Assembly: GCA_009773155.1 (NCBI GenBank)
Contig: WOVA01000016.1
Coordinates: forward strand, 25,507 to 89,506
Direction: 5' to 3'
Origin: Elusimicrobiota bacterium
GTDB taxonomy: Bacteria > Elusimicrobiota > Elusimicrobia > Elusimicrobiales > UBA9959
DNA length: 64,000 bases
This document shows, piece by piece, positions 1 through 64,000 of the stretch. The position numbers were made by a program, and so were the translations under genes. Positions within the stretch are counted from its first letter, which is position 1; the number at the start of each line of letters is the position of its first letter. The notes beneath the pieces are model-generated. The model was not told the DNA's origin, ran no database searches, and was given only the letters and a program-made list of their open reading frames with translations.

Positions 1-1
1 C

Positions 2-2098
<2,097 letters not shown>

Positions 2099-2104
2099 AC
2101 CGAC

Positions 2105-3586
2105 ATGGAAAAAATCGCGTATATAAGCGTGCACGATAAGAGCGGGATGGCCGAGTTCGCGCACGGCCTGACCGGGCTGGGCTACGAGGTGTGGTCGTCG
2201 GGTTCGACGCTCAAGCTGCTGAGGCAGGCCGAGATAGACGTGGAGGAAGTGCCGGACTCCGCGCCGCTGGCCTCCGAAGTGGTCAAGGCCCTCGCCGGCG
2301 GCCGCGCGGCCATCGAAAAGCCCTATCTTGTCGTCTGCAACCTCTACCCCATCGCCAAGATAGTCCGCCAGGACGCCTTCACGCTGGAGGAACTGCCGGA
2401 TTACCTCGACGTCTCCAATTCCGCCGTCATACGCGCGGCCGCCCGCTCTTTCCACGACACCGCCGTCGTCTGCGACCCCGCCGATTACAGCGCCGTGCTC
2501 GACGCCCTGCGCGAGTTCGGCGGGCTGCCGGAAGAGCGCCTGCGCGCGCTGGCCGCCAAGGCCTGGGGCTACTGCGCCTATTACGACGCCACCGTGGCCC
2601 AGTACCTCAGCCCGTCGGCCGCGGCCGCGCTGCCGCCCGAGCTGTCCATGGCCCTGAAGAAGGTGTGTGACCTTTCCTATGGCGAGAACCGGCATCAGAA
2701 AGCCGCTTTTTACTCGCTCAGCGGCGCGCGGCCCTGGGGGCTCAACGCGGCCACGGTGTTTCAGGGTTTCCCGCTGAACCTCAACCATTATCTCGACCTC
2801 GACTGCGCCTTCGAACTGGCCGCCGAGTTCGAGGAGCCCGCCTGCGCCGTGGTGAAGCACCGCTCGCCCTGCGCCGCGGCCTGCGCCGTCTCGCCGGCCG
2901 AAGCTTTCCGGGCCGCCTTCCGCGCGGACCCGCGCGGCGCTTTCGGCGGCACCGCGGCTTTCAACCGCCCGGTGGACGCCGAGGCCGCCCAGGCCATCTC
3001 GGGCGAGCTGGTGGAGAGCGTCATCGCGCCGGAATATTCCAAAGAAGCGCTGGAGATACTCCGGCTCAGGGAAGATCTGCGCATAACCGCCATGCCTTCG
3101 GCCCTGCTTTCCGCGGGCGAAGCCGGGGTCCACAAAATTTCGGGCGGCCTGCTGATAGAGGAGAGCGATTCGGTGACCGAGCCGCCGGCCCCCAGGATAG
3201 TGTCCAAGCGCAAGCCTTCGGCCATCGAATACACCTCGCTGTCGCTGGCCTGGCGGGCGGCCAAGCACGCGCGCACTTACGCCATCGCGCTGGCGCAGGG
3301 GCAGGCCACGGTGGCCATAGGCTCCGGCCAGCCTTCCACGCTCGACAGCTTCAGGCTGGCCGCGATGAAAGCCAAAGAGAAGCACCCGATAATAGACCCG
3401 CATGACCCCGTGGTACTGGCGGCCGACGCGCCGCTGCCGCTCAATACGCTGGCCGAGGCGCTGAACTTCGGCGTCAAGGCGGTGATGCAGCCGGGCGGCT
3501 GGGTGGAGGACGCCGCCTGCGTGGAGCTCTGCAATTCCAAAGGCGCGGCCATGGTCTTCACCGGGCTGCGCCACGTCAGGCACTGA
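2105..3586 (+). CDS. purH: Bifunctional AICAR formyltransferase / IMP cyclohydrolase
   Basis: MGS-like N-terminus (ISVHDKSG...STLKLL). The C-terminus QPGGWVEDAACVE...FTGLRHVRH matches the PurH C-terminal signature (QPGGS.RD...RHFRH). Confidence 0.94.
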   Translation: MEKIAYISVHDKSGMAEFAHGLTGLGYEVWSSGSTLKLLRQAEIDVEEVPDSAPLASEVVKALAGGRAAIEKPYLVVCNLYPIAKIVRQDAFTLEELPDYLDVSNSAVIRAAARSFHDTAVVCDPADYSAVLDALREFGGLPEERLRALAAKAWGYCAYYDATVAQYLSPSAAAALPPELSMALKKVCDLSYGENRHQKAAFYSLSGARPWGLNAATVFQGFPLNLNHYLDLDCAFELAAEFEEPACAVVKHRSPCAAACAVSPAEAFRAAFRADPRGAFGGTAAFNRPVDAEAAQAISGELVESVIAPEYSKEALEILRLREDLRITAMPSALLSAGEAGVHKISGGLLIEESDSVTEPPAPRIVSKRKPSAIEYTSLSLAWRAAKHARTYAIALAQGQATVAIGSGQPSTLDSFRLAAMKAKEKHPIIDPHDPVVLAADAPLPLNTLAEALNFGVKAVMQPGGWVEDAACVELCNSKGAAMVFTGLRHVRH

Positions 3587-3602
3587 GAGTTTACCTGGAA
3601 AT

Positions 3603-3632
3603 AAAAAGAGCCGCGGCGCCGCGGCTCTTTTT
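3603..3632. terminator. Bidirectional rho-independent terminator between convergent purH and kbl
   Basis: aaaaagagccgcgg-cg-ccgcggctcttttt: a GC-rich perfect stem flanked by an A-run and a T-run. Confidence 0.7.
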
Positions 3633-3649
3633 ATTTAAGGGGCAGGAGG

Positions 3650-4843
3650 TCAGCTTATGATCCCCAGCTCCTTGCCGCATTTGCGGAACTTTTCCACGGC
3701 GAACTCCAGGTCCTTGATCGTGTGGCCCGCCGTGACTATGGTGCGCAGGCGCTCACGCCCCTTGGGCACCGTGGGGAAGCCCAGCGGCAGGGCGAAGACG
3801 CCTTCATCGAAGAGCTTCTTTGAAAGTGCCACGGCCTTCTCCATGCTGCCTATCATCACGGGCGTTATCGGGGTCACCGACGCGCCGGTGTCGAAGCCGG
3901 CCTTCTTCATCTCTTCCTTGAAGAAGGCGGTATTGTCCCAGAGCCGCTTGAGGTACGACGGGTCATTAAGCAGTATGTCCAGCACGGCCAGGCACGAGGC
4001 CGCCACCGACGGCGGCTGCGAGCTGGAGAAAAGGAACGGCCTGGCCACGGAGCCCAGGTAATCGCGCAGGTCCCGCGTGGTGGCCGCGTAGCCGCCGACG
4101 GCCGCGAAGGCCTTGGACAGCGTGCCGATCTGTATCTCGACCTTGCCGTCGAGGCCGAAGTGGCTGACCGTGCCGCGGCCTTCCCTGCCTATGACGCCGC
4201 TGGCGTGCGCGTCGTCCACCATTACGAAGGCGCCGTAGCGGCGGCAGACGTCCACCACCTCGTCGAGGTTGGCGACGTCGCCGTCCATGGAGAAGACGCC
4301 GTCGGTCACCACCATCTTGCGCCGGGCCTTGCGGGCCTCGGGGGATTCGAGTATTTCGGTAAGGTGCTTTATGTCCTTGTGCCGGTAGATCCTGCGGGGG
4401 GACCTGGCCAGCCGCGCGCCGTCTATGATGGAGGCGTGGTTGAGCTCGTCGGAGATGAGCAGGTCCTGGTCGGTGGACATCAGCGACTGGCAGACGGCCA
4501 CGTTGGAGGTGAAGCCGCTCTGGAACAGTATCGAGGCCTCGGAGTGCTTGAACGCGGCGAATTTCTCCTCGAGTTCCTTGTGGATCGACATCGTGCCGAT
4601 TATGGTGCGCACGGCGGCCGAGCCCACGCCGTATTTCTCTATGGCCTCTATGGCGGCCTTCTTGACCTTGGGGTCGTTGGCCAGCGCGAGGTAGTTGTTG
4701 GAGGTCAGGTTGACGACTTTCTTGCCGTCGATGACCGAGACCGGCTCCTGGGCCGATTCCAGCACGCGCGGCCGCAGTAAGCGGCCTTCCTTCCGGAGCG
4801 CCTCCACTTCCTCCCCGGCGAATTTGAGAGTCTCGAAACCCAT
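3650..4843 (-). CDS. kbl: Glycine C-acetyltransferase (2-amino-3-ketobutyrate CoA ligase)
   Basis: Alpha-oxoamine synthase family with PLP-lysine motif GTLSKA. It lies directly downstream of tdh. Start chosen at ATG 4843 (MGFETL) because AAGGAGG lies a few nt upstream; the ORF track start at 4861 is less likely. Confidence 0.9.
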   Translation of the reverse strand: MGFETLKFAGEEVEALRKEGRLLRPRVLESAQEPVSVIDGKKVVNLTSNNYLALANDPKVKKAAIEAIEKYGVGSAAVRTIIGTMSIHKELEEKFAAFKHSEASILFQSGFTSNVAVCQSLMSTDQDLLISDELNHASIIDGARLARSPRRIYRHKDIKHLTEILESPEARKARRKMVVTDGVFSMDGDVANLDEVVDVCRRYGAFVMVDDAHASGVIGREGRGTVSHFGLDGKVEIQIGTLSKAFAAVGGYAATTRDLRDYLGSVARPFLFSSSQPPSVAASCLAVLDILLNDPSYLKRLWDNTAFFKEEMKKAGFDTGASVTPITPVMIGSMEKAVALSKKLFDEGVFALPLGFPTVPKGRERLRTIVTAGHTIKDLEFAVEKFRKCGKELGIIS

Positions 4844-4873
4844 CGTTCCCTCCTTAAGCATAGCGTCCTCCGG

Positions 4874-5914
4874 CTACGGTTTGAGTATGACCTTCCCGCA
4901 TTTCTTCCCGCGGGAGGTTATCAGCGTGAAAGCCTTGCGGTAATCGGCGAAAGGCAGAGTGTGCGTCACGGCGGGGCGTATGTCCACGGCGCCCGACTTG
5001 AGCAGGTTCTCCATGCGGTACCAGGTGGCGAAGATCTCGCGGCCCGAGATGCCGTAGAGGCGGGCCCCCTTGAAGGCCAGTCCGCCGGCGTAGTCCAGCG
5101 AGGGGTTGGTTTCGGGGATCCCGAAGGCGGTGAACCGCCCGCCGGGTCTGAGCGCCTTGAGGCCCAGGTCTATGGCGCGGTGCTCGCCCGACATCTCCAG
5201 TACCGCGTCCACGCCGCCGCGTCCGCCGGCCGCTTTGAGGACCTTCTCAAGGGCGCCTTTGGCGCCGGGATCAATTATCGTGTCGGCGCCCATCTTTTTC
5301 GCCAGCGTCCTGCGGTAGGCCGAGCCCTCCAGCGCTATGACGGGCTTGGCCCCGCTGGCCTTGGCTATCGCTATGGCGAAGAGGCCCTGGGGGCCGCAGC
5401 CCGTAACCAGCGCGGACCGGCCCACCACGTCCTCCACCTGCACGGCGTGCACGGCGTTGCCGAAAGGCTCCAGCAGGGCGCCCAGTTCTTTAAGGCTCTC
5501 GTCGTTATGCTTCCAGGCGCAGCGCGCGGGCAGGCGGGCGTACTCGGCCAGCCCCCCGTCCAGGTCCAGGCCGAGTATCTTCAGGTTGGAACAGACATGG
5601 CGCTGGTCGTTGCGGCACTGGTAGCACTGGCCGCAGAAAATATGGGATTCGGCGGAGACGAAGTCGCCTTTTCCGAAGCCTTTGGCGAGCTCGCCTATCT
5701 CCACCACCTCGCCGCAGAACTCGCGGCCGAGCACGCGGGGGAGCTTCATGCGGCCCTTTATCCAGCCTTTCCAGGACCAGGCCGCTAGGTCGGCCGGCGA
5801 GATGGAGGCGCTGTGCACGCGCACCAGAAGTTCGTCGGGGGCTATCCGCGGTAGCGGTACCTGCGCGAGCCTGGCGCCGGCGGAGGGGGAGGTTTTGACT
5901 ATGGCTTTCATCAT
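4874..5914 (-). CDS. tdh: L-threonine 3-dehydrogenase (Zn-dependent MDR family)
   Basis: Zn-ADH fold motifs (GREFCGEV, CGQCYQCRN, GCGPQG). Forms the classical tdh-kbl operon pair. Confidence 0.88.
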   Translation of the reverse strand: MMKAIVKTSPSAGARLAQVPLPRIAPDELLVRVHSASISPADLAAWSWKGWIKGRMKLPRVLGREFCGEVVEIGELAKGFGKGDFVSAESHIFCGQCYQCRNDQRHVCSNLKILGLDLDGGLAEYARLPARCAWKHNDESLKELGALLEPFGNAVHAVQVEDVVGRSALVTGCGPQGLFAIAIAKASGAKPVIALEGSAYRRTLAKKMGADTIIDPGAKGALEKVLKAAGGRGGVDAVLEMSGEHRAIDLGLKALRPGGRFTAFGIPETNPSLDYAGGLAFKGARLYGISGREIFATWYRMENLLKSGAVDIRPAVTHTLPFADYRKAFTLITSRGKKCGKVILKP

Positions 5915-6012
5915 CTCGGGATCTCCTTGGAAAAATCGCGGCCGCTTACCCCAATTCTACAAAATAAAAAATGTTTTCACGGGCCGGATTTTTTGGTACA
6001 TTATAAGCGGAT

Positions 6013-6417
6013 ATGGAGACCGCGGAAAGAACGAATGAAACGACTCGCTCCAGGGCCTCGGTGGACAGGCTTTTCCTGCTGCCCAAGAACCCCTCGGAGA
6101 TGTTCGCCTGCTGGCAGTGGACGGCGGCGAAGATAGAGCTTTTCTCCTCCGGTTTCTTCGCTCCCGAAGTGACGGTGGCCGTCCTGCGTCAGCCCGGAGG
6201 CGAGGCGATCGGCGAGTACCGCTGCCGCTGGGACGCGCAGCGGCTCTATGTTTCCGTACCCGCGGGCGGCGGCTCTTTTCTGGTAGAACTGCGCGCCGAC
6301 ACCGCCGAGGGCCGCCGCGAGCTGCTGCTGACCAGCGAGCCGGCTTCTTCGCCGGCCGGAACGGCGCCCTGTTCCCCGTCCTCCACCAGCGGCGAGTTCT
6401 ACAGGAAGAGCGTATGA
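6013..6417 (+). CDS. Small DUF4912-like protein preceding the GH57 gene
   Basis: The motif DRLFLLPKNPSEMFACWQW resembles the DUF4912 N-terminal signature as I recall it. Its stop overlaps the GH57 start (ATGA at 6414-6417). Confidence 0.5.
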   Translation: METAERTNETTRSRASVDRLFLLPKNPSEMFACWQWTAAKIELFSSGFFAPEVTVAVLRQPGGEAIGEYRCRWDAQRLYVSVPAGGGSFLVELRADTAEGRRELLLTSEPASSPAGTAPCSPSSTSGEFYRKSV

Positions 6418-8012
6418 GCGCCAAAGGCTCCCTCATACTGGTCCTTCACGCGCACCTGCCTTACGTGAACCATCCCTCCAGCCCCGATTTTCTGGAGGAG
6501 AGCTGGTTCTTCGAGGGCGTGGTCGAGACCTACATCCCCATTATAACGATGCTGGAGAATCTGGCAAAAGACGGGATAAAGGCCGGCCTTACCATTTCCA
6601 TTTCTCCCACGCTGGGCGCGATGCTGGAGAACGAGAGCCTCGAAGGCAAGCTCATCGCCTACGTGGATTCGCGCCTCGCCCTGCTCGAGAAGGAAGCCGA
6701 GCGGGCCGGCGACCAGGAGCCCCTGGCCAGAACCGTGCGCCTCTACCAGCGCGTCTACGAGCAGGCCGCCGAGCTGCTGCACCGCTACAGCGGCGACATC
6801 ATAACGCCGCTCAAGCAGTTCCAGGCCGCCGGGCAGATAGAGATCATCACCACTTCCGCCACGCACGCCGTGCTGCCGCTGCTGTCGCGCCCCGAGGCCC
6901 TGCGCGCGCAGATCGCCGTGGCGGCCGAGGACTACGAGGACCGCTTCAACCGCAAGTCCTCCGGCTTCTGGCTGCCGGAATGCGCCTACGACAAGAGGCT
7001 GCAGACCTATCTCAAGCTCTCCGGCTTTAATTTCGTCTTCCTGGAATCGCACGGCGTGCAGTTCGGCTCGCCGCCTGCGCCGAGCGGCGTCTATTCTCCC
7101 TACCGCACGCCCAACGGGTTATCGGTGTTAGGGCGCGACTGCGAGTCGTCGAAAGAGGTCTGGAGCGCGCGTTACGGCTACCCCGGCGACCCGGCCTACC
7201 GCGAGTTCTACCGCGACGTAGGCTACGACGGCGACGAGGAGTATCTCAGGCCCTGGCTGGCCGGCCAGCGGCGGCCCCTGGGCCTCAAGTACCACCGCAT
7301 CACCGGTTCGGTGGACCTGGCGAAGAAGGAACTTTACGACCCCGACGCCGCGCTGGAGCGCGTCGAGGCGCACGCGGCCGATTTCCTGGCCAAGAGGCTG
7401 GCGCAGGTGGAGGCCATCGCCGCGAGCGGCGTGGCCAGGCCCGTGATAACCGGCTGCTACGACGCGGAGCTTTTCGGCCACTGGTGGTTCGAGGGCCCGG
7501 CTTTCCTGGAGTCGGTGATCCGCCGCATCAGGCAGGACCGCCTGCCCGTGCAGCTGGTGACGCCCACGGAGTATCTCAATTCCTGCCAGGAGCCGCCGGA
7601 GCTGGAGCCCGAGCTCTCGTCCTGGGGAGAGAACGGCTATTTCGACCCCTGGCTGAACCAGTCCAACGATTCCATCTACGCGCCGATACTGGGCGCGACG
7701 GAGCGCATGGTGGAGATGGCCAACCGCTTCCGCAGCCACGACCTGACGCACGTGTCCAGCCGGGCGCTGAATCAGGCGGCGCGCGAGGTGCTGCTGTCCC
7801 AGTCCTCGGACTGGCCGTTCCTGCTCTACATCAATTCCCACTCCAAGTACGCGGGCGACCGCGTGCGAGGGCACTGCCGCAACGCCGAGGAGCTGCTGTC
7901 GCAGGTCCTCGAAAAGCGCGTGGACGAGCGGGCCCTCGGCGCGCTCGAACGCGACCACTCCCTCTTCCCTCGCCTCGACTTCCGCATCTTCTCCTCCGCC
8001 TCCGAGTTCTAA
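6414..8012 (+). CDS. Glycoside hydrolase family 57 1,4-alpha-glucan branching enzyme-like protein
   Basis: The N-terminus LILVLHAHLPYVNHP is typical of GH57 branching enzymes. The ORF-track extension 6117..6413 is Arg-rich junk that overlaps the previous gene. Confidence 0.85.
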   Translation: MSAKGSLILVLHAHLPYVNHPSSPDFLEESWFFEGVVETYIPIITMLENLAKDGIKAGLTISISPTLGAMLENESLEGKLIAYVDSRLALLEKEAERAGDQEPLARTVRLYQRVYEQAAELLHRYSGDIITPLKQFQAAGQIEIITTSATHAVLPLLSRPEALRAQIAVAAEDYEDRFNRKSSGFWLPECAYDKRLQTYLKLSGFNFVFLESHGVQFGSPPAPSGVYSPYRTPNGLSVLGRDCESSKEVWSARYGYPGDPAYREFYRDVGYDGDEEYLRPWLAGQRRPLGLKYHRITGSVDLAKKELYDPDAALERVEAHAADFLAKRLAQVEAIAASGVARPVITGCYDAELFGHWWFEGPAFLESVIRRIRQDRLPVQLVTPTEYLNSCQEPPELEPELSSWGENGYFDPWLNQSNDSIYAPILGATERMVEMANRFRSHDLTHVSSRALNQAAREVLLSQSSDWPFLLYINSHSKYAGDRVRGHCRNAEELLSQVLEKRVDERALGALERDHSLFPRLDFRIFSSASEF

Positions 8013-8926
8013 AGCTTGAAGGGGCGGCCGGAGACGGTCTCCCAGGCCTTGCGGAAATCGTCTGGGACGGGGCAGACTATCTTAGTCGGCCGGCCCGTGG
8101 AGGGATGGGGGAACTGGAGGCGCAGGGCGTGCAGCAGCATGCGCGCCGCCGGCGGGCCGCCGTAGATAGCGTCGCCGATGATCGGGTGCCCGGCGTGGGA
8201 GATGTGGACGCGTATCTGGTTGGTGCGGCCCGTCTCGGGGCGGATGTCCACCAGGCAGGCCTTGCCCGCGCGCTCGAGCACCTTGAAATTAGTGACCGCG
8301 TCGCGCCCGTACTCCCAGACCTTTATCTTGCGCGACCCCGTCGGCCTGCCCATCGGCGCGTCCATCGTCCAGGCGTCGGACTCCGGGTCGCCCGCGGCCG
8401 CGCCTATGTAGAGCTTGCTTATCTCCCTGTCGCGGAAGGCCCCCGAGAAATATTCGGCCGCCGCCGCGGTCCTGGCTATGAGGATCAGGCCGCTGGTCTC
8501 GCGGTCCAGCCGGTGCACCAGGCCGAACCTGGGAACCGACGCCAGCTCCGGTCTTTCCTTCGCCAGTATGGAGATGAGCGTTTCCTCCCCCAGCAGCGCG
8601 GCGCGCGGGTCGCGCTCCCAGTTTGAGTCGGTAGGGTGGACGCAGAGGCCCGCCGGCTTATCGATGGCCATTATGCCGGCGTCCTCGCTGATCAGCATGC
8701 CGGGCAGCCGGGCCGGGGTTTCCTTTCCCTCGCCAGGCATGGAAATGGTGACCTCGTCGCCGGTCTTGAGCGGCGCCGCCGGCTTGACGGCGCGGCCGTT
8801 GACCCTGACCAGCCCCTCGGAGATCAGGCGCTTCACGAATTCCCGGGAAAGATCCTGCTCCTGGGTTTTGACGAACAGGTCCAGCCTGGTTCCCGCTCCC
8901 GAATAGACGAGTTTTTTATTTTCCAT
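8009..8926 (-). CDS. rluD: RluA-family 23S rRNA pseudouridine synthase (RluD-like)
   Basis: N-terminal S4 domain (RLDLFV...VRVNG) and catalytic motif GLVHRLDRETSGLILIA. Confidence 0.82.
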   Translation of the reverse strand: MENKKLVYSGAGTRLDLFVKTQEQDLSREFVKRLISEGLVRVNGRAVKPAAPLKTGDEVTISMPGEGKETPARLPGMLISEDAGIMAIDKPAGLCVHPTDSNWERDPRAALLGEETLISILAKERPELASVPRFGLVHRLDRETSGLILIARTAAAAEYFSGAFRDREISKLYIGAAAGDPESDAWTMDAPMGRPTGSRKIKVWEYGRDAVTNFKVLERAGKACLVDIRPETGRTNQIRVHISHAGHPIIGDAIYGGPPAARMLLHALRLQFPHPSTGRPTKIVCPVPDDFRKAWETVSGRPFKL

Positions 8927-9707
8927 CTTTGTTTCTCCGCGCCGAAAATGCCAGCCAGGCCGCCGCGGCGGCTGCCGCGGCCAGCGATATCAGCTGGGCC
9001 TGAGACAGGCCGGCCAGCGGGCCGCCTCTGTCGTCGCCGCGCAGGAACTCGAGCGAGAACCTGAGCATCGAATATAGCAGAACGTAGAGCGCCGTCAAGG
9101 AGCCCGCGCGCGGCGCCGTCTTTCGCCGCCAGGCGAAATGAAGGAGCCCGAAGATAATGAAGTTGCCGAGCGACTCATAGAGCTGCACCGGGTGCAGCGG
9201 CACGCCGAGCAGCGAGGGCTCCACCAGGCACAGCGGGTCGGTGAAGGCCAGGCCGGGCGCGCCGCCGGCCGGCGCGCCGTGGCAGCAGCCGGCCATCAGG
9301 CAGCCGAGCCGGCCGAAGCCGTGCGCCAGCGCCAGGGCCGGGGCGGCGAAATCGGCCGCGGCCGCGAAAGCCGCTTTATGTCTGCGAGCCCAGTACCAGA
9401 GCGCCGCGGCGCCGCCGGCCAGGCCGCCGTAAAAGACGAAGCCGTACTGCAGGCTCTTCAGCGCGTCCAGGACGCCGTCCCGGCCGCCGCCGAAAGAGTC
9501 CCAAAAAGTGACAATGAAAAGCAGCTTGCCGCCGAGCAGGCCGCCCAGCAGCGCGAAGAAGGAGAGGTCCGATACGCTTTCTTTGGACGCGCCTATCCTG
9601 CCGCGAACGGAGAGCAGGTAGAGGTAGGCCGCCAGGTAGCCGGTCATGGCCAGCAGGCCGTAAGCGGGAAGTTTGAAGAAGCCGAGATCGAGTATATACG
9701 GGTGCAT
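8916..9707 (-). CDS. lgt: Prolipoprotein diacylglyceryl transferase
   Basis: Multi-TM protein with the Lgt signature HPVQLYESLGNF and the GRLGC motif. Confidence 0.9.
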   Translation of the reverse strand: MHPYILDLGFFKLPAYGLLAMTGYLAAYLYLLSVRGRIGASKESVSDLSFFALLGGLLGGKLLFIVTFWDSFGGGRDGVLDALKSLQYGFVFYGGLAGGAAALWYWARRHKAAFAAAADFAAPALALAHGFGRLGCLMAGCCHGAPAGGAPGLAFTDPLCLVEPSLLGVPLHPVQLYESLGNFIIFGLLHFAWRRKTAPRAGSLTALYVLLYSMLRFSLEFLRGDDRGGPLAGLSQAQLISLAAAAAAAAWLAFSARRNKDGK

Positions 9708-9724
9708 GAACTTGAATTTTCCTG

Positions 9725-10354
9725 TCAGGAATTCTTCTTTATGAAAGCCGCGGCGTCGCGCAGGTCGCGGAGGGGGGAGAACTTTATCCCCTTCGCGCGG
9801 CAGAGGCCGCGCAGCCTCCCCGCGGCGTAGACCTTGTCCGCCAGCCCGGCCGCGCGCAGGTCGCTGGGCGCGTCGCCGCAGAAGAGCACGGCGAAGCCGC
9901 GGTCACGGTAATGCTTCACCCTGTCGGCCTTGAAAGACGGAAGGGTCTTTCCGGCCAGGTCCTCGTAACGCAACTCCCAGCAGCCGCCGTTCCCGCGGGT
10001 CCTGCCGAAAGAGGAGCGCGCCTTCACTCCCCAGGCCTTGAGCAGCGGCCGCGCGTAGATATCGGCGCCGCCGCTGACTATGTCGAAAGGGACGCGCCTG
10101 TCGGCGCAGAACCGTGAGAAGGCCGTCAGGCCGCGCCGCGGCTCGATCGAGCGCCCGATGAAGAGTTCTATCTCCGCCCGCGAGGCTTTCAGCCTGGCGA
10201 AGCCGCGAGCCATCCATTTTTCCACCGACTGTCCCGGCGCGTAGGAGCGTTCGATGTCCGCCGCCGTGAAGACGCCGAACTCCATCAGTATCGCGTCCCC
10301 CACGTCGGAGAGCGTCAGCGTCCCGTCGAAATCGGAGACCACGGCCCATTTCAT
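9725..10354 (-). CDS. HAD-IB family phosphatase (MtnX-like)
   Basis: HAD motif I (VVSDFDGTLT) and a C-terminal GD.PSD motif (FCGDAPSD). Confidence 0.7.
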   Translation of the reverse strand: MKWAVVSDFDGTLTLSDVGDAILMEFGVFTAADIERSYAPGQSVEKWMARGFARLKASRAEIELFIGRSIEPRRGLTAFSRFCADRRVPFDIVSGGADIYARPLLKAWGVKARSSFGRTRGNGGCWELRYEDLAGKTLPSFKADRVKHYRDRGFAVLFCGDAPSDLRAAGLADKVYAAGRLRGLCRAKGIKFSPLRDLRDAAAFIKKNS

Positions 10355-10365
10355 TCTTAAAGCCT

Positions 10366-10998
10366 TTATAGCGCCGCCGAGAGAAAAGCGTCGCCGCCCT
10401 TGGCGGCCAGCTTGATATAGATGTTGTGCAGCTTCTGCGCCCTTATTGTGGTGGTGGAGCCGTTATAGGCGTGCCCGGGCCAGACGACCGTGTCTTCGGG
10501 CAGGGCGGCCAGTTTCAGCAGGCTCTGGCGCATCTGCTCCGGGTCGGCGCCGGGCAGGTCCACGCGGCCTATCTCTCCCACGAAAAGCGTGTCGCCGGTG
10601 AAGACGGCGCCCGGGCCCAGGAAGGAGCAGGAGCCGGGCGTATGCCCCGGCGTGTGGATCACCTTGAGCTTGAGCGCGCCCGCCTCCAGCGCTTCGCCGT
10701 CGGCCACCGGCAGCAGGCGGGACTTGTCCAGCGCCCCGGCCATATGATCGTCGGCCGGGTGCAGCGCCGCCTGCAGGCCCTCGTAACGCTCCAGGAACCA
10801 GGCCGCCGCGTTGATATGGTCGGGATGACCGTGAGTCAGAACGATGAGCGCCGGCTTGAGGCCAAGGGCGAGCAGCTCTTTCTCTATCTTCGCCCCTTCC
10901 CAGCACGGGTCTATGACGGCGCAGTCGGGCCCGTCGCCCGCCCAGGCCAGGTAGCAGAAATTATCCATCGGACCTGCGCCGATCTGCTTCACGTTCAT
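10366..10998 (-). CDS. MBL-fold metallo-hydrolase (hydroxyacylglutathione hydrolase-like)
   Basis: THGHPDH metal-binding motif. Start set at MNVKQIG (ATG 10998), which overlaps the ftsB stop as ATGA. The longer ORF-track N-terminus runs across ftsB and the palindrome repeats. Confidence 0.8.
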   Translation of the reverse strand: MNVKQIGAGPMDNFCYLAWAGDGPDCAVIDPCWEGAKIEKELLALGLKPALIVLTHGHPDHINAAAWFLERYEGLQAALHPADDHMAGALDKSRLLPVADGEALEAGALKLKVIHTPGHTPGSCSFLGPGAVFTGDTLFVGEIGRVDLPGADPEQMRQSLLKLAALPEDTVVWPGHAYNGSTTTIRAQKLHNIYIKLAAKGGDAFLSAAL

Positions 10999-11300
10999 TG
11001 GTCCCTCTCTTTCTCGGAAGGCGGCGGGAAGCGGAACTCTATCTCCCCTTCCTTGAGCATTCCCAGTTCCCTGCGCGCGTTGTACTCCACGCTCTCGGTC
11101 CTGGCGGTCTCCGCCGCGGAACTTTTCAGCTCCGCGCTTTCGGTCTTGAGCTCGGCCAGGCGCCGCTTCATCTTGAAGACCTCCAGCTTGTTGGAGACAA
11201 GGGAGCGGAAACCCGGATTGGCCAGCAGCAGGACGGCCGCGGCCAGCGCAAGCAGCGTCAGCCCCGTCCTCCTGGTGATAACGGCGTCTTTTTGTTTCAT
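10995..11300 (-). CDS. ftsB: Septum formation initiator (FtsB/DivIC family)
   Basis: About 100 aa with an N-terminal TM (LTLLALAAAVLLL) followed by a coiled coil (KLEVFKMKRRLAELKTESAELK). Lies downstream of eno, as in many bacteria. Start at MKQKD (11300). Confidence 0.65.
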   Translation of the reverse strand: MKQKDAVITRRTGLTLLALAAAVLLLANPGFRSLVSNKLEVFKMKRRLAELKTESAELKSSAAETARTESVEYNARRELGMLKEGEIEFRFPPPSEKERDQ

Positions 11301-11335
11301 CCCGGAAAATAGAGGGGGCGGCCGGAGGCGGTACC

Positions 11336-11398
11336 GGGACACCATGCCGCATGGTGTCCCCCGCTGATACACCATGCCGCATGGTGTCCCCCGCTGAT
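11336..11398. repeat. GGGACACCATGCCGCATGGTGTCCC palindrome, tandem pair (30-nt unit x2)
   Basis: The unit acaccatgccgcatggtgtcccccgctgat occurs at 11339-11368 and again at 11369-11398, in the eno-ftsB spacer. Confidence 0.9.
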
Positions 11399-11417
11399 GG
11401 CCGCCCCGTGGCGGACT

Positions 11418-12704
11418 TTACTTCTTGAAGCGGAAGGCCGCGTCCTTGGCGTACCTGGCCTTCTTGCCCAGCTCCTCCTCGATGCGGATGAGCTGGTTGT
11501 ACTTGCAGAGGCGCTCGCTGCGGCACGGCGCGCCCGTCTTGATGGCGCCGGCGTTGACGGCGACGGCGAGGTCCGCTATGAAGGCGTCCTCGGTCTCGCC
11601 CGAGCGGTGAGAGATCACGGTGGCGTAATCGGCCTCGTGCGCCATATTGATGACGCGAATGGTCTCGGTCAGCGAGCCGATCTGGTTGAGCTTGATGAGG
11701 ATGGCGTTGGCGATGTCCTCCTCGATGCCCCGCTTGAGGCGCTCGGGGTTGGTGACGAATAGGTCGTCGCCGACGATGCGGGCTTTCTTGCCCAGCTGCT
11801 TGGTGAAATGCTCCCAGCCTTCCCAGTCGTCCTCGGCCAGCGGGTCCTCGTAGGAGATGATCGGAAAATGCTTCTTCCAGTCCGCGTAGCGGGCCGTCAG
11901 CTGCTCGGCCGTCAGGTTGGCGCCCTCGAACATATAGCTGCCGTTCTTGTAGAACTCGCTGGCGGCGGAGTCGAAGGCTATCTGCACTTCCTTGAACGTG
12001 TAGCCGGCCTCCCTGATGGCCTTCGCGATGGTCTCGATCACGGCCTCGTGGGTGAAGATCTTGGGGGCGAAGCCGCCTTCGTCGCCGACCGCCGTGGTAT
12101 AGCCGCCCTTGGAGAGGATGGCCTTGAGCGTGTGGTAGACTTCCGCGCCCACGCGGATGGCGTCGGAGAACCTGGCCGCGCCCGTCGGGACGATCATGAA
12201 CTCCTGTATGTTGATGCCGCTGTCGGCGTGCTTGCCGCCGTTGACGATGTTGAGCATCGGGGCGGGCAGCAGGAAGTCCTTGTGCTTTATGCCGTAGGCC
12301 TTGCGGATATAGGCGTAGAGCGGCAGCCTGGCCGACTGCGCGGCCGCGCGGGCCAGCGCCATGGAGACGGAGAGGATGGCGTTGGCGCCCAGCTTGCTCT
12401 TGGTCTGCGTGCCGTCGAGCTCTATCATCTGGTCGTCGATCTTCTCCTGCTCGGCCTTGAGCCCGATGAGCTCGGGGGCGATGAGCCTGGTGACGTTCTC
12501 GACGGCTTTGAGCACGCCCTTGCCGCGGTAGCGCTTGCCGCCGTCGCGCAGTTCCAGCGCCTCGTGGGTGCCGGTGGAGGCGCCGCTGGGAACGGCGGCG
12601 CGGCCGAAGGAGCCGTCGGCCAGCAGCACGTCGGTCTCCACCGTGGGAAAGCCGCGGGAATCGAGTATCTCGCGGGAGACTATTTTTTTGATCTTGGCGT
12701 CCAT
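11418..12704 (-). CDS. eno: Enolase
   Basis: Full-length enolase ([13 protein letters not shown]..., [20 protein letters not shown]). Confidence 0.97.
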
Positions 12705-12741
12705 TGTGTTAATTCTCCTTGGGGCTGTGCCCCGTTGCTAT

Positions 12742-14238
12742 TTAAAACTTGCCGTCGGCTATCTTTTTGCCGGCGTCCGTCAGCTTGTTCAGTTTGTCCT
12801 GCGAAGAGGCCTCGGCGTAGATGCGCACCACCGGCTCGGTGCCGGAGGGGCGCAGGCCCAGCCAGGACCCGTCGCGCATGATGAACTTGAAGCCGTCGGT
12901 GTGGTCTATGCGCCAGACCGAGGAGCCGCCGATATTGAGAGGCGGCTTGGAATTCAGCCTGGCCGCCAGGGCCGGCATGTCCGCGTCCGGGCCCAGGCGC
13001 AGGTTTACGCGCGTATTGAGGAAAGTCCCGACGCGTTTGCGCAGGTCGGCCAGCACCTTGCCGAGCGGCTTGCGCTCGTAGGCGTAGAGCTCGGCCAGCA
13101 GCATGCAGGCCAGGATGCCGTCCTTCTCCGGCACGTGGTTCATGATCGACAGCCCGCCCGACTCCTCTCCGCCGATGAGGAACTGGCCGGTGCGCAGCAT
13201 ATTGCCGACGTACTTGAAGCCGACCGGGGTCTCGCGGACCTCCAGGCCGTGGCTCTTGGCCACGGCGTCGGCGAAATGTGAGGTCATGACCGAGCGGGCG
13301 ACCTTGCCCTTCATGCCGCGGTTGCGGACCAGATGGTCCAGCAGCAGCGCCAGCACGTCGTTGGGGGCTATCCAGGTGCCGTCGGAATCTATGACGCCGA
13401 AGCGGTCGCCGTCTCCGTCGCAGGCCAGGCCCAGGGCGAGCTTGCCCTTCAGCACTGCCTGCCTCAGCCCGGCCAGGTTCCCGGCGTCGGTGTCCGGCGG
13501 CTTGCCGCCGAACATGACGTCGCGGTTCTCGCGCAGCGGCACCACCGAGGCTCCCATCTTTTCCAGCGCCGGCCGCAGGTAGGTGCGGGCCGTGCCGTAG
13601 ATGGAGTCGGCCGCCACCTTGAGGCGGGCCTTCTTCAGCGCGCCGGCGTCGAGCAGCGAGTAGAGCTGGGTGAAGTAGGAGTGGTGGAAGTCCTCTTCCT
13701 TGACCAGCCCGGCGTTCTTGGCCTGGGTGAAGGGGATGAACTTGTCGCAGGCGGCTATGGTAAGCGACGAGGCCCTGGTCTCTATGTCGTTGGTGACCTC
13801 CGGGATGGCGGGGCCGCCCCAGTAAGGCGTCCATTTGAAGCCGTTGTAGTTGGCCGGGTTATGGCTGGCGGTTATCATGACGCCGCCGGCCGCGTTGGAG
13901 CGCATGACCGTCCAGGCCACCACGGGGGTGGGGGTCTCTTCCGGAGAGAAGAGCACGTTCACTCCCTCGGCGGCGAAGACCTCGGCCGCGTTGCGGGCGA
14001 ATTCCTCCGACATGTAGCGGGTGTCGTAGCCGACCACGGCCAGCGGCGAGTCGGGCGCCTTGACGCCCTTTTTTTCCAGGTGCAGCAGGTATTCCTCGCC
14101 CCTGTAGCCGTAATCCTTGTTGTCCCTGGCGTGCTGGGCCGCGGCGTGAGAGGCCCTTTTCAGATTGCTAAGCGTGAACTCCTCGGCTATGACGGCGCGC
14201 CAGCCGGAAGTCCCGAATTTGATGGCGGTGTTGCTCAT
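12742..14238 (-). CDS. Phosphoglucomutase/phosphomannomutase family protein
   Basis: Active-site loop ITASHNPANYNGFK and metal loop GLACDGDGDR. Start set at MSNTAIKFGTSGWR (14238). Confidence 0.86.
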   Translation of the reverse strand: MSNTAIKFGTSGWRAVIAEEFTLSNLKRASHAAAQHARDNKDYGYRGEEYLLHLEKKGVKAPDSPLAVVGYDTRYMSEEFARNAAEVFAAEGVNVLFSPEETPTPVVAWTVMRSNAAGGVMITASHNPANYNGFKWTPYWGGPAIPEVTNDIETRASSLTIAACDKFIPFTQAKNAGLVKEEDFHHSYFTQLYSLLDAGALKKARLKVAADSIYGTARTYLRPALEKMGASVVPLRENRDVMFGGKPPDTDAGNLAGLRQAVLKGKLALGLACDGDGDRFGVIDSDGTWIAPNDVLALLLDHLVRNRGMKGKVARSVMTSHFADAVAKSHGLEVRETPVGFKYVGNMLRTGQFLIGGEESGGLSIMNHVPEKDGILACMLLAELYAYERKPLGKVLADLRKRVGTFLNTRVNLRLGPDADMPALAARLNSKPPLNIGGSSVWRIDHTDGFKFIMRDGSWLGLRPSGTEPVVRIYAEASSQDKLNKLTDAGKKIADGKF

Positions 14239-14363
14239 GCCATGAAATATAGCAAAAAACCTTTTTGAAAGCAAAAAAGAGAGCATGGCCCGGAATTTTG
14301 GATATAATATGTCTGAATGCACCATAAGAACGCCTTTCTGGTCCTGGGCCGACTGGGGGAGCG

Positions 14364-14819
14364 GTGAACAAGCGTCTCTCATCCAAGGCGACGCAGTACC
14401 TGCTGGACGCCTCCAACTTCGCGCGCCGTTTTCCCGGCGGTCATGGGTTCTCGGCGGACCTGGCGGAGGCCGAGTTCCTGGGCTGGATAGAGGATTTGAC
14501 CGGCCTGCCGGCCTTCGCCTCCTCCGGCTTCAGGGTCTATTTCGACGGGCCTTTCCGGGAGCTGCGGTTACGGGGACACCATGCCGCATGGTGTCCCCGT
14601 AACCGGGACCAGGTCAGCGTGACTTTCAACGAGGGGCGCACCGCCGACGAAGCGCTGCTGGAGACCGGGGAATTCCTGCTTTCCTGCGGCGTGCGCGCGC
14701 TGCTGGTCACCTCGGACAGGGGGCTGCAGTCGGCGGCCGGGGTGCGCGGCATCGGCTGGCTGAGCTGCGAGGATTTCTACAAGTTATGCCGTGCCGAGCT
14801 GCGCCGGGAAAGCCGTTGA
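14364..14819 (+). CDS. YacP/Rae1-like NYN-domain protein carrying an in-frame palindrome insertion
   Basis: Blocks align by eye with B. subtilis YacP: YLLDASNF / LLVDGYN, VYFDG / VVFDA, VSVTFNEGRTADE / VEVIFTKENETADE, LVTSD / VATSD. GTG start. Confidence 0.6.
   Translation: MNKRLSSKATQYLLDASNFARRFPGGHGFSADLAEAEFLGWIEDLTGLPAFASSGFRVYFDGPFRELRLRGHHAAWCPRNRDQVSVTFNEGRTADEALLETGEFLLSCGVRALLVTSDRGLQSAAGVRGIGWLSCEDFYKLCRAELRRESR
14566..14604. repeat. 39-bp perfect palindrome of the GGGGACACC family, inside the NYN-domain CDS
   Basis: ggttacggggacaccatgc-c-gcatggtgtccccgtaacc. It spans 13 codons, roughly the RLRGHHAAWCPRNR stretch. Confidence 0.92.
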
Positions 14820-15041
14820 AAATGATAGAATCTGTCCTGTATCGCGTATAACCCGCGCGAATACCTTCGTAGTGAGCGCGGGTTCCTCTCAGGAGGGGTT
14901 CAGTGAATTTTCCACGTCTCTGATGGCGCGGAAAATTCACGACGATGAAATGGGGAACCTGGGTTCCCCTTGTAGAAGGGCCGAGCGGAGTATTCCTTTC
15001 GGAGCGAGGATCACCCGACCGAAGGGAGGGCCCGGAAGAGA

Positions 15042-15125
15042 GCCCGGGTGCTGTAACTGGTAGCCAGAGCTGACTTAAAATCAGCTGGAGTATCCTCCGT
15101 GCGGGTTCGAGTCCCGCCCCGGGCA
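15042..15125 (+). tRNA. tRNA-Leu (anticodon TAA)
   Basis: Hand fold: acceptor GCCCGGG/CCCGGGC, anticodon stem GCTGA/TCAGC with loop CTTAAAA, long variable arm (GGAG/CTCC), T-arm GCGGG-TTCGAGT-CCCGC, discriminator A. Confidence 0.9.
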
Positions 15126-15159
15126 TGAATTTAAGCGCTTTCGAAAGGAGAAAGTCATC

Positions 15160-15798
15160 ATGAATTTAGCCCCCGCCGGCTGGAAGATACTGATCGTGAC
15201 CATAGCGATAACGGGCCTGGGCGGCCTGGTCGCCTACTGGTGCAGGTGGTGCGGCGTGCCGCTGCTGGTACTGGGCCTGCTGCTCACGGCCTTCTCGGCC
15301 TACTTCTTCCGCGACCCCGAGCGGGACAGGACCTTCGGCCCCGACGACATAATCTGCCCCGCGGACGGCACCGTCCTCAGCGTGGGCCGCGAGGACGACC
15401 CCGGGGTCCTGGTCGTGCGCATCTTCCTCTCGGTCTTCAACGTGCACGTCCAGCGTGCCCCGCTGGCCGGGACGGTGGAGAAGATAAAGTACGAGAAAGG
15501 CGCTTTCGCCGTGGCCTATAAGCCCGAGGCCAGGGTCAACGAACGCAACCTCATAAGGATAAACGGCGGGAACGGCCGCTGGGCCGGCGTAGAGCAGATC
15601 ACCGGCGCCATCGCCAGGCGCATAGCCTGCTATGTGAAAGAGGGGCAGGCCGTGTCGGGCGGCGAGCGCATAGGCATGATCTATTTCGGTTCCCAGGTCG
15701 CGGTTTACCTGCCCAAGGGCTCGCGCGCGCTGGTGAAGGCGGGAGACAAGGTCGCCGGCGCCGAAACCATCCTCGGTATCTGGAAGGCTGAACGATGA
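15160..15798 (+). CDS. psd: Phosphatidylserine decarboxylase proenzyme (short type)
   Basis: N-terminal TMs, the FFRDPER motif, and a C-terminal self-cleavage-type motif IYFGSQV. Lies upstream of pssA and overlaps it. Confidence 0.85.
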   Translation: MNLAPAGWKILIVTIAITGLGGLVAYWCRWCGVPLLVLGLLLTAFSAYFFRDPERDRTFGPDDIICPADGTVLSVGREDDPGVLVVRIFLSVFNVHVQRAPLAGTVEKIKYEKGAFAVAYKPEARVNERNLIRINGGNGRWAGVEQITGAIARRIACYVKEGQAVSGGERIGMIYFGSQVAVYLPKGSRALVKAGDKVAGAETILGIWKAER

Positions 15799-16595
15799 CC
15801 GAAGAGAAGAAACGCATAGACATGGCCAGGCTCAAGAAGACCGGCGCGGTGGTGCTGCCGTCGCTGTTCACGATAGCCAACATGGCTTTCGGTTTCTTCT
15901 CCATACTGGCGGCCTCCGAGCGCGACTTCGTCCTGGCCGGCTGGTTCATAATCGCGTCCATCGTCATGGACATGCTGGACGGGCGCATCGCCAGGCTGGT
16001 GCACGGCGAGAGCTCCTTCGGCGTGGAGATAGATTCCCTTTCCGACTGGATCTCCTTCGGCATCGCGCCCGCCTACCTGATGTACAATTTCGTGCTCAAG
16101 GATTACGGCTACTGGGGTTACCCCGTGGCTTTCCTATACGTGCTCTGCGGCGCGCTGCGCCTGGCGCGCTACAACGTGAAGTCCCACTTCGGCGGCGACG
16201 CCGCCGGCCCCAACTTTCAGGGCCTGCCCATACCCGGCGCGGCGGGCATACTCGGTTCCATAGTGCTGGCCTACAGCATGCTCGAGACCGAGAGCGGCTT
16301 CCGCAGCATCAGCGCGGTGATGAAACAGATGCCGCACGTCTACGCGGCCATACCGTTCATCATGATCGGTCTCTCTCTGCTGATGGTCTCGACGGTGCCC
16401 TACGCCGCCTTCAAGAAGGACGGCGCGGTGCGTCCCGGTTCCATCAAGGGTATGCTACTCATCTTGGCGGTACTCTTCCTCATCATAAGGTACCCGCAGG
16501 ACGGCCTGTTCATTTTTTTCTCCGTCTACGCCCTCTCGGGCGTGGTCATCGGCCTGGTGCGGGCGCTTACGCCCGCCTGCAGGCAGCAGAATTAG
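15795..16595 (+). CDS. pssA: CDP-diacylglycerol--serine O-phosphatidyltransferase
   Basis: CDP-alcohol phosphatidyltransferase motif (DMLDGRIAR...GVEIDSLSD) in a multi-TM protein. Confidence 0.9.
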   Translation: MTEEKKRIDMARLKKTGAVVLPSLFTIANMAFGFFSILAASERDFVLAGWFIIASIVMDMLDGRIARLVHGESSFGVEIDSLSDWISFGIAPAYLMYNFVLKDYGYWGYPVAFLYVLCGALRLARYNVKSHFGGDAAGPNFQGLPIPGAAGILGSIVLAYSMLETESGFRSISAVMKQMPHVYAAIPFIMIGLSLLMVSTVPYAAFKKDGAVRPGSIKGMLLILAVLFLIIRYPQDGLFIFFSVYALSGVVIGLVRALTPACRQQN

Positions 16596-16629
16596 CCCGG
16601 CCGCCCGCCGGGCGGGTGAGCCGCCTCTC

Positions 16630-17274
16630 ATGGAAAAACCTTTCTCCAGGTTCCAGCATCAGAGCGGACTGGCCGCGCGCCTGCGCGAGCTGGGCGGAGA
16701 GGAAGCTACCAGTTTCCTGAACCAGAAAGAATCATTCATAAGCGCCCTGCGCGCGGCGGAGGAGCCGCTCGCCGCGCTGCAGCTGGAGTCCTGCCGCGAA
16801 GCCTGCGACCGGTTCCTCGTAAAGCTCGGCAAGGGGCGCGCCACGCCCGAGTTCGTAGCCGAGTTCAAGGACCCGCTGGACAAGCTGCTGTCGTCTAAGG
16901 ATTTCGCTCTGATGGAAGGAGGACTGCCTGGCGGTCCCGAGGTCGTGCGCTCGCGGCTGGCGGCGCTGCGGCCGCTGTCCATAGCCGGGGGCGAGCGCAC
17001 CGGGACGCTGCGCGACTCCGGGGCGGAGAGGCTGTTGTCCGAGGCCTACCGCAGGCTCGGTTTCGATTCGCTCGAGCGGGAACTGTCCGGCCGGTCCGGC
17101 GACCAGGCCTACGACGCCGTCCTGCTCAAGGCGCGGCGCGGCGTGGCCGATTACTGCAGGCTCTACCAGGTCGTGCCCTCGCCGGAGGATACTCTCCCGG
17201 CCTTCTCTCTCTCCAGGATAGACGCCGTCCTAGGCGCCTGCTACCGGCTGCTCTCGCGGCTGCGCGGGGTCTGA
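16630..17274 (+). CDS. Hypothetical protein
   Basis: A 214-aa ORF in an otherwise empty slot, with codon usage like its neighbours. I recognise no motif. Confidence 0.5.
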   Translation: MEKPFSRFQHQSGLAARLRELGGEEATSFLNQKESFISALRAAEEPLAALQLESCREACDRFLVKLGKGRATPEFVAEFKDPLDKLLSSKDFALMEGGLPGGPEVVRSRLAALRPLSIAGGERTGTLRDSGAERLLSEAYRRLGFDSLERELSGRSGDQAYDAVLLKARRGVADYCRLYQVVPSPEDTLPAFSLSRIDAVLGACYRLLSRLRGV

Positions 17275-17284
17275 AAAAGTTCCG

Positions 17285-18766
17285 TCAGGGCTTGCGGGGG
17301 AAAAGAGGCGCGGCCCGCTGCGGTTCCACGCCTCCCCGGGTGCCGCCCATGCCCATCTGCATCCTGGCGGAGGTATCTGGCATGAAGGGATAGATCCAGC
17401 CGGCGATCAGCCGCAGACACCAGACCATGTCCTTAAGGAAAGCTTCCAGCGCGGCCGGGTCGGTCCTGGCCAGCTCCCCCGGCTTCCGGGAGTCTATGCC
17501 GCTGTTCAGTTCTTCGACGGCGTCCCGGATCCTGTCCAGCGCCGAGGAGAACCTAAGCTCCTCGATGTCCAAAGCGATGTCCGCGTCCAGCGCGCGCAGC
17601 CGCGCGAAAGTCCTGGCGCTCTCTTCCTCGGGCTTATCAGGCAGTTTGCTGTCGAGATACCTGCCGGTCAGTTCTATCACGCGGGAGAAGAGGCCGCCGA
17701 GGCCGTCGGCCAGGTCCGAATCGTAGCGCTGCCGGAGGGCTTCGGTGGAAAAAACCCCGTCCTGGCCGAACGGGACCTCCCGGAAGAGGAAATAGCGCAG
17801 GGCGTCCGTGCCGTATTCCTTTATCGCTTCGGCCGGGCTTACCGCGGCGTCTCCCTGCCCGGCCGTCTCATCGCCCTCTATCGTCCACCGGCCGTGAGCG
17901 TAGACCTTGCCGGGCAGCGGCAGGCCCAGCGCCATCAGCATGGCCGGCCAGGCGACGGCGTGGGCGCGAAAGAATTCTTTCCCGGCCAGGTGGACGTCGG
18001 CCGGCCATAGGGAGCGGAACTCCGCCGTCTCCCTGTCCGCCTGCCAGCCGGCGCCGGTGAGATAGCCGAGCAGCGCGTCGAACCAGGCCTGCACGGTGTG
18101 CTTCAGGTCGGAGCGCACGGGGACGCCCCAGGCCGCTCCGGCGCGCGAGACCGGGATGTCCCGCAGACCCGACCTGACGAGATCGATTATTTCCGCGGCC
18201 CTGTGCTTCGGCGCCAGAAAGCCGGGGTGGGCGGCGTAATGCTCCAGCAGGGGCTTCTGGTATTTGGAGAGCCTGAAGAAATAAGTATCTTCGCTGACGG
18301 CCTCCGCCTTCTTCCTGTGCACGGGACAGAGTCCTCCTTCCGGCAGTTCCGTTTCGCCGTAGAAGTCATCGCAGGAGGCGCAGTAGTATCCCGAATAGGA
18401 GCCGGGGTAGATGTCGCCGGAGGCCAGCATCCGTTCGAAGGCGTCCTGCACCCCGCGCTCATGGTCCGGTCCGGTGGTGCGTGTGAAGCGGTCGTAATTA
18501 ACGTTGAGCAGCTTCCAGGCCCGCTCGAAGTCGGCCGAGATACCGTCGGCCCAATCCTTCGGCGCGCTGCCGCGCGCTGCGGCGGTACGCGCCACATCGG
18601 CGCCGTGCCCGCCTGTGCCGGTCTGGAAAAACACCTCGGTCCCGCGCGCCCGCAGGTGGCGGGCCAGCACGTCGGCGGCCAGCGTGGTGTAGGCGTGATC
18701 TATGTGCGGGCGGTGGTTTACGCGGTAGAGCGGGGTGGTGACGAAGAATTTTTTCGGCTCAGGCAT
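17285..18766 (-). CDS. metG: Methionine--tRNA ligase
   Basis: The N-terminus FFVTTPLYRVNHRPHIDHAYTTLAADVLARH matches the MetRS HIGH region. A Cys-rich insertion (CASC...CPVH) is present. Confidence 0.9.
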   Translation of the reverse strand: MPEPKKFFVTTPLYRVNHRPHIDHAYTTLAADVLARHLRARGTEVFFQTGTGGHGADVARTAAARGSAPKDWADGISADFERAWKLLNVNYDRFTRTTGPDHERGVQDAFERMLASGDIYPGSYSGYYCASCDDFYGETELPEGGLCPVHRKKAEAVSEDTYFFRLSKYQKPLLEHYAAHPGFLAPKHRAAEIIDLVRSGLRDIPVSRAGAAWGVPVRSDLKHTVQAWFDALLGYLTGAGWQADRETAEFRSLWPADVHLAGKEFFRAHAVAWPAMLMALGLPLPGKVYAHGRWTIEGDETAGQGDAAVSPAEAIKEYGTDALRYFLFREVPFGQDGVFSTEALRQRYDSDLADGLGGLFSRVIELTGRYLDSKLPDKPEEESARTFARLRALDADIALDIEELRFSSALDRIRDAVEELNSGIDSRKPGELARTDPAALEAFLKDMVWCLRLIAGWIYPFMPDTSARMQMGMGGTRGGVEPQRAAPLFPRKP

Positions 18767-19775
18767 CGGCCCGTTCCAGGTTGCGCAGGCTGATGCCGGC
18801 CCTGGCGCATTCCATCACGGCCGTCTCCACGGTTATGGAGGGGCTGGCGTTGCGGCCCAGGCAGCGCTTGAGCTCGAAAAGCCCGTCGAGGAGCCTGGTC
18901 ATGGAGGCCTTCTCCGGCCCTTCCGCCGTGCGCCAGCGCGCGGCCGAGCGGGTGACCAGGATATTGAGTATCAGGCGGGCGGTCTCGCGGGCCGTCGCCA
19001 GCTCGCGGCCCAGCTTGTCGGCCACGCGGAAAGGGGCCATCGGGTCCAGGTGGTTGAGGTCGGAAAGTTTCTCCAGCACCGCGCGCAGGTCCAGCGCGCG
19101 CTTGACCGAGCCGAAGGAGAGGCCGGCCAGGTTGTCGGCCTCGGCCAGCTCCAGGCCCTCGCGCCCCAGCACCTCGGCCACCTCGCGCCTGGCCAGGCCG
19201 CGGAAATTAACGGTGTGGCAGCGCGAGAGTATCGTCGGCAGCAGCGAGGCCCTGTTGGAGGCTATCAGGATGAAGGCCGTGTCCGGCGGCGGCTCCTCGA
19301 GCATCTTGAGTATGGCGTTCTGCGCCTCCACGGTCATGGAGGAGGCGTCGTTGATCACGAATATCTTCCAGGGCGAGAGTATGGGGCTGGAGTAGGCGCT
19401 GCGGGAGAGCTCGCGCACGGTGTCTATCTTTACGCTGCGCTGCTTCTCCTCGTCCTCGCCCAGCAGGTGCGCCTGCCAGGCGGCGTCCACCAGGCGGCAG
19501 TCGGGGTGGATGTTCTTGCCCAGCTGGAGGCAGGAGGGGCATTTGCCGCAGGCCCGGCCCGGCTCGCGGGGGGCGGGCTCGGCCGCGCCGAACAGTCCGC
19601 CCTCGTCGGCCGGCTCGCCGGTGCAGTTGAGCCCCGCCGCGAATTCCATGGCGGCCAGCCGCTTGCCTGTCCCCTCCTGGCCGTAGAAGATCATGGCCGG
19701 CGGCACGCGGCCGGAGGCGGCCAGCGCCCTCAGCGCGGCCCTCTCGCGTTCATGGCCCAGTATTTCCTTGAACAT
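18759..19775 (-). CDS. holB: DNA polymerase III subunit delta-prime
   Basis: AAA+ clamp-loader pattern (GHERERAAL...IFYGQEGTGKRLAA...C..C..C), SRC-like motif TILSRC, and the tmk-holB-metG context. Confidence 0.85.
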   Translation of the reverse strand: MFKEILGHERERAALRALAASGRVPPAMIFYGQEGTGKRLAAMEFAAGLNCTGEPADEGGLFGAAEPAPREPGRACGKCPSCLQLGKNIHPDCRLVDAAWQAHLLGEDEEKQRSVKIDTVRELSRSAYSSPILSPWKIFVINDASSMTVEAQNAILKMLEEPPPDTAFILIASNRASLLPTILSRCHTVNFRGLARREVAEVLGREGLELAEADNLAGLSFGSVKRALDLRAVLEKLSDLNHLDPMAPFRVADKLGRELATARETARLILNILVTRSAARWRTAEGPEKASMTRLLDGLFELKRCLGRNASPSITVETAVMECARAGISLRNLERADA

Positions 19776-20404
19776 CAGCGCGTCCTAAAACCCTTTTTGC
19801 GGAGCAGGGCGTTCACGGCGGAGCGGACCTGCCCGTGCACGGCCTCTATCGCCGCGGCCGCGTTCACGCGGACGACGCCGGGCCTGGCCGCCAGTTTCTT
19901 GTAAGCCCTGTTGACCTTCAGCCTGAAAGAGGCCGTCTGCAGTTCCATCCTGTCGCTGCCGCGGCATTCGCGCCGCTTGAAAACGCTGTCGGGCACGTCG
20001 AAGACTATGGTCAGGTCGGGCTTCAGGCCCATGGTGGCTATGCGGTTGAGCGTCTCCACCGTCTTCAGGTCCAGGCCGCGCCCGTAGCCCTGGTAGGCCG
20101 TCGTGGACATCGTATAGCGGTCGGAAACTATTATTTCGCCGGCTTTCAGCGCCGGCATTATGACTTTCAGCGTGTGCTTGGCGCGCGAGGTCTCGTAAAG
20201 GAAAAGTTCGGTGAGCGGTTCTATCTCGCTCTTGGGGTCCAGCAGTATGGCGCGTATCTTCTCGGAAAGATATGTCCCGCCGGGCTCGCGCGTCAGGCGC
20301 ACCTTGCGGCCCAGGCCGGTCAGCCAGTCCCGGAGCATGGCTGCCTGGGTGGATTTGCCGGAGCGGTCCGGGCCTTCGAGTACGATGAAAATCCCCCGTT
20401 TCAT
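19775..20404 (-). CDS. tmk: Thymidylate kinase
   Basis: P-loop FIVLEGPDRSGKST and the DRY motif (VSDRY). Start at MKRGIF (20404); the ORF-track extension crosses a palindrome repeat. Confidence 0.92.
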   Translation of the reverse strand: MKRGIFIVLEGPDRSGKSTQAAMLRDWLTGLGRKVRLTREPGGTYLSEKIRAILLDPKSEIEPLTELFLYETSRAKHTLKVIMPALKAGEIIVSDRYTMSTTAYQGYGRGLDLKTVETLNRIATMGLKPDLTIVFDVPDSVFKRRECRGSDRMELQTASFRLKVNRAYKKLAARPGVVRVNAAAAIEAVHGQVRSAVNALLRKKGFRTR

Positions 20405-20471
20405 TATTATATGATAGCAAAAAGGGAAAACCCCGGTTTTGCCGGGGTTTTCGGCGCGGCCGCGGCCGAAC

Positions 20472-20497
20472 GGGGCACCATGCCGCATGGTGTCCCC
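20472..20497. repeat. GGGGACACC-family palindrome copy (intergenic, tmk / rpoN-like divergent spacer)
   Basis: ggggcaccatgccgcatggtgtcccc. The left arm lacks one A. It is followed by ccccgatgccgg, as in the 50.5 kb copy. Confidence 0.8.
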
Positions 20498-20521
20498 CCC
20501 CCGATGCCGGCGCTGGTAAAT

Positions 20522-20530
20522 TGTTATAAT
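20522..20530 (+). promoter_or_regulatory. Possible extended -10 promoter (TGTTATAAT) for the rpoN-like gene
   Basis: An exact TGnTATAAT lies about 27 nt before ATG 20557. No good -35 was found. Confidence 0.3.
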
Positions 20531-20556
20531 TTTAGCGGGGGAAAAACCCCGACGAT

Positions 20557-21654
20557 ATGAGAAAAAAACGCTCTCTCGGGCTGGAGCTTTCGGCCAGGGG
20601 CTCCCTGGAGGCCACGCTGCGCGCGGCCAGGATGATGGCGGCCGGCGAGGACGAGTTCCTGGCGCTGGAGCGGGCGGTGGAAGAGGACCCTCTTTTTAAA
20701 AAGCTGGTACGCCCGCCGGGCGGCGCGTCGCCGGCCGTGCGGCGCCGCAGGCCGGGCGGGGTGAATTTCGCCTGGAACCGCGCCCTGGGCCAGGACATGC
20801 TCGTCGAACCGGGGGAAGTCCCCGCCGGCGGCATGCTGGAAGGGCGCGAGGCCGCCCTGGCCCTTATAAAACGCATTGGCGCCGGGAATTTCGAGAGGTA
20901 TTTTCTTTCAGACGAGCCTGTACCGGCCGGGCGCAGTGCTTCCGGCACCGACAGCGGCGAAAGCCGCCCTGATCCGTCCGCGGAGGCCGCCGCGGCCTGC
21001 GGGCTCGCCCCGGCGGAGTTCGCCGAAGTCAGGGCTTTCACCGCCTCTTTCCTGGCGGCTCATGAGCGGCTGCAGCTGAAGCCCGTCGACCGCCCTTTCG
21101 CCGCCGTGGCGGCCGTCGCCGCCGGGCCGCGCGGCCCGGAACTTTCCTATCTTTCCTCGCGCTACGCGCGCGGGACCTACGACGTGGACCTGGCCGCCCT
21201 GCGCGGGCTGGGGGCCTCGGGCCTGATCTCCTCCGACGAAAAGCGCCGCCTCCGGCCGCTGCTGGCCGCCCTGCGGTCGCTCAACAGCAAGAAGCGCGGG
21301 CTGACGCTGCTGCTGCCGGCCCTGGCCGAGCGCCAGGCCGATTTCCTGCTGGGCCGCATCCCGTCGCCCAGGCCGCTGTCGATGACGGCCCTGGCCGCCG
21401 ACCTGGGCCTGAGCGCGGGCAGCGTCTCGCGGCTCGCCGCCGGGCGCAGCCTGCTCCTTCCCTCCGGTGAGGAAATAACCATACGCTCCCTGTTCCCGGG
21501 CAAGGGCTCCCGCTCGATTGACAGGATAAGGGATATATTGATACAAAAAGGCGGGGATAAACTGACCGACGACGAGGTCGCCGCCCGGCTGCGCGGGAAA
21601 TACGGGCTCAAACTCTCCCGACGCACGGTCAACCATTACAGGGGACGTATCTGA
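20557..21654 (+). CDS. rpoN: Short, divergent RNA polymerase sigma-54-like factor
   Basis: Region-I-like N-terminus (LGLELS...LEATL...DEFLALERAVEEDPLF). C-terminal HTH (PLSMTALAADLGLSAGSVSRLAAGR) and an RpoN-box-like LSRRTVNHYRGRI. At 365 aa it is shorter than typical RpoN. Confidence 0.68.
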   Translation: MRKKRSLGLELSARGSLEATLRAARMMAAGEDEFLALERAVEEDPLFKKLVRPPGGASPAVRRRRPGGVNFAWNRALGQDMLVEPGEVPAGGMLEGREAALALIKRIGAGNFERYFLSDEPVPAGRSASGTDSGESRPDPSAEAAAACGLAPAEFAEVRAFTASFLAAHERLQLKPVDRPFAAVAAVAAGPRGPELSYLSSRYARGTYDVDLAALRGLGASGLISSDEKRRLRPLLAALRSLNSKKRGLTLLLPALAERQADFLLGRIPSPRPLSMTALAADLGLSAGSVSRLAAGRSLLLPSGEEITIRSLFPGKGSRSIDRIRDILIQKGGDKLTDDEVAARLRGKYGLKLSRRTVNHYRGRI

Positions 21655-22751
21655 AAAAACAGGAATCACAATCGCAAGCGCTGCAGCACAGCCTTTTCCG
21701 GTCGGTCTTCAACGAGTCGACCGAGAGGTTCCTGGTGCTCGACGCCGCCGGCGTCATCCGGCTGGCCAATGACAGCGCCCTGGAGCTGCTCGGCTATAAA
21801 GAAAGCGAAGTGGTCGGCCAGGGCGTCGCGAAGCTGGTGCTGGAGAAGGACGCGGCCGAGCTGGAAGGCTTCCTGAAAGCCGTATCCGAAAGCGGCGAGC
21901 TGCGCAACTATAAATTCTACTTCCTCACCTCGCGCCAGAGCATCATCCGCCTCTTCATCAGCATAAAGGCCCTGAGGGACGAGGACGGGAAGCTCGAGGG
22001 CTTCAGGCTGGCCCTCTCGCTGGTCTATCCCGACGAGTGGGCGGCCCTGCGCGACCCGCATTTTTTCCAGGGCGTCGCCAGGAAGCTCGGCCGCCTGACC
22101 TCCGTGGGCCAGCTCACGTCCATCTTCGCCCATGATATCAAGAACCCGCTGCACGTGATACTTTCCACCTCCGAACTGATGCTCTCCTCCGGCGAGCTGC
22201 CGGCGGAATCCCGCGAGAGCCTGGAACTCATCGAGCGCAACGCCCAGCGCGCCTCGCGCATAGTCAAGACCCTGCTCGATTTTTCGCGCAGCGGCATCTG
22301 CCAGCTGCGCCCCTGCTCGGTTAACGATATCGCCGAGCATTGCATCGGGCTTCTCGCCAGCTCGCTGAAGACCTCCAGGATCTCGGTCAAGAAGGAACTC
22401 GGACAGGCGCCCAAGGTGTTCCTGGACCCGCATTACCTCAACAGCGTGGTCTACAATCTGCTCAACAACGCGGCCGAGGCCCTCGGCCCCGACGGGGGCG
22501 AGATAGTCGTCGCCTCCGGCGAGAACACGCCGGGGGAAGCCTTCCTGCGCATAACGGACAATGGCCGCGGCATGGAGCCCGGCGTCCTCTCGTCGGTATT
22601 TCAGCCCTTTTTCACCACCAAGGAGAACGGCACCGGGCTGGGGCTGTACCTGGCCAGGCAGGTCATGAACGAACACAGCGGCCGCATCACGCTCGACTCC
22701 AGGCCCGGCAAAGGCACGTCGGTGACGCTCTTCTTCACCAAGCTGGCCTGA
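21651..22751 (+). CDS. PAS-domain sensor histidine kinase (start uncertain)
   Basis: PAS (LFRSVFNESTERFLVLDAAGVIRLAN), H-box SIFAHDIKNPL, and ATPase N/G boxes (NLLNNAAEA, DNGRGM, GTGLGL). PAS residues extend upstream of the first GTG (21735). The only in-frame candidates are CTG 21651 and CTG 21681. Confidence 0.85.
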   Translation: MKKQESQSQALQHSLFRSVFNESTERFLVLDAAGVIRLANDSALELLGYKESEVVGQGVAKLVLEKDAAELEGFLKAVSESGELRNYKFYFLTSRQSIIRLFISIKALRDEDGKLEGFRLALSLVYPDEWAALRDPHFFQGVARKLGRLTSVGQLTSIFAHDIKNPLHVILSTSELMLSSGELPAESRESLELIERNAQRASRIVKTLLDFSRSGICQLRPCSVNDIAEHCIGLLASSLKTSRISVKKELGQAPKVFLDPHYLNSVVYNLLNNAAEALGPDGGEIVVASGENTPGEAFLRITDNGRGMEPGVLSSVFQPFFTTKENGTGLGLYLARQVMNEHSGRITLDSRPGKGTSVTLFFTKLA

Positions 22752-22772
22752 GCCCCGCCCCCCCATACATCC

Positions 22773-24141
<1,369 letters not shown>

Positions 24142-24146
<5 letters not shown>

Positions 24147-24202
24147 ATTTTTTTCTACAAAATATTGTAGAATAAAATCTACAATGTGGAATAAAGTCTA
24201 CA
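24142..24202 (+). promoter_or_regulatory. Putative enhancer (UAS): three TGTAGA-N6-TCTACA palindromes
   Basis: TGTAGA 24142 / TCTACA 24154 / TGTAGA 24166 / TCTACA 24178 lie on a 12-bp lattice, plus TGTGGA 24185 / TCTACA 24197. The array sits about 80-140 bp upstream of the sigma-54 promoter and starts at the activator stop codon. Confidence 0.6.
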
Positions 24203-24249
24203 CTCACCCTTGTAACAAGTTTTTCACAGTCCCAACAGGAAGCGAAAAT

Positions 24250-24277
24250 ATCCCGTCCGTCAGGCGGGATTTTTTAT
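24250..24277 (+). terminator. Rho-independent terminator after the activator gene
   Basis: The hairpin tcccgtcc-gtca-ggcggga is followed by TTTTTT. Confidence 0.65.
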
Positions 24278-24278
24278 T

Positions 24279-24293
24279 TGGCAACTTTGTTGC
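24279..24293 (+). promoter_or_regulatory. Sigma-54 (-24/-12) promoter
   Basis: TGGCAACTTTGTTGC fits TGGCAC-N5-TTGC with GG and GC correctly spaced. It lies about 75 nt upstream of ATG 24369, which has a GGAGG RBS. Confidence 0.75.
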
Positions 24294-24368
24294 TACTACT
24301 TTTTTCGGGGAACATCGATTTTTCGGTCATCGCTTGACTGGTTTTAATAGTTAGTGGAGGAATAGCTT

Positions 24369-25787
24369 ATGAAACGGATCATTAATCTCCTGACGGCCGC
24401 GGCCCTCTCTTCGCTCCTGTCCCTGCCCGCCTACGCCGCCCCGCTGCTGATAAACTACCAGGGCCGGCTGATAGACACCGCCGGGAACCCGCTGATCGTA
24501 ACAAACCAGCCCATAACTTTCAGGATCTACGACGCTCTTACGGGCGGCAATCTCCAATGGACCGAGAACCAGAGCATAACTCCGGACAACGGCATCTTCA
24601 ATGTCTCGCTCGGAAGCGTCAGCTCTCTCCCCGCCCCGGTCTTTTCCTCCGACGACCGGTACCTCGAGGTCCAGATCGGCGCCGACTCCCCGCTTTCGCC
24701 GCGCACCCGGCTACTCTCCGTTCCCTACGCCGTTTACGCCGCCAATATAGGATCTCCTTCCAGTTCCATCAATGTTTCCACTCATATGGTCCTTTCCGGC
24801 GGCCAGCTCCGCTTCGGTAATTTTGCCTCCGCTCCCTCGGTCGCCGTCGGCGCCGGCGCGATGTATTATAACACCACCAATAACCAGCTCTATTACCACA
24901 ACGGCACGGCCTGGACAGCCCTGGCGGCCGGCGGCATCAGCCCGCTGACCGACAACGGTGACGGCACCGTTACCCTAAACGTGCCTGCCAACAGGGTCGG
25001 CCTTGGAAAAGCGCCCGCCGAAAAGTTGGACGTGGCCGGTAATATCAAGGCCGATTACGGCCTTATATCCGCGACCGCCGCGGTCAGCGGCGCGGTCTAT
25101 GTGGGCTCCGGCGCGAACATCAGCACGATAACGCCGACGGGATTCTTCGGCAGCGGCGCGGGGCTGCTTAACGTGCCGGTGGGCGACAATACGGTGACGT
25201 CGGCCAAGATAGTGGACGACAGCATAATGAACGCCGACATCAACGCGTCGGCCGCGATAGCCAAGAGCAAGCTGGCGGCTTTGAATATAGTGAACGCGGA
25301 CGTGGACGCGGCGGCCGCGATAGCCCCGTCGAAGATAGCGGGCACGGCGGCCATACTGGGCGCGAATACGTTTACCGGCGCGCAGACGTACGCCGCCGGT
25401 TCGTCGCTGGCGGCGGCGGCCGCACAGCCTGGCGTGGCGGTGTCGACGGCGGTCTTCATCGGCACGGGCGCGAACATCAGCACGATAACGCCGACGGGAT
25501 TCTTCGGCAATACAATACACGCTTCCAGCGCCACGCTGACGGGTGACGCGGAAGTCCGCGGCTTGATTAAGGCCGGCTCCACCCCGGCGGCCATAACCGA
25601 TGTCTCCGGCAATGTCTTGGCCTCCAAACTGATCGGGGCAATACCACAAGCTGTCACTGTGTTCGTCTCCGCTGATTGTGAGGCTTTAACCCCAGGGACT
25701 GTGGCACAGTTCTGCTATAACAGCACTTCGTTTATTCTTAATGTTTCGACTAGCACGAATCTCGGAGGCTTTGCTCCGTTGCATTAG
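24369..25787 (+). CDS. Secreted fibre/adhesin-like repeat protein (uncharacterised)
   Basis: Signal peptide MKRIINLLTAAALSSLLSLPAYA. The protein is Ala/Gly/Ser/Thr/Asn-rich with no TM. It has the motifs INYQGRL and MYYNTTNNQLYYHNGTAWTAL and the internal repeat G.GANISTITPTGFFG. Confidence 0.7.
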   Translation: MKRIINLLTAAALSSLLSLPAYAAPLLINYQGRLIDTAGNPLIVTNQPITFRIYDALTGGNLQWTENQSITPDNGIFNVSLGSVSSLPAPVFSSDDRYLEVQIGADSPLSPRTRLLSVPYAVYAANIGSPSSSINVSTHMVLSGGQLRFGNFASAPSVAVGAGAMYYNTTNNQLYYHNGTAWTALAAGGISPLTDNGDGTVTLNVPANRVGLGKAPAEKLDVAGNIKADYGLISATAAVSGAVYVGSGANISTITPTGFFGSGAGLLNVPVGDNTVTSAKIVDDSIMNADINASAAIAKSKLAALNIVNADVDAAAAIAPSKIAGTAAILGANTFTGAQTYAAGSSLAAAAAQPGVAVSTAVFIGTGANISTITPTGFFGNTIHASSATLTGDAEVRGLIKAGSTPAAITDVSGNVLASKLIGAIPQAVTVFVSADCEALTPGTVAQFCYNSTSFILNVSTSTNLGGFAPLH

Positions 25788-25819
25788 TGATAGACCTAAG
25801 CATCCCTCGCCGGCTAATT

Positions 25820-28003
25820 ATGGGCTACAAAAAAGGCGGCATGATACTATTGACTTTCCTTGTCGGCGGCTTGTTCGCCGTCCAGGGGGTTTCTTTTGCC
25901 GCTAACACCCTGGAGACGCGGGCGGTCACGGGCGGGCTGGGGATCTCGTCGGGCACGGCGAAGATACTTGAGTCGGTGATAGGCGAGCTCTCCGGGCCGG
26001 CGCCGACGGGGTCCGTGCGCAAGGTCCTCTCGGGTCACGCCCGGACCAGCCACAGCCCGGGCGCGCTCTACGACATCGCGGTGACCACGCAGCCGGTGGA
26101 CGAAGGGCAGGTGCGGATAACCTTCACCACGCCCGGCCGCGCCGGCTTCCGCGGGCAGCTTTCCTTCGTGGAAGTCAAGATAGCCACCTACGCCATCACC
26201 GCGGCTAATTACGAGGCGATAACTTCGTCGCTGACGCTGACGGCGCTGAGCACCGGCACGGCGGGTCTGACCACTTATTATCACCTGGTCCCCGGGCCGA
26301 CCTATTACGCCGCCGGGCGCGCCCGCGACGCGGCGGGCATGAAGAGCCGCCTCTCGCCGACGCCGACGTTCCTGACCTCGGCCATAGCGCCGGCCCCGGT
26401 CACCTCCATTACTATCGTCAACTCAACCTACGGCGCCGTTAATATCACCTGGAACGTGACCGGCGACGACGGTTTGATCGGCGACCTGACCACCGGCTAT
26501 TTCCGCATAGCTTATTCCAGCGTGCCGGCGGAAGCGGCCCTTTTCAGTTCCGCCAATTACACCACCCAGCTTTCCACCAGCGCGCTGGCCGGCTCCACCC
26601 AGTATCACCGGCTCTCCGGCCTGCAGGGTAATGTGACCTATTACGCCGCCGTCTTCATCGGCGACGAGGTGACCGTCTACGGCGGACTCGGGACCATCGC
26701 GCAGGTTGTCACGATGGCTTATCCGCCGATCCAGTCCGGCTTCTCAAATCTTTCCAGCGACGGGTTCACGGTCAGTTATACGGCCAACAACTACCCCGGC
26801 GCGCAGTACTATATCCAGACGTCCAGCGACCCCGCTTTCTCCTATGCCACGAATTCCGGCTGGATCACGACAAGCTCGGCGTCCTTCTCCGGGCTCAACA
26901 CCAACCAGACTTACTATGTGCGCGGCAAGGCGCGCAATTCGCAACTGGTGGAAACCCAGTATGCGGACCTCGGCAGCGTCTCGCTGACACTCAACGTTTC
27001 AAAGCCCAAGCCGCCGCCCCTGAAGGGGGAGGCCTCCGGCTCCACCATAATCCTTTCCTGGGACCAGGTGGTCTACAACATAGCCGGCGGCACTACCACC
27101 ATAGCCGCGTACGACATCTACTACAGCACCGGGGTCAACGGGGCGGAGAATTTCATCGAGGCCGTCTCCAGCTCGGTGTTCACCAGGACTTACACGCCTC
27201 CCGCGGCGCGCTGGTACTATGTGAAGGCGCGCGACCAGTACAGCCTGCGCAGCGATCCGTCCATATGGGTGAAGAGTACGCTCGACGTGGCGCGCGTGGT
27301 GGCCGCCGACCTCCGCGCCGTGGCGGATATGCCGCCGGACGCGGGCTACCAACTCGCCGCCTCCGGCCTTACGCTGCGGATATCCCACCAGAGCCAGTAC
27401 GAGACCGGGCTTGTGCAGGCCTCGTATAAGGTCTCGCTGCTCGACAATAACGGCAACGAGCGCGTGGGCCTGGACCTGCCGTCCGCGGCCGTCGTGACTA
27501 TGCCCACCACCCGGACCGGCGCCGTGACCATAACCGGCTACTCGCCGTCGATCTCCTATTCCGTCTACGATTACGCCGTCTTCTACTACAACGGCGTGGA
27601 GGACGTGAACATCGGCGGCGCGGTGGACCCGAACTCCGGCACCGTCAGCGTCTCCACAAAGAAGACGGGCGTCTTCAAGGTAAAGCAGGTTATAAGGCCT
27701 TCCTCCTTCAGGATAACCCAGACCGTGCCGCGCAAGATCTTCACGCCCAACGGCGACGGGATCTGGGACGAGTTCAACATCGTCTACGACAACCCGGAGG
27801 GGCTCTCCATCTCCGACGCCAAGGTTTATGACCTCTCCGGGGCCGAAGTGGCGTCGCTGCGCGCCGGCACCTATAATACCAGCGCCTCGCTGTCGTGGGA
27901 CGGCCGGCGGAAGGGCGGCGACAAGGCGGCGGCCGGCATCTATGTCTACCAGTTTAAGGCCGGGTCAAAGTACCATAACGGCACGATGGTGCTGGCGCGG
28001 TGA
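25820..28003 (+). CDS. Large secreted FN3/Ig-like repeat protein with T9SS-type-B-like (gliding-motility C-terminal) domain
   Basis: Signal/TM segment MILLTFLVGGLFAVQGVSFA and repeated beta-rich modules (..YY.RGKARN.., WYYVKARD). The C-terminal IFTPNGDGIWDEFNIVY...GIYVYQFKAG resembles the PNGDG.ND C-terminal sorting domain. Start ATG 25820 is preferred over GTG 25787. Confidence 0.75.
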   Translation: MGYKKGGMILLTFLVGGLFAVQGVSFAANTLETRAVTGGLGISSGTAKILESVIGELSGPAPTGSVRKVLSGHARTSHSPGALYDIAVTTQPVDEGQVRITFTTPGRAGFRGQLSFVEVKIATYAITAANYEAITSSLTLTALSTGTAGLTTYYHLVPGPTYYAAGRARDAAGMKSRLSPTPTFLTSAIAPAPVTSITIVNSTYGAVNITWNVTGDDGLIGDLTTGYFRIAYSSVPAEAALFSSANYTTQLSTSALAGSTQYHRLSGLQGNVTYYAAVFIGDEVTVYGGLGTIAQVVTMAYPPIQSGFSNLSSDGFTVSYTANNYPGAQYYIQTSSDPAFSYATNSGWITTSSASFSGLNTNQTYYVRGKARNSQLVETQYADLGSVSLTLNVSKPKPPPLKGEASGSTIILSWDQVVYNIAGGTTTIAAYDIYYSTGVNGAENFIEAVSSSVFTRTYTPPAARWYYVKARDQYSLRSDPSIWVKSTLDVARVVAADLRAVADMPPDAGYQLAASGLTLRISHQSQYETGLVQASYKVSLLDNNGNERVGLDLPSAAVVTMPTTRTGAVTITGYSPSISYSVYDYAVFYYNGVEDVNIGGAVDPNSGTVSVSTKKTGVFKVKQVIRPSSFRITQTVPRKIFTPNGDGIWDEFNIVYDNPEGLSISDAKVYDLSGAEVASLRAGTYNTSASLSWDGRRKGGDKAAAGIYVYQFKAGSKYHNGTMVLAR

Positions 28004-29109
28004 GCGGAGATATTATGGAAAGGGACGAAAATAAAGTTTCTCTCCTCGCGGCCGCGGCGGCGCTGCTCTTTCTCTCCGCCGCCTCAGCGCGCGCCTCGTT
28101 CACCGATTCGGGTTACGCGGCCCGCCAGGCCGCGATGGGCCAGGCTTTCACCGCCATCGCCGACGACTCCGGCTCGGTGCCCGCCAATCCAGCGGGGCTC
28201 GTGAATCTCTCCGGTCCCGAGCTCACCGCCGTCTACGGCAAGCTCTACCAGGGCCTCTCCGACAATTCCGACATCGGCCGCGGCTATTTCGGCTTCGCTT
28301 CTCCGGTGAAGCGCTGGCTGCCCGGCGCCGCGGCTTTCAGCTGGGACGAGACCCGCCTGACGGAAGCCTACGCCGAAACCTCCTTCTCGGTCTCCTACGC
28401 CACCCGCGCCTGGCGCGGCCTGGCGACCGGCCTGACGCTCAAATACCTGCGCAAGGGCTACGAATCCGATTCTTACACGGCGGTTGACCCGCTTTTCAGC
28501 GGCGGCTACTCCAAGGCCGCCCTGGGCGTAGACCTCGGCGCGCATTACCGGCTCTCGCCGAAATATACGTTCGGCCTGCTGCTGCGCAATATCAACCGCC
28601 CCGACCTGGGCATAGGCGGGAAGGACGCGCTGCCGGCGCAGGGCAGGCTCGGCGCGGCCTACTGGCTGCGCAACGGCGTGGTCAGCCTGGACGCCGGCTT
28701 CGGCGAGGATTTCGAGCTGGCCCTGGGCGCCGAATACGTCCTTCACCACAAGTACCCGCTGCGCCTGGGGCTCAACGTAAACGACGACGCGCGCCGCAAC
28801 GTGAGCTTCGGCCTCGGCGCCAGGATGGCCTCTTTCGGCCTCGATTATTCCTTCACCCTGCCGATAGGCGGCGTGCAGGACATCTCGGGCTCGCACCTGC
28901 TGGCTTTCTCCATGCGCTTCGGCCGGGCCGACGCCGGCTTCTACGCGGCGCAGGCCGATCCCGCCGCCGCGGCCCAGCTGCGGGACGCGCTCGCGGCCCT
29001 CAAGGCCGCCGAGCAGCGCGAGCGCGATCGCGAGCGGGAGATCCTGGACCTGGAGCGCCGGCTGCTGGAGAAGCAGCGCGCTGTCGGCGGGCCGGCGCCC
29101 TCCCGATGA
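28000..29109 (+). CDS. Outer-membrane beta-barrel protein (PorV/PorQ- or PorP/SprF-like), C-terminal coiled coil truncated by a frame change
   Basis: Signal peptide LLFLSAASARA. The motif AAMGQAFTAIADDSGSVPANPAGL resembles that family. Alternating beta-strand pattern ending ...GSHLLAFSMRF, then a coiled coil (EQRERDREREILDLERRLLEKQ), with the stop at 29107-29109. Confidence 0.7.
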   Translation: MSGDIMERDENKVSLLAAAAALLFLSAASARASFTDSGYAARQAAMGQAFTAIADDSGSVPANPAGLVNLSGPELTAVYGKLYQGLSDNSDIGRGYFGFASPVKRWLPGAAAFSWDETRLTEAYAETSFSVSYATRAWRGLATGLTLKYLRKGYESDSYTAVDPLFSGGYSKAALGVDLGAHYRLSPKYTFGLLLRNINRPDLGIGGKDALPAQGRLGAAYWLRNGVVSLDAGFGEDFELALGAEYVLHHKYPLRLGLNVNDDARRNVSFGLGARMASFGLDYSFTLPIGGVQDISGSHLLAFSMRFGRADAGFYAAQADPAAAAQLRDALAALKAAEQRERDREREILDLERRLLEKQRAVGGPAPSR

Positions 29110-29485
29110 ACCCAAAGTTATTATCCCGTCGACCGAAGTCCCCGGCGAATCCATACGCGCGCTCGAGGAGACCCTGAACGCGCTCAAGGGCGAACTGGAG
29201 AAGGCCAGGCTCGAGAGCGAATCCTTCAAGACCCGCGTCAGCGGCCTCGAGGAGCGGCTTAAGACCGCGCCCAGGCCCTCGGCGCCTGCCGTCAGGCCCG
29301 CGGCCCCGGCCCCCGCGCCGGCGGCCAGGCGTTCCTACGAGGCGCAGAAAGGCGATACGCTGCAGAGCGTCGCCGAGAAAGTCTACGGCGACGCCTCGCG
29401 CTGGCCGGAGATCTACAGGGCCAACGCCGCGTCGCTCGGCCGCGGCGGAGAAGTGAAGCCCGGCCAGGTCCTGGTCATCCCCTGA
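29108..29485 (+). CDS. Coiled-coil + LysM domain reading frame without a start codon (probable frameshifted 3-prime part of the preceding gene)
   Basis: The +1 frame is open from 28868 to TGA 29483-29485 and encodes ...IRALEETLNALKGELEKARLESESFKTRVSGLEERL...YEAQKGDTLQSVAEKVYGDASRWPEIYRANAASLGRGGEVKPGQVLVIP (LysM). No in-frame ATG, GTG or TTG occurs before the domain. Confidence 0.6.
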   Translation, partial: EPKVIIPSTEVPGESIRALEETLNALKGELEKARLESESFKTRVSGLEERLKTAPRPSAPAVRPAAPAPAPAARRSYEAQKGDTLQSVAEKVYGDASRWPEIYRANAASLGRGGEVKPGQVLVIP

Positions 29486-29619
29486 CCGGGACCGAGGCCG
29501 GCGCTTTATCAGGGATTTCCCTTTTTAGTAACATTTGCGAAACACGCCGGGTGTAAATTATAGGCGCCGGTACTCCGCCCCGCCGGCGGCAAGGACGGGG
29601 CAGGTGCGGAAGAAAGCAA

Positions 29620-29642
29620 GGACACCATGCGGAATGGTGTCC
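29620..29642. repeat. GGACACC-family palindrome copy upstream of the giant coiled-coil gene
   Basis: ggacaccat-gcgga-atggtgtcc, about 40 nt before ATG 29682. Confidence 0.75.
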
Positions 29643-29681
29643 CCACCCGGCGGAACGATGTTTTTTTTACGGACTTTAACT

Positions 29682-32600
29682 ATGAACGACAAATGGGACG
29701 AATCTTCGCTTAACGAGCAGGCGATAACCGACCTGGAGACGGCCAAGCTCGCGCTGCGCTGGGCGCTGGACAAGCTCCGCGCCAACCAGGAAGAGTCGCT
29801 CAAATCCCGCCAGACGCTGCAGGAGAAAGCCTCGCAGGTCTCCTTCCTCGAGAACCAGGTCAAGGCCAAGAACGCCGAGATGGAGCGGCAGCAGCGCGCG
29901 CAGGAGGAGGAGATCAAGTCCCGCCAGGAGAGCCTGGAGTACCAGTTCAGGTCCCGCCTGGAGCGCCTGACCGAGCGCGAGAAGGAACTCGAGGATAACG
30001 CCGCGAAGCTGGAGGGCTCCTTCAAGGCCCGCGAGCAGAAGCTCACCGACGACTTCCAGAAAAAATCCGAGGAACTGCGCGGCCGCTGGGGCCAGGTGGA
30101 GGCCGAGATCTGGCAGCTGCGCCAGGAGCAGCTGGCCAAGCAGCAGGAGTTCGAGAAGCTTTACGCCGAGCGCCTCTCGGCCGAGCAGAAGCGCGCCCGG
30201 GAAGAGTCGGAGAACTCCCGCGCGGAGATGGAGAGAAATTACGGGTCCCGCGTGCAGGAGCTGGAGAAGCGCGAGCACACGCTGGGCGAGGAGCTCAAGA
30301 AACAGGAAGCGGTGATGAAGTGGGCCCGCGACAGCTGGCAGAAGGACGCCGACGAGCGGGAGAAGAAGCTCAAGGTCCGCGAGCTGGAGATAGAGAAGAA
30401 ACTGCTCGAGAAAGAGCAGGAGATAGACGATTACAAGGTCAAACTGGGCCTGCTCAACAAACAGCTGACCGACCTGCCCGAGGCCGTGCGCAAGCGCGAC
30501 GAGGAACTGGAGCGCTACCGCGGCGCGCTGGACAGCCTGGAAGGCGTGATCAGGACCCTGGAAGGGGAGAAGAGAGCCCTCGCCCAGGATTCCGATTCCA
30601 GGCAGTCCCGCCTGGCCGAGGCGCTCGAGGCCGAGAAGGCCCGTTTCAAGGACCTCGAGAACGAGATCCCCAGGCGCCTCAAGATAGCCATAGAGCACGA
30701 GCGCGCCCGGCTGCAGGAGAAGGTCTCCGAGGTGGAGAAGAACTTCGGCCTGGACCTGCGCAAGAAGCAGGAAGAGGCGGACTACCTCGAGCGCAATCTC
30801 AAAACTTTCGAGGAGACCATAAAGACCCTGCAGGCCGAGCGCGAAGGGTTCGCGCAGAAGACCGAGCAGCTGCAGACCCAGCTCAATATCCGCTCCGAGG
30901 AGACCTCCTTCCGCGAGCGGCAGCTGCAGTCGGAGTACGAGGTCCGCCTCAGGGTGGAGCTCGAGAAGCAGAGCCGCGGCCTGCGCTCGGAGATAGAGAC
31001 CGCGCAGCGCATCTACGAGGACAATCTGCGCCTCAAGATCGAGGAGATCGCCCACCTGCGCAAGGAGATGGAGACCCTGGCCGGCGAGAAGTCCGACCTG
31101 TCCTCCTCCTCCTCCGAGCTGCGCCGCCAGGTGGAGGCCCAGAAGGATAAGTACGAGCGCGACCTGGCCTCGACCAGGGCCGCCCTCAAGGAGAGCCACG
31201 ACGCCGAGCTGGGCCGCCGCATGGAGGAGGAAACGGCGAAGCACGAGCAGGCCCGCGCGGCGCTGCAGAAGGATTTTTCCGCCCAGCTGGAGGGCCTCAA
31301 CCTTATAGTCGCCGAGCGCGAGGCGGAGCTCAACCGGTTCAAGAACGAGGTCCAGCGGATGTCCGCCGAAAAGGCCGAGGCTATTGCGCGGGAGAAGGAC
31401 AAGGCGCGCCAGGACCTGGAGCTGCAGGCGAAGGCGTTCGCCGAGACCGAGAAGATATACCAGGAGAAGCTGCAGCAGTCCGCGCGCAATATCGAGGCCG
31501 TCCGCGTCGAGAAGGAAGAGACCATACTGCGCGAGAAGGACCGCCTCGAGCGTATCTACGCCGAGCGCGAGAAGGATTACGAGGATCAGCTGGCCCGCAG
31601 GGACCAGGAGGTCGTGCGGCTGCGCGAGGACCTGCTAAAGTCGGCCCATGAGCGGGAGACGGTTCTTCGCGAGGTTTCGGCGGAGCGCGACGCGCTGCGC
31701 CAGAAGCTCAGGGAAGCGCATGACGCCGCCGCCCGTGCGGAAGCGCTCAAAGAACTGGAACTGGAGCGCGCCCGCCAGGCCGAGAAGGACAAGTCGGCCG
31801 ACATCCTCGACAAGCGCGACAAGGAGCTGGCCGCGCTGGCAAGGACCAAGGACGAGCAGGACGCCGCCTACCGCCGCTCGCTGGAGGATTTCCGGGCCAG
31901 GCTCTCCGAAGCCGTGGGCAAGATGGAAGAGCTTAAGGCCGTGGCCGAGGAACGCCAGACCCGCGTCTCCGCGCTGCAGGTGGAGATCTCCGAGGCCAGG
32001 CGCCAGCATAACGACGAGCATATGGCGGTGTCCGGCCGGCTGGCCGACAGGGAAAAGCAGCTCAAGTCCCTGCGGATGGACTATGATTCGCTCAAGGCCA
32101 ATTCGGCGGCCGTCACCCAGGAGTCGCAGAAGCAGATTGGCGAGGCGCTGATGCGTCTCAAGGCCGCCGAAGAGCACCGCGGCGCTTCCGAGAAGGCTCT
32201 TTCCGAAAGCCGGCGCGAGATAGATATGCGCAGGGTAGAGCTTTCCAAGAAAGAGGACGAACTGCTAAAGCTGCACTCCGACCTGGAGAGCTCGCGCAAC
32301 TCCGCAGCCCGGACAGTGGAGGAATCGCGCGGCCGCGAAACTTCCCTCAAGAGCCGGCTGGAGGTGCTCGAGTCCGAGCTGGCCGGCCGCTCTTCGCTGG
32401 CGTCGGACCTTACCGCCGAGCTGAAAGCGCGCAACGCCGAGCTTTCAAAGGCGGGGGAAGAGAAGTCCCGCCTGGAGCAGGAGCTCAACGTCAGGCTCTC
32501 GGAATTCAAGCAGCAGCTTGAGTCGGAGCGCAAGGAGTTCCGCCTGTCCTACGAGCGGCTCAACCGCGAATTCGCCGACCGGGAAAAGGCCCTGATCGGG

Positions 32601-33413
32601 GAGGTCAACGCCCTCAGAGGCCAGTTGACTTCCGGCGAGTCACTGGCCCAGGACCTGAAGTCCCGGCTCGAGAGCGCGGAGGCGGCCGGGCCCGGGATGA
32701 AGGCGCGCATAGACGAACTGCAGAAGAAGATCAGGAACATGGAAGAGGCGTCCTCGGGCCTCGCCGAGAGCCTGCTGGCGGCCAAAGAGAGCGCCTCCGC
32801 CGCCGCGGCCCGGATAGAGAAGCTCTCCGCCCAACTGGAGGACGAGAAGAAGCGCCGCTCCTCGCTCGAAGCCGCCAACGAGACGCTCTCCTCGGAACTG
32901 CGCAGGAAACTCGAGGAGTTTTCGGCGGCCTCCTCGTCCGTCAAGGACCTTTCCGGCCGCCTGGCCCGGGCGCAGGAACTATGTGAGACGGAAAAGCGAA
33001 AGCGGGAGGAGACGGAAGTCTATTCCCAGACCTCCGCTTCCGCCCTCCAGGAGAAGGAAGTGGAACTGTCCGACCTGAAGTTCTCCATGAAGGAGCTGTC
33101 TTCCAGGGTCAATAAACTCCAGTCCCTCTACGAGGCCGAGAAGCTCAAGCGCGAGGAGACCGAGGTTTATTCCCAGACCTCGGCCAGCGCCCTGCGCGAG
33201 AAGGAAGACGAGCTCAAGGGCCTCGGGAAGCGCTGCGCGCGGCTGGAATCCGAACTCAACGCCTCCAGGAAAGAGGCGGGTTCCGCGTCGGTCGAGGCGG
33301 CCAGGCTGGCCGGCGAGATCGAGGAGCTCCGGCGCGTCAAGGAAGAGTACGAAAAGAGCCGCAGGCTGGCGGAAAAGCTCAAAGATAAGCTCAAGCTATG
33401 GAAGAAGGAATGA
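29682..33413 (+). CDS. Giant coiled-coil-rich protein (about 1240 aa), no enzymatic domain recognised
   Basis: Almost entirely E/K/R/Q/L/A heptad-like sequence with no TM or signal peptide. Start set at MNDKWDES (29682; ATG 29658 is also possible). The ORF-track TTG 29535 start would read through a palindrome repeat. A C-terminal duplicated block EK.KREETEVYSQTSASAL.EKE.EL is present. Confidence 0.8.
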   Translation: MNDKWDESSLNEQAITDLETAKLALRWALDKLRANQEESLKSRQTLQEKASQVSFLENQVKAKNAEMERQQRAQEEEIKSRQESLEYQFRSRLERLTEREKELEDNAAKLEGSFKAREQKLTDDFQKKSEELRGRWGQVEAEIWQLRQEQLAKQQEFEKLYAERLSAEQKRAREESENSRAEMERNYGSRVQELEKREHTLGEELKKQEAVMKWARDSWQKDADEREKKLKVRELEIEKKLLEKEQEIDDYKVKLGLLNKQLTDLPEAVRKRDEELERYRGALDSLEGVIRTLEGEKRALAQDSDSRQSRLAEALEAEKARFKDLENEIPRRLKIAIEHERARLQEKVSEVEKNFGLDLRKKQEEADYLERNLKTFEETIKTLQAEREGFAQKTEQLQTQLNIRSEETSFRERQLQSEYEVRLRVELEKQSRGLRSEIETAQRIYEDNLRLKIEEIAHLRKEMETLAGEKSDLSSSSSELRRQVEAQKDKYERDLASTRAALKESHDAELGRRMEEETAKHEQARAALQKDFSAQLEGLNLIVAEREAELNRFKNEVQRMSAEKAEAIAREKDKARQDLELQAKAFAETEKIYQEKLQQSARNIEAVRVEKEETILREKDRLERIYAEREKDYEDQLARRDQEVVRLREDLLKSAHERETVLREVSAERDALRQKLREAHDAAARAEALKELELERARQAEKDKSADILDKRDKELAALARTKDEQDAAYRRSLEDFRARLSEAVGKMEELKAVAEERQTRVSALQVEISEARRQHNDEHMAVSGRLADREKQLKSLRMDYDSLKANSAAVTQESQKQIGEALMRLKAAEEHRGASEKALSESRREIDMRRVELSKKEDELLKLHSDLESSRNSAARTVEESRGRETSLKSRLEVLESELAGRSSLASDLTAELKARNAELSKAGEEKSRLEQELNVRLSEFKQQLESERKEFRLSYERLNREFADREKALIGEVNALRGQLTSGESLAQDLKSRLESAEAAGPGMKARIDELQKKIRNMEEASSGLAESLLAAKESASAAAARIEKLSAQLEDEKKRRSSLEAANETLSSELRRKLEEFSAASSSVKDLSGRLARAQELCETEKRKREETEVYSQTSASALQEKEVELSDLKFSMKELSSRVNKLQSLYEAEKLKREETEVYSQTSASALREKEDELKGLGKRCARLESELNASRKEAGSASVEAARLAGEIEELRRVKEEYEKSRRLAEKLKDKLKLWKKE

Positions 33414-36049
33414 CCTCCTCCTCCGGACTGGAAGGCCTGGACGCCGAAATAGACCGCCTCCTGGAGGAAGTGCAATCCAAGGAGAAAGTTTATTCCGCGC
33501 GCGTAGCGCTGCTTGAAGGCGAGCTCAAGCGCCGCGACGGGGAGGTGCACACCCTCTCGGCCAGGCTGGCCGAGTCCGAGAAGACGTGGTTCGCGCGGGA
33601 GCGCGAGCTCAAGGAGAAAGGCCGCTCGCTGAAGGAGGTCCTTGCCGAGCGCGACGCGGCCGCCGCCGACCTTACCCTCAAGGCGGAGGAACTGACGAAG
33701 AAGATCGCCTCCCTCGAAAAGAGCCTGGAGAAGGAACTCACCGCCAACAGGGAGAAGGAAGTCTACATACAGAGCGCCAAGTCGGCGGTAAAGGGGCGCG
33801 ACGCCGAGGTGGAGAAGACCTGGCGTATGCTGGAGGAGGCCCGCTCCGAGATAGCCTCCTGGAAGGCGCAGACCTCCGAGCGCGACTCGCGCCTGGAGGC
33901 CGCCGCCGCCGGGAACCAGGCCCTCGCGCTGGAGATACAGAAGCTCAACAATTCGCTGCAGCAGGCGGCGCAGGGGTTCCGGCACAAGCTGGACATGGTA
34001 AGGAAGGAAGCCGAGTCCGCCGTGCTGGAGAAGTCCTCCGCGCTGGTCCGCGTCAGCGCGGCCGAGGAGGCCATGAATGAGCGGGCCGCCTCCATGGAGA
34101 AGCTGGCCGTCAGGGCCAGGCAGCTGGAAGAGACCCTCGCCGTGCGCGAATCCCGGCTGGCCGAGCTGGAGGACAGGCTTAAATTTTTCGAAACGGTCCC
34201 GCAGTCGGCGGAGAAGGCTTCCGCCGAGACCGCGGCGCTGCGCCGCAAGGAGCGTCTGGTCTCCGAACTGACGTCACGGGTGGCCTCGCTGGAGAAGGAC
34301 CTGACTTCCGTGGAGGAGGACCGGGCGCGGCTGGCCGAGCGCATGCACGTCTCCGAGGCGGAACTGCGCGCCGCCCGCGAGGAGCTGGCCGGCTCGACCG
34401 CCAGGTTAAGGGCGCTGGAGTCGGAGCGCGACTCGTTCAAGAAACTTTCGGCGGAGGCCCAGGAGATGGCCGCCGCCATCTCGGAGAAGTCCGGGCGCGA
34501 GGATACCGAGAAACTCTCTAAAATAGGCGAGAGCCTGCGCCAGGAGCACGTCCGCTACAGTCAGGCGCTCTCGCGGGCCGAGGAACTCGCCACCCGCTAC
34601 GCCGCGCTCGAGGCCGATCACGAGGCGCTGAAAAAACGCCACGACGATTCCGTGGCGGAGAAGGCGGTGGAGATAGAGAAGCTGCGCTCCGACCTGGCCC
34701 AGGCCGAAGCGGAAGGCGCCAGGCGCCTGTCCGAACTGGCCGAGACCGACCGCCGCCGCTACCACGAGCTCGCGGGCGAGATGCAGCAGCTCAGCTCCCG
34801 CCTCGCGGAGAAGGAGATGGAGCTGGAGGCCGCCCGCTCCGGCCACGAGGCCATAAAGGCCGAATGCGCCCGCCTGCGCGAGCACGAGCGCGAACTGCAT
34901 AAGAATTACGAGCGCCAGCTCAAGGACGACAACCGCCAGCTGGAGGAGGCCCGCGCGGCCGCCGCCAGGCTGGAGGGGGAAATGCACGCCATCCATTCCC
35001 GGGAGTCCGCCCTGAAGGCGGAGGCCGCGGCGCTGAAAGCCGAGATAGAGGTCTCCAAAAAAGAGAAGAACACGGCCGCTTCTTCCGGCAAAAAGCTCAG
35101 GGAGCTGGAGTCACGGCTGGAGGAAAAGAACGACGAACTGTCCGAGGCGCGCAAGAGCCTCTCCAAGATCTCGACGGAGAAGGCGCGCTGGCACGAGCGG
35201 GAGCGCAAGCTGGCGGAGGACGGCCGCGGCGGCAAGGCCAAAGCCGAACTGGCCGACGCCGAGCGCCGCCTGGCCGCCAAGGAGCAGGAACTGTCCGGGG
35301 TCTCCGACAGGCTGGAGGCCGCCGCCGCCGAGATCTCCGGCCTGCGCGCCGCGAGGGAGAGCTTCAGGAGCAGGCCCGCCCCGGGCGCCTCGACGGACCT
35401 GCAGGAGCTGGTCGCCGGCATCGCGCACCAGATCTCCAATTCCGTCAGCATAATACGCAGCCACGCCGAGTACTGCCTGGAGGCGCCTAAAGAGTCAGAT
35501 CTCAAAGAGCCGCTGGGCGCGATAGTGCGCAGCATAGTCACCCTGCAGAAGCGCATCGAGGAAATAGCCGACTTCTCCAGGCCCGTTCTGCTGCAGCGCA
35601 AGACCGTCGGGCTCGGCGACATAGCCAGGGAGGCCCTGGCCTTCGCCGCCAACGCGCAGGGGCAGGTCCCTTTCCAGTCCAGGGTCTCCGCCCCTAAAGA
35701 CCTTCCTCCGCTGCGCGTGGACCAGGTCCGCCTGCAGGAGGCCCTGGAGCATGTCCTGACCAACGCCGCCGAGTCGCTCGGCAAGGACGGGCGGATAGTG
35801 GTGGACATACGCCGTTCGTCGGGCGGCCAGGTCATAAAAGTGTCCGACACGGGACAGGGAGTAGAACCCAAGAACCTGCCGGCGGTCTTCGAACCTTTCT
35901 TTTCCACCAGGCCAGGCAAGCTGGGTCTGGGGCTGGCGATAGCCAAGAATATCATCAAGTCGCACGGCGGAGAGATCAAGCTCTCCAGCGAGTTCGGCCG
36001 CGGAACGCAGGCCGAGATCTTCCTCCCGGACGCTCCGGAAGAGGACTAA
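33398..36049 (+). CDS. Histidine kinase with about 620-aa N-terminal coiled coil
   Basis: Overlaps the previous gene (ATGA at 33410-33413). Long coiled coil, then H-box LVAGIAHQISNSVSII and an HATPase (LTNAAESL, SDTGQGV, GKLGLGLAIAKNII.HGG). No TM segment seen. Confidence 0.85.
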   Translation: MEEGMTSSSGLEGLDAEIDRLLEEVQSKEKVYSARVALLEGELKRRDGEVHTLSARLAESEKTWFARERELKEKGRSLKEVLAERDAAAADLTLKAEELTKKIASLEKSLEKELTANREKEVYIQSAKSAVKGRDAEVEKTWRMLEEARSEIASWKAQTSERDSRLEAAAAGNQALALEIQKLNNSLQQAAQGFRHKLDMVRKEAESAVLEKSSALVRVSAAEEAMNERAASMEKLAVRARQLEETLAVRESRLAELEDRLKFFETVPQSAEKASAETAALRRKERLVSELTSRVASLEKDLTSVEEDRARLAERMHVSEAELRAAREELAGSTARLRALESERDSFKKLSAEAQEMAAAISEKSGREDTEKLSKIGESLRQEHVRYSQALSRAEELATRYAALEADHEALKKRHDDSVAEKAVEIEKLRSDLAQAEAEGARRLSELAETDRRRYHELAGEMQQLSSRLAEKEMELEAARSGHEAIKAECARLREHERELHKNYERQLKDDNRQLEEARAAAARLEGEMHAIHSRESALKAEAAALKAEIEVSKKEKNTAASSGKKLRELESRLEEKNDELSEARKSLSKISTEKARWHERERKLAEDGRGGKAKAELADAERRLAAKEQELSGVSDRLEAAAAEISGLRAARESFRSRPAPGASTDLQELVAGIAHQISNSVSIIRSHAEYCLEAPKESDLKEPLGAIVRSIVTLQKRIEEIADFSRPVLLQRKTVGLGDIAREALAFAANAQGQVPFQSRVSAPKDLPPLRVDQVRLQEALEHVLTNAAESLGKDGRIVVDIRRSSGGQVIKVSDTGQGVEPKNLPAVFEPFFSTRPGKLGLGLAIAKNIIKSHGGEIKLSSEFGRGTQAEIFLPDAPEED

Positions 36050-36063
36050 GTCCCGAGGAAAAC

Positions 36064-37236
36064 ATGGCCAAGATACTGATCGTCGACGACGAACCAGACA
36101 TGAGGCTGGCGATAAAGAACGTCCTGCGCCTGAGGGGGCACGAAGTCTCCGAGGCCCAGGACGGTCCGTCCGCGCTGGCCGCGCTGGAGGGCGAGAAGCC
36201 CGACCTGGTCCTGCTCGACATCAGGCTGCCCGGCATGGACGGCATAGAGCTGCTGGAGCGCATACGCAAGATGAGCCGCTCCCTGCCGGTGGTGATGATA
36301 ACCGGGTACGGCCACATACAGTCGGCCGTCGACGTGATGAAGCTCGGAGCCAACGAGTACCTGCAGAAACCTTTCGAGAACTCGCAGCTGGTGGATACTG
36401 TGAAGCGCTTCACTTCCGGGCGCAAGCCCGCGCCGGCGGCCGCCGCAGGGGACATCCCGCCTCATGATGGCGGGGACGCCATGCCGCAGGGCGTCGCCAA
36501 ACCTCTCTTTACCCCGGCCAGGCTGCTGGCCCTGGCCGCCGCCGCCGCCGCCCTGCTTCTTTTTTTCCGCTGGTCCGACGGCCGGCGCAATTACGCCGCG
36601 GCTTACGAGTCGGCCGGGGCCAACGTGTCATCCCTGGTCTGGCGCGGCGGGGACCTCTGGGTCTCCGACTGGCTGGAGCAGAGCCTCTACCGCTACGCGC
36701 CGCGCGGCGGCAAGCTCGCCCTTGCCGAGAAAGTCGCGCTGCCGGGCACCCATATCACCGGCTTCGCCTTCGGCGACGACGCCCTCTACATCTGCGATTC
36801 CTGGGCCGGCGTGGTGCAGGAACGTACGCTGGAGAAGGGGTTCCCGGTGGCCAGGAACCACGACCTGCCGGGCAAGATAACCTCGCTTTTCTTTGACGGC
36901 AAATATCTCTGGACCTGCGATTCGGAGGGCGTGGTCTCGCGCCGGAGGACCGGGGAAGACCTGCCGGTGGAGGCGGAGTTCCGGCTGGCGCATAAGCCCG
37001 ACCAGATCTATAAGGACTCCGGCGCCTTCTGGTCGGTGGTCTCCTCGAGCGGCAGGCTCTACCGCCACCGGCTCGACGACAAACTTTCGGTGGAGGCGGT
37101 CTTTACGGCCGGCGACCCCGGCGCCGACAGGCCCCTGTCGGCCTTTACCTGGAGCAAGGGCAGGCTCTGGCTGGCCAGGGAGGGCGGCAAGAGCATAGGG
37201 GAGTACGGCCCCGGGATATTGAAAGAAACCGACTGA
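36064..37236 (+). CDS. Response-regulator receiver fused to a TM helix and a C-terminal beta-propeller-like repeat domain
   Basis: REC (KILIVDDEPDMR...DLVLLDIRLPGMDG...KLGANEYLQKPF), TM LLALAAAAAALLLFF, then five repeats of the type [LF].W..G.LW..D (SLVWRGGDLWVSDW, ALYICDSW, YLWTCDSEG, AFWSVVSSSG, RLWLAREGG). Confidence 0.85.
   Translation: MAKILIVDDEPDMRLAIKNVLRLRGHEVSEAQDGPSALAALEGEKPDLVLLDIRLPGMDGIELLERIRKMSRSLPVVMITGYGHIQSAVDVMKLGANEYLQKPFENSQLVDTVKRFTSGRKPAPAAAAGDIPPHDGGDAMPQGVAKPLFTPARLLALAAAAAALLLFFRWSDGRRNYAAAYESAGANVSSLVWRGGDLWVSDWLEQSLYRYAPRGGKLALAEKVALPGTHITGFAFGDDALYICDSWAGVVQERTLEKGFPVARNHDLPGKITSLFFDGKYLWTCDSEGVVSRRRTGEDLPVEAEFRLAHKPDQIYKDSGAFWSVVSSSGRLYRHRLDDKLSVEAVFTAGDPGADRPLSAFTWSKGRLWLAREGGKSIGEYGPGILKETD
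36472..36498. repeat. Degenerate GGGGAC-family palindrome inside the response-regulator linker
   Basis: ggggacgccatgccgcagggcgtcgcc (arms gacgcc/ggcgtc) encodes GDAMPQGVA between the REC domain and the TM. Confidence 0.5.
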
Positions 37237-37255
37237 ACCGAAAGGCAGGAAAAAT

Positions 37256-37293
37256 AAAACCCCACCCCCGCCATATGGCGGGGATGGGTTTTT
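37256..37293. terminator. Bidirectional rho-independent terminator ending the locus (convergent with the pilin-like gene)
   Basis: aaaaccccacccccgcc-atat-ggcggggatgggttttt. Confidence 0.78.
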
Positions 37294-37308
37294 GTCTCGC
37301 GACAGCGC

Positions 37309-37734
37309 TTAGTTTATCAGGTCTCTGCCGCAATTCGCGGGGCAGGTCGGAGTCGCGCTCGCGTAGGGGTAGGTGATCACATAGTTGCCGTAAGTCGCGG
37401 GAGCGGCCCCTACCCTGGTGGCGGTCGCTCCCGTGGCGGTAAGAGCTAAACTGTATATTTTCTGGACGCATGCGCTTGTGCCCGTGCATTCCGCTCCGCC
37501 GGCGGTCTTGAAGGTAACGTCCAGCTCGTCCCAGTTGGTACTGAAGACCGACTTCCTTGCGTAATACCGCTCCTGCGCGGCTTTGATAGCGGCGAAAGCG
37601 GACAGCGCTTCGGATACCCTGGCGCGCTCCACCACCTTGAAGTACTGCGGTATGGCCATGGAGGCCAGGATACCGATGATCAGCACGACGACGAGAAGCT
37701 CGATAAGAGTGAAGCCCTTGCGTATTTTTTGCAT
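37309..37734 (-). CDS. Type IV pilin-like / pseudopilin protein (prepilin N-terminal cleavage-methylation domain)
   Basis: MQKIRKGFTLIELLVVVLIIGILASMAIPQY is a class-III signal peptide with G/F cleavage and Glu+5. Confidence 0.88.
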   Translation of the reverse strand: MQKIRKGFTLIELLVVVLIIGILASMAIPQYFKVVERARVSEALSAFAAIKAAQERYYARKSVFSTNWDELDVTFKTAGGAECTGTSACVQKIYSLALTATGATATRVGAAPATYGNYVITYPYASATPTCPANCGRDLIN

Positions 37735-37841
37735 TTCTTCCGTTTCTCCTTTTGCTTATGCGGACTGCCGTACGGTTCAAAGCGTTCCCCCGGAGTTGCG
37801 CGCGCCCCTCTAAAGCGGAACCGCGGTGACGGCTTAACTGA

Positions 37842-37870
37842 ATCTTAATAAAAAGGCGCCGGAAAATCAA
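37842..37870 (-). promoter_or_regulatory. Possible sigma-70 promoter for the pilin-like gene
   Basis: Minus strand reads TTGATT, a 17-nt spacer, then TAAGAT. Confidence 0.35.
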
Positions 37871-37898
37871 GGGGGGGGACTCCGGCCCCTGAAATCTT

Positions 37899-37970
37899 TG
37901 CGCCCGGCGCGATTCGAACGCGCGGCCACCCGCTTAAAAGGCGGATGCTCTACCACTGAGCTACGGGCGC
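37899..37970 (-). tRNA. tRNA-Lys (anticodon TTT)
   Basis: Hand fold of the reverse complement: GCGCCCG-TA-GCTC-AGTGGTA-GAGC-A-TCCGC-CTTTTAA-GCGGG-TGGCC-GCGCG-TTCGAAT-CGCGC-CGGGCGC-A. Confidence 0.92.
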
Positions 37971-37975
37971 ATATT

Positions 37976-38066
37976 GGGGACGTTGTTTAGTTGTTTAGTT
38001 TTCCGTCCGGGTGGACGGATACGGGTTTCCTGCCTCCCGAAAACTAAACAACTAAACAACGTCCCC
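37976..38066. repeat. Long-hairpin palindromic element, copy 2 (28-bp arms, about 35-nt loop)
   Basis: ggggacgttgtttagttgtttagttttc ... gaaaactaaacaactaaacaacgtcccc. It differs from copy 1 by a C-to-G change in the left arm and the complementary G-to-C change in the right arm. The loop is unrelated to the copy 1 loop. Confidence 0.85.
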
Positions 38067-38089
38067 ACTGATTATACAAAAATTGTAGA

Positions 38090-38899
38090 ATGTCGCATAA
38101 CATGACGACGAACAGGCGGTACAGGGTCAAGGTCCGGTTCAAGGTGCGCAAGCGCGGCCTCGGCCTGGCCGGCGCCGTAGCGCTGGCGGTATTCCTGTCC
38201 GTCTCCGCCGTCTACGGCGTCAGGATAGCGTGGGACTGGGTCTCGCCCCGTTTCAGCCGGGGCCTGGTCAAGTTCAAACTGGAGCGCGCGGTGGTGGAGG
38301 TGCCGGCCAAAAGCGTGGAGACCTGGATAGCGTCCCACCTGTCGTCCCGGCGGGGGGAAGAGTGGACCTCCGCCGACCGCGACCGCTTTCTGGAGAGAGT
38401 GGAGAAGCGCTACCCCTACCTCAGCGAGCCGAAGCTCTCCCGCAACTTTCTGACCGGCTCGCTGCGCTTCCGCGCCGGCGTGGAGACCGTCGTCGCCCCC
38501 GTGACGCGCGCCGGAGCCTCCTGCTATCTGGGCGAGAGCGGCCGCCTCTTCCCGGAGATATACCCCGAGGCCGTCCCCGGCGGCATCAGCGCCGCGCTGC
38601 CGGCCTCGCCCGACGCCTTCCCGGACGCCGCGCGCTTCCTGTCCCGCCTCAACGCCCTTTCGGGCCTTTTCGACAGCCGCCCCGTTTCCCTGTCCTGCCC
38701 CTCGGCGGAGGGCCCCTGCAAACTGGCCCTCTCCGACGGCAGCGAGGTGCTCTGGGGCGGGTTTGAATTCACGCGCGCAAAAATATTAAGATTGAACGAG
38801 ATTTTGGAGAGATCGGCTGCCAGGCTCAAGGGTCCCTATAAGGTGGACCTGCGTTATTTCGAAGACGGCAGGGCCGTGGTTTCGGCGTCAGCCCGATAA
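38090..38899 (+). CDS. ftsQ: Cell division protein FtsQ-like
   Basis: Basic N-terminus, a single TM (LGLAGAVALAVFLSVSAVYGV), and a periplasmic POTRA-like region. Lies immediately upstream of ftsA-ftsZ. Confidence 0.7.
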   Translation: MSHNMTTNRRYRVKVRFKVRKRGLGLAGAVALAVFLSVSAVYGVRIAWDWVSPRFSRGLVKFKLERAVVEVPAKSVETWIASHLSSRRGEEWTSADRDRFLERVEKRYPYLSEPKLSRNFLTGSLRFRAGVETVVAPVTRAGASCYLGESGRLFPEIYPEAVPGGISAALPASPDAFPDAARFLSRLNALSGLFDSRPVSLSCPSAEGPCKLALSDGSEVLWGGFEFTRAKILRLNEILERSAARLKGPYKVDLRYFEDGRAVVSASAR

Positions 38900-38922
38900 A
38901 CCTGTTCTATCCGGAGACTTCT

Positions 38923-40155
38923 ATGGCTAAACCCGAAATCATCGCCGGCCTCGACATGGGCAGCGGCAAAGTTACCTGCGTCCTGGCCTCCCACGACCCC
39001 GCCGCCGGCAAGGTGCGGATAATCTCCGGCGCCAGCGTGCCCTGCAAGGGCCTCAAGGGCGGCGTAGTGGTCAGCATCCCCGAGACCACCAAGGCCGTCG
39101 CCCTGGCCATGGAAGAGGCGGAGGAGAAGGGCGGCGAGGTCATCCGCGAGGTCCTGATGGGCGTGCGCGGCACCCATATCACCACCTACAACAACCGCGG
39201 CGCCTACAATATCGCCCGTACCGACCGGGAGATCACCGCCGACGACGTGGCCAGCGTGATAGAGAGCGCCAAGGCCATCCCGATGTCCAGCGACAGGGAG
39301 ATCCTGCACGTGGTGCCGCAGGGTTTCTCTCTCGACAGGCAGAAGGGCGTGCCGAATCCCGTCGGCATGGAAGGGTCCCTGCTCGAGGTGGGCGTGCACA
39401 TCGTAACCGCTTCCAGCTCGCACATCAATAATCTCATGCGCGCGGTCTCGCAGGCCGGCTTCCGCGTGGTGGACACCGTCTACAGCCTGCTCGCGCTGGG
39501 CGAGGTGGTGGTCTCCCCCGAGGAGAAGGACCTGGGCTGCCTGCTCATCGACGTCGGGGACCAGTCGGTCTCCGTCGGCAGTTACTACGAGGGCAGCCTG
39601 CGCTTCAGCCGCGAGCTGGGCATAGGCGGCTACCACGTGACCCGCGACATCGCCTACGCGCTGCACACCTCCATGAGCGCCGCGCAGGCCATAAAGGAGA
39701 AGCACGGCGCCGTGCTCTCCTCGCTGGTGGACGACGAGGGGGCCATCAGCGTGGTCGGCCTCGACGGCCGCAACAAGCGCGAGATAAAGCCGCGCGAGCT
39801 GCTGGACTACATCCAGCCGCGCGTGGAGGAGATCTACGGCAAGGTGAACTCCGCGCTGCAGAACTGCAACTACGCCTTCCCCGGCGGCGCCGTGCTGACC
39901 GGCGGCGGCTCGCTGCTGCGCGGCATGCCCGAGGCGGCCGAGCAGATGCTGGAGCTGCAGCAGTCGCGCCTGGGCCTGCCCCGTCCCGATTTCATCGACG
40001 GCCCGCCGGAGTACATGACCCACGAGTACACCACCGCGGCCGCGCTGGTCTGCTACCCGTTCATCAGGTCCTGGCCGGGCGACGAGGGCCGCGCGGGCGC
40101 CACCTCGGGCGGCGTCTTCAGGCGGGTCAAGCGCCTGCTGCAGAACATGATCTGA
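38923..40155 (+). CDS. ftsA: Cell division protein FtsA
   Basis: Actin-fold phosphate motifs (IIAGLDMGSGKV, LLIDVGDQSVSV, AVLTGGGSLL). Confidence 0.93.
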   Translation: MAKPEIIAGLDMGSGKVTCVLASHDPAAGKVRIISGASVPCKGLKGGVVVSIPETTKAVALAMEEAEEKGGEVIREVLMGVRGTHITTYNNRGAYNIARTDREITADDVASVIESAKAIPMSSDREILHVVPQGFSLDRQKGVPNPVGMEGSLLEVGVHIVTASSSHINNLMRAVSQAGFRVVDTVYSLLALGEVVVSPEEKDLGCLLIDVGDQSVSVGSYYEGSLRFSRELGIGGYHVTRDIAYALHTSMSAAQAIKEKHGAVLSSLVDDEGAISVVGLDGRNKREIKPRELLDYIQPRVEEIYGKVNSALQNCNYAFPGGAVLTGGGSLLRGMPEAAEQMLELQQSRLGLPRPDFIDGPPEYMTHEYTTAAALVCYPFIRSWPGDEGRAGATSGGVFRRVKRLLQNMI

Positions 40156-41303
40156 TGCCCAGGATTAACTGCATAGAGGAAAGCCGGGAGCACGAAGCCG
40201 TCATAAAAGTGATAGGCGTCGGCGGCGGCGGCGGCAACGCCGTCAACCGCATGGTGCAGTCCGGCATACGCGGCGTGGATTTCATCGCCCTCAACACCGA
40301 CGCCCAGGCGCTGCGCATGAACTCCGCCCCGGTGCGCATACAGATAGGGGAGAAAGTGACCGAGGGCCTCGGCGTGGGCGGCGACCCGGCCGTAGGCCAG
40401 CAGGCCGCCATGGAGTCCGAGGAGCAGATAAAGGACATCGTCCGCGACGCGGACCTCATTTTCGTCACCGCCGGCATGGGCGGCGGCACCGGCACCGGCG
40501 GCGCGCCCGTGGTGGCGCGCGTGGCCAAGGAGACCACCAACGCTCTCGTCGTGGGCGTGGTCACCAGGCCCTTCGGTTTCGAGGGCAAGAAGCGCCAGGA
40601 CCAGGCCGAGGCCGGCATCCGCGAACTGCGCGCCCACGTGGACTCGCTGCTGATCATCCCCAACGAACGGCTGATGGAGATCGTGAGCCGCGACACCACC
40701 ACCCCCGAGGCCTACCGCCTGGCCGACGACGTGCTGCGCCAGGCCATACAGGGCATCTCCGACGTGGTGACCCGAGCCGGGACGATAAACGTGGATTTCG
40801 CCGACGTGCGCAAGATCATGACCAAGTCCGGCGAGGCGCTGATAGGCATAGGCAAGGCCGAAGGGCCGGACCGCCACATGGAGGCCGCCAGCCTGGCCAT
40901 ACACTCGCCCCTGCTCGAGAACGTCGTGATGGAGGGCGCGCGCGGCATACTGGTCTACTTCACCTCTTCCAAGGACCTGCGCCTCTTCGAGATAAACGAG
41001 GCGATGGATTACATCAAGAAGTCGGCCAGCTCGGACGCGATGATAAAGTACGGCCAGGCCTACGACGATACGCTGGGCGACAGCATCGTCATCACGGTGG
41101 TCGCGACCGGCTTCCCGTCCAACCACAGGCGCGTGCGCGAGCTGGGGCCGGGCCGACACCAGGGCGCCCGCCGGCCGCCGGCGCCCGGCGTGGAGTACGA
41201 GGCGGACCCTTCGCTGCTGCAGCCGCCGCCTTTCCTCTCCGAAGACGAGGATATAGACAAGCCCGCTTTCATCCGCGCCGGCGGCAAGAGGATCCTCAAG
41301 TAA
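40155..41303 (+). CDS. ftsZ: Cell division GTPase FtsZ
   Basis: GVGGGGGNAVNRM and the tubulin signature GMGGGTGTGGAPVVA. The start overlaps the ftsA stop (TGATG). Confidence 0.97.
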   Translation: MPRINCIEESREHEAVIKVIGVGGGGGNAVNRMVQSGIRGVDFIALNTDAQALRMNSAPVRIQIGEKVTEGLGVGGDPAVGQQAAMESEEQIKDIVRDADLIFVTAGMGGGTGTGGAPVVARVAKETTNALVVGVVTRPFGFEGKKRQDQAEAGIRELRAHVDSLLIIPNERLMEIVSRDTTTPEAYRLADDVLRQAIQGISDVVTRAGTINVDFADVRKIMTKSGEALIGIGKAEGPDRHMEAASLAIHSPLLENVVMEGARGILVYFTSSKDLRLFEINEAMDYIKKSASSDAMIKYGQAYDDTLGDSIVITVVATGFPSNHRRVRELGPGRHQGARRPPAPGVEYEADPSLLQPPPFLSEDEDIDKPAFIRAGGKRILK

Positions 41304-41313
41304 GGAGCCAAGT

Positions 41314-42402
41314 ATGGCCATAGACCTGAAACTGCTGCTGAAAGTGATGGTCCAGAACAAGGCGTCGGACACGCATATCCGCGCCGACTCCCCGGTCTTC
41401 CTGCGCATCAACGGCGTGATGACGCCCGTGAACGGCTCCAGTATGACGGCCGCGGAAGTGGAGGCTATGATAAAGCCCCTCTTCAACGACCGCCATAAGC
41501 GTATCTTCGAGCAGATGAACGAGGTGGACTTCTCCCAGGACGGCGGCGACCTCGGCCGCTTCCGCTTCAACGCTTTCATGCAGAAGGGCAGGATGTGCGT
41601 GGCCATACGCCATATCCCGCGCGCCATCCCCACGTTCGAGGAACTCAAGATGCCCGTGGAGTCCATCAGGAAGCTGCTGCAGAACGAGCGCGGCCTCATT
41701 CTGGTGACCGGCATCACCGGCTCGGGCAAGACCTCCACGCTGGCCGCGATGATAGAGCATCTCAACAGCGAGTGGGAAGGGCATATCCTGACCATCGAGG
41801 ACCCGGTGGAGTTCGTCTTCACCGAGAAGAAGTGCATCATCAGCCAGCGCGAGATAGGCGCCGACACCACCGATTTCGTGCAGGCGCTGCGGGCCGCGAT
41901 GCGCCAGGACCCGGACATCATCCTGGTCGGCGAAATGCGCGACCTGGAGACGACGCAGGCGGCCATCACCGCGGCCGAGACCGGCCACCTGGTCCTCGCC
42001 ACGCTGCATACGGTCAACGCCGTGCAGACCCTCTCACGCATAATCGATCTGTTCCCGCCGCATCAGCAGGCCCAGGTGCGCATGCAGCTTTCCGAGACGC
42101 TCAAGGGTATAGTCTCGCAGCGTCTGATCTCCAGCACCAAAGGCGGCCGCATCCCGGCCGCCGAGGTCATGGTGGTCACGCCGCACGTCAAGAAGATGAT
42201 CGCCGACAACAACCTGGACCAGATCAACCAGGCCATAGCCAAGGGCGGCTTCTACGGCATGCAGAGCTTCAACCAGTCGCTGGTCAGGATGCACAAGGAG
42301 GGGCTGGCCAGGCTGGAGGATATAGTCCAGGCCGCCACCAATCCCGACGACGTGCTGCTGGCCGTCAAGGGCATCGAGCAGGATATAGACGGCAAGAAGT
42401 AA
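41314..42402 (+). CDS. pilT: Type IV pilus retraction ATPase PilT
   Basis: ASDTHI motif, Walker A GITGSGKTST, Asp/His boxes, and PilT-type AIRAAMRQDPDIILVGEMRD. Confidence 0.93.
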   Translation: MAIDLKLLLKVMVQNKASDTHIRADSPVFLRINGVMTPVNGSSMTAAEVEAMIKPLFNDRHKRIFEQMNEVDFSQDGGDLGRFRFNAFMQKGRMCVAIRHIPRAIPTFEELKMPVESIRKLLQNERGLILVTGITGSGKTSTLAAMIEHLNSEWEGHILTIEDPVEFVFTEKKCIISQREIGADTTDFVQALRAAMRQDPDIILVGEMRDLETTQAAITAAETGHLVLATLHTVNAVQTLSRIIDLFPPHQQAQVRMQLSETLKGIVSQRLISSTKGGRIPAAEVMVVTPHVKKMIADNNLDQINQAIAKGGFYGMQSFNQSLVRMHKEGLARLEDIVQAATNPDDVLLAVKGIEQDIDGKK

Positions 42403-42423
42403 AACGGTACAAAGGGGTGTGAC

Positions 42424-43143
42424 ATGTTCGCTGAAGGCTATATCGGCATCGCGGGTATCATAGGCGTGGGCAAGTCCACGCTGACCATGGAGCTGGCCAA
42501 AGCGCTCAACTTCGAGCCGGTGCTGGAGGAGGTGGGCGGCAATCCCTACCTGGAGCGCTTCTACGGCGACATGAAGCAGTACGGCACGATCATGCAGATC
42601 TGGCTGCTCAATCACCGCTTCCGCCAGCACCGCGAGTTCGTCAGCCGCATCAGCCTGGGCAAGATCCGCGGCGTGGTGCAGGACCGCACGATCTGGGAGG
42701 ACACCATCTTCGCGCGCATGCTCAACCGCCACCCGGACAAGATCATCTCGGACATGGATTACAACACCTACCTCGACCTCTTCGACAATATGGTCCTGCG
42801 CGAGATGGTGTTCCCGCAGCTGATGATCTTCCTCGACTGCCGCGTCGAGACCGCGCTCAAGCGCATCAGCGAGCGCGGCCGCAACATGGAGAAGGCCATC
42901 GACCCGGCCTACCTCCGGAGCCTGCAGGAGAACTACTACGAGTTCATTTCGGAGATGGAGGACGCCGGCGTCCGCATCCTCCGCCTCAACTGGGAGAATT
43001 TCCACTCGATAAGCGAGGTGGCCCGCCTGGTCCACGAGTACTCGCTCAAGCCGTCCTCGTTCACCAAGTGGGTGCGCCCGCTGCGCAAGCTGGGCATCGA
43101 TAACGAGGCCAACATCCCCAAGAAGGTGCCGGTGGCGCAGTGA
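42424..43143 (+). CDS. Deoxynucleoside kinase
   Basis: P-loop IGIAGIIGVGKSTL, plus ERF and DR(T) motifs of the dNK family. Confidence 0.83.
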   Translation: MFAEGYIGIAGIIGVGKSTLTMELAKALNFEPVLEEVGGNPYLERFYGDMKQYGTIMQIWLLNHRFRQHREFVSRISLGKIRGVVQDRTIWEDTIFARMLNRHPDKIISDMDYNTYLDLFDNMVLREMVFPQLMIFLDCRVETALKRISERGRNMEKAIDPAYLRSLQENYYEFISEMEDAGVRILRLNWENFHSISEVARLVHEYSLKPSSFTKWVRPLRKLGIDNEANIPKKVPVAQ

Positions 43144-43832
43144 GCCGGCCCAGGGGAATAATCATAGCGATAGACGGTCCCGCCGGGGTGGGGAAATCCA
43201 CCATCGGCAGGCTGGCCGCGTCCCGGCTGGGCTATGAGTTCTTCAGCACCGGCCGCATGTACCGCGCCCTGGCGCTCAAGGCGCTGGAGGCCGGGCTGGC
43301 CGTCGGCGACGGTCCCGCCCTGGCCGCGCTGGCCGGCCGCCTGCGCTGGGAGTTCCGCGACTCGGCGGGGCCGGAGCACGACATGTACGTCGACGGCGCG
43401 CTGATGGGCGACCGGCTTTCCGAAGAAAAAGTGAGCCGGGCCTCCAGCGCGGTGGCCAGGCTCAGGGAAGTGCGCGACTTCATGCGCGACCGCCAGCGCG
43501 AGGCCGGCCGGGACGGCGGCGTCATCATGGAAGGCCGCGATATAGGCACCAACGTCTTCCCCGACGCCGAGCTCAAGATCTACCTGGACGCCTCGCCCGA
43601 GGCGCGCGCCGCGCGCCGCGTCGGCCAGCTGCGCGAGCTGGGCCAGCCCGCCGACTACGGCGAGATACTCGATTTCATAAAGAAGCGCGACGCGCAGGAT
43701 TCCGGCCGCGAGCACAGCCCGCTGAAAAAGGCGGACGACGGCCATTACCTCGACTCCACCACGCTCACCCGGGACCAGGTGGTCGAAGAGATAGTTCGCC
43801 TCCACGCGGCCGCGGCGGGCGGCGGCCGCTGA
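43140..43832 (+). CDS. cmk: Cytidylate kinase
   Basis: IIAIDGPAGVGKST...STGRMYRA...MEGRDIGT. Confidence 0.93.
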   Translation: MSRPRGIIIAIDGPAGVGKSTIGRLAASRLGYEFFSTGRMYRALALKALEAGLAVGDGPALAALAGRLRWEFRDSAGPEHDMYVDGALMGDRLSEEKVSRASSAVARLREVRDFMRDRQREAGRDGGVIMEGRDIGTNVFPDAELKIYLDASPEARAARRVGQLRELGQPADYGEILDFIKKRDAQDSGREHSPLKKADDGHYLDSTTLTRDQVVEEIVRLHAAAAGGGR

Positions 43833-44425
43833 TGTTCGCCGGTCCCTTCCTGGCCTTCGTCCGCCTGCTGATGCGGCTGCTCTACCGGATCGAGGTGAGC
43901 GGCCTGGAGAAGGTCCCCGCCTCCGGCGCCGTAATACTGGCCTGCAACCACCTCTCCAATATCGACCCGCCCGCGCTGATGTCCTTCGTCAAGAAGGCCC
44001 GCCCCGACGCCTGCATAATAGCCAAGAAGGAGCTGTTCGCCGTGCCGGTGTTGGGTTCCGTCATACGGGCCCTGGGCGCCTTCCCGGTGGACAGGCGGCG
44101 CGAGGGCGGCGACCTGGGGGCGATGCGCGCGGCGCTGGGCGTGCTCAGGGCCGGCCGCCTGCTGGCCATCTTTCCCGAGGGGACCCGGGCGAAGGGAAAG
44201 AAACTGGAGCCCAAGGCCGGGGTGGCCATGCTGGCCCACCGCGCCGGCGCCCCCGTCCTGACCGCCCGGGTGTTCAACAGCGAAAACGCCGCCAAATTAG
44301 GTAAAATAAAGGTTAAGTTCGGCAGCCTGATGACTTTCGAGCCGTCCGGAGAGGACCCCAAAAAAGACTACCTGGAGTTTTCCAGGACCGTCATGGACGG
44401 CATATTCGCGATAACGGAGGACTGA
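43832..44425 (+). CDS. plsC: 1-acyl-sn-glycerol-3-phosphate acyltransferase
   Basis: NHLSNIDP (H..D box) and the FPEGTR box. Confidence 0.85.
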   Translation: MFAGPFLAFVRLLMRLLYRIEVSGLEKVPASGAVILACNHLSNIDPPALMSFVKKARPDACIIAKKELFAVPVLGSVIRALGAFPVDRRREGGDLGAMRAALGVLRAGRLLAIFPEGTRAKGKKLEPKAGVAMLAHRAGAPVLTARVFNSENAAKLGKIKVKFGSLMTFEPSGEDPKKDYLEFSRTVMDGIFAITED

Positions 44426-44432
44426 GATCGCC

Positions 44433-45620
44433 ATGGAAGAGAACAAAGATACGCAGCATGAACCGGAGACCGCCGCGCCGGCCGCGGAGGAGGAAATGTC
44501 CATGGCGGACCTGCTCAAGGAGGGGGAAGCCGTCTCTTCCAAACTCTACGGGCGGGATATAGTCGAGGTTACGGTGGTGCAGGTCACCGCCGACGCCGTG
44601 CTCGTCAATATAGGAGAAAAGAAAGAGGGCATAATACCGCTCTCCGATTTCCAGGACAAGAAGCCGCCGGAGCCCGGCGCCGTCATACAGGCCGTCCTGG
44701 AGAAGAAGGGCGGCGAGGGCCGGCCCACGATACTTTCCCATAAGCGCGCCCACGAGCGCGTGGCCTGGCAGGAATGCGCCAGGGCCTTTACGGCCAAGGC
44801 CCGGCTGAAAGGCCGCGTCGCCGCCAAGGTGAAGGGCGGCTACGTGGTGGACGTGGACGGCCTGCGCGGTTTCATGCCGCTCTCGCTCTCCGAGATAGGC
44901 GGCGCGCACAGGCATTACCTGCCCGACAACGCCAAGGTGAAGTTCTACATAACCGATTTCTCCGCCGCTGAGCACAAGCTCATCGTCTCGCGCCGGCAGG
45001 TGCTGGAGGAGGACGAGAACGCGCGCAGGGGCGAGGTGCTCGCCGAGATCAAGACCGGCGAGATAATACGCGCCGTGGTCTCCAAGGTCGTCGCCGACGG
45101 CGCCTTCCTGCGCTTCCAGGGCATAGAGGGCTTCGTGCGCCTCTCCGACGTCTCCTGGCGCAAGCCGGAGGAGGACCTTAAGACGCTCAAGCGCGGCCAG
45201 CGCGTCAAGGCCAAGATCCTCTCCATAGACCGCGAGACCGAGAAAATCTCCTTCGGCCTCAAGCACCTGATGCCCAACCCCGTCGACACGCTCAAGCAGC
45301 GCTTCGCCTACAGGTCCATAGTCACCGCCAAGGTCGTCTCCGTTTCGCCCGACGGGGCCAAGGTTACCGTCGGCGAGCGCGTCGAAGGCTTCCTCCCCGC
45401 CGCCGAGTACGGCCACGAGGCCGTCCCGGCCGAAGGCGGGCAGGTGAAGGCGGCCGTCATAGGCGTAAACGCCCAGGATTACACGCTGACGCTTTCCGTC
45501 AGGAGCGTGGAGGCCATAGAGGACCGCAAGCGCATGGCGCAGTACCTCAAGGGCGCGCCTACGCTGACCCTCGGGCAGATCCTGCTCGAGAGCTCGGAGG
45601 ACGAGGGTGAGAACGGCTGA
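44433..45620 (+). CDS. rpsA: 30S ribosomal protein S1 (four-S1-domain form)
   Basis: Repeated S1 OB-fold modules (G.V..V...GA.V...G..GF.P.S). The cmk-rpsA neighbourhood is conserved in many bacteria. Confidence 0.9.
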   Translation: MEENKDTQHEPETAAPAAEEEMSMADLLKEGEAVSSKLYGRDIVEVTVVQVTADAVLVNIGEKKEGIIPLSDFQDKKPPEPGAVIQAVLEKKGGEGRPTILSHKRAHERVAWQECARAFTAKARLKGRVAAKVKGGYVVDVDGLRGFMPLSLSEIGGAHRHYLPDNAKVKFYITDFSAAEHKLIVSRRQVLEEDENARRGEVLAEIKTGEIIRAVVSKVVADGAFLRFQGIEGFVRLSDVSWRKPEEDLKTLKRGQRVKAKILSIDRETEKISFGLKHLMPNPVDTLKQRFAYRSIVTAKVVSVSPDGAKVTVGERVEGFLPAAEYGHEAVPAEGGQVKAAVIGVNAQDYTLTLSVRSVEAIEDRKRMAQYLKGAPTLTLGQILLESSEDEGENG

Positions 45621-46485
45621 GGCCGCGCCCTCCGCGTCCCGGGCCCTCGTTTCCCGCAACCGGGTAACTTCGGCCCTCGCCGCGGCGCTCGCCGCGGCGG
45701 GTATCTACGCCGCATTCTCCGGCCACACCGCCGACGACGAAGCGTTTGAAAAACGTCTGGCCCGCGCCGAGGCCAGGATAGCCAGCGACCCTTCCGACAT
45801 AAAGGCCCTCTACGAATCCGGCCAGCTGAAGTTCCTCAAGGGGCCTTCCGCCTACGCGGCCGCCGCCGCGGACTTCGAGCGGGCGCGCGAAGGCGGTCTG
45901 TCCGAACCGAAACTTTTCTATTACCTGGGCGCCGTCTACCAGGGCCTGGGCCTCTACGATTTCGCCGGGGACGAGTACCGGCGCTACCTCAATAACAGCC
46001 CCGGCGACCTTGATACGCGCCTGTCGCTGGCCAAGATCGCCTATCTGAAGGGCGATTACGCCGCCGCGGAGTCCATGTACGCGGAGCTGGCCTCAGCCCG
46101 GCCCCGGGACCCTGTGGTGCTGGAGAACCAGGCCCTGGCCGCCTGGAAGAACGAGAGCGCCTGGGCCGAACCCCTGGCCGCGCTGCGCGCCCTGGGGGAG
46201 ACCCCCGCGGGCCGCGCCGATTTCGTAGAGGGCATCATAATCCACGGCTCGGGCGACCACGCCCGCGCCGCGGAGTTGCTGGCCCGCGCCGCCGCCTCGC
46301 CGGACGCCGGCGCCGACCTGCCCGATATCTGGCGCCGGCTTGCCGATTCCCGCCGCCGCCTCAAGGACGACGAGGGGACCATGGCCGCGCTGCGCTCGCT
46401 GCTGCTCCTCGAGCCCGGCGACCGCGAGGCTTCGGCGCTGCTCTCGCGCCTGGAGAAAGCCGCGGCCAGGAAGAAGAAAAAGTAA
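45607..46485 (+). CDS. TPR-repeat membrane-anchored protein
   Basis: N-terminal TM (ALAAALAAAGIYAAF) followed by TPR-like A..Y..G.Y..A repeats. Confidence 0.7.
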   Translation: MRTAEAAPSASRALVSRNRVTSALAAALAAAGIYAAFSGHTADDEAFEKRLARAEARIASDPSDIKALYESGQLKFLKGPSAYAAAAADFERAREGGLSEPKLFYYLGAVYQGLGLYDFAGDEYRRYLNNSPGDLDTRLSLAKIAYLKGDYAAAESMYAELASARPRDPVVLENQALAAWKNESAWAEPLAALRALGETPAGRADFVEGIIIHGSGDHARAAELLARAAASPDAGADLPDIWRRLADSRRRLKDDEGTMAALRSLLLLEPGDREASALLSRLEKAAARKKKK

Positions 46486-46502
46486 CCGTTCCCGGGGGAC
46501 CC

Positions 46503-49313
46503 CTGTCACACAGCCGCAAGCTATTTTATGCCCTGACGCTGGCGCTCCTCTGCCCGGCCGCGGCCCTGGCCGACAATAAGGTCATAATCAGGGACTTCGA
46601 CTGGAAGGTCTATTCCACCGACCATTTCGACGTCCATTATTACGCCGAGTCCGAGGGTTGGCACCGCTTCGCCGCCGCCGTGCTGGAGGACGCCTACCGG
46701 ACCACCGGGCTCTCGCTCAACCCCAAACTGGACAAGCGCATTCCCTTCTTCCTCTACGCCTCCATAAACGACATGCAGCAGTCCAATATCGCCGATACCG
46801 GCGACGGCGTGGGCGGCGTGACCGAGGCCTTCAAGGACCGCTTCATGGTCTGGTCGGACGGCTCGCGCGAATGGCTGGAGGACGTCATCCGCCACGAATT
46901 CGCCCACGAGGTGCAGTTCAGCCTGCTTATCGACGGTTTCTGGAAGTCCGCACGCATACTCAAGCTCTACATCTACCCGCTCTGGATGATGGAGGGCATC
47001 GCGGAGTACGCGACCGGCGACCGCGACCTGGCCGTGGAGGAGATGTATATACGCGACGCGGCCGCCGACGGGCGCCTGACCGAGCTGTGGAGGCTCAACC
47101 AGTTCTCCCACCTCAAGCCCCACCAGGTGACCTACGCCTACAAGCTCGGCGGCCAGGCGGTGCGTTTCCTCGCTGAGCAGTACGGCGAAGACCGCGTGGG
47201 CAGGATGCTGGAGCTCTATCGCACCCGCTACGACGCCTCGTCGGTGCTGCTGCCGCTGGTCGGGGCCGACATCTTCGGGTTCGACAGCAGGTTCCGCGAG
47301 CGCACCACCCAGAAGTTCCTGGCCCAGGCGGAGCGCGAGGGGTTGCGCGGGCCGGAGGCCTGGGCCCCGCCGCGCACCGCCAACAAATATCCGGGTATAC
47401 CGGAGTTCAACCTCAGCCCCGCCCGCGCGGCGGGGACGCTGGCCTGGCTCTCTACGGAAGAAGGCCATCCGCCCGTGGTGAAGGCGCTCCGGCCCGGCGA
47501 TAAAAAAGCGCGGGTCCTGCGCGGCCTCTCCGCCGGCGCGGAGAACATCCCCTACGGCCGCTTCACCAAGCCGCTGCGTTCGCTCTCGCTCTCTCCGGAC
47601 GGGCGCTGGGCCGTTTTTTCCGGCCAGCGCAACCACCGCGAGGGTATTTACGCCTGGGACCTGGAGACCGGCCGCTCGGCGCGCCTGGGCCCCGAAGGCC
47701 TGGAGGAAACCCGCCAGCCGCATTTTTCCCCCGACGGGAAGCGGCTGGTCTTCGTCGGCATGAAAGGCGGCTTCAACGACCTCTACGAGATGGATTTCCA
47801 CGGCCTGGAAAAAGTGCGGGCCGCGCGCCGGCTGACCGAAGACCGGGACGACGAGTCCTCGCCCACCTTCGCGCCGGACGGTGCGATATACTTCTCCTGC
47901 GAATTGCCGGTCTCGTCGGCGCCCGTCCGGGGTCTCTGCTCGCTGGCGCCGGGGGGAGAGAAGAAAGTCGAGCTGACGCTGGACGGCAGCGTCTACGATC
48001 CTGCGGTCTCGCCCGACGGCTCCAGGGTTATCTTCACCTGCGACAGGGAGAATATCTTCGACCTCTACGAGTACGAGCCGGCCTCGGGCGCGGTGACCCG
48101 GCTGACGCGCTCGCTGGGCGGCTCCTTCACCCCTTCCTACGGCGAAGGGGGGGAGATAGTCTTCGCGGCCTTCCGCGGCGGCGAGATGAACGTCCATTCC
48201 GGCCCCCGTGAAAATTTCCTCTCCGAGGTCGTAGTGCCGCCGGCAGACGGTACGGGGACACCATGCGCCATGGTGTCCCTTCCTGATGCCTTCGGCGTAT
48301 ACCGGCCCTACCGCTTCAGAGCCTCCACGGACCTGTTCTTCCCGGCCTTCCTGTTCTCCTCGCCCGGCGGGCTTTTCTGGATGAACTACTGGCAGGCCTC
48401 CGACATGCTGGGCGACCACAAGGCCGGGCTCTTCCTCACCTATAATTCCGGCGCTCCCTACCTCAGTTACCAGTTCGACTACACCTACGGCCCGCACAGG
48501 ACGCGGTTCTATTTCTCGGCTGCGGGCCTGTCCTCCGAAGGGAACAAGGACGCGCTGTCGCTGGAATACGACAAGCGCTGGTCGAGGCAGATAGCGGGCG
48601 CCTCGTATCCTTTCGACCGCTATAACGGCGCCCTGCTCTATCTGATACGCAAGAATGAGAAGACCGAATACACCGACGTAGACTATGCCTACAGGAACGA
48701 CGTGCGCGCGGCGCAGCTGGCTTACTTCCGCGACACCGCCAACGGCGTCTACCTGCTGGCCAACCGCGGCTCGCGCCTGCAGCTGAGCTGGATAAAAGCC
48801 GTCGAAAAGTTCGGCGGCAACAGGCGCTACGACGCCTATGTCGGCGAGCTGACCAAATTCTTCCCGCTGAGCAAGCAGGCCACGCTGGTCAACCGCCTTT
48901 TCGCGGCCGAGAGCTTCGGCCGGGACCGCGACGCTTTCGACTACGGCGGCCTGTCCGGCGTGCGCGGCTACGCCCGCCGCAACGGGGCCAACGAGGCCGG
49001 GCGGGTGCTGGTCAACAACCTGGAGTGGCGCTTCCCTCTCTTCGAGGACCTCAACTATTATATGTGGTATATGTTCCCCGATTTTTATTTCAAGACCATC
49101 TTCGCCAAGGTTTTCGTCGACTCGGCCGTCCCGCTTCAGCCCCAGGGGTCCTGGCGGTTCAGCGCGGACGACGCGATAACTTCCGTGGGTTTCGGCGTGA
49201 ACGTGCACACCTTCATCCTGCAGGCTTTCCCGCTGGTGCTGAGCCTGGATTACGCGCGCCGGCTGGACGACGGAGGGTACATAGTGTATTTCTACCTGGG
49301 CCCGCTTTTCTGA
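46503..49313 (+). CDS. Composite outer-membrane protein: HExxH peptidase-like module + PD40/TolB-like propeller repeats + Omp85/BamA-like C-terminal barrel (start uncertain, possibly CTG)
   Basis: VIRHEFAHEVQF (HExxH), PD40 repeats (SPDGRWAVFSG, FSPDGKRLVF, FAPDGAIYF, VSPDGSRVIF), and the barrel end ...IVYFYLGPLF. The signal-peptide-like SHSRKLFYALTLALLCPAAALA is encoded in-frame upstream of the first ATG (46680). The only in-frame candidate start there is CTG 46503. Confidence 0.8.
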   Translation: MSHSRKLFYALTLALLCPAAALADNKVIIRDFDWKVYSTDHFDVHYYAESEGWHRFAAAVLEDAYRTTGLSLNPKLDKRIPFFLYASINDMQQSNIADTGDGVGGVTEAFKDRFMVWSDGSREWLEDVIRHEFAHEVQFSLLIDGFWKSARILKLYIYPLWMMEGIAEYATGDRDLAVEEMYIRDAAADGRLTELWRLNQFSHLKPHQVTYAYKLGGQAVRFLAEQYGEDRVGRMLELYRTRYDASSVLLPLVGADIFGFDSRFRERTTQKFLAQAEREGLRGPEAWAPPRTANKYPGIPEFNLSPARAAGTLAWLSTEEGHPPVVKALRPGDKKARVLRGLSAGAENIPYGRFTKPLRSLSLSPDGRWAVFSGQRNHREGIYAWDLETGRSARLGPEGLEETRQPHFSPDGKRLVFVGMKGGFNDLYEMDFHGLEKVRAARRLTEDRDDESSPTFAPDGAIYFSCELPVSSAPVRGLCSLAPGGEKKVELTLDGSVYDPAVSPDGSRVIFTCDRENIFDLYEYEPASGAVTRLTRSLGGSFTPSYGEGGEIVFAAFRGGEMNVHSGPRENFLSEVVVPPADGTGTPCAMVSLPDAFGVYRPYRFRASTDLFFPAFLFSSPGGLFWMNYWQASDMLGDHKAGLFLTYNSGAPYLSYQFDYTYGPHRTRFYFSAAGLSSEGNKDALSLEYDKRWSRQIAGASYPFDRYNGALLYLIRKNEKTEYTDVDYAYRNDVRAAQLAYFRDTANGVYLLANRGSRLQLSWIKAVEKFGGNRRYDAYVGELTKFFPLSKQATLVNRLFAAESFGRDRDAFDYGGLSGVRGYARRNGANEAGRVLVNNLEWRFPLFEDLNYYMWYMFPDFYFKTIFAKVFVDSAVPLQPQGSWRFSADDAITSVGFGVNVHTFILQAFPLVLSLDYARRLDDGGYIVYFYLGPLF
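48255..48279. repeat. GGGACACC-family palindrome copy inside the Omp85-like CDS
   Basis: gggacaccatg-cgc-catggtgtccc. The extended 46-nt unit 48245..48290 encodes DGTGTPCAMVSLPDA between the propeller and barrel parts. Confidence 0.88.
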
Positions 49314-49340
49314 CCTATGTTTTATGATAAAATCCTAACT

Positions 49341-50420
49341 ATGAAACACATACTGACTTTTATTTCCCCACTGCTCCTGGCGGGCGCTCTCTTTGTCCCG
49401 GCCGCGGCCCAGACCGCGCCGGCAAAAAAAGCCGCCTCGCCGGCCCCCAAAGCCGCCGCGCCGGCCCCAAAAGCCGCCCCCGCGGCCAAGAAGGCGGCCG
49501 CCGCCGCGCCTAAAGCGGCGCCCGCGGTAGCGGCGTCCACCCCTACCCCGAAAACGCCTTTCGAGGAAGCCACGGACAACCTGAAAGCGGCCGACGCCGC
49601 CACCCGCCGCCAGGGCGCCGACGCGCTGGGCCGCCTGCGCGACGGCAAGGCCGAGCCGCTGCTCCTGAAAGCGCTCTCCGACGAGAGCGCGCCGGTCCGC
49701 GCGGCCGCGGCCGACTCTCTGGGCATGCTCAGGTCGCGCGGAGCCGTGCCGGTACTGGCGAAGATGCTGACGGACGACAAGGACCCTTCCGCCAGACAGG
49801 CGGCGGCCATCTCCCTTTCCTATATCGGCGATCCCGCGGCCGGCGACGCGCTGGTGAAAGCGCTCAAGGACGAGGCTCCCGGCGTGCGCTACGCCGCCGC
49901 GCGCACCCTCGGCGTCATCCGCTACGCCAAGGCGGAGGACGCGCTGATAGTTTTCCTCGACGGGAAGGACCTTAATATGCGCCGCGGCGCCGCCGCCACG
50001 CTGGGCCAGCTGCGCTCCGTCAAGGCGCTGGACGGCCTCTACGTCGCGGTCCGCGACGAAGACAGGTTCCTGCGGCTGGAGTCGGTCAAGGCCATAGGAG
50101 AGATAGGCGACAAGGCCGCCGTTCCCGCCCTGTCCAAGGCCCTCGCCGACAAAGACCAGAGCGTGAGCATAGAAGCCGCGCTCGCGCTGGCTAAACTGGG
50201 CAGCGACGAGGGGCTCAAGGCCGCCTACGAACTGATAAAGTCTCCCGAGATGCCCGTAAAGCAGCAGGCGGCTAATGTCATAGCCCTGATGGGCAATGAG
50301 AAGAGCGTTAAGGTCCTCGACGAGGTCTACGCCGCGGAGAAGGACGAGAATTCGAAGATGCTCATAGATTACGCCAGGCAGAGGCTCGCCGCCCGCCTGC
50401 GGCTGCAGAAACAGCAGTAG
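49341..50420 (+). CDS. Secreted HEAT-repeat (PBS-lyase-type) protein with Ala/Pro/Lys-rich N-terminal region
   Basis: Signal peptide MKHILTFISPLLLAGALFVPAAA, an AKKAA/APKAA low-complexity tract, then repeated ..VR..AA.ALG....A.P.L...L.D units. Confidence 0.8.
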   Translation: MKHILTFISPLLLAGALFVPAAAQTAPAKKAASPAPKAAAPAPKAAPAAKKAAAAAPKAAPAVAASTPTPKTPFEEATDNLKAADAATRRQGADALGRLRDGKAEPLLLKALSDESAPVRAAAADSLGMLRSRGAVPVLAKMLTDDKDPSARQAAAISLSYIGDPAAGDALVKALKDEAPGVRYAAARTLGVIRYAKAEDALIVFLDGKDLNMRRGAAATLGQLRSVKALDGLYVAVRDEDRFLRLESVKAIGEIGDKAAVPALSKALADKDQSVSIEAALALAKLGSDEGLKAAYELIKSPEMPVKQQAANVIALMGNEKSVKVLDEVYAAEKDENSKMLIDYARQRLAARLRLQKQQ

Positions 50421-50446
50421 GCCCGTCCGGGCCTCCCCACAGCGAT

Positions 50447-50815
50447 ATGGCAAAGAAGTCCCGCAAGCGCGCCAAGGCCGCCCAGGAGAAGGGCGCCGCC
50501 GCGCGCGGCGCGTATTTAACCGGCACGCCCTTAGACGGTACGGGGACGCCATGCGGCAGGGTGTCCCCCGCCGATGCCGGGGGGGAGATAAGCGGCGCGG
50601 GCTGGCTGATAGTGGCCGTTTCGGTCATCACCGCCGTCGTCGGCTACTTCCTGCTCTCCAAAGCCGCTCCCGAAGGCCGCGACCTCTACTCCAATCTCTC
50701 TCCTTTCGTGATCCTGGCCGGCTATATAGGCGTAGCCGTGGGAATAATGTGGCCGGGACGGCGGGGGGAGGGGGAGGAATACCCTGCTTCCGCCGGCGAA
50801 AAGTTCCCGGCCTGA
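50447..50815 (+). CDS. Small hypothetical membrane protein (two TM helices) containing a palindrome-derived segment
   Basis: Basic N-terminus, then two TMs (GWLIVAVSVITAVVGYFLL, FVILAGYIGVAVGIMW). Residues DGTGTPCGRVSPADA are encoded by the repeat. Confidence 0.5.
   Translation: MAKKSRKRAKAAQEKGAAARGAYLTGTPLDGTGTPCGRVSPADAGGEISGAGWLIVAVSVITAVVGYFLLSKAAPEGRDLYSNLSPFVILAGYIGVAVGIMWPGRRGEGEEYPASAGEKFPA
50542..50568. repeat. Degenerate GGGGAC-family palindrome copy inside the small membrane-protein ORF
   Basis: ggggacgccatgcggcagggtgtcccc. By hand alignment, the extended unit 50533..50578 matches 48245..48290 at 39 of 46 positions. Confidence 0.65.
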
Positions 50816-50917
50816 TTTCACCCCTTTTTTTGCTTCTTTTCCCCTCTTTTTCATTAAAATTGCCGTAGCCGGTCTTTTCCGGATACCCTGAAAAGCGCCT
50901 TCCGGCTTTGCTCACAT

Positions 50918-51328
50918 ACCATGAAACCCCCGTGCCCGGGTCCGCCGGGCTTTCCGGGGCCTTTCATGGTATTTTTTTTCTCCTCCTAAATTCCGCCGTC
51001 CCGCCCCTGCCCCTGGTCTGGCCGCCTGTATTGCCTCCAGGGCCTTTCATGGTGTTTTCGATCGCGGTCTTTTTCGCCTCCCCCCGGCCCTCCCTTTGCC
51101 TGTTCGGCTTTCATGGTATTTTTAAACTTCCGGTTTTTCAGGCTGCTTCCGGGCTCTTTCCAGGGTCCTGGGCGGGCAGCTCTTTCATGGTATTTTCAGC
51201 CTGGCGGGGGGAGAGGGCCTATTCGGGCGTATAGGCCCCCCGGCCTTTCCAGGGTTTCCGGAAAGTTGGCAAGTTTTTGGCTTCTTTGGATCCGCGGCCC
51301 ATGAAAGCCGGGGGAGGTCTTTCATGGT
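50918..51328. repeat. Iteron-like array: 7 copies of CTTTCATGG(T) plus 2 CTTTCCAGGGT variants at irregular spacing
   Basis: Forward copies at 50961, 51044, 51108, 51182 and 51319. Reverse copies at 50918 and 51299. Variants at 51156 and 51245. The flanks favour GGCCTTTCATGGTATTTT. Confidence 0.8.
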
Positions 51329-51583
51329 TTTTTTGAAGTCGCGATTTTGAGCCTCCTGGCCGGATCTCTTGGTTTCAAGTTTTCAAAAAGTTGGCAACTT
51401 TTTTGGAAATTCCGCGGCCGGTCACCAGTAACCAGCTGGCAGGGCATATATAAGGAGACTGCTATTAATAAAAAACTATATTTTGTATTAGGGTTTCTCA
51501 AAAAAGCATTATAAAACAATGCTTTTCGTAAAAACATTAAAACCAATTATAACTTCACCCCAACCCCGCAAAGGGGATGTTCT

Positions 51584-51611
51584 AGTTAACATAATATATC
51601 TTATCGTAAGT
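51584..51611 (-). other. dif-like XerC/XerD recombination site candidate
   Basis: The minus strand reads ACTTACGATAA-GATATA-TTATGTTAACT. By hand alignment from memory, the XerD arm matches E. coli dif at 10/11 (TTATGTTAAAT), and the whole site matches B. subtilis dif (ACTTCCTAGAATATATATTATGTAAACT) at 23/28. It is embedded in an AT-rich tract. Confidence 0.6.
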
Positions 51612-51927
51612 TGGGGATAGGGGACGCTGATTACTAAATGACTAACCGGTATGTGGATCCGGAGCCTTGCGGATCGGCCTGTTCCCGGCTGTTTTGTTGG
51701 CTGGATGCGTCGGAGCCGCCGGAGCCCTTTCGGTCAGGCCGGGCGCAGTGCTCCCGGCACCGACTGCGGGCATTGCCGCCCTGTTCCGGGCTCGCGGCGG
51801 CTTGGTGGTATTTGGTTGCTGGCTTTTCCCCGGATCTCCGGGGCTTCTGGCGGGCTGTTTTTGGGCTTTCCGGGGTTCTTCCGGGGTCGTTCTGGTTGGC
51901 CCCGGGCCTGCTCTTTTTGGCCGATTC

Positions 51928-52431
51928 TCAGCCCTCGCTGTCGGCTATTTTCTTGAGCTTCATGGCCGCGCCCCAGGCCTTCTCCATGCCTCGCTGGGTT
52001 ATGGCGTAGGTCCGGCCGCGCTTGCTGCCGCTGGCCGTTATCAGGCCTTCTTTGATGTACCGGGCTATCAGCCTGTCCAGCCTGTCCGGGGCATAGCCGG
52101 AGGCTTTTATGGCCCTGGACAGGGTTATGGCTCCGGTCTCCTGCCTGCCTTCCAGCAGCCTGTAGGCGGCCGACAGGGCCAGGAAAGCCTCTTCCGGGGC
52201 TATCTCCGGGCTCTTGTTGCGCAGCTGCAGCAGGCCTGCCTTGGTCACGGTTATGGCCTGCCAGAGCCCCGGCTCCTGGCCGGGCTCCGCGGGCCTGGAC
52301 GCTGTCGTCCGGCCGGGGCCGGAAATCTCTTCAATAAAACCGCGCTTCTCGTTTATTATGAAATCCAGCGGGCCCTCGGCCTCGAATTCGGCGCCGGAAG
52401 GGTGTTTAATCCTGAGCTTATAGTTTTCCAT
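51928..52431 (-). CDS. Hypothetical protein with C-terminal winged-helix-like DNA-binding region
   Basis: 167 aa. The C-terminal RLDRLIARYIKEGLITASGSKRGRTYAITQRGMEKA resembles MarR/PadR-type wHTH recognition-helix-plus-wing patterns. It is the only credible ORF in the 50.8-52.7 kb island. Confidence 0.6.
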   Translation of the reverse strand: MENYKLRIKHPSGAEFEAEGPLDFIINEKRGFIEEISGPGRTTASRPAEPGQEPGLWQAITVTKAGLLQLRNKSPEIAPEEAFLALSAAYRLLEGRQETGAITLSRAIKASGYAPDRLDRLIARYIKEGLITASGSKRGRTYAITQRGMEKAWGAAMKLKKIADSEG

Positions 52432-52479
52432 AGTATTTCCCTGCCAGTTCTTAGCTTCTTAACAGTCACCTATGTCATT

Positions 52480-52508
52480 ATTCTATCTTATGCGTTGTTA
52501 TATGTCAA
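52480..52508 (-). promoter_or_regulatory. Sigma-70-type promoter for the wHTH gene
   Basis: The minus strand reads TTGACA, a 17-nt spacer, then TAGAAT. A second TTGACATAT box and the inverted repeat CATATGGC-N12-GCCATAT lie just upstream (52509-52545). Confidence 0.55.
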
Positions 52509-52720
52509 TATATGGCAGACACATGACGGCCATATGTCAACAGGTTGTGGATAGCTTTGGGGATATCCCGGGTCACGGGGCGGTTCTCATTGGGAAAAAG
52601 TGGGTATCCGGGGGGCGTCGGAGGCGTCTCCGGGTGCCTGATATGCACAGGAATCGGGCTGTATTTTGGGCTCCCGGGGGCGGGAGGCCTGTGTGACCTG
52701 GGTTACAGGGGCCGGAAGGG

Positions 52721-54028
52721 CTAGAAACGGGCCTGTACGTAGGCTGAGATAAGCTTTGACTTGTCGTCGGTGGGGTAGAGGCCGCCGGGGGTGAAGACGG
52801 CGTAAACGCCCTTTAGAACGAGGTCCTTGTCTATCGGCCAGGCCACGGCCAGGTCCAGCTCGGTGCCCAGCTGCCGGTTGCCGCTGTTTATGTTCTTGGA
52901 GGCCCGGTACTTGAAATAGTCCACCGAGAGCACCAGCCGCTTATACGGCATATCGGCGCCGAGATTGATCACATTGAGACCCGAAACCCCCTCGGGCATG
53001 CCGTTGACCGTGCCGGAGGTCTTGATAGTGTCGTAGAGGCTGGCGCCCATTATGGCGCCGTAGCCGCCCCGCTCCAGGCCGCCGTCGCTTTTCGAGCCGA
53101 AGGAGGGGAAAAAAGCCTTGTCCTTCCCCCCCGCGGCGTGGGGATTGCCGCTGGACCGGCCATAGGCCAGGCGGAAGCGGGAGGAGCCGAAGAAGCCGAG
53201 CGGCTGGTTCCACGACCCCTTCATCATAAAGGCCGCGCCCTCGTACTCCACTTTGGTGCCGTCGGTCTTCTTGCCCGAGCCGCCCTGCATGACGAACTCG
53301 CCGTCGAACTCCAGCTGGCTGCGGCTCATGAAATAGCGTACGCCGGTATAACTGCGGTTCCTGGACGAGGCGGTATAATCCAGCGCCGTTACATTGGAGG
53401 CGGTATTCTCCCGGAAGTAGTAGAACTGCCAGACGCCTTCGTCGGAGGGATGGTACAGGCTGGCGCCAAAAACGGTGTAGGCCGCCGTGGACTTGTAGGG
53501 CCGGAAGGCGAAGAGGCCGGTCTTGAGGCCGAAGAGGCTGTCGGCTTCCAGCCGCGCGCCGGGGAAGCCCTGGTCGTTCGACGAGAGGGTAATGCCCTGG
53601 CCCAGCCTGAAGTCCTGCCGGCCCAGCGTGGCCGTCAGGCCGCGGCGGCCGAAATTGTAGATCTTCACATACGCGTTGCGGACGAAAGGCGAGCCGTTTA
53701 TACTGCTGTACCTGGCTGCGCCGTCCTGGAACTGCGGCGCGCCGATGGTGCTGGAGGCACCGCCGGTGCCCATGCTCTGGAATACTACGCCCAGGTCCAT
53801 GGTGGAGATGGGCCGGCGCGGCAGGGTTATGCCCTTGACCACGAAGCCCAGCGAGGTGTGCTCGGTATAGATGGTCTCGCTGTTGCGGGCGTTTATATAG
53901 AGGAGGTCCTCGTAGGACGAGGCCTTCACGCGTATGTCGGAGACTATGTCCAGCTTGACGGCATTGGCATTGCCGGAAAGGGCGAAAAGGGATGCCAGTG
54001 CCGAGGAGATAACGATATGCCGCTTCAT
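52721..54028 (-). CDS. Outer-membrane beta-barrel protein (alginate-export/porin-like)
   Basis: Signal peptide MKRHIVISSALASLFALSGNANA, an aromatic-rich alternating strand pattern, and a C-terminal ...YVQARF. Confidence 0.75.
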   Translation of the reverse strand: MKRHIVISSALASLFALSGNANAVKLDIVSDIRVKASSYEDLLYINARNSETIYTEHTSLGFVVKGITLPRRPISTMDLGVVFQSMGTGGASSTIGAPQFQDGAARYSSINGSPFVRNAYVKIYNFGRRGLTATLGRQDFRLGQGITLSSNDQGFPGARLEADSLFGLKTGLFAFRPYKSTAAYTVFGASLYHPSDEGVWQFYYFRENTASNVTALDYTASSRNRSYTGVRYFMSRSQLEFDGEFVMQGGSGKKTDGTKVEYEGAAFMMKGSWNQPLGFFGSSRFRLAYGRSSGNPHAAGGKDKAFFPSFGSKSDGGLERGGYGAIMGASLYDTIKTSGTVNGMPEGVSGLNVINLGADMPYKRLVLSVDYFKYRASKNINSGNRQLGTELDLAVAWPIDKDLVLKGVYAVFTPGGLYPTDDKSKLISAYVQARF

Positions 54029-54161
54029 CGGGATTTATTATAACAAAATAGCCGGGGAGTTTCCGGTGAAACTCCCCCCGCGCATAGCGCGGGCACTCCG
54101 TGCGGCATACATCCTCTCGTCCTGTCGCGCATAGCGCTCCGGACTCGACCCGCTGCGCGGG

Positions 54162-54193
54162 TAACTTTAAGTCCCGCAGGGGACTTAAAGTTA
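54162..54193. repeat. Perfect 14-bp-arm hairpin
   Basis: taactttaagtccc-gcag-gggacttaaagtta, preceded by a second small palindrome acccgc-tgc-gcgggt (54148-54162). Confidence 0.7.
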
Positions 54194-54195
54194 GG

Positions 54196-54232
54196 AATAA
54201 AAACCCCGGGGTTTTGAGGCCCCGGGGCTTTT
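54196..54232 (-). terminator. Probable terminator region downstream of porin gene 54254..55612
   Basis: The minus strand reads aaaagccccggggcctcaaaaccccggggtttttatt: GC palindromes followed by a T-run. Confidence 0.5.
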
Positions 54233-54253
54233 ACTCTTAGAACCTTGCGGTTA

Positions 54254-55612
54254 TCAGAACTTGACGTTGAACGCCGCGCCCAGCACGGAGGTCGCATCAT
54301 CTCTCGCGATGGTGGAGTTCCTCGTCGCGAAGTCATCATCGGGCATGAACGTGGCGTAGTACGCTTTCACGCCGACATCCTCGCTGTGCTGCCAGTTGGC
54401 GCACAGATTGAACTCGGAGCCGTAGGCATCATAGGCCTTCGCGGTGCCGAGGAGCTTCTTGGTAGGCGAGAAGCTGAAGAGCTTGGCCTTGAGGGTCAGC
54501 TTCTCCATCGCTTCGGGGTTCCATTTAGCGCCGATATTCCAGGTCTTCAGGTTGGCGATGCCTTCCCCGCCGACGGGGAGGTGGCCGCCGCCCCAGATGA
54601 TGCCGGGGCGATAGTCGCCGTTGATGCTCTGGAACGACTTGACCTCATTGTCGGTGGTGATGGTGTCGCCGGTGCCGCGGGCGAATTCGCCATTGAAAGC
54701 CAGCTTGCCTATGACGTCCATCTCATAGCCGGCGTTGAACTTCATCCCCCTGCCGGTAAAGTCGCCCTTGGTGGCGATGCCGGTCATAAGGCCCGCATCG
54801 GAGACGTTCTCGTTATAGGTGCCCACGTTTTTGGCGAGTTCAACCCCGTAGGTGAAGCCGTAGAACTTAGCGTTGACCTTGGCACCGATAACGCCGAGCG
54901 TGGTGTCGGGCCCGGCGGCAACGCCGGACTGCCTGTCCTGGCGGTAGTGGTAGCCGCCCAGCTTTATGTCGTCAGCCAGGTCATAGCCGGCGACGACGCC
55001 CCAGATATGCGTATCAGTGTCAGCCGCGGCCTGCCCTTGAGCGGCCCTAAACATCAGGGCGTGCAGGTTCAGCTTGTCGGCCTTATACCAGCCGGTCCAG
55101 CCGTCCGTGGCGGCAACGCTGAGCTGGTTGGTCTGCGCGATGTGGTCCACTTTGTAGGGCCAGCTCTGAGGGCCGTAATAGACGACCAGGTCGCCCTCAT
55201 TGCCGTAGTACTGGCGGCCGAGCTTGTGGTCCATGCCGAACACTCCCTTGAGGTTCATATAGGCCTGCTCAACCACGAGCTGACCAAGAATACCGGTCGA
55301 GCCCGCGGTCGGGGGGACCGGATTGGATTCTATATTGCCAATCCTTTCATTCCCGGCACCGTACTGGCGGTTATTTTTGACCAGGGACACGACTGCGTCC
55401 ACATCGTCATTGAGGTCGAAGCCCATGTTCACCTGAACGCGGACGTCCGTGTCGTTCCGCTTGTCATTGACGGTCTTGTTGAAGTCGGTGTTGCGCTTCT
55501 GCCAGCTATTGACCTCCACCTTACCGTCGTACTTGAAGTTCTTGAGCAGCTCGGCGCCGGCGATGTTGCCAGTAAGCGCGATCAGCGCAAGTATCGCTAT
55601 CAGTTTTTTCAT
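54254..55612 (-). CDS. Outer-membrane porin-like beta-barrel protein
   Basis: Signal peptide MKKLIAILALIALTGNIAGA, Gly/Tyr/Asp-rich strand pattern, and a C-terminal ...AAFNVKF. Confidence 0.8.
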   Translation of the reverse strand: MKKLIAILALIALTGNIAGAELLKNFKYDGKVEVNSWQKRNTDFNKTVNDKRNDTDVRVQVNMGFDLNDDVDAVVSLVKNNRQYGAGNERIGNIESNPVPPTAGSTGILGQLVVEQAYMNLKGVFGMDHKLGRQYYGNEGDLVVYYGPQSWPYKVDHIAQTNQLSVAATDGWTGWYKADKLNLHALMFRAAQGQAAADTDTHIWGVVAGYDLADDIKLGGYHYRQDRQSGVAAGPDTTLGVIGAKVNAKFYGFTYGVELAKNVGTYNENVSDAGLMTGIATKGDFTGRGMKFNAGYEMDVIGKLAFNGEFARGTGDTITTDNEVKSFQSINGDYRPGIIWGGGHLPVGGEGIANLKTWNIGAKWNPEAMEKLTLKAKLFSFSPTKKLLGTAKAYDAYGSEFNLCANWQHSEDVGVKAYYATFMPDDDFATRNSTIARDDATSVLGAAFNVKF

Positions 55613-55968
55613 TTACTCTCCTCCTGTCTTGTCGTAAGCCCCCGTTTCCGGGGCCTTCTCAATGCCTGTGCCCCTTTTGGGGGCCTACGGCCTTGTGAGT
55701 TCGGTCAGAAGCCTGCTTTCGGGCTGCAATCGCGGCTTTCGGCCTGCGGCTTCGTCGCTCGTCGCTTACATACCCTTGCGGTGTATGCTCGCTCCTCGCT
55801 TCTCGCCTCGGCTCGAAATCCACGATTTCGCTTCCGAGTGCGGCTTCCGACAGAACTCCTAGGAGAAGCGCCTTAAATCTGGCGCTCCGCTCCCCCCCAA
55901 TTACTCCCCGGGGCTGGCGGACCCTCCTGTACTGCGAGTGGAAGGCCTCCTTTACAGAGCATGGTAAT

Positions 55969-55995
55969 ACTATAAAAAACCCAAAACCCTGTCAA
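55969..55995 (-). promoter_or_regulatory. Possible sigma-70 promoter about 350 nt upstream of the porin start
   Basis: The minus strand reads TTGACA, a 15-nt spacer, then TATAGT. The spacer is short, so confidence is low. Confidence 0.3.
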
Positions 55996-56076
55996 GTATA
56001 TGTTCAGTACTTTCAGTACATATGACTTATATGTCCCATTATGCCAAAGAGTGGCGAGCCGCCCGGAGCCGGCGGC

Positions 56077-56108
56077 AATAAAAAAGCCCGGCCGGGGGCC
56101 GGGCTTTT
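56077..56108. terminator. Rho-independent terminator after the TPR/YfgM-like gene (bidirectional shape)
   Basis: aataaaaaa-gcccggcc-ggg-ggccgggc-tttt. Confidence 0.75.
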
Positions 56109-56127
56109 CGGAGGCGCGGGGGCCTTG

Positions 56128-56796
56128 TTACCTGGGCTGGGCGGGAGCGGCCTGGCCGGTCTTCTGCTTGGCGGCCTCGGACCAGGAGGTCTCGGGGTAG
56201 AGTATGGCGATCTTTTCGTAGGTGGACCTGGCTCCTTCCCTATCGCCCAGCTTTTCCTGCACCGCGGCCAGCGAGAAGTGGACTTCGGGCGCCAGCATGT
56301 GGTCGGAATATTTGGCCAGGAAGTCGCGGTAGTCGGCGGCGGCCTCGGCGGTTAGCGCCAGGGCCTCGCGGCTCTTGCCGGCGTTGTAGATGGCGAAGGG
56401 GCGCATGTAGGCGGGGCCGTTGACGAGCTTCTTGTACTCCTCCAGCGCCTCCTTGTACTTCTCCTGGCGGAAGAGGATGTCGCCCTTGCTCATCACGGCG
56501 TAAGGCGCGGCGTCGGAGCGGGCGAAGCCGGCGGCGACTTCGTCGAGCTTCTTTTCGGACTCGGCGTAGGCGCCGGAAAAGCCCGTCTGCTGCGCGATGA
56601 AGAGCTGCTTCCAGGCGGTGTCGTTGATCTGGCTGTAGTGCAGGTAGAACCAGGCGCCCAGTATCGCGGCGGCGATCAGCACCACCGAGCCCGCGACGAC
56701 GGCCTCGCGCTTTTCCTTTACGAAGGTCACGACCTGGTCGGTCCTGCTGACTCTTATCTGGGGCTCGCCGCTGGAGATCCAAGTGGATGAAGGCAT
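56128..56796 (-). CDS. Membrane-anchored TPR-like protein (YfgM/UPF0070-like)
   Basis: N-terminal TM (VVAGSVVLIAAAILGAWFYL) followed by TPR-like helices. Confidence 0.6.
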   Translation of the reverse strand: MPSSTWISSGEPQIRVSRTDQVVTFVKEKREAVVAGSVVLIAAAILGAWFYLHYSQINDTAWKQLFIAQQTGFSGAYAESEKKLDEVAAGFARSDAAPYAVMSKGDILFRQEKYKEALEEYKKLVNGPAYMRPFAIYNAGKSREALALTAEAAADYRDFLAKYSDHMLAPEVHFSLAAVQEKLGDREGARSTYEKIAILYPETSWSEAAKQKTGQAAPAQPR

Positions 56797-56822
56797 AATT
56801 CTCCGTTTTACCGGTTGAAAAC

Positions 56823-56897
56823 TGGTGCCCCCGAGAGGAATCGAACCTCTATTTGGAGTTTAGGAAACTCTCGTCCTATCCGTTGAACGACGGGGGC
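56823..56897 (-). tRNA. tRNA-Arg (anticodon CCT), CCA encoded
   Basis: Hand fold: GCCCCCG...AGAGT-TTCCTAA-ACTCC...AGAGG-TTCGATT-CCTCT-CGGGGGC-ACCA, with one A-C mismatch at the top of the anticodon stem. Confidence 0.88.
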
Positions 56898-56907
56898 GGC
56901 TAACGCG

Positions 56908-57444
56908 CTAATATTTTATCAAAGATTCGACGGGGTAGCCAGAGAGCTTGCCGCGGCCGTTGAGGAAGCCCAGTTCTATGAGCATGGCCACCGCCTCCAC
57001 TTTGCCGCCGAGCTTCTCCACCAGGCCGCAGACTCCCCTGGCCGTGCCGCCGGTGGCCAGCACGTCGTCGACGACTAGTATCCGCTCGCCCGGGTTTATC
57101 GCGTCCTCGTGGATCTGCAGCGTGTCCTGGCCGTATTCCAGGTCGTAGGTCACCGAGACGGTCTTATAGGGCAGCTTGCCCTTCTTGCGCACGGGCGTGA
57201 ACCCCGCGCCCAGCGCCAGCGCCACGGGCGCCGCGAAGATGAAGCCGCGGGCCTCCATGCCGATGACCTTGGTTATCCCTTTCCCTTTATACGGCTCGGC
57301 CAGCAGCTTGATGGCCCGGGCGAAGAGCGCCGGGTCGTTGAGCAGCGGGGTGATGTCCTTGAACATGATGCCGGGCTTGGGGAAGTCCGGCACGTCGCGG
57401 ATGGCGGCTTTTATCGACTCGATCGCTTCCGTCGTCGCGTTCAT
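56908..57444 (-). CDS. apt: Adenine phosphoribosyltransferase
   Basis: DFPKPGIMFKDITPLL and the PRPP motif ILVVDDVLATGGTA. Only the last 178 codons of ORF 56908..58029 belong to this gene. Confidence 0.95.
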   Translation of the reverse strand: MNATTEAIESIKAAIRDVPDFPKPGIMFKDITPLLNDPALFARAIKLLAEPYKGKGITKVIGMEARGFIFAAPVALALGAGFTPVRKKGKLPYKTVSVTYDLEYGQDTLQIHEDAINPGERILVVDDVLATGGTARGVCGLVEKLGGKVEAVAMLIELGFLNGRGKLSGYPVESLIKY

Positions 57445-58544
57445 TATTTCTTCCCCTTTTCCTGCTTGCGCGGCACATAGGGCTTGGTGGGTATGGCGTC
57501 GCCCAGCAGGTCGGTCTTCTGCTTGGGCTGGTTCCAGCCGGGCTGTATGTTGGTGGGCCCGCCCTTGTTGGACATCTCGATGAGGCCCATGCGGGCCGCC
57601 ACGCGGCGCAGGCGCAGCAGCGCGCGCTCCTCTATCTGGCGCACGCGCTCGCGCGAGAGGCTCAGCTTCTGGCCTATCTCGTTGAGCGTCATCGCGGTCT
57701 GGCCGGTGAGGCCGTAGCGCAGTTCCACTATCATGCGCTCGCGCTCGCCTATCTCCACCAGCGCGTCTTTGAGCTCGTCGTGGAGGCGCAGTATGGAGAT
57801 GAGGTTGTCGGGCGTGCCGGCGTTGTGGTCCTGCAGCGTGTCGCCGACCGTGTCGGAGCCGTCGTCGTGGCCCAGCGGGGTCTCGATGGACGAGAGGCCG
57901 GTCATGACCTCGGAGGCGTTGAGGGCGGTGCGCACCTGGTTGGCGGTCCAGTGCATCTGCTTGGCCATCTCGGCCAGTGTCGGATCGCGGCCCAGCTTGC
58001 CGTGCATGCAGTCCCACTGCTTGAGCCACTTGCGCAGCGCGGTCCAGGCGTGCGGCGGGACGCGTATGGTGCGCGAGGTCTCCTCGACGGAGCGGCGGAC
58101 GTACTGCTCCACCCAGTACGAGGCGTAGGTGGAGAAGCGGTAGCCTTTGCGGATATCGAACTTGTCGATGGCGTGGAGCAGGCCGAGGTTGCCCTCTTCG
58201 ACCAGGTCCATCAGGTCGGCGCCGGGGTAAAGGAAGCGCTTGGCTATGGGGATGACCAGCTTGAGGTTGAGCTCCAGCAGGCGCTGCTTGGCGCGGCGGT
58301 CGCCGCGCTTGACGCGCTTCCAGAGGTCGTGCGTCTCTTCGCGCGAGATCTTGTGGTCGATGGTGCTGATCTTGCGGATGTACTGGTTGGTGGAATCTAT
58401 GTTGATGGCGCTGAGCTTTTCCTTGGGGATGCCCTTCTTCTCTTCGCCCTCGGGCGCGCCGGGTTCCTTCTCTTCGGAGGCGGTCTCTTCTTTCTCCTCT
58501 CTTTCCTCTTCTTTCTCTTCCTGCTTGTCGTCTTTAACGTGCAT
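57444..58544 (-). CDS. RNA polymerase sigma factor, sigma-70 family (RpoD/RpoS-like)
   Basis: Region 2 (DLVEEGNLGLLHAIDKFD...GYRFSTYASYWVEQ), region 3, and region 4.2 (LTLNEIGQKLSLSRERVRQIEERAL). The N-terminus is acidic. Confidence 0.9.
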   Translation of the reverse strand: MHVKDDKQEEKEEEREEKEETASEEKEPGAPEGEEKKGIPKEKLSAINIDSTNQYIRKISTIDHKISREETHDLWKRVKRGDRRAKQRLLELNLKLVIPIAKRFLYPGADLMDLVEEGNLGLLHAIDKFDIRKGYRFSTYASYWVEQYVRRSVEETSRTIRVPPHAWTALRKWLKQWDCMHGKLGRDPTLAEMAKQMHWTANQVRTALNASEVMTGLSSIETPLGHDDGSDTVGDTLQDHNAGTPDNLISILRLHDELKDALVEIGERERMIVELRYGLTGQTAMTLNEIGQKLSLSRERVRQIEERALLRLRRVAARMGLIEMSNKGGPTNIQPGWNQPKQKTDLLGDAIPTKPYVPRKQEKGKK

Positions 58545-58559
58545 GTTGCGTGGACCTCT

Positions 58560-58829
58560 TTACTTGATCTCGAAATTGTCGCCGCCCGTCCGCGTCTCCG
58601 GCACTTCGTGCTGGGCGAGCCCCGTGACCCTGGCCCAGTCGTGGCCGCCCTTTATCTCCGCCAGCAGCCGCTCCAGCTTGTCGGCGGGGCCCTGCGCCTC
58701 GCCCTCCACGTCGCCGCCGGGCAGATTGCGCACCCAGCCCGAGAGCTTCAATTCCAGCGCCGAGTCGCGCACGAACCACCGGAAGCCGACTCCCTGCACC
58801 CTGCCGCTGGCTTTGAAATATACGCGCAT
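58560..58829 (-). CDS. acyP: Acylphosphatase
   Basis: MRVYFKASGRVQGVGFRWFV...GWVRN signature. Start at 58829. Confidence 0.85.
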   Translation of the reverse strand: MRVYFKASGRVQGVGFRWFVRDSALELKLSGWVRNLPGGDVEGEAQGPADKLERLLAEIKGGHDWARVTGLAQHEVPETRTGGDNFEIK

Positions 58830-58908
58830 CTTTACCGGGGAAATAATACTAAAAACAGCCCTTGCGGGCAAGGGCTATTGACAAGGCAATGGGGGAGGAA
58901 ATCAGCGA

Positions 58909-58982
58909 TCGGGGCGGTGAGATTTGAACTCACGATCTCTCGCACCCGAAGCGAGCGCTCTAGCCAGCTGAGCCACGCCCCG
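58909..58982 (-). tRNA. tRNA-Pro (anticodon CGG)
   Basis: Hand fold: CGGGGCG-TG-GCTC-AGCTGGCTA-GAGC-G-CTCGC-TTCGGGT-GCGAG-AGATC-GTGAG-TTCAAAT-CTCAC-CGCCCCG-A. Confidence 0.9.
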
Positions 58983-58996
58983 ATCGTGGAATTATT

Positions 58997-60145
58997 TTAG
59001 CATGTTTTCCGGCCCTTTTCCAAAGAGGGCCGGTAGAGCTCTTCCAGTACGCGGGCGGCTATATCGCGCGCGGCGCGGGGGCGGGAGTGGGCGGTCATCG
59101 CTTTCTTCATGGGGTCGAGCATGGCCGGGTCGCCGGCGGCTTTTTTTACCAGCTGCGCCAGGCCGGCGGCGGTGTCGGCTTTGAGCGCCAGCTGGCGGCG
59201 GGCCAGGAAGTCGGCGTTGCGCTCCTCCTGGCCGGGCAGCGGGGCGAAGATGAACAGCGGCTTTATCAGCGCCAGCGACTCGGCGGCCGTTACGCCGCCG
59301 GGTTTTCCCGCCACTATGTCGGCGGCGGCCAGGTGAGGCGAGGTGTCGCGGCAGTAATTGAAGACGCGCGCGTGCCGCTTCCCCCCCAGGAATTTTTCCA
59401 GCCGCGCGGCGAGGCGGCGGTTCTCGCCGCAGAGCACCAGCAGCTGTATCCTGCCCAGCAGCGGCCTGAGCGCGGCGGCCGCCTCTTCCAGCTCGCCCAG
59501 GCCCTTGCTGCCGCCGGCCAGCAGGACGGTGAAGAGGCGCGGGTCCAGGCCCAGCGAGAGGCGCTCGGCCTCGCGGCTGCGCGGCGCGGCGAAGCCCCTG
59601 CGCACGGGTATGCCGCAGGGGAAGATCTTTTCCGCGGGGGCGCCGTTCTTTTTGAGGTCGTCGGCGCCGGCGCGGTCGTGGGTGAACCAGGCCTTCACCC
59701 CTTTGCCGGGCCAGTAGGAGTGGGCGCGGAAATCGGTGATGACGGCGAAGACCGGGCCGTTGAGCGTGAGGCCGCCGTCGCCGGAGAGCATCTGGCAGGC
59801 CAGGGCGTGGGTAGAGATGACGGCTTTGACGCCCTTGCGGTGCAGGTACGACGAGAGCCGGCGAGTGTAATAAGGAAGCACCGCGCCGCGTATGCTTTTG
59901 GCCGCCATCGAGAGCAGGCTGTTGTCGTAGGCGCAGGACCAGAGGGCCGGCGTTTTCCTGAGCATCTGCAGGTAGGCGCGCGCGACGAAAGGTCCGAAGG
60001 ACGGGAACACCGCAGAGAGATTTACATGGACGGGCTCTACCAGCTCGGGCGGCAGCTCCTCGGCTATGGCCTGCGCGGCCGAGGAATGGCCTGACGGCTC
60101 ATAGCCGTAGATGAGGGCCGCTTTGAGCGGGCGGTGGCGGGGCAT
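58997..60145 (-). CDS. MGDG-synthase/GT28-like glycosyltransferase (diacylglycerol glycosyltransferase-like)
   Basis: The N-terminal GYEPSGHSSAAQAI resembles the MGDG_synth domain start. The C-terminal GT-B half has GKPGGVTAAESLA. Confidence 0.75.
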   Translation of the reverse strand: MPRHRPLKAALIYGYEPSGHSSAAQAIAEELPPELVEPVHVNLSAVFPSFGPFVARAYLQMLRKTPALWSCAYDNSLLSMAAKSIRGAVLPYYTRRLSSYLHRKGVKAVISTHALACQMLSGDGGLTLNGPVFAVITDFRAHSYWPGKGVKAWFTHDRAGADDLKKNGAPAEKIFPCGIPVRRGFAAPRSREAERLSLGLDPRLFTVLLAGGSKGLGELEEAAAALRPLLGRIQLLVLCGENRRLAARLEKFLGGKRHARVFNYCRDTSPHLAAADIVAGKPGGVTAAESLALIKPLFIFAPLPGQEERNADFLARRQLALKADTAAGLAQLVKKAAGDPAMLDPMKKAMTAHSRPRAARDIAARVLEELYRPSLEKGRKTC

Positions 60146-60160
60146 GGGCTAATTTATACA

Positions 60161-60198
60161 AAATAAAAGCGCCGGCGGGCATCATTTCCCGCCGGCGC
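60161..60198 (-). terminator. Rho-independent terminator after ahpC
   Basis: The minus strand reads gcgccggcggg-aaatgatg-cccgccggcgc followed by TTTTAT. Confidence 0.75.
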
Positions 60199-60213
60199 AG
60201 GGGAGGAATCGGC

Positions 60214-60825
60214 TTATTTCAGTTCTTCGTGCACCTTGCCCACCAGCTTCTCGGAGGGCTTGAGCGTCCGCTCGCCGGGCTTCCACTTGGCGGGGCAGAC
60301 CTCCTGCGGATTCTTATAGACATGGGCGAAGGCCTTCATCTTTCTGACCAGCTCGTCCATATCGCGGCCGACATTGCTGAAGTTGACCTCGGAGCCCACC
60401 AGGACGCCCTCGGGGTTTATGATGAAGGTGCCGCGGTAGGCCAGGCCGCTCTTGTAGTCGTATGTGCCAAGCGCCTTCGCCAGCGTGCCTTTCACGTCGG
60501 AGCCCATGGGGTACTTCACGTCCTTGAGCAGGCGCTCCTGTCCCTGCCAGCCCATGTGGGTGAACTTGGTGTCGATGCTGACCGAGACCACCTCGGCGCC
60601 CAGGCCGGCGAGCTCCCGGTGCTTGCAGGCCAGGTCGGCCAGCTCCGTAGGGCAGACGAAGGTGAAGTCGGCGGGGTAGAAGACCAGCACGGTCCAGCGC
60701 TTGTCCTTGACCGCGTCGGCCAGGCGGAAATGGCCGAACTTCACGGCCGCCGGATCGAAGGTCTCAAGCTCGAAGTCGGGGACCCTGTCGCCTACGGTTA
60801 ACGCTTTTTCTTTTTCTTCGCACAT
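60214..60825 (-). CDS. ahpC: 2-Cys peroxiredoxin (AhpC/Prx1 family)
   Basis: FYPADFTFVCPTEL peroxidatic Cys motif and a C-terminal resolving Cys (EVCPAKW). Confidence 0.92.
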   Translation of the reverse strand: MCEEKEKALTVGDRVPDFELETFDPAAVKFGHFRLADAVKDKRWTVLVFYPADFTFVCPTELADLACKHRELAGLGAEVVSVSIDTKFTHMGWQGQERLLKDVKYPMGSDVKGTLAKALGTYDYKSGLAYRGTFIINPEGVLVGSEVNFSNVGRDMDELVRKMKAFAHVYKNPQEVCPAKWKPGERTLKPSEKLVGKVHEELK

Positions 60826-61280
60826 GGTTTTGTCCTCCTTCCGGACGCTTTGGACGTTTGGGATTTTTTGGCCGCGCAGCGGCGGCAGCAGCCGCGGAAA
60901 ACGGTTTCGGAGTGGACGGTGCGGAAGCCGCCGCAGCTCCGCGGCTCCGGCGGGCGCGGCGCGGGACGTTTGATGTCGGCCACTTCGCCGCAGGACAGAC
61001 AGAACAGGTGGGCGTGGACGCCCAGGTCGGGATCGAAGCGCAGCCTCTCCGGGTCGAACCGCAGCTCCGCCAGGCGGCCCAGCGCCACCAGCTTCTGGAG
61101 GTTGTTGTAGACCGTGGCCAGCGAGAGGCCGGGGAAGCGGCGCCTGAGCGCGGCGTGGAGGCGCTCGGCCGACGGGTGCGAGCGGTTCCCCTCCAGCAGG
61201 GCCTCCAGCGCGTCGCGCTGCGGCGTGCGGCGCGCGGCGTGGGCTTTGGCGGGTATCGCTGGTTTTGGACGGCTCTTCAT
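60798..61280 (-). CDS. perR: Fur-family regulator (PerR-like by context)
   Basis: Winged helix (HPSAERLHAALRRRFPGLSLATVYNNLQKL), CxxC pairs (CLSCG, CCRRC), and a position immediately upstream of ahpC. Confidence 0.8.
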   Translation of the reverse strand: MKSRPKPAIPAKAHAARRTPQRDALEALLEGNRSHPSAERLHAALRRRFPGLSLATVYNNLQKLVALGRLAELRFDPERLRFDPDLGVHAHLFCLSCGEVADIKRPAPRPPEPRSCGGFRTVHSETVFRGCCRRCAAKKSQTSKASGRRTKPCAKKKKKR

Positions 61281-61281
61281 G

Positions 61282-61352
61282 TTGACTTTTCCCGTAAGGT
61301 AAATTAGAATAATTATTGTTTAGTAAATGTTACTAAATTAGAATCATTATTT
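61282..61352 (+). promoter_or_regulatory. Tandem duplicated promoter/operator modules in the perR-copZ divergent spacer
   Basis: P1 is TTGACT-17-TAGAAT (61282-61310) and P2 is TTGTTT-17-TAGAAT (61316-61344). Each -10 is overlapped by a Fur/PerR-box-like 7-1-7 element: TTAGAATAATTATTG at 61304-61318 and TTAGAATCATTATTT at 61338-61352. Confidence 0.55.
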
Positions 61353-61366
61353 CAAGGATTCAAAAC

Positions 61367-61570
61367 ATGAAGACCGTGATCAAAATAAGCGGGATGACGT
61401 GCGGGGGCTGCGCCGCGGGCGCTAAAAAGGCGGCGGAGTCGGTGCCCGGCGTGAATTCGGCGGAGGTCAGTCTGGAGCGGGCGGAGGCGGAGCTGCGATA
61501 CGACGGCAAAGCGGAGACGCTGGAAGACGTGAAAAAGGCCCTGGGCCGCGCCGGCTTTACAGCCGGCTGA
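61367..61570 (+). CDS. copZ: Heavy-metal-associated (CopZ-like) metallochaperone
   Basis: GMTCGGC metal-binding motif in a 67-aa ferredoxin-like protein. Confidence 0.85.
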   Translation: MKTVIKISGMTCGGCAAGAKKAAESVPGVNSAEVSLERAEAELRYDGKAETLEDVKKALGRAGFTAG

Positions 61571-61602
61571 CCCAGGGCCTCGTCGGGCCCGTATCACGAA
61601 TT

Positions 61603-62844
61603 TCAGGCGGCGGGATTCTCCACGCGGCCGATGAACAGCACCAGGCCGGTCTTGTTCTCCAGTATCAGGAACAGGAAGGGCCGGTCGGCGCGGAATAATT
61701 CGAAATCCATCTGTATCGACTTCAGGCCCATGGCCACGCCGGTGGCGGCGGCGGCCTCGGTGCCCTCTTCGTTGACCTCCACGAAAGCCTGGTGGAAGGC
61801 CTTCTGTATGTAAAGGTCCTGGGTGCCGTCCATGCCGGAGAAATCCGCGGCGTCGGTGAAGGCGAGCTTCAGCCCCATGGCGGGCAGGCGCTCGGCCAGG
61901 CTGTACTTGGCGCTGAACTTGAACCTGGGCAGGAACGCTTTCACGTCGCGCAGGTCCATCGCCTCGCGCCAGTCGGCGAGCTTCTTCGCCGAGAGCACTT
62001 CTTCCACCTCGGCCAGGCTCTTTCCCTCGCGCGGCAGTACCGCCATCATCGACAGTGAGCCGCCGGCGTAAGGCAGGTCCACCACGGAGGCCAGGTCGTC
62101 GGCGGTGTAGAGGCGCTTCTTCTGGCCCGGGTGGGCCATCATCTTAACCTTCACCGGCTCCCCCGCCTTGACGAAGAAGTCGGCGTCGGAGGTCATGCCA
62201 GCCTCGAAAGGATGCTGCCAGGTGCCCTTGAAATAGACGGCGCTGGCCAGGACCAGGCGGGTCAGCGCGGTAAGCGACTTAGGCGGGAAGAGGTCCTTTA
62301 TCTTGCCTTCGGTCTTCTTCCCGGTCCAGTCGTTTATCTCCTTGCGGGCGGCCTCGGCGTCCTTGCTGAAGTCGACGACGGAGGACTGCGCGCCGTAGGA
62401 TTTCTTCAACTTGGAGAGATATTCAGCCTTGAACTTATAGCCGCGCTGCGGCCAGATGCTGTTGGCCAGCGTCAGTTTGGCCGTGCCCTTGCCGGCCTCC
62501 AGCGCCCCGGCCGCGGCCTCGAAGCTTTCCGCCAGGCCCTTGGCCGGGGCCGGGAAGCCGAAGACCTGCGTGAACTCGTCCGCGGTGGGGCCCTTGGCGC
62601 CCTCGCGGGTCATGGCGAAGGCGGAGGTGATGCTGTAGGGCGAGAAGAAGATATTGCCGTTCTCGGGCGCCAGCGAGCGGTAGAGCTTTATGGCGAAGTC
62701 GTTGTTATAGGGGGCCAGGGCCGGTACGGCCGGCGCGGCGGCCGCGGCGCCTGCCTTCTTATCCTCAGCCACCTTGCCCGCGCAGGCAAAAGCCGCAAAA
62801 ACCGTCAAAAAAACCACCGCCATCACTATCTTATTGCTGATCAT
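61603..62844 (-). CDS. Serpin-family protease inhibitor, secreted or lipoprotein
   Basis: FFSPYSITSAFAM start of the serpin core and the reactive-centre hinge EEGTEAAAATGV. Signal peptide MISNKIVMAVVFLTVFAAFACAG; start at 62844 is preferred. Confidence 0.9.
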   Translation of the reverse strand: MISNKIVMAVVFLTVFAAFACAGKVAEDKKAGAAAAAPAVPALAPYNNDFAIKLYRSLAPENGNIFFSPYSITSAFAMTREGAKGPTADEFTQVFGFPAPAKGLAESFEAAAGALEAGKGTAKLTLANSIWPQRGYKFKAEYLSKLKKSYGAQSSVVDFSKDAEAARKEINDWTGKKTEGKIKDLFPPKSLTALTRLVLASAVYFKGTWQHPFEAGMTSDADFFVKAGEPVKVKMMAHPGQKKRLYTADDLASVVDLPYAGGSLSMMAVLPREGKSLAEVEEVLSAKKLADWREAMDLRDVKAFLPRFKFSAKYSLAERLPAMGLKLAFTDAADFSGMDGTQDLYIQKAFHQAFVEVNEEGTEAAAATGVAMGLKSIQMDFELFRADRPFLFLILENKTGLVLFIGRVENPAA

Positions 62845-62862
62845 ATTAGTCCTTTCCTTTTC

Positions 62863-62953
62863 AATTGGGGACACAATACCTATTTCCCCGCTATTTTTTT
62901 ATGCCTATGCTGTAAGCGTTTTTATGCCTGAAATAGGTATTGTGTCCCCAATT
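62863..62953. repeat. Long inverted repeat (24-bp perfect arms, 43-nt loop) with GGGGAC...GTCCCC core
   Basis: aattggggacacaatacctatttc ... gaaataggtattgtgtccccaatt. The loop carries aggcataaaaa twice. It lies between tRNA-Pro(GGG) and the serpin start. Confidence 0.85.
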
Positions 62954-63003
62954 GGCTCCCAATTGCTCCCCTGTCACTATACAAAAAAGTTCGACCTTCC
63001 TCA

Positions 63004-63075
63004 TCGGGGCGCCGGGGATTGAACCCGGAGTCTCTCGCACCCCAAGCGAGCGCTCTACCATTGAGCCACGCCCCG
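63004..63075 (-). tRNA. tRNA-Pro (anticodon GGG)
   Basis: Hand fold: CGGGGCG-TG-GCTC-AATGGTA-GAGC-G-CTCGC-TTGGGGT-GCGAG-AGACT-CCGGG-TTCAATC-CCCGG-CGCCCCG-A. Confidence 0.9.
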
Positions 63076-63157
63076 GTGAGGAAGGTCGAAAACGTCGAGG
63101 CGTTATTCTATCAAAAACGGGACCCGTCTCAAAATCGCGCGCGCCGCCCGCGCGCCG

Positions 63158-63508
63158 TCAGAGGTCCTTCATTATCTGGCGCAGCTCTTTCTTTATCTCG
63201 TCGAGCAGTTCCGCCGTTTTAACGTCGGAGGCCGGCGGGACGAACGACTGCTTCTTCTCGGGTTTGGCCTTGCCGCGGGTGTAGAGCACCTTCCTGGCGC
63301 CGCGCAGCGAGTAGCCCTTGAGCAGGACCAGGTCCTTGATCTCGTTGACGGTCTCCAGGTCCTTCTGCGTGTAGCGGCGGTGGCCGCTGGCCAGGCGCAG
63401 CGGGCGCAACAGCCTGAACCGGGACTCCCAGTACCTGATGGTGTGCGGGGCGATGCCGGTCTTGCCGGCTATCTCGTTTATCGTGAGGTAATTCTTTTCC
63501 GTACCTAT
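63158..63508 (-). CDS. MerR-family transcriptional regulator (start codon unresolved)
   Basis: The HTH NYLTINEIAGKTGIAPHTIRYWESRFRLLRPLRLASGHRRYT is encoded upstream of the first TTG (63409). There is no in-frame ATG, GTG, TTG or CTG. The 5-prime end abuts the hup stop. Confidence 0.72.
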   Translation of the reverse strand: MGTEKNYLTINEIAGKTGIAPHTIRYWESRFRLLRPLRLASGHRRYTQKDLETVNEIKDLVLLKGYSLRGARKVLYTRGKAKPEKKQSFVPPASDVKTAELLDEIKKELRQIMKDL

Positions 63509-63771
63509 ATCCCTATCAGGATCTTTCTGGACGGCTTGAAGCGGATGCTCTTGCGCGGGCCCACCATGACCTTCTGATTGGTCTTGGGGTTGCGCATCTG
63601 GCGCGGCTGGCGCTCCTTCACGCGGAACGTGCCGAAATTGGAGATGACCACCTTCTCGTTGGAGCGCAGGGCGGCGGCCATCATCTCGAAGATGCGGTGC
63701 ACGGCCATCTTGGCGTCCTTCTCGGTGGTAAGGTGGCGGCCGATCTCTTTTATGATGTCATGCCTGTTCAT
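63505..63771 (-). CDS. hup: HU/IHF-family DNA-binding protein
   Basis: 88 aa with GTFRVKERQPRQMRNPKTNQKVMVGPRKSIRFKPS, a beta-arm with the conserved RNP.T motif. Confidence 0.9.
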   Translation of the reverse strand: MNRHDIIKEIGRHLTTEKDAKMAVHRIFEMMAAALRSNEKVVISNFGTFRVKERQPRQMRNPKTNQKVMVGPRKSIRFKPSRKILIGI

Positions 63772-64000
63772 CGTCCTGCTCCTCTTCTTCTCCGCGTCTG
63801 TCGTCGCGCGCGCCCTTGCCGGGGCCGCCGGGCGGGCCCGGCTCTTTAAGCAGCTGCGAGATTATGTCGTTGGGCTTGAGGCTCTTGAGGTCCTCGCGGA
63901 ACTTGACCACCTCGTCCTCGGTGATCGGCTTGGAAAGCACCTGCGTTTTCGCGAAGACGGCCTCGGAGACCAGGATGGGGCAGCCGAAGCGCACGGCCAT
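63758..64000 (-). CDS. Bifunctional-nuclease (DUF151)-like protein, 5-prime partial (continues right of window)
   Basis: AVRFGCPILVSEAVFAKT resembles the C-terminal part of the BFN domain. It has an acidic tail. The ATG at the window edge is probably internal. Confidence 0.55.
   Translation of the reverse strand: MAVRFGCPILVSEAVFAKTQVLSKPITEDEVVKFREDLKSLKPNDIISQLLKEPGPPGGPGKGARDDRRGEEEEQDDEQA

Follow-up and report, generated by a model that had tools for sequence, protein, structure and literature searches.

A short, highly divergent sigma-54 homologue is the usual form across Elusimicrobia and is probably a natural minimal version of this sigma factor

We describe a 365-residue protein, encoded in a 64,000-nucleotide stretch of DNA from an Elusimicrobiota bacterium (contig WOVA01000016.1; hereafter the window), that is a short, highly divergent homologue of sigma-54, encoded beside a kinase–activator pair and a sigma-54-type promoter, as an earlier note on this DNA had proposed from the nucleotide sequence. 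Most likely it belongs to a divergent, minimal sigma-54 lineage that is the ordinary sigma-54 of its clade: we put a probability of roughly 60% on the gene encoding sigma-54 in its Elusimicrobiota form, a naturally minimal protein in which the acidic region II and the initial helices of the core-binding domain (CBD) are lacking. The short form is the usual form across the phylum Elusimicrobia and no one-off extra copy, and at this locus it probably drives the neighbouring surface-protein operon together with the adjoining sensor kinase and activator.

The open reading frame at 20557–21654 on the forward strand is present, encodes 365 residues and is identical to the NCBI entry ‘MAG: hypothetical protein FD189_1003 [Elusimicrobia bacterium]’. 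The protein is about 110 residues shorter than sigma-54 of Klebsiella and E. coli (477 residues), close to the earlier estimate of roughly 100, and about 40–170 residues shorter than the 30 canonical proteins in our alignment A5 (406–488 residues). The region-I-like N terminus, the C-terminal helix-turn-helix (HTH) and the RpoN-box-like SRRTVNHYR that had been read in it could all be located:

20557–21654, forward strand: gene of the short sigma-54 homologue (FD189_1003), by open reading frame, NCBI identity, Sigma54_DBD match, hhalign, AF2 and Foldseek.
20572–20712, forward strand: region-I-like segment, residues 6–52, with helices predicted at 13–28, 31–42 and 45–51 (pLDDT 88–98).
20842–20916, forward strand: two helices, residues 96–120 (‘LALIKRIG..FERYFL’), in the low-confidence part of the co-linear hhalign alignment (pLDDT 85–94).
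20977–21069, forward strand: last two CBD helices, residues 141–171 (‘EIA..CGL...E...I..f’), where the high-confidence hhalign alignment starts.
21232–21438, forward strand: extra-long helix and HTH, residues 226–294, by HMMER alignments to 5ui5 and to E. coli/Klebsiella chains.
21616–21642, forward strand: RpoN box SRRTVNHYR, residues 354–362, the −24 recognition element, by alignment (family consensus SRRTVN.YR).

Residues 239–363 match the Pfam model Sigma54_DBD (PF04552) with 43.3 bits, against a gathering score of 22.8, as do all 110 family members scanned, which match no other Pfam sigma-54 domain. For the window protein there was no match to Sigma54_CBD (PF04963) at E ≤ 1 and none to Sigma54_AID (PF00309); neither model matched any of the 110 members at E ≤ 0.01, or any of six longer outliers, and the TIGR02395 equivalog scored 51.5 bits, far under its cut-off of 277.35. 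The earlier note had held that a lack of significant similarity to the core-binding or DNA-binding domains would speak against a sigma-54, and the outcome is split, with the core-binding domain unmatched in Pfam (0/110) and the DNA-binding domain clearly present.

Profile–profile alignment extends the homology further towards the N terminus. When the family was aligned by hhalign with 30 canonical proteins carrying AID, CBD and DBD, the match had a probability of 99.8% (E = 1.5e-30) over window residues 124–365, reaching back to the last two CBD helices; there, residues 141–171 align with the canonical ‘IA..LGVS..EV..A..FI’ (about Klebsiella 236–262), and family members show weak HTH-type Pfam matches at the same place. 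Greedier settings give an alignment that runs co-linearly from region I through the C terminus. The region-I-like segment has the family motif L.L.E..F...I...E.DPLF.KL, in which E31, E42, F47 and L50 each reach at least 90% conservation among 110 members; aligned alone with its canonical counterpart it gives a weak match (probability 59%, E = 9e-5), and in the full alignment it is co-linear with Klebsiella region I. The extra-long helix and HTH (predicted helices 226–259, 276–283 and 287–294, the HTH at 276–294) align to solved sigma-54 chains from about profile position 198–210 onward; in canonical sigma-54 it is this part that recognises the −12 element (PMC5095919). The RpoN box aligns with ARRTVAKYR of solved sigma-54, and S354, R356, V358, N359, Y361 and R362 are invariant across eight close homologues.

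The middle of the protein is where the short form departs most. By hhalign it has nothing corresponding to region II or to the first CBD helices, and residues 52–123 do not significantly resemble the first CBD subdomain (probability at most 16%). The helices at residues 96–120, where conservation across the family reaches at least 90% at G108, F112, F116 and L117, may tentatively be equated with the canonical CBD helices ‘AVLKRIQRF..LRDCLLIQL’, to which an alternative hhalign alignment leads (E = 0.002, probability 14%); the narrower pairing of helices 98–117 with ‘VLKRIQ..LRDCLLIQL’ is likewise tentative, because hhalign of residues 60–160 against the canonical CBD reached a probability of only 14–16%. 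The CBD is reported to be the best conserved part of sigma-54 (PMC5095919), yet residues 52–123 lack significant similarity to its first subdomain, so that core binding is not assured.

An AF2 model built from 110 sequences is confident (pLDDT 88.9, pTM 0.80) and took the place of a first model from only eight sequences that was too weak to use (pLDDT 61). In a Foldseek search of the PDB, ranks 1–31 are all sigma-54 chains, with E values down to 5e-7, at TM scores of only 0.35–0.40 and with the aligned query residues not given; the comparison with RpoN structures that had been suggested thus returns a confident model matching only sigma-54 structures.

The gene also carries an insertion, which overlaps a repeat noticed earlier:

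20929–20979, forward strand: in-frame 51-nucleotide insertion of 17 residues, GRSASGTDSGESRPDPS, in a surface loop, overlapping the repeat copy at 20925–20976.
51737–51788, forward strand: second copy of the 52-nucleotide segment, in a lower-GC stretch (GC 0.584) with short overlapping open reading frames only.

The recurrence of the 52-nucleotide segment near 51737 is real, the two copies being identical at 45 of 52 positions. The insertion is found only in this genome, being absent in all homologues compared and in the DNA of loci L006, L004 and L008; it brings the loop to 23 residues (family median 8), and confidence there is low (pLDDT 60 for residues 121–130 and 72 for 131–140; below 50 for residues 124–138 in the first model). 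A structured RNA or DNA element is an unsupported explanation of the repeat: three of four strand folds had z values of −0.5 to +0.6 and one of −2.1, and Rfam reported only five tRNAs over the window.

The sigma gene, a kinase gene and an activator gene share one orientation and overlap or are closely spaced, bearing out the adjoining kinase, activator and sigma-54 promoter of the earlier note:

20522–20530, forward strand: possible extended −10 element (TGtTATAAT) of the sigma-like operon, 26 nucleotides 5′ of the ATG, read by eye.
21651–22751, forward strand: PAS–HisKA–HATPase_c sensor histidine kinase, by Pfam and NCBIfam.
22773–24146, forward strand: NtrC-type response regulator and sigma-54 activator (Response_reg, Sigma54_activat with GAFTGA, HTH_8), by Pfam and NCBIfam.
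24142–24202, forward strand: array of TCTACA/TGTAGA half-sites at about 12-nucleotide spacing, 80–135 nucleotides upstream of the −24/−12 element.
24250–24278, forward strand: terminator-like hairpin and T-run at the end of the sigma–kinase–activator operon, by consensus scan.
24279–24294, forward strand: −24/−12 sigma-54-type promoter TGGCAACTTTGTTGCT (TGGCAA-N5-TTGCT), read in the sequence and conserved in related loci.
24369–29109, forward strand: likely target operon, by open reading frames and Pfam, its dependence on the promoter suggested by position.

The possible −10 element was not reported by a consensus promoter scan, as it has no −35 match. The kinase frame stays open as far back as a CTG overlapping the sigma stop (CTGA), and its first canonical start is a GTG at 21735; locus L004 has TTG in place of the CTG, and kinase orthologues of 366–369 residues overlap the sigma stop. 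The activator matches Sigma54_activat with 227.8 bits in Pfam, is AtoC/NtrC-like by NCBIfam and has an intact GAFTGA in translation. The half-sites, which are candidate activator-binding sites, form invariant columns in an alignment with L004 and the distant L001, whereas the terminator-like hairpin is kept in L004 and not in L001. The likely target operon encodes a 472-residue secreted protein, a 738-residue fn3/FlgD_ig/CHU_C protein and a 369-residue protein with weak outer-membrane beta-barrel-type matches, and a signal-peptide-like N terminus appears in translation. The rpoN-like gene here is not in the lptB–hpf–ptsN context.

Comparison with related loci (L001–L020) shows that this promoter type recurs. 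The same −24/−12 element lies 3′ of the activator gene in nine more places (L001, L003, L004, L008, L009, L011, L012, L013 and L016); TGGCA-N6-TTGC is conserved in the next intergenic region and occurs 14 times in 284 kb, against 1.65 expected. In L015 and L017, such elements also lie before unrelated operons at a distance of 5–8 kb, the pattern that a general sigma-54 regulon would give.

The family to which the protein belongs comprises at least 220 clusters at 50% identity, matched over their full length at E ≤ 1e-30, with a median of about 364 residues and, among the matches listed, nearly all lengths between 330 and 420. Since these 220 representatives are full-length and have conserved region-I and ‘FE.YFL’ positions, the whole protein is under selection. 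Twelve family members carry an organism name, and all of these are from Elusimicrobia, Elusimicrobiales, Elusimicrobiaceae or Endomicrobiales. Assemblies in which members occur are the FD189 MAG, GCA_031082205.1, GCA_027324125.1, GCA_021847485.1, GCA_016212855.1, GCA_028718185.1 and GCA_000404505.1. The gene is thus typical for its clade, because the short form is the family norm and all named members are of Elusimicrobia-type taxa; of the earlier proviso that it might be the genome’s only rpoN and typical for its clade, this second part holds. Some members are labelled ‘RNA polymerase sigma-54 factor’ or ‘sigma54-like’ by JGI; at NCBI the proteins of the family are labelled hypothetical. A scan of a genome collection with an eight-sequence alignment gave nine close loci, and a word-indexed protein search with the family profile gave 19 matches, of little taxonomic breadth owing to its word prefilter. 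In 16 of 19 distinct places, namely the window and 15 distinct loci, an NtrC-type activator adjoins the sigma gene, including places where the rest of the neighbourhood varies. In the L018–L020 lineage the sigma gene stands alone in a housekeeping context, flanked by cstA and by ROK or spoIID genes, and no activator lies within 8–10 kb; truncated genes upstream of it in L018 and L019, considered as activator C termini, proved to be CstA-like membrane proteins.

Canonical sigma-54 was found neither in the window nor in the 20 related loci (by canonical-profile scan in L001–L016 and in Pfam tables of called genes in L017–L020). In 2011 two Elusimicrobia genomes were available, and two surveys found RpoN in neither (PMC3162934, PMC3372290); a literature search on Elusimicrobia sigma-54/rpoN and on the sigma-54 core-binding domain found no description of the short form.

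We infer that the short protein binds core RNA polymerase, depends on an activator and is the organism’s only or main sigma-54. It would bind the core enzyme and hold it as a closed complex on TGGCA-N6-TTGC promoters. At this locus it would be made from a housekeeping-type promoter together with the PAS kinase and the NtrC-type activator; the kinase would phosphorylate the activator, which would then bind the TCTACA/TGTAGA repeats at 24142–24202 and, using ATP and its GAFTGA loop, remodel the holoenzyme at 24279–24294, turning on the downstream cell-surface operon.

The earlier note had favoured an unusual second sigma-54 paralog dedicated to this locus, which would serve only the adjoining kinase, activator and promoter while a canonical rpoN elsewhere served the rest. 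The frequent company of an activator among otherwise varying neighbours, the apparent co-transcription and translational coupling of the sigma gene with the kinase and the sigma-54 promoter immediately downstream all fit such a dedicated role, and an rpoN paralog within an activator operon has a precedent in Xanthomonas, where fleQ–vemR–rpoN2 are transcribed as one operon (PMC6637908), so that an rpoN gene next to an activator gene is not unprecedented. We nevertheless consider a paralog unlikely, as the family is phylum-wide and uniform in length, the L018–L020 lineage has the gene without an activator nearby, in L015 and L017 −24/−12 elements stand before unrelated operons, neither the window nor the 20 loci showed a canonical sigma-54 and the literature searched records no RpoN in Elusimicrobia; with the short form being the norm among 220 representatives, the reading as an unusual, locus-dedicated copy is unsupported. 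Should a canonical rpoN coexist in genomes bearing the family, the finding would shrink to a divergent paralog.

Other explanations turn on the reduced N-terminal half. It is quite doubtful, though conceivable, that the family docks on RNA polymerase without the canonical CBD interface, either through a new, smaller one made of residues ~52–96 and the four-helix CBD remnant, which would redefine the minimum for a sigma-54, or by not binding core at all and acting as a −24/−12-reading regulator alongside an AAA+ activator. The idea of a non-sigma DNA-binding regulator, which would have lost core binding but retained the promoter-reading module (such as a −24/−12 repressor or a protein that recruits the activator by another route), draws on the 110 members without a Sigma54_CBD or AID match, on the roughly 70 residues of canonical CBD and region II that are missing and on the hypothetical label at NCBI. 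It seems very unlikely to us, given that the region-I-like motif and ‘FE.YFL’ helices are conserved family-wide, that homology extends into the CBD, that the best Foldseek matches are all sigma-54 chains and that the GAFTGA activators and −24/−12 promoters kept beside the gene need a sigma-54, for which no other candidate was seen. A decaying, functionless rpoN remnant, damaged by deletions and by the 51-nucleotide insertion, is barely credible: the protein is shorter than any canonical sigma-54 in the comparison and the insertion is unique to this genome, but the reading frame is unbroken, the insertion preserves it and sits in a variable loop, full length is maintained in more than 200 diverged clusters and co-variation yields a confident structure prediction.

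Among bacterial sigma classes, sigma-54 alone depends on an activator driven by ATP. A phylum-wide variant of about 350 residues, without region II and with about half the CBD, would be a ready-made minimal sigma-54 with which to ask what is required for core binding, closed-complex locking and promoter escape. It would also correct a taxonomic picture in which the proteins go under a hypothetical label at NCBI and RpoN was taken to be missing from both Elusimicrobia genomes covered by the 2011 surveys; the sigma-54 regulons of environmental Elusimicrobia, which would include surface-protein genes here and cytochrome oxidase and multihaem cytochrome operons elsewhere, are therefore invisible to standard annotation.

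Like canonical sigma-54 of E. coli and Klebsiella pneumoniae (477 residues; PDB 5nwt, 5ui8, 7qv9 and others), the Elusimicrobiota protein has a region-I-like, though weakly aligning, N terminus with an ‘E..NP.LE’-type motif, followed co-linearly by the last two CBD helices, the beta region, the extra-long helix, the HTH and the RpoN box, and it shares the promoter type GG-N10-GC and the GAFTGA AAA+ activator partner. Unlike these, it is about 110 residues shorter and lacks the acidic region II, with 45 residues where Klebsiella has about 115 (residues 55–170), lacks one CBD helix between ‘FERYFL’ and ‘EIA..CGL’, has no Pfam CBD or AID match, stays far under the TIGR02395 cut-off and is outside an lptB–hpf–ptsN context. 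The best-scoring solved relative is the sigma-54 of Aquifex aeolicus (PDB 5ui5, 2o8k, 2ahq), whose short 5ui5 chain is the best sequence match to the family profile (E = 4e-29); whereas the match of the Aquifex chain to the canonical profile runs from the CBD on, the Elusimicrobia family aligns to it confidently only from profile position 198, in the part from the extra-long helix through the HTH to the RpoN box. As with Xanthomonas RpoN2, a sigma-54 gene shares an operon with a response regulator and a sigma-54 activator, although not in L018–L020; RpoN2 shares its genome with RpoN1, of which it is a paralog, whereas here the short form is clade-wide and the window and 20 loci hold no second copy. 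Truncated Neisseria RpoN-like proteins (PMC12316311) are likewise natural sigma-54 derivatives without part of the domain set, but in the Elusimicrobiota form it is the DNA-binding part that is intact and the N-terminal half that is reduced.

The ORF at 20557-21654(+) encodes a 365-aa protein identical to NCBI 'MAG: hypothetical protein FD189_1003 [Elusimicrobia bacterium]', in a window with a G+C of 61-68% across most of its length. Its sole significant Pfam domain is the sigma-54 DNA-binding domain (Sigma54_DBD, at residues 239-363 with 43.3 bits, the gathering threshold being 22.8), and the RpoN-box-like SRRTVNHYR at residues 354-362 is nearly invariant among homologues, which confirms the short, divergent RpoN-like gene proposed in an earlier note from the sequence. 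Of the three Pfam models which that note had suggested for a check, the DNA-binding one matches but the activator-interacting (AID) and core-binding (CBD) ones do not; the score for the NCBI rpoN equivalog TIGR02395 is 51.5 against a cut-off of 277, which is probably why the protein is labelled hypothetical. Because it has the DNA-binding features but fails the Pfam CBD, Pfam AID and equivalog matches, we class this sigma-54 homologue as a variant rather than a standard member, and its mode of action is very probably that of sigma-54.

Compared by sequence with solved structures, the protein is matched in its C-terminal 45% only, with Aquifex sigma-54 (5ui5) as the best match (E 2e-20 with an 8-sequence and E 4e-29 with a 110-sequence query). 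When aligned with hhalign to 30 canonical proteins, each with AID, CBD and DBD, residues 124-365 pair with canonical 204-440 (probability 99.8%, E 1.5e-30), and the homology therefore extends back into the last two CBD helices, where 'EIA..CGL...E...I' is paired with 'IA..LGVS..EV..A..FI'. Residues 52-123 have no significant hhalign match to the CBD (probability ≤16%). The region-I-like N-terminus described earlier aligns weakly: region I compared alone pairs 'L.L.E.eF...I...E.DPLF.kL' with canonical 'L.L.s.EL...I..El.eNPaLE' (probability 59%, E 9e-5), with no Pfam AID match. Once the Klebsiella protein is included and the alignment is run more greedily, residues 6-365 become co-linear, region I on region I, with residue 141 at about Klebsiella 236 and 'LALIKRIG..FERYFL' placed at low confidence on canonical 'AVLKRIQRF..LRDCLLIQL'.

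Structure prediction was poor from 8 sequences (pLDDT 61) and confident from 110 (pLDDT 88.9, pTM 0.80). The latter AlphaFold model has three helices within residues 13-51, helices 98-117 and 140-171, a beta region, a 34-residue long helix (226-259), a helix-turn-helix (HTH) and a C-terminal three-helix bundle. The comparison with RpoN structures that the earlier note had envisaged bears out the relationship: in a Foldseek search of the PDB the 31 top-ranked matches are all sigma-54 chains (lowest E 5e-7, probability 1.0), with TM scores of 0.35-0.40 that are expected to be low because a multi-domain protein is compared with RNA-polymerase-bound conformations; as aligned residues are absent from the output, the match says nothing decisive on the CBD.

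When the gene is compared with the window by BLAST, a single non-trivial match appears, which on extension is the recurring 52-nt segment already noticed near 51737 (20925-20976 versus 51737-51788, 45/52 identical). The copy within the gene falls on a 17-aa insertion, GRSASGTDSGESRPDPS (nt 20929-20979), found in none of the aligned homologues and seen as a clean, in-frame 51-nt indel against DNA of three related loci (L006, L004 and L008). The host loop, of low confidence in both structure models, spans 6-23 aa across the family (median 8), the 23 of the window copy being the longest. The 52-nt unit occurs in none of the 16 related loci searched and folds into no significant secondary structure. 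We read the insertion as recent, tolerated and templated, and as no functional part of the protein. The second copy, 87% identical to the insertion, lies in non-coding DNA 30 kb away, and short microhomology (CCGGCCG / CCGTCCG) marks the edges. The surrounding 50900-52700 holds only short overlapping ORFs between convincing genes, has a G+C of 0.58 against about 0.65, and contains no RNA family by Rfam.

Searching 1.84 billion representatives with a profile yielded 220 proteins at E≤1e-30; of the 150 matches listed, nearly all are 330-420 aa long and cover the profile almost entirely. Sigma54_DBD is matched by 110/110 members scanned and Sigma54_CBD or Sigma54_AID by 0/110, longer outliers likewise having neither, and all 12 organism-named members are Elusimicrobia, Elusimicrobiales, Elusimicrobiaceae or Endomicrobiales. 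Family members are annotated as hypothetical by NCBI, and a few carry the JGI names 'RNA polymerase sigma-54 factor' or 'specialized sigma54-like protein'. Uniform length, Pfam pattern and taxonomy thus make the short form typical of the clade and not peculiar to this locus, which does not support the idea of an unusual extra paralog. The 64-kb window has one sigma-54-like ORF and one activator only, and canonical sigma-54 was found neither by profile scan in related loci L001-L016 nor in the called-gene Pfam tables of L017-L020. [quoted passage not shown] 2011, PMC3162934), a second survey found RpoN in 0/2 Elusimicrobia genomes (PMC3372290), and the phylum goes unmentioned in a regulon survey of 2025.

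Directly 3' of the gene lie a PAS-HisKA-HATPase_c kinase and then an NtrC-type activator that carries Response_reg, Sigma54_activat (227.8 bits) and HTH_8 domains and an intact GAFTGA, so the kinase/activator pair read from the sequence is upheld by Pfam/NCBIfam domains. Such an activator adjoins the sigma-like gene in 16/19 distinct places, usually in the order sigma-kinase-activator on one strand, where the start of the kinase gene overlaps the sigma stop codon; the pair is divergent in L015 and L017, and the kinase is absent from L016. In L018, L019 and L020 the gene is flanked by cstA on one side and by ROK or spoIID genes on the other, and the surrounding 8-10 kb contain no activator. Such adjacency to an activator has a precedent in Xanthomonas fleQ-vemR-rpoN2 (PMC6637908). 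The kinase frame is open from a CTG at 21651 that overlaps the sigma TGA, at the position where the L004 orthologue starts with TTG. Starting at the first standard codon, GTG 21735, would cost 28 PAS-domain residues, suggesting initiation at the CTG or re-initiation by coupling. On the other side, the tmk ORF (19775-20488, minus strand) is 237 aa as listed against 206-209 aa in orthologues, so that translation probably starts at an internal Met close to 20404, just upstream of which lies a GC-rich hairpin with a T-run (20426-20452). In the relatives L004 (6077-9817) and L020 (10767-14201), the ribonucleotide reductase gene adjacent to the sigma-like gene carries a LAGLIDADG-endonuclease intein, and its L001 orthologue is intein-free. 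One copy of a 25-nt palindrome lies between tmk and the sigma-like gene; the window has seven (≤3 mismatches) against none expected by chance, without an exact match in 16 related loci, and it looks like a genome-specific REP-like repeat.

Copies of the palindrome GGGACACCATGCNGCATGGTGTCCC in the window
11336-11360, 11366-11390, 14573-14597, 20472-20496, 29619-29643, 48255-48279, 50543-50567

The sigma-54 promoter proposed beyond the activator gene is present as TGGCA-N6-TTGC at 24279, in the intergenic region 3' of that gene, preceded by conserved TCTACA/TGTAGA half-sites (24142-24202) and a terminator-like hairpin (24250-24270). The element follows the activator gene in nine further places (L001, L003, L004, L008, L009, L011, L012, L013 and L016), and in L015 and L017 it precedes an Rrf2/cytochrome oxidase operon and a multihaem cytochrome operon, respectively. 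A count over 284 kb of non-redundant loci gives 14 occurrences where 1.65 are expected (shuffle maximum 6, n=200), with the consensus tTTGGCAA-N5-TTGCta. The genes 3' of the window promoter specify three products: a 472-aa secreted protein, one with fn3/FlgD_ig/CHU_C domains and a third with weak outer-membrane beta-barrel-type matches. Downstream of this putative target operon is a second two-component pair (33398-37236), comprising an 883-aa kinase, whose long N-terminal part resembles a coiled coil, and a response regulator of 390 aa with a weak output match of beta-propeller type (SGL). AT skew is strongly positive over 30000-36000 (0.25-0.36, far above the rest of the window), covering a 1292-aa ORF without Pfam match (29535-33413) and the histidine kinase (33398-36049).

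Our preferred reading, at a probability of about 0.62, is that the protein is a functional, minimal form and the ordinary sigma-54 of these Elusimicrobia, its gene being linked in this lineage to a single two-component activator and to the target promoter of that activator. The earlier note's second, dedicated paralog seems unlikely to us, as the family is spread clade-wide, a lineage with a stand-alone gene exists and promoters stand at unrelated operons. That half of the CBD is missing speaks for a DNA-binding regulator that is no sigma factor at all, a reading we hold to be improbable, and a gene decaying into a remnant is more improbable still.

Published sigma-54 boundaries place region I at 1-56, region II at 57-120, the CBD at 120-250, the extra-long helix at 315-353, the HTH at 365-385 and RpoN at 386-477 (PMC5095919). 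Compared with Klebsiella sigma-54, region II and the first helices of the CBD are missing from the family, which has 45 residues there in place of about 115, and one helix preceding the last two of the CBD is absent too.

Follow-up and report, generated by a model that had tools for sequence, protein, structure and literature searches.

A conserved three-dyad array upstream of a predicted sigma-54 promoter for a surface-fibre operon in Elusimicrobia

Introduction

At the glnAp2 promoter, NtrC dimers occupy dyads about 110–140 bp upstream, and their phosphorylation leads to oligomerisation, DNA looping and the ATP-dependent opening of the closed complex. In E. coli, atoSC immediately precedes atoDAEB and is read in the same direction. 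The sigma-54-dependent atoDAEB operon has a palindrome ahead of it to which AtoC binds (PMC3118216). NtrC gets by with two enhancers, and some of its protomers make no DNA contact; for NorR at E. coli norVW, all three enhancer sites are needed for ATPase activity and open complex formation, and these sites are proposed to act as the template on which the active higher-order oligomer, possibly a hexamer, is assembled (PMC2831303). GlrR, in turn, recognises TGTC-N10-GACA at three sites, which lie over 100 bp ahead of a sigma-54 promoter (PMC3045617).

The locus described here resembles that of GlrR (QseF/YfhA) at glmY/glmZ of the Enterobacteriaceae in combining an NtrC-type protein that carries a Fis-type HTH with three 18-bp TGT-N12-ACA dyads. 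It differs in the inner half-site, which is TGTRGA here and TGTC for GlrR, in the packing of the dyads at 24 and 19 bp, in their beginning inside the activator's own stop codon, in the lack of recognisable IHF sites and in the target, a surface-fibre operon here and a small RNA for GlrR. NorR shares the three inverted-repeat sites for a sigma-54 activator, but features a GAF sensor where a receiver domain is found here, GT-N7-AC sites and a norR gene divergent from its target. AtoS and AtoC are the best NCBIfam matches of the kinase and the regulator, respectively, far under the cut-offs in both cases; the AtoC site, however, is one 40-bp palindrome of two 20-bp repeats in place of three 18-bp dyads, and the ato cluster contains no sigma-54 gene and serves a different target function. 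As for NtrC at glnAp2, dyad sites are found at a similar distance upstream of a sigma-54 promoter, whereas NtrC uses two strong sites of the motif TGCACC-N5-GGTGCA and recruits further protomers from solution.

We analysed a 64-kb stretch of Elusimicrobiota DNA, referred to as the window, to which all coordinates refer. Judged from the sequence and its conservation, positions 24142–24294 probably serve as control region for a two-component sigma-54 circuit that is complete in itself, with three activator sites, a terminator and the promoter for a fibre operon. The switch is well conserved but conventional in type, and the locus leaves the current picture of sigma-54 regulation unchanged. What it offers is a testable binding motif (inverted TGTRGAWWW, N6, three copies at 24/19 bp), together with a target operon, for a regulator that is uncharacterised and comes from a phylum with almost no experimental genetics.

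Results and Discussion

Three dyads behind the regulator gene

The array consists of three copies of an 18-bp dyad of the form TGTRGA-N6-TCYACA at 24142–24202. The predicted enhancer dyad 1 (24142–24159, TGTAGA-TTTTTT-TCTACA) is followed by dyad 2 (24166–24183, TGTAGA-ATAAAA-TCTACA), which starts 24 bp after it, and by dyad 3 (24185–24202, TGTGGA-ATAAAG-TCTACA), starting another 19 bp downstream. The half-sites TGTAGA at 24142 and 24166 and TCTACA at 24154 and 24178, as well as the third palindrome TGTGGA-N6-TCTACA, lie exactly where the original prediction had placed them, and the array does start within the regulator's stop codon, as the TAG at 24144–24146 falls inside the first half-site, that of dyad 1. 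The 12-bp lattice proposed along with them holds for the first four half-sites, but the third dyad is off it, starting 7 bp after the start of the fourth half-site. Among the orthologous loci, 13 have dyads 1 and 2 spaced by 24 bp, 9 by 25 bp and 3 by 23 bp, which shows that the lattice is not kept, and the same variation speaks against activator binding in alternative registers. The further idea that every half-site pairs with both neighbours finds no support either, since the intervening TCTACA-N6-TGTAGA is everted and so presents the half-sites the wrong way round for the same dimer.

With up to one mismatch allowed, TGTAGA-N6-TCTACA matches three times in the 64-kb window, each time within 24142–24202, while shuffled sequence would yield 0.02 matches. 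Dyads with at least 11 of 12 positions occur solely directly after the regulator gene in 261 kb of sequence, made up of the window and 28 related loci; the wider scan for the motif that had been suggested at the outset accordingly found no dyads away from the regulator gene in the 261 kb examined. A generalised pattern of two and a half dyads gave nine matches in a metagenome scan, three of them in orthologous Elusimicrobia loci of other clades and six unrelated, mostly 24-bp tandem satellites besides other low-GC contigs. These six could hint that the array lacks a regulatory function and is either a chance repeat or what is left of a mobile element or satellite, but they differ from it in context, GC content and repeat structure, none of 100 shuffles reached three matches, and about 27 loci of different species keep the array in strict synteny and with its geometry. 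With these conservation data, such an origin is effectively refuted.

Regulator, kinase and conservation of the array

The gene at 22773–24146 (plus strand) encodes an NtrC-type response regulator, a bacterial enhancer-binding protein composed of a REC domain, an AAA+ sigma-54 interaction domain and a Fis-type HTH (Pfam Response_reg 5e-29, Sigma54_activat 8e-68, AAA_lid_14 and HTH_8 1.5e-13). Its translation shows GAFTGA and the Walker A sequence GPSGAGKE, so that the hallmarks of enhancer-binding proteins, a receiver, an AAA+ domain with GAFTGA and a C-terminal HTH, are all found in this product. It scores below every NCBIfam equivalog cut-off, with 428 bits for AtoC (cut-off 714), 396 for the PEP-CTERM PrsR (503), 393 for NtrC (559), 352 for ZraR (760) and 335 for GlrR (763), and it belongs to a subfamily with no name. 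A cytoplasmic sensor histidine kinase of PAS-HisKA-HATPase composition (Pfam), encoded at 21735–22751 (plus strand) and kept in synteny at 53–91% identity, presumably partners the regulator.

Of 25 informative orthologous loci, which stem from different Elusimicrobia MAGs and share 61–92% regulator identity, 24 have three dyads behind the stop codon of the regulator gene. These are found within 0–30 bp of that codon, or at about 100 bp in L004. Dyads 2 and 3 are 19 bp apart in 24 of the 25 loci, the N6 within the dyads is invariant, and the 150 half-sites yield the consensus TGTRGAWWW with A/T-rich spacers. Such a conserved three-dimer geometry could make the array a natural substrate for structures of an enhancer-templated AAA+ hexamer. 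Wherever the dyads occur, the orthologous regulators carry the invariant recognition helix IDRKALY, and homologues at 48% identity or less have a different recognition helix and no dyads. This tracking of the cognate activator (24 of 25 loci) and the position of the dyads 76–342 bp upstream of a conserved −24/−12 promoter bear out the original reading of the dyads as the likely enhancer of the adjacent activator. The link is not absolute, since in L023, whose regulator has the same recognition helix at 61% identity, neither dyads nor a promoter were found downstream. Site 2 is degenerate in L010 and L014 and site 1 in L013 and L020, so three full sites may not be strictly needed, in contrast to NorR with its requirement for all three; the GlrR sites are likewise unequally conserved (PMC3045617).

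We also considered that the dyads might serve another factor, be it CRP/FNR-like, a different HTH dimer or a repressor, with the regulator acting from solution or elsewhere. The NifA upstream activating sequence is TGT-N10-ACA and the CRP site is TGTGA-N6-TCACA with a 16-bp core. The dyads match neither spacing, being 18-bp TGT-N12-ACA sites with the 6-nt half-site TGTRGA, although TGTGGA-N6-TCCACA superficially resembles the CRP core; their half-site is one base longer, giving a core of 18 bp and not 16 bp. Some enhancer-binding proteins do act without binding DNA, and one relative of this module, next to P0050, is devoid of an HTH domain, yet the regulator studied here retains a full HTH_8 domain. 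As the dyads are confined to the vicinity of the regulator gene in 261 kb and track its invariant recognition helix, and as their position, number and length fit known sites of enhancer-binding proteins such as GlrR, we regard a different factor as quite improbable.

A role of the dyads as RNA, namely as 3′ UTR hairpins of the regulator mRNA that act in exonuclease protection, pausing or termination while DNA binding is incidental, appears less probable still. The array lies between stop codon and terminator and is thus probably transcribed, and its 86-nt RNA folds at −29 kcal/mol (z = −7.95), but any array of DNA palindromes folds strongly by default. Selection seems to act on sequence and not on pairing: five of the six half-site positions are invariant across the 25 loci, and the variable one (position 4/15) combines to 19 AT, 18 GC, 23 GT and 8 AC among 75 dyads, where independent choice would give about 17, 16, 25 and 10, respectively. 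Non-pairs at this position comprise the 8 A-C and 7 others. This lack of covariation argues against an RNA hairpin role, as does the A/T-rich constraint on the would-be loops; the fixed spacings of 19 bp and 24±1 bp have no evident RNA rationale, and such a role would give no reason for the sigma-54 promoter that accompanies the dyads at enhancer distance.

Between dyad 3 and the hairpin, the element GTAACAAGTTTTTCAC (24212–24227) is conserved as TAACAAG-N3-TTTMAC in the majority of orthologous loci within each clade according to our alignments, and it could be a candidate site for an architectural or bending protein. As an IHF site it was rejected, being only a weak match with two mismatches to WATCAANNNNTTR. 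Equally dismissed was a fourth, degenerate dyad, TGTAAC-N6-TTCACA at 24211–24228, which fits the motif at 9 of 12 positions in the window, with other clades retaining no more than some 6 of 12.

A hairpin with T-run in front of the promoter

As originally described, ATCCCGTCCGTCAGGCGGGAT at 24250–24270 is followed by TTTTTATTT, which gives an intrinsic-terminator-like hairpin and T-run (24250–24275, plus strand) ending 3 nt before the −24 element. The stem of 8 pairs (5 GC and one G·U) closes a 5-nt loop 104 nt past the regulator stop and is directly followed by five T, or six with the closing T, and then ATTT; its RNA fold reaches −14.7 kcal/mol with a modest z of −2.1. A GC-rich stem-loop with a U-run downstream of a gene is the form of an intrinsic terminator, and the element looks like a real one. 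A scan of the whole window against Rfam at gathering thresholds returned five tRNAs only, with no match in 24100–24370.

Within the window's clade, four members show the loops CGTCA, CCGCA, CCCTA and CCATA, which vary at 4 of 5 positions, and both changes in the stem keep pairing (A-T to G·T and T·G to T-A; 4 sequences, 86% background identity). One of these members, L090, was added via its homologue of the sigma54-like protein described below, and L091 stopped short of the intergenic region. As the flanking intergenic DNA is 86% identical in the clade, this conservation test has little power. In most orthologous loci, enhancer and promoter had no terminator between them, which makes this element dispensable to the design, and the short-spacer clades carry a conserved ...CCTATAAT block at the aligned position. 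This clade-specific swap of block for terminator may be seen as a minor experiment of nature on how to insulate an activator and a target arranged in tandem.

It is therefore worth asking whether the hairpin terminates at all or is a spacer, a bending element or a protein-binding repeat, in which case read-through would feed the fibre operon. The absence from most loci, the CCTATAAT block found there in short-spacer clades, the short stem with its G·U pair and low z, and the weak conservation test would fit such a role. We nevertheless consider it unlikely, since the form is canonical (GC-rich stem, 5-nt loop, T-run, about 100 nt past the stop codon), both stem substitutions keep pairing while the loop varies, and distant Calditrichia homologues also place a hairpin and T-run between the palindrome at the regulator's stop codon and a TGGCA-N7-TGC promoter. 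The activator gene directly precedes the target operon and runs in the same direction; taken as a terminator, the element would stop activator-operon transcription from entering the target operon, whose expression would then depend on the sigma-54 switch. The insulation put forward in the original prediction is plausible for the window's clade, but does not extend to most orthologous loci.

The predicted sigma-54 promoter and its spacer

The promoter motif TGGCAACTTTGTTGC was placed correctly at 24279–24293 and is the sole exact TGGCA-N6-TTGC match in the window. In the predicted sigma-54 promoter TGGCAACTTTGTTGCT (24279–24294, plus strand), the GG at 24280–24281 (−24) and the GC at 24292–24293 (−12) are spaced by exactly one helical turn, in the form TGGCAC-N5-TTGCW. 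Based on the usual spacing from the −12 element, we infer a transcription start near 24305, which would centre dyads 1, 2 and 3 at about −154, −130 and −111, respectively, within the ~80–200 bp upstream of a −24/−12 promoter at which dyad-symmetric enhancer sites, usually two or more, are located. Near-matches at 51267 and 51392 were rejected as sigma-54 promoters, as they fall in a region of repeats and deviate from the TTGC of the −12 element.

A promoter of the TGGCA-N7-TGC or TGGCAAAGTCGTTGCT type occupies the equivalent place in all 27 loci, 76–342 bp after dyad 3, with the window's spacer measuring ~76 bp from dyad 3 to the −24 element. Four independent classes of short spacers (76/77, 87–89, 108 and 128 bp) are offset from one another by roughly whole helical turns, as would be expected for face-dependent looping. 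The scan for a sigma-70-like promoter between the terminator and the ATG of the fibre gene found none. When other clades were scanned for sigma-70 promoters, no −35 element was found for an invariant TATAAT, and L006 gave nothing consistent. In the L017 scan, TTAACA-17-TATTCT was seen, matching at 9 of 12 positions.

A short sigma-54-family gene in the same module

A candidate reader of the promoter, as is any RpoN elsewhere in the genome, is the product of a short divergent sigma-54-family gene at 20557–21654 (plus strand; 365-aa ORF, homologues called at 348 aa), located 2.6 kb upstream of the promoter and syntenic in all Elusimicrobia loci. Its C-terminus contains the RpoN-box-like SRRTVNHYR, Pfam reports Sigma54_DBD only (4e-11), with the core-binding and activator-interacting domains not detected, and the protein scores under the cut-off of TIGR02395. 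By sequence it matches the DNA-binding domain of A. aeolicus sigmaN in the PDB, and for its AF2 model (pLDDT 69) every one of the 26 best PDB matches is a sigma-54 chain, with E ≤ 0.001 for 17. The 68-bp gap between this gene and the divergent tmk on the minus strand, where holB and metG are further neighbours (Pfam), holds TGTTATAAT (20522–20530, plus strand), which by its sequence is an extended −10-like sigma-70 promoter candidate for the operon of sigma54-like protein, kinase and regulator.

One may go further and see in the module an autonomous orthogonal sigma-54 cassette, in which a protein of ~350 aa is dedicated to one promoter, the dyads template exactly one hexamer and the parts, from sigma factor, sensor and activator to enhancer, terminator, promoter and target, are co-inherited across Elusimicrobia. 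We regard this as a tentative and rather doubtful extension. The family of short sigma-54 proteins has at least 220 representatives at 50% identity and often adjoins an enhancer-binding protein or histidine kinase, for which reason it may form a class of private sigma-54 factors, possibly a widespread one if the cassette were real.

Proposed course of activation

From the arrangement of these elements we infer binding, hexamer templating, looping, termination and the transcription start, and we propose the following course of events. The sigma-70-type promoter TGTTATAAT would transcribe the operon of sigma54-like protein, kinase and regulator, and in the window's clade this transcript would end at the hairpin and T-run at 24250–24275. 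Once phosphorylated by the kinase, the regulator would bind the three dyads as dimers via its Fis-type HTH, and three adjacent dimers in the fixed 24/19-bp geometry could nucleate the AAA+ hexamer. The ~76 bp that separate dyad 3 from the −24 element would be looped out, possibly aided by the TAACAAG..TTTCAC element, allowing the hexamer to contact the closed complex of sigma-54 holoenzyme on TGGCAACTTTGTTGCT and, by ATP hydrolysis, to drive its opening at about 24305. The output would be an operon of ~13 kb for fibre/adhesin, T9SS-CTD-like and PorV-family proteins as well as further envelope and signalling proteins.

The predicted target operon

The first predicted target gene (24369–25787, plus strand) encodes a secreted fibre/adhesin-like protein with a signal peptide and an N-terminal INYQGRL motif, and a GGAGGA ribosome-binding site at 24356–24361 (plus strand) precedes its ATG at 24369 by 7 nt. 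The product matches NCBIfam Bdello_MAT_N at 3e-10, which is below the cut-off, and its repeat region matches the cyanophage fibre gp28 (7e-9). In orthologous loci, the fibre gene is kept downstream of the promoter. Sigma-54 has been proposed to control mainly the bacterial exterior (PMC3162934), and a predicted sigma-54 control of surface fibre and T9SS-like genes fits this proposal.

The probable remainder of the operon (25787–37236, plus strand) encodes a protein with a T9SS-type C-terminal domain, a PorV/PorQ-family protein, a LysM-like stretch, a coiled-coil protein of 1292 aa, a coiled-coil histidine kinase and a REC-domain protein. Its extent is deduced from the absence of strong plus-strand terminators before 37266, the first one after the operon being located at 37266–37283.

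Results and Discussion

The 3' end of the gene for an NtrC-type enhancer-binding response regulator (457-aa ORF, 22773-24146) runs into three 18-bp palindromes, TGTAGA-TTTTTT-TCTACA (dyad 1, 24142-24159), TGTAGA-ATAAAA-TCTACA (dyad 2, 24166-24183) and TGTGGA-ATAAAG-TCTACA (dyad 3, 24185-24202). Re-reading of the sequence showed that the original prediction had placed dyads and half-sites exactly, as well as the start of the array in the activator's stop codon, since TAG 24144-24146 falls within the first half-site. A search of the 64-kb window for TGTAGA-N6-TCTACA allowing at most one mismatch returned three matches, every one at 24142-24202, compared to 0.02 expected by chance, and three matches were reached in none of 100 shuffles. 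The regulator features Response_reg, Sigma54_activat, AAA_lid_14 and HTH_8 domains as well as the GAFTGA and Walker A motifs, and reaches the curated cut-off of none of the named equivalogs (best: AtoC, 428 vs 714 bits); it belongs to an unnamed subfamily in an unstudied host lineage. Directly 5' of it, a cytoplasmic PAS-HisKA-HATPase kinase is encoded (21735-22751), preceded by a sigma54-like gene (20557-21654). This three-gene unit is divergent from minus-strand tmk, holB and metG, and a TGTTATAAT motif sits in the gap between the tmk side and the unit.

Using the regulator as query against one genome per species, we could assign the window to an Elusimicrobia bacterium and obtained, from further MAGs of this group, about 27 orthologous loci with 61-92% identity to it. 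All of them keep the order sigma54-like gene, kinase, regulator, with the fibre gene, the first predicted target, coming next where the contig continues. Of 25 loci whose sequence reaches far enough past the regulator stop, 24 have three dyads there, and 150 half-sites give the consensus T-G-T-R-G-A-W-W-W. Window and loci together amount to 261 kb, and a scan of all of it found dyads with 11 or more of 12 positions matched solely at the spot after the regulator gene. All dyad-locus orthologues share an invariant recognition helix, GNKxxAAxLLxIDRKALY; homologues at 48% identity or less have a different helix and lack dyads, and one orthologue, L023, keeps the helix next to unrelated downstream DNA. 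A pattern scan of metagenomes added three more dyad loci of the same kind. The same scan matched unrelated satellite repeats by accident, and metagenome contigs L082, L083 and L088 (GC ~0.46), where a 24-bp unit TGTAGAGACGTGTCTACACTGTTG is repeated in tandem over long distances, look like satellite DNA unrelated to the dyad system.

The geometry of the array is largely fixed: dyads 2 and 3 are 19 bp apart in all but one of 25 loci, and the intra-dyad spacer of 6 bp never varies, unlike the gap behind the proposed 12-bp half-site lattice. That gap between dyads 1 and 2 measures 6 bp in about half of the loci and otherwise 5 or 7 bp, corresponding to dyad distances of 24 bp (13 loci), 25 bp (9) and 23 bp (3). 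The lattice describes the first four half-sites in the window, but dyad 3 lies off it, and the lattice spacing is not conserved among loci. With this variation, and with the middle TCTACA-N6-TGTAGA being everted, the idea that each half-site pairs both ways in alternative registers had to be dropped. The half-sites of this middle element are oriented opposite to what a dimer reading TGTRGA-N6-TCYACA would require.

As the array is positioned before a terminator, it is probably transcribed, and a role as RNA structure had to be weighed. Its RNA folds at -29 kcal/mol (z = -8), although consecutive palindromes are bound to fold stably, and the fold is therefore no evidence by itself. Within the arms, five of six positions are the same throughout, while at the variable one the choice of A/G in one arm is independent of that of T/C in the other, with AT, GC, GT and AC found 19, 18, 23 and 8 times versus about 17, 16, 25 and 10 expected. 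The would-be loops, i.e. the dyad spacers, are held A/T-rich. Selection thus acts on sequence, not on pairing, and the pattern is that of DNA recognised by a protein.

In every dyad-bearing locus, dyad 3 is followed after 76-342 bp by a TGGCA-N7-TGC promoter, in most cases TGGCAAAGTCGTTGCT. In the window this promoter lies at the predicted place, reads TGGCAACTTTGTTGCT (24279-24294) and is the sole exact match to TGGCA-N6-TTGC. Its GG and GC doublets are spaced as in a -24/-12 promoter, so that transcription would be expected to start near 24305, ahead of a GGAGGA ribosome-binding site (24356-24361) and the fibre gene ATG at 24369; scanning the plus strand from terminator to ATG gave no match to the sigma-70 consensus. 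Four independent short spacer classes (76/77, 87-89, 108 and 128 bp) differ by steps of about 11, 21 and 20 bp, which are near whole helical turns and match the prediction of face-dependent looping, while no helical-turn constraint was seen for longer dyad-promoter spacers.

The predicted hairpin was likewise found in place, as ATCCCGTCCGTCAGGCGGGAT (24250-24270; 8 pairs, 5-nt loop, -14.7 kcal/mol, z = -2.1) followed by TTTTTATTT, ending three bases before the promoter. A canonical hairpin and T-run at this position is confined to the window's clade (window, L001, L002 and L090), whose loops read CGTCA, CCGCA, CCCTA and CCATA. Both stem substitutions occur in L090 (A-T to G.T and T.G to T-A) and keep pairing, which for four sequences at 86% background identity is suggestive rather than decisive. 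In most other clades, enhancer and promoter are not separated by a terminator; L015 features a hairpin plus T-run. Insulation of the operon from read-through is hence a reasonable role for the window's hairpin, but a lineage-specific addition rather than part of the core design.

Instead, most other clades contain a conserved block TTAACAAnnATTTnAC...TTTCCTTATC...CCTATAAT between enhancer and promoter, which aligns with the terminator position in short-spacer clades and of which the window shares the first part alone (TAACAAG-N3-TTTMAC, 24212-24227). It spans about 65 bp between dyad 3 and the sigma-54 promoter in L005-L026 and L013-L038 (e.g. L017:5440-5500). Its TATAAT is invariant, with no recognisable -35 element in the loci examined; the block may be bound by a protein, or may act as a sigma-70 promoter placed in tandem with the sigma-54 one. 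In the long-spacer loci L005, L006, L007, L009, L012, L015, L019 and L026, an insert of about 100 nt past TATAAT (e.g. L006:5490-5610) begins with a conserved CATGCnAAAA...GGCTATGAAAAAG and can be read as a putative small ORF of about 35-40 aa or a small RNA 5' of the sigma-54 promoter.

Distant homologues from Calditrichia, in another phylum, display a stop-codon palindrome, a hairpin plus T-run and then TGGCA-N7-TGC, and another relative has the terminator before the palindrome. In L030:5347-5470 and L032:5332-5630, GTGTAA-N5-TTACAC lies on the regulator stop, followed by hairpin, T-run and TGGCAAGCTCTTTGCT or TGGCAAGGCTTTTGCT ahead of the next gene. The arrangement looks like a recurrent solution where an activator gene lies directly 5' of its target in the same direction.

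The proposed mechanism is the standard one for enhancer-binding proteins. The kinase would phosphorylate the regulator, three dimers of which would fill the three dyads, their fixed 24/19-bp geometry favouring one AAA+ hexamer; upon DNA looping, the hexamer would remodel the sigma-54 holoenzyme at the -24/-12 promoter. Each feature has a precedent: GlrR binds three 18-bp TGTC-N10-GACA sites sharing the TGT-N12-ACA outline of the window dyads (PMC3045617), the active NorR oligomer requires all three of its sites (PMC2831303), and the sigma-54-dependent operon atoDAEB, the target of AtoC, has a palindrome upstream to which AtoC binds (PMC3118216). We consider this overall reading, with enhancer, terminator and sigma-54 promoter, quite probable, and its main line is well supported by conservation; there is far less certainty about the need for all three dyads and about which sigma factor is used. 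The system is useful and cleanly defined, and will not surprise the specialist.

The first gene past the promoter encodes a secreted protein with an N-terminus like the Bdellovibrio mosaic-adhesive-trimer fibre family and repeats matching a cyanophage fibre. It is followed by a protein whose C-terminus carries a T9SS-type (CHU_C/FlgD_ig-like) sorting domain and a PorV/PorQ-family outer-membrane protein (together 25787-29109); type IX secretion is usually described in a phylum other than Elusimicrobia. A LysM-like stretch, a 1292-aa coiled-coil protein and finally a coiled-coil histidine kinase and a receiver protein complete the series. As the first strong plus-strand terminator lies at 37266-37283, the promoter may drive about 13 kb. 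The LysM-like stretch (29107-29485) looks clearly coding in another frame past the TGA of the PorV-like ORF and includes a coiled coil, but no start codon (ATG, GTG or TTG) opens it; a pseudogene, a recoding site or a frameshift in the assembly could explain this.

The sigma54-like protein (365 aa; 348-365 aa at this locus and its relatives), annotated by NCBI as hypothetical, has the sigma-54 DNA-binding domain as its sole Pfam match, with no activator-interacting or core-binding domain detected by Pfam. Its C-terminal 125 residues align with the Aquifex sigmaN DNA-binding domain including an RpoN-box-like SRRTVNHYR, and its N-terminus looks like region I. An AlphaFold model from a shallow alignment (pLDDT 69) matched sigma-54 chains in all of its 26 best PDB hits, 17 of them at E <= 0.001. 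The protein belongs to a large family: searching 1.84 billion representatives with a profile returned 220 below E = 1e-30, of which almost all are 340-390 aa long and matched over their full length; Pfam detected the DNA-binding domain alone in 10 of 10 sampled members. Of four members examined for gene context, three adjoin an enhancer-binding protein or histidine kinase and one lies in a flagellar cluster. These short proteins may serve their hosts as the sole sigma-54 or as dedicated paralogues.

Elsewhere in the window, a non-coding, lower-GC stretch of 0.5 kb (50958-51410) holds two copies of AAAGTTGGCAA(G/C)TTTTT 125 bp apart, resembling a -24 element without a proper -12, and five copies of CTTTCATGGTATTTT at intervals of 64-137 bp, which on the minus strand provide the ATG of very small ORFs rich in Gly and Arg.

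Follow-up and report, generated by a model that had tools for sequence, protein, structure and literature searches.

An FN3-array protein and the outer-membrane barrel encoded directly after it probably form a cognate surface-anchoring pair, in which the C-terminal domain (CTD) of the former would be held by the latter and the barrel would in turn be tethered to peptidoglycan, the two belonging to a sigma-54-controlled Elusimicrobia operon that would build a surface fibre or adhesin. The genes lie in a window (the whole stretch of DNA that was analysed, 64,000 nucleotides) whose source is a high-GC Elusimicrobia MAG, in keeping with the impression of the sequence-only reading that the surrounding genome is high in GC and not Bacteroidota-like. 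That reading had also singled out the FN3 protein with its T9SS-like tail and the barrel that follows it, an observation that holds with corrections. Three co-oriented ORFs (24369-25787, 25787/25817-28003 and 28000-29109, all on the + strand) do occupy the span 24369-29109 assigned to it, but the end at 29109 is not that of the intact gene: an 8-nt deletion near 29095-29105, in a GCGCCC repeat, interrupts the barrel gene in this assembly and is the cause of the stop at that position, and the intact gene ends at 29486 (Table 1). The 492-aa product in another assembly (P0002, 100% identical) continues to that point, taking in a coiled coil and a LysM domain. The GTGA overlap that had been described between the cargo and barrel genes arose because the longest ORF was taken; database gene calls put the barrel start at an ATG (28015) preceded by GGAG and 11 nt after the cargo stop. 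Within the same span lies a fibre-like gene that had not been mentioned, and where many pilin-like features had been described, a single window ORF fits a strict type IV pilin motif.

Table 1. Positions in the window of the operon, its regulatory genes and sites, and its downstream neighbours.
Feature	Position	Strand	Basis or remark
Short sigma-54-like protein	20557..21654	+	Only the DNA-binding domain recognized (Pfam Sigma54_DBD, 43 bits)
PAS histidine kinase	21735..22751	+	Pfam PAS, HisKA, HATPase_c; syntenic in L001 and L003
NtrC-type sigma-54 activator response regulator	22773..24146	+	Pfam Response_reg, Sigma54_activat (228 bits), HTH_8; syntenic in L001 and L003
Three tandem 18-nt palindromes, TGTAGA-N6-TCTACA	24142..24202	.	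Repeat families D1, D2, I1-I3
Sigma-54 (-24/-12) promoter-like element, TGGCAACTTTGTTGC	24279..24293	+	75 bp upstream of the fibre ATG
Phage-tail-fibre-like protein, 472 aa, Sec signal	24369..25787	+	First structural gene of the operon
Cargo, 728 aa, tandem FN3/Ig-like sandwiches, Sec signal	25817..28003	+	Translation
CTD, sorting-type domain	27734..28000	+	Reaches the last cargo residue
PorV/PorQ-family barrel with periplasmic coiled coil and LysM	28015..29486	+	Intact gene; interrupted here
LysM peptidoglycan-binding domain	29337..29483	+	In the window, not in the reading frame of the barrel ORF
Giant (~1250-aa) cytoplasmic coiled-coil protein	29535..33413	+	E/K/R/L-rich translation; conserved downstream neighbour
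Large histidine kinase	33398-36049	+	Pfam HisKA, HATPase_c; syntenic in L001 and L003
Response regulator	36064-37236	+	Pfam Response_reg; syntenic in L001 and L003

The signal peptides of the three operon proteins were read by eye (MGYKKGGMILLTFLVGGLFAVQGVSFA/AN at the N-terminus of the cargo) and their domain content was observed directly. Approximately 30 cargo orthologues occur in Elusimicrobia (48-86% identity), and the AF2 model of the cargo consists of beta-sandwich domains (pLDDT 66). Compared as a whole by Foldseek, the model gave generic FN3 arrays as top matches, which are uninformative on the CTD, and among PDB sequences the cargo family profile had no more than weak FN3 matches (E >= 0.019). 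The tail reads IFTPNGDGIWDEFNIVY...GIYVYQFKAG...GTMVLAR, with the domain ending on the final residue. It passes the Pfam gathering score of 27 for both CHU_C (PF13585, 32.8 bits, residues 650-725 of the 738-aa ORF) and FlgD_ig (PF13860, 29.2 bits) and gives 19.2 bits with NCBIfam TIGR04131, under the curated cut-off of 35. Nearly all of the cargo orthologues (30 of 31) match TIGR04131 weakly (best E = 4.7e-7; the one score displayed is below the cut-off), and one of them (P0097) has been named by NCBI 'gliding motility-associated C-terminal domain-containing protein'. The type-B-like character proposed for the tail is thus upheld by CHU_C, though TIGR04131 falls short. An identity as nothing but FlgD-Ig was rejected, CHU_C being the best Pfam match and above its gathering score, and so was the possibility that the cargo is a flagellar hook-capping FlgD, as only the Ig-like domain matches and NF005176 gives 17 bits against 230. 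'Type B' cannot serve as an exclusive label, given that the CTD family has matches to FlgD_ig as well and, at a weak level, to type A tails. No other segment of the cargo is as well conserved as the CTD (81% mean pairwise identity versus 65-69% elsewhere), and the domain stands at the C-terminus in 45 of 48 related matches; CHU_C gives 28-48 bits for barrel-adjacent tails from Spirochaetia, Poribacteria and other Elusimicrobiota.

The best NCBIfam family for the barrel is PorV/PorQ (PorV_fam, NF033709), whose cut-off of 90 is narrowly missed by both the window ORF (86.6 bits) and intact P0002 (85.1 bits). When the barrel family profile was compared with the PDB, PorV of Flavobacterium johnsoniae came first (6h3i_F, E = 1.5e-14) and the next barrel was TodX (E = 0.0098), so that membership of an unrelated porin family was not what was found. 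The AF2 model (pLDDT 79) has 14 strands, an N-terminal hatch carrying the family's invariant N-P motif, two long helices and the LysM domain, and superposes on PorV with an rmsd of 4.4-4.6 Å (TM 0.61-0.64), the best rmsd among the Foldseek matches named. The sequence-only reading had called the protein PorV/PorP-like, and of this the PorV half is retained and the PorP half is not: the PorP/SprF models (TIGR03519, PF11751) gave no match to the window barrel at E <= 1. Its interpretation is accordingly supported in part, as regards both homologies and the cargo/barrel pairing, and not as regards a PorP/SprF type for the barrel. The gene stands 11 nt 3' of its cargo, yet is of PorV/PorQ type; some Elusimicrobia paralogues match TIGR03519 weakly (33-54 bits versus 90.55), and there is a precomputed PF11751 match for one orthologue (P0021). 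Weak matches of the barrel family to UPF0164 were also seen. A candidate identity as TraF was rejected (Pfam TraF_2, 20.6 bits and sub-threshold, compared with 86.6 bits for PorV_fam).

It is also conceivable, if unlikely, that barrel and CTD do not recognize each other at all, the barrel being a FadL-type importer or an OmpA-like tether between outer membrane and peptidoglycan that is simply encoded in one operon with an adhesin ending in a generic FlgD-Ig-like sandwich. The fold-level likeness to FadL is real: by Foldseek FadL and PorV are equally good matches (1.7e-11 and 2.4e-11), the N-P motif of the hatch is typical of the FadL family, and the tail does pass the FlgD_ig threshold. The UPF0164 proteins of Treponema pallidum (TP0548, TP0859 and TP0865) likewise have a 14-stranded barrel and a hatch, and these FadL-like barrels, which carry a novel periplasmic alpha-helical C-terminal extension and have helical/TPR extensions in the periplasm, are regarded as transporters (PMC8407342). 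Unlike the barrel here they are read as small-molecule importers, and neither a CTD partner gene nor a LysM domain is described for them in that study. Against an importer or tether of this kind, the profiles favour PorV far over TodX/FadL (E about 0.01 or worse for the latter), and Pfam Toluene_X (FadL/TodX, PF03349) gives only 14.4 bits, under its gathering score of 29.7. Furthermore the passengers encoded ahead of these barrels vary completely, whereas the CTD at their barrel-adjacent end is nearly constant.

That last point comes from a survey of 82 loci found via relatives of the barrel (1.17 Mb, 3254 ORF tails). A CTD was found on 80 of the 3254 tails, and 66 of these 80 lie immediately upstream of a barrel gene and co-oriented with it, which is beyond chance; counted by locus, a CTD-ending ORF stands directly 5' of the barrel in 59 of 82. 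The expectation that the cargo would be encoded beside a barrel is therefore borne out by a strongly conserved pairing, and the order cargo then barrel is kept in all orthologous loci of Elusimicrobiales. Among the phyla that bear the pair are Elusimicrobiota, Spirochaetota, Poribacteria and Margulisiibacteriota, as well as FCB phyla. The passengers range from 140 to 3,200 aa and include FN3, CarboxypepD_reg and beta-propeller proteins, and the barrel's upstream neighbour almost always ends in a CTD at its very last residues; with variable passengers and a constant CTD, it is the CTD that appears to be the feature for which adjacency has been selected. A second pair precedes the window start by approximately 3.6-7.9 kb (L085:1-4301), in the same or a near-identical genome, and its barrel (L085:3372-4301) passes the PorV_fam cut-off with 143.4 bits and scores 119 bits with PorQ; three other loci (L014, L030 and L053) hold two or three pairs each. 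The identity matrices of barrels and CTDs are correlated (r = 0.63, a value reached by none of 5000 permutations), a correlation confounded by shared phylogeny and pair duplication, and within genomes the barrel and CTD paralogues co-diverge. Nothing of use was learned from the genes around P0073, a distant 'PorV/PorQ family protein' from Elusimicrobia.

The C-terminal end of the barrel, predicted to be periplasmic, is its LysM domain, which on P0002 scores 22.6 bits in Pfam (gathering score 20.9). In the window a custom LysM HMM matches the ORF at 28868-29482 (E = 1.4e-25), and the family profile matches Kbp in the PDB (7pvc_A, E = 1.8e-7). The LysM-barrel fusion recurs in about 60 Elusimicrobia proteins, other barrels of the family have TPR tails, and in Poribacteria a separate gene for LysM plus coiled coil is found directly 3' of the barrel gene.

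Taken with the gene order, these domains suggest how the anchoring pair might work. The three Sec-exported products would be the fibre-like protein, the 728-aa FN3-array protein and the 14-stranded PorV/PorQ-family barrel. The barrel would sit in the outer membrane with its coiled coil and LysM domain reaching into the periplasm and binding peptidoglycan, a topology predicted from the even number of strands and from what LysM domains do. The last 90 or so residues of the FN3 protein, a CHU_C/FlgD-Ig-type beta-sandwich, would then dock on their own barrel and so retain the protein, which is assumed to be surface-exposed, at the cell surface. This putative docking, for which the grounds are homology, the strict adjacency of the genes, the strong conservation of the CTD and co-divergence, is modelled on type B cargo with its cognate PorP/SprF and on PorU/PorZ with PorV/PorQ. 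In T9SS the barrels of the PorV-PorU and PorQ-PorZ attachment complexes (PDB 6h3i, 8gl6) hold proteins by their uncleaved CTDs, and no relative of solved structure is closer to the barrel here than PorV. Bacteroidota have, however, a single PorV that shuttles many type A cargoes and is not encoded beside them, in contrast to the one adjacent barrel for each cargo seen here.

The closest type B precedents are SprB-SprF and Fjoh_3952-Fjoh_3951 of F. johnsoniae and PG1035-PorP of Porphyromonas gingivalis. As in those systems, the cargo combines a Sec signal with a CHU_C-type domain at its very C-terminal end, the gene that comes next on the same strand encodes an outer-membrane barrel dedicated to it, several cargo/barrel pairs can occur in one genome, and the passengers are adhesin-like repeat proteins. 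The operon differs from them in that the barrel is of the PorV/PorQ subfamily, without the TIGR03519 or PF11751 matches that would mark PorP/SprF, so that the known precedent makes use of another barrel subfamily; in that the CTD lies under the TIGR04131 cut-off; and in that the host belongs to Elusimicrobiota, outside Bacteroidota and the FCB group. To our knowledge neither SprA nor GldKLMN has been found in that phylum. Type B cargo genes have genes of porP/sprF type directly 3' of them, and secretion of the cargo depends on the latter (PMC12618676), and PorE-PorP-PG1035 and SprF-SprB have been isolated as complexes (PMC9143113). The first of these complexes offers a likeness in the form of a three-part chain running from a surface CTD protein through a barrel to a peptidoglycan-binding module, and the barrel-LysM fusion may do in one chain the job of the peptidoglycan-binding PorP-PorE complex of Porphyromonas. 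PorE of P. gingivalis has TPR, as do the tails of some barrels of the family described here, but its binder is an OmpA_C-type domain on a separate lipoprotein, whereas here the barrel itself carries, on a coiled-coil stalk, a LysM domain as binder (encoded instead by the next gene in Poribacteria).

Since each cargo has its own barrel and pairs occur in phyla without reported T9SS, it might be supposed that export is autonomous and of two-partner style, the PorV-like barrel (perhaps with BAM) being the cargo's route without any SprA-type translocon. We regard this as rather improbable, since on the model a hatch-filled 14-stranded barrel would be too narrow for folded FN3 arrays and moving cargoes as long as some 3,000 aa would be mechanically demanding, and since we know of no protein of the FadL/PorV family that translocates polypeptides. 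Slightly less probable still is the opposite possibility, namely that we are dealing with ordinary T9SS cargo and its shuttle, the full and possibly divergent core (SprA/Sov, GldKLMN/PorKLMN) being encoded elsewhere in the genome. The sequence-only reading had noted no T9SS core genes in view, and Pfam scans of the larger ORFs, covering most of the window, also gave none, nor did any come to light in about 8 kb beyond it; the ORFs scanned across the window are mostly housekeeping genes. The portion of the genome covered amounts to only about 72 kb (the window plus L085), and T9SS core genes are normally scattered and would not be expected beside cargo genes, both of which leave room for such a core, as does the existence of similar pairs in FCB phyla with reported or suspected T9SS, for example Cloacimonadota. 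Where core genes were sought beside the barrels in loci from FCB phyla, ComEA-like, transporter, helicase and LysM proteins were found instead. What argues against ordinary cargo, besides the scans of the window, is that among 2,484 complete genomes TXSScan detected T9SS in Bacteroidetes alone (PMC4793230), that in 2024 T9SS genes were stated to be absent outside FCB phyla (PMC11285876), and that the papers examined on Elusimicrobia, like those on spirochaetes, appear to draw no link to T9SS. As the literature reports no T9SS outside Bacteroidota/FCB phyla, core-independent function of the anchoring pair is plausible, though not proved.

Expression of the pair would be governed by the genes that precede it. 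The sigma-54-like gene is the first of the conserved cluster and has the same position in two orthologous loci (L001 and L003). The promoter-like element TGGCAACTTTGTTGC is the top window match to TGGCAC-N5-TTGCW (one mismatch, tied with one other site) and the sole + strand TGGCA-N6-TTGC in the window. It is conserved in the three orthologous loci for which upstream sequence was available (L001, L003 and L011), in each of which TGGCAAAGTCGTTGC is the only such promoter match, placed about 70 bp ahead of the first structural gene in L001 and L003. The TGTAGA-N6-TCTACA palindromes precede the -24/-12 element by 77-137 bp and are candidate enhancer (UAS) sites to which the NtrC-type activator may bind. 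Motifs and conserved synteny therefore suggest that the operon is transcribed from a sigma-54 promoter preceded by the three palindromes, and that the adjacent PAS kinase and NtrC-type activator would switch this promoter on. The fibre-like protein encoded first scores 40 bits with NCBIfam Bdello_MAT_N (below the cut-off of 60) and matches the fibre of cyanophage P-SCSP1u (8i4m_e, E = 7.4e-9 by phmmer), and its gene has a GC content of 57.5% compared with about 65% in the flanks. In L001 and L003 the fibre slot is taken by a variable gene or by two such genes, none assigned strongly to a Pfam family and one of them matching PTL_trimer faintly. Downstream neighbours are also conserved: the giant coiled-coil protein, which had no Pfam match, has counterparts of 1167 aa and 1216 aa at the same position in L001 and L003, and the kinase and regulator that follow it (33398..37236) are kept as well. 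The sigma-54 promoter and palindromes, the operon opening with a fibre-like gene, the cross-phylum pairs and the second pair are new here.

In the T9SS field CTD signals and PorV/PorP-type barrels are seen as confined to Bacteroidota, or at most to FCB; here both parts form a tight and often multicopy gene pair in phyla without reported T9SS, with the peptidoglycan-binding module fused to the barrel or encoded next to it. It is possible, though we put this forward tentatively and as rather doubtful, that pairs of CTD cargo and PorV-like barrel constitute a self-contained display/secretion module that operates without SprA/GldKLMN, is widespread in non-FCB diderms (Elusimicrobiota, Spirochaetota, Poribacteria, Margulisiibacteriota and FCPU426), and represents an older stage that supplied the Bacteroidota T9SS with its shuttle and attachment parts. 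If SprA and GldKLMN are absent, this would be a simpler and possibly ancestral way of sorting and anchoring large surface proteins, and a minimal system in which recognition of a CTD by its barrel could be studied; should there be a divergent core, T9SS-like secretion would prove to extend considerably further than is known. Either way, a CTD followed by a barrel gene would provide a rule for annotating the giant surface proteins, thousands of them, that are listed as 'hypothetical' in candidate phyla.

The span has three co-oriented reading frames (472, 738/728 and 369 aa), of which the latter two, the cargo and barrel described in the sequence-only reading, were confirmed, with corrections to the gene boundaries. 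Database matches show the source to be an Elusimicrobia MAG, one of them (P0001, 'FD154_1249 [Elusimicrobia bacterium]') with 100% identity. A 492-aa protein from an independent assembly (P0002) is 100% identical across the entire barrel ORF and extends beyond its stop codon. When compared with P0002, the DNA proved to lack 8 nt within a GCGCCC (Ala-Pro) repeat of the barrel gene, after which the downstream frame is open and identical to P0002 up to 29486; the real barrel gene is therefore longer than the ORF (see table), the frameshift separating a coiled-coil/LysM tail from the barrel in the window assembly. As the independent assembly carries the intact protein at 100% identity, the deletion probably reflects either a fault of the assembly or a variant of very recent origin. 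The GTGA overlap described between cargo and barrel genes proved to be a by-product of choosing the longest ORF, because database gene calls start the barrel at ATG 28015, preceded by GGAG and 11 nt past the cargo stop.

Coordinates of the features discussed (window positions unless a locus is named)
Feature	Position	Strand	Remarks
Sigma-54-like protein	20557-21654		365 aa; DNA-binding domain alone recognised; first cluster gene in L001 and L003
Palindromes and -24/-12 promoter	24142-24293
Fibre gene	24369-25787	+	472 aa
Cargo gene	25787/25817-28003	+	738/728 aa
Conserved cargo segment	25901-26062	+	residues 29-82
Cargo C-terminal domain (CTD)	27734-28000	+	last ~90 residues
Barrel ORF as assembled	28000-29109	+	369 aa
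Barrel gene, corrected	28015-29486	+	492 aa in P0002
8-nt deletion	near 29095-29105		within 29080-29110
Coiled-coil protein	29535-33413		~1250 aa
Type IV pilin-motif ORF	37312-37755	-
PilT/T2SSE-type ATPase	41314-42402	+
Sigma-54-like motifs	51267-51282, 51392-51407	+	TGGCAA-N5-TTGG; 2 mismatches each
Serpin	61603-62874	-	Pfam Serpin 390 bits
Second cargo/barrel pair	L085:1-4301		GCA_009773265.1
Poribacteria LysM/coiled-coil genes	L061:10946-11818, L081:8505-9407
818-aa protein genes	L074:10805-13258, L056:8350-10803		WOR-3 MAG and unclassified MAG

The 728-aa cargo ends exactly as had been quoted, and the view that its tail is homologous to type IX sorting domains was right: the tail scores 32.8 bits against Pfam CHU_C ('Type IX secretion signal domain') and 29.2 bits against FlgD_ig (gathering score 27 in both cases), and 19.2 bits against the NCBIfam type B model TIGR04131, below its cut-off of 35. 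There is a weak Pfam fn3 match besides, and in the predicted structure (pLDDT 66) beta-sandwiches follow one another in a row, FN3 arrays being the structural neighbours. Among orthologues no other part of the cargo is as conserved as the CTD (81% vs 65-69% identity). Residues 29-82, just past the signal peptide, are strongly conserved (E32, T33, G39, H73 and S77-G81 are invariant) yet disordered in the AlphaFold prediction; a partner, for instance the product of the upstream fibre gene, may dock there.

For the barrel ORF the best NCBIfam family is PorV/PorQ (NF033709, 86.6 bits vs a cut-off of 90), with weak matches to the PorV, PorV2 and PorQ equivalogs behind it, and Pfam gave only sub-threshold matches to TraF_2, UPF0164 and Toluene_X. 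An AlphaFold2 model of the intact protein built with 42 homologues (mean pLDDT 79) has an N-terminal hatch with an invariant N-P motif (N58 and P59), 14 beta-strands, two helices of ~40 residues and a LysM fold. The intact product thus has a coiled coil behind the barrel and LysM at its C-terminus; the LysM domain scores 22.6 bits in Pfam (threshold 20.9) and is matched by the PDB LysM protein Kbp (1.8e-7). Foldseek against the PDB returned FadL (1.7e-11) and Flavobacterium johnsoniae PorV (6h3i_F, 2.4e-11, also 8gl6_F), PorV giving the best superposition of these (rmsd 4.4-4.6 Å, TM 0.61-0.64). The main functional rival is that the barrel is a small-molecule importer, a view that rests on the FadL-like proteins of Treponema pallidum, whose periplasmic helical extensions parallel the tail of the barrel (PMC8407342). 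By sequence profile against the PDB PorV is clearly first (E = 1.5e-14), TodX, TbuX and FadL reaching 0.01 or worse, and in this respect the earlier assignment to a PorV-like family stands. As the strand count is even, the C-terminus would be expected in the periplasm, which would put the coiled coil and LysM domain within reach of peptidoglycan. Most of ~60 Elusimicrobia homologues (~50% identity, 400-500 aa) have LysM, TraF_2 or both, and TPR tails occur on other members of the family. In two Poribacteria loci a separate LysM-plus-coiled-coil gene lies directly 3' of the PorV-like barrel, so that what is fused in Elusimicrobiales is divided between two genes there.

Searched with the barrel family, a set with a single genome for each GTDB species gave 80 loci, from Elusimicrobiota, Spirochaetota, FCPU426, Poribacteria, Margulisiibacteriota, Firestonebacteria, Wallbacteria, Eisenbacteria, Cloacimonadota, Marinimicrobia, Zixiibacteriota, Latescibacterota, WOR-3 and other groups. 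When HMMs of the Elusimicrobia CTD and barrel were run on all six-frame ORFs of the barrel loci, the CTD matched 48 ORFs, at the extreme C-terminus in 45 of them, and 40 lay directly 5' of a same-strand barrel; many seeming exceptions carry diverged 'PNPF...WDG...G.Y' tails. An iterated profile found the CTD in 80 of 3254 ORF tails, 66 of them directly upstream of a barrel, and the pair in 59/82 loci (by taxon label, Elusimicrobiota 22/24, Spirochaetota 5/7, FCPU426 4/6, Poribacteria 3/4, Marinimicrobia 3/3, Cloacimonadota 3/3, Zixiibacteriota 2/2, and 1/1 each for Margulisiibacteriota, Eisenbacteria, Latescibacterota and WOR-3). Neither the tail nor its position varies, despite wholly dissimilar passengers of ~140 to 3,200 aa (FN3, CarboxypepD_reg, beta-propellers). 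Tails of Elusimicrobiota, Spirochaetia and Poribacteria exceed the CHU_C threshold (28-48 bits) and those of FCB-type phyla are closer to FlgD_ig or type A. PorV/PorQ was the best family for all barrels tested; most fall below its cut-off, the Zixiibacteriota barrel passes (161 bits), and a few Elusimicrobia paralogues also match PorP/SprF weakly. Two MAGs encode, directly 3' of a PorV-like barrel, an 818-aa protein whose N-terminal region is of the ComEA-like helix-hairpin-helix type.

Several pairs can occur in one genome. In GCA_009773265.1, which is the source genome or one near-identical to it, a second pair lies ~3.6-7.9 kb upstream of window position 1: a 3006-aa CarboxypepD_reg-repeat cargo that has a PNPF/FlgD_ig-type tail and, after it, a 309-aa barrel that passes the PorV_fam cut-off (143.4 bits; PorQ 119 bits), and other loci have two or three pairs. 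For 56 pairs taken from beyond the Elusimicrobiales orthologue group, the identity matrix of the barrels correlates with that of the CTDs at r = 0.63 (reached in 0/5000 permutations), a figure inflated by shared ancestry; three pairs within a single genome (L053) co-diverge. To judge from these sequence comparisons, co-divergence fits cognate partners that would have duplicated as units.

The gene order of the window is kept in two long-contig Elusimicrobiales assemblies (L001 and L003): the sigma-54-like protein, a PAS kinase and an NtrC-type activator, then two genes without a strong Pfam family (one faint PTL_trimer match), the CHU_C protein and the barrel-LysM gene, and finally a ~1200-aa protein without a Pfam match, a large kinase, a response regulator and pilin genes. 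The first protein is perhaps a sigma-54 paralogue that has been truncated or has specialised. In Elusimicrobiales the gene directly 3' of the barrel always encodes the ~1250-aa protein, which is cytoplasmic, E/K/R/L-rich and almost wholly coiled coil, with no Pfam match, and the large histidine kinase and response regulator come next. A -24/-12 element, TGGCAACTTTGTTGC (TGGCA-N6-TTGC), precedes the fibre gene by 75 bp, and three tandem TGTAGA-N6-TCTACA palindromes lie 77-137 bp upstream of the element. The near-identical TGGCAAAGTCGTTGC is the sole plus-strand match in each of three orthologous loci (L001, L003 and L011), and in L001 and L003 is ~70 bp 5' of the first structural gene. We infer that the operon is under sigma-54-dependent control by the adjacent two-component system. 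Two further sigma-54-like motifs in a lower-GC stretch may be chance matches. The 472-aa fibre has a Sec signal, an N-terminal domain resembling that of the 'mosaic adhesive trimer' fibres of Bdellovibrio (40 bits against a cut-off of 60) and a repeat block (INASAAIAKSKLAALNIVNADV) shared near-exactly with cyanophage tail fibre 8i4m_e (7.4e-9); its gene has a GC content of 57.5% vs ~65% in the surroundings. As different genes occupy this slot in related loci, the fibre is suggested to be a swappable receptor-binding module.

The surrounding genome had been described as rich in pilin-like features; the strict type IV pilin N-terminal motif (KGFTLIELLVV) is matched by only one window ORF, whose place directly after the response regulator of the cluster is the same in L001 and L003. 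A PilT/T2SSE-type ATPase gene lies directly 3' of ftsA and ftsZ, and a full-length bacterial serpin is encoded further on. When the larger ORFs from most of the window and from ~8 kb beyond it were scanned with Pfam, they proved to be mostly housekeeping genes, with no T9SS core gene among them.

Type B cargo genes of Flavobacterium commonly have a porP/sprF-like gene behind them, which encodes a protein that the cargo needs and that is specific to it (PMC12618676), and SprB is bound by SprF (PMC9143113). A complex of PorE, PorP and the type B cargo PG1035 of Porphyromonas gingivalis has also been isolated (PMC9143113). PorE has an OmpA_C-like domain and binds peptidoglycan in vitro. By analogy the same logic of CTD protein, dedicated barrel and wall anchor would apply here, although the barrel is of PorV/PorQ type, the wall binder is a LysM domain fused to the barrel or encoded beside it, and the host phylum lies outside the FCB group. 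T9SS has been stated to be exclusive to Bacteroidota, or at most FCB phyla (PMC12618676, PMC11285876), and a TXSScan survey of 2,484 complete genomes detected none elsewhere (PMC4793230). Four papers were found that mention Elusimicrobia as well as type IX secretion (T9SS), and these do not appear to connect the two. The NCBI pipeline names some family members 'PorV/PorQ family protein' or 'gliding motility-associated C-terminal domain-containing protein', and thus the CTD and PorV/PorQ homologies are already in databases, but uninterpreted. It is plausible, as had been proposed, that the pair works outside a canonical T9SS. That it forms a module independent of any T9SS core, perhaps one from which part of the T9SS descends, we put forward as possible but less likely than not; with somewhat better than even confidence we favour a sigma-54-regulated, peptidoglycan-tethered pair, in which the promoter and adjacent two-component system would control the operon and the barrel would hold the CTD protein, assumed to be exposed, at the cell surface.
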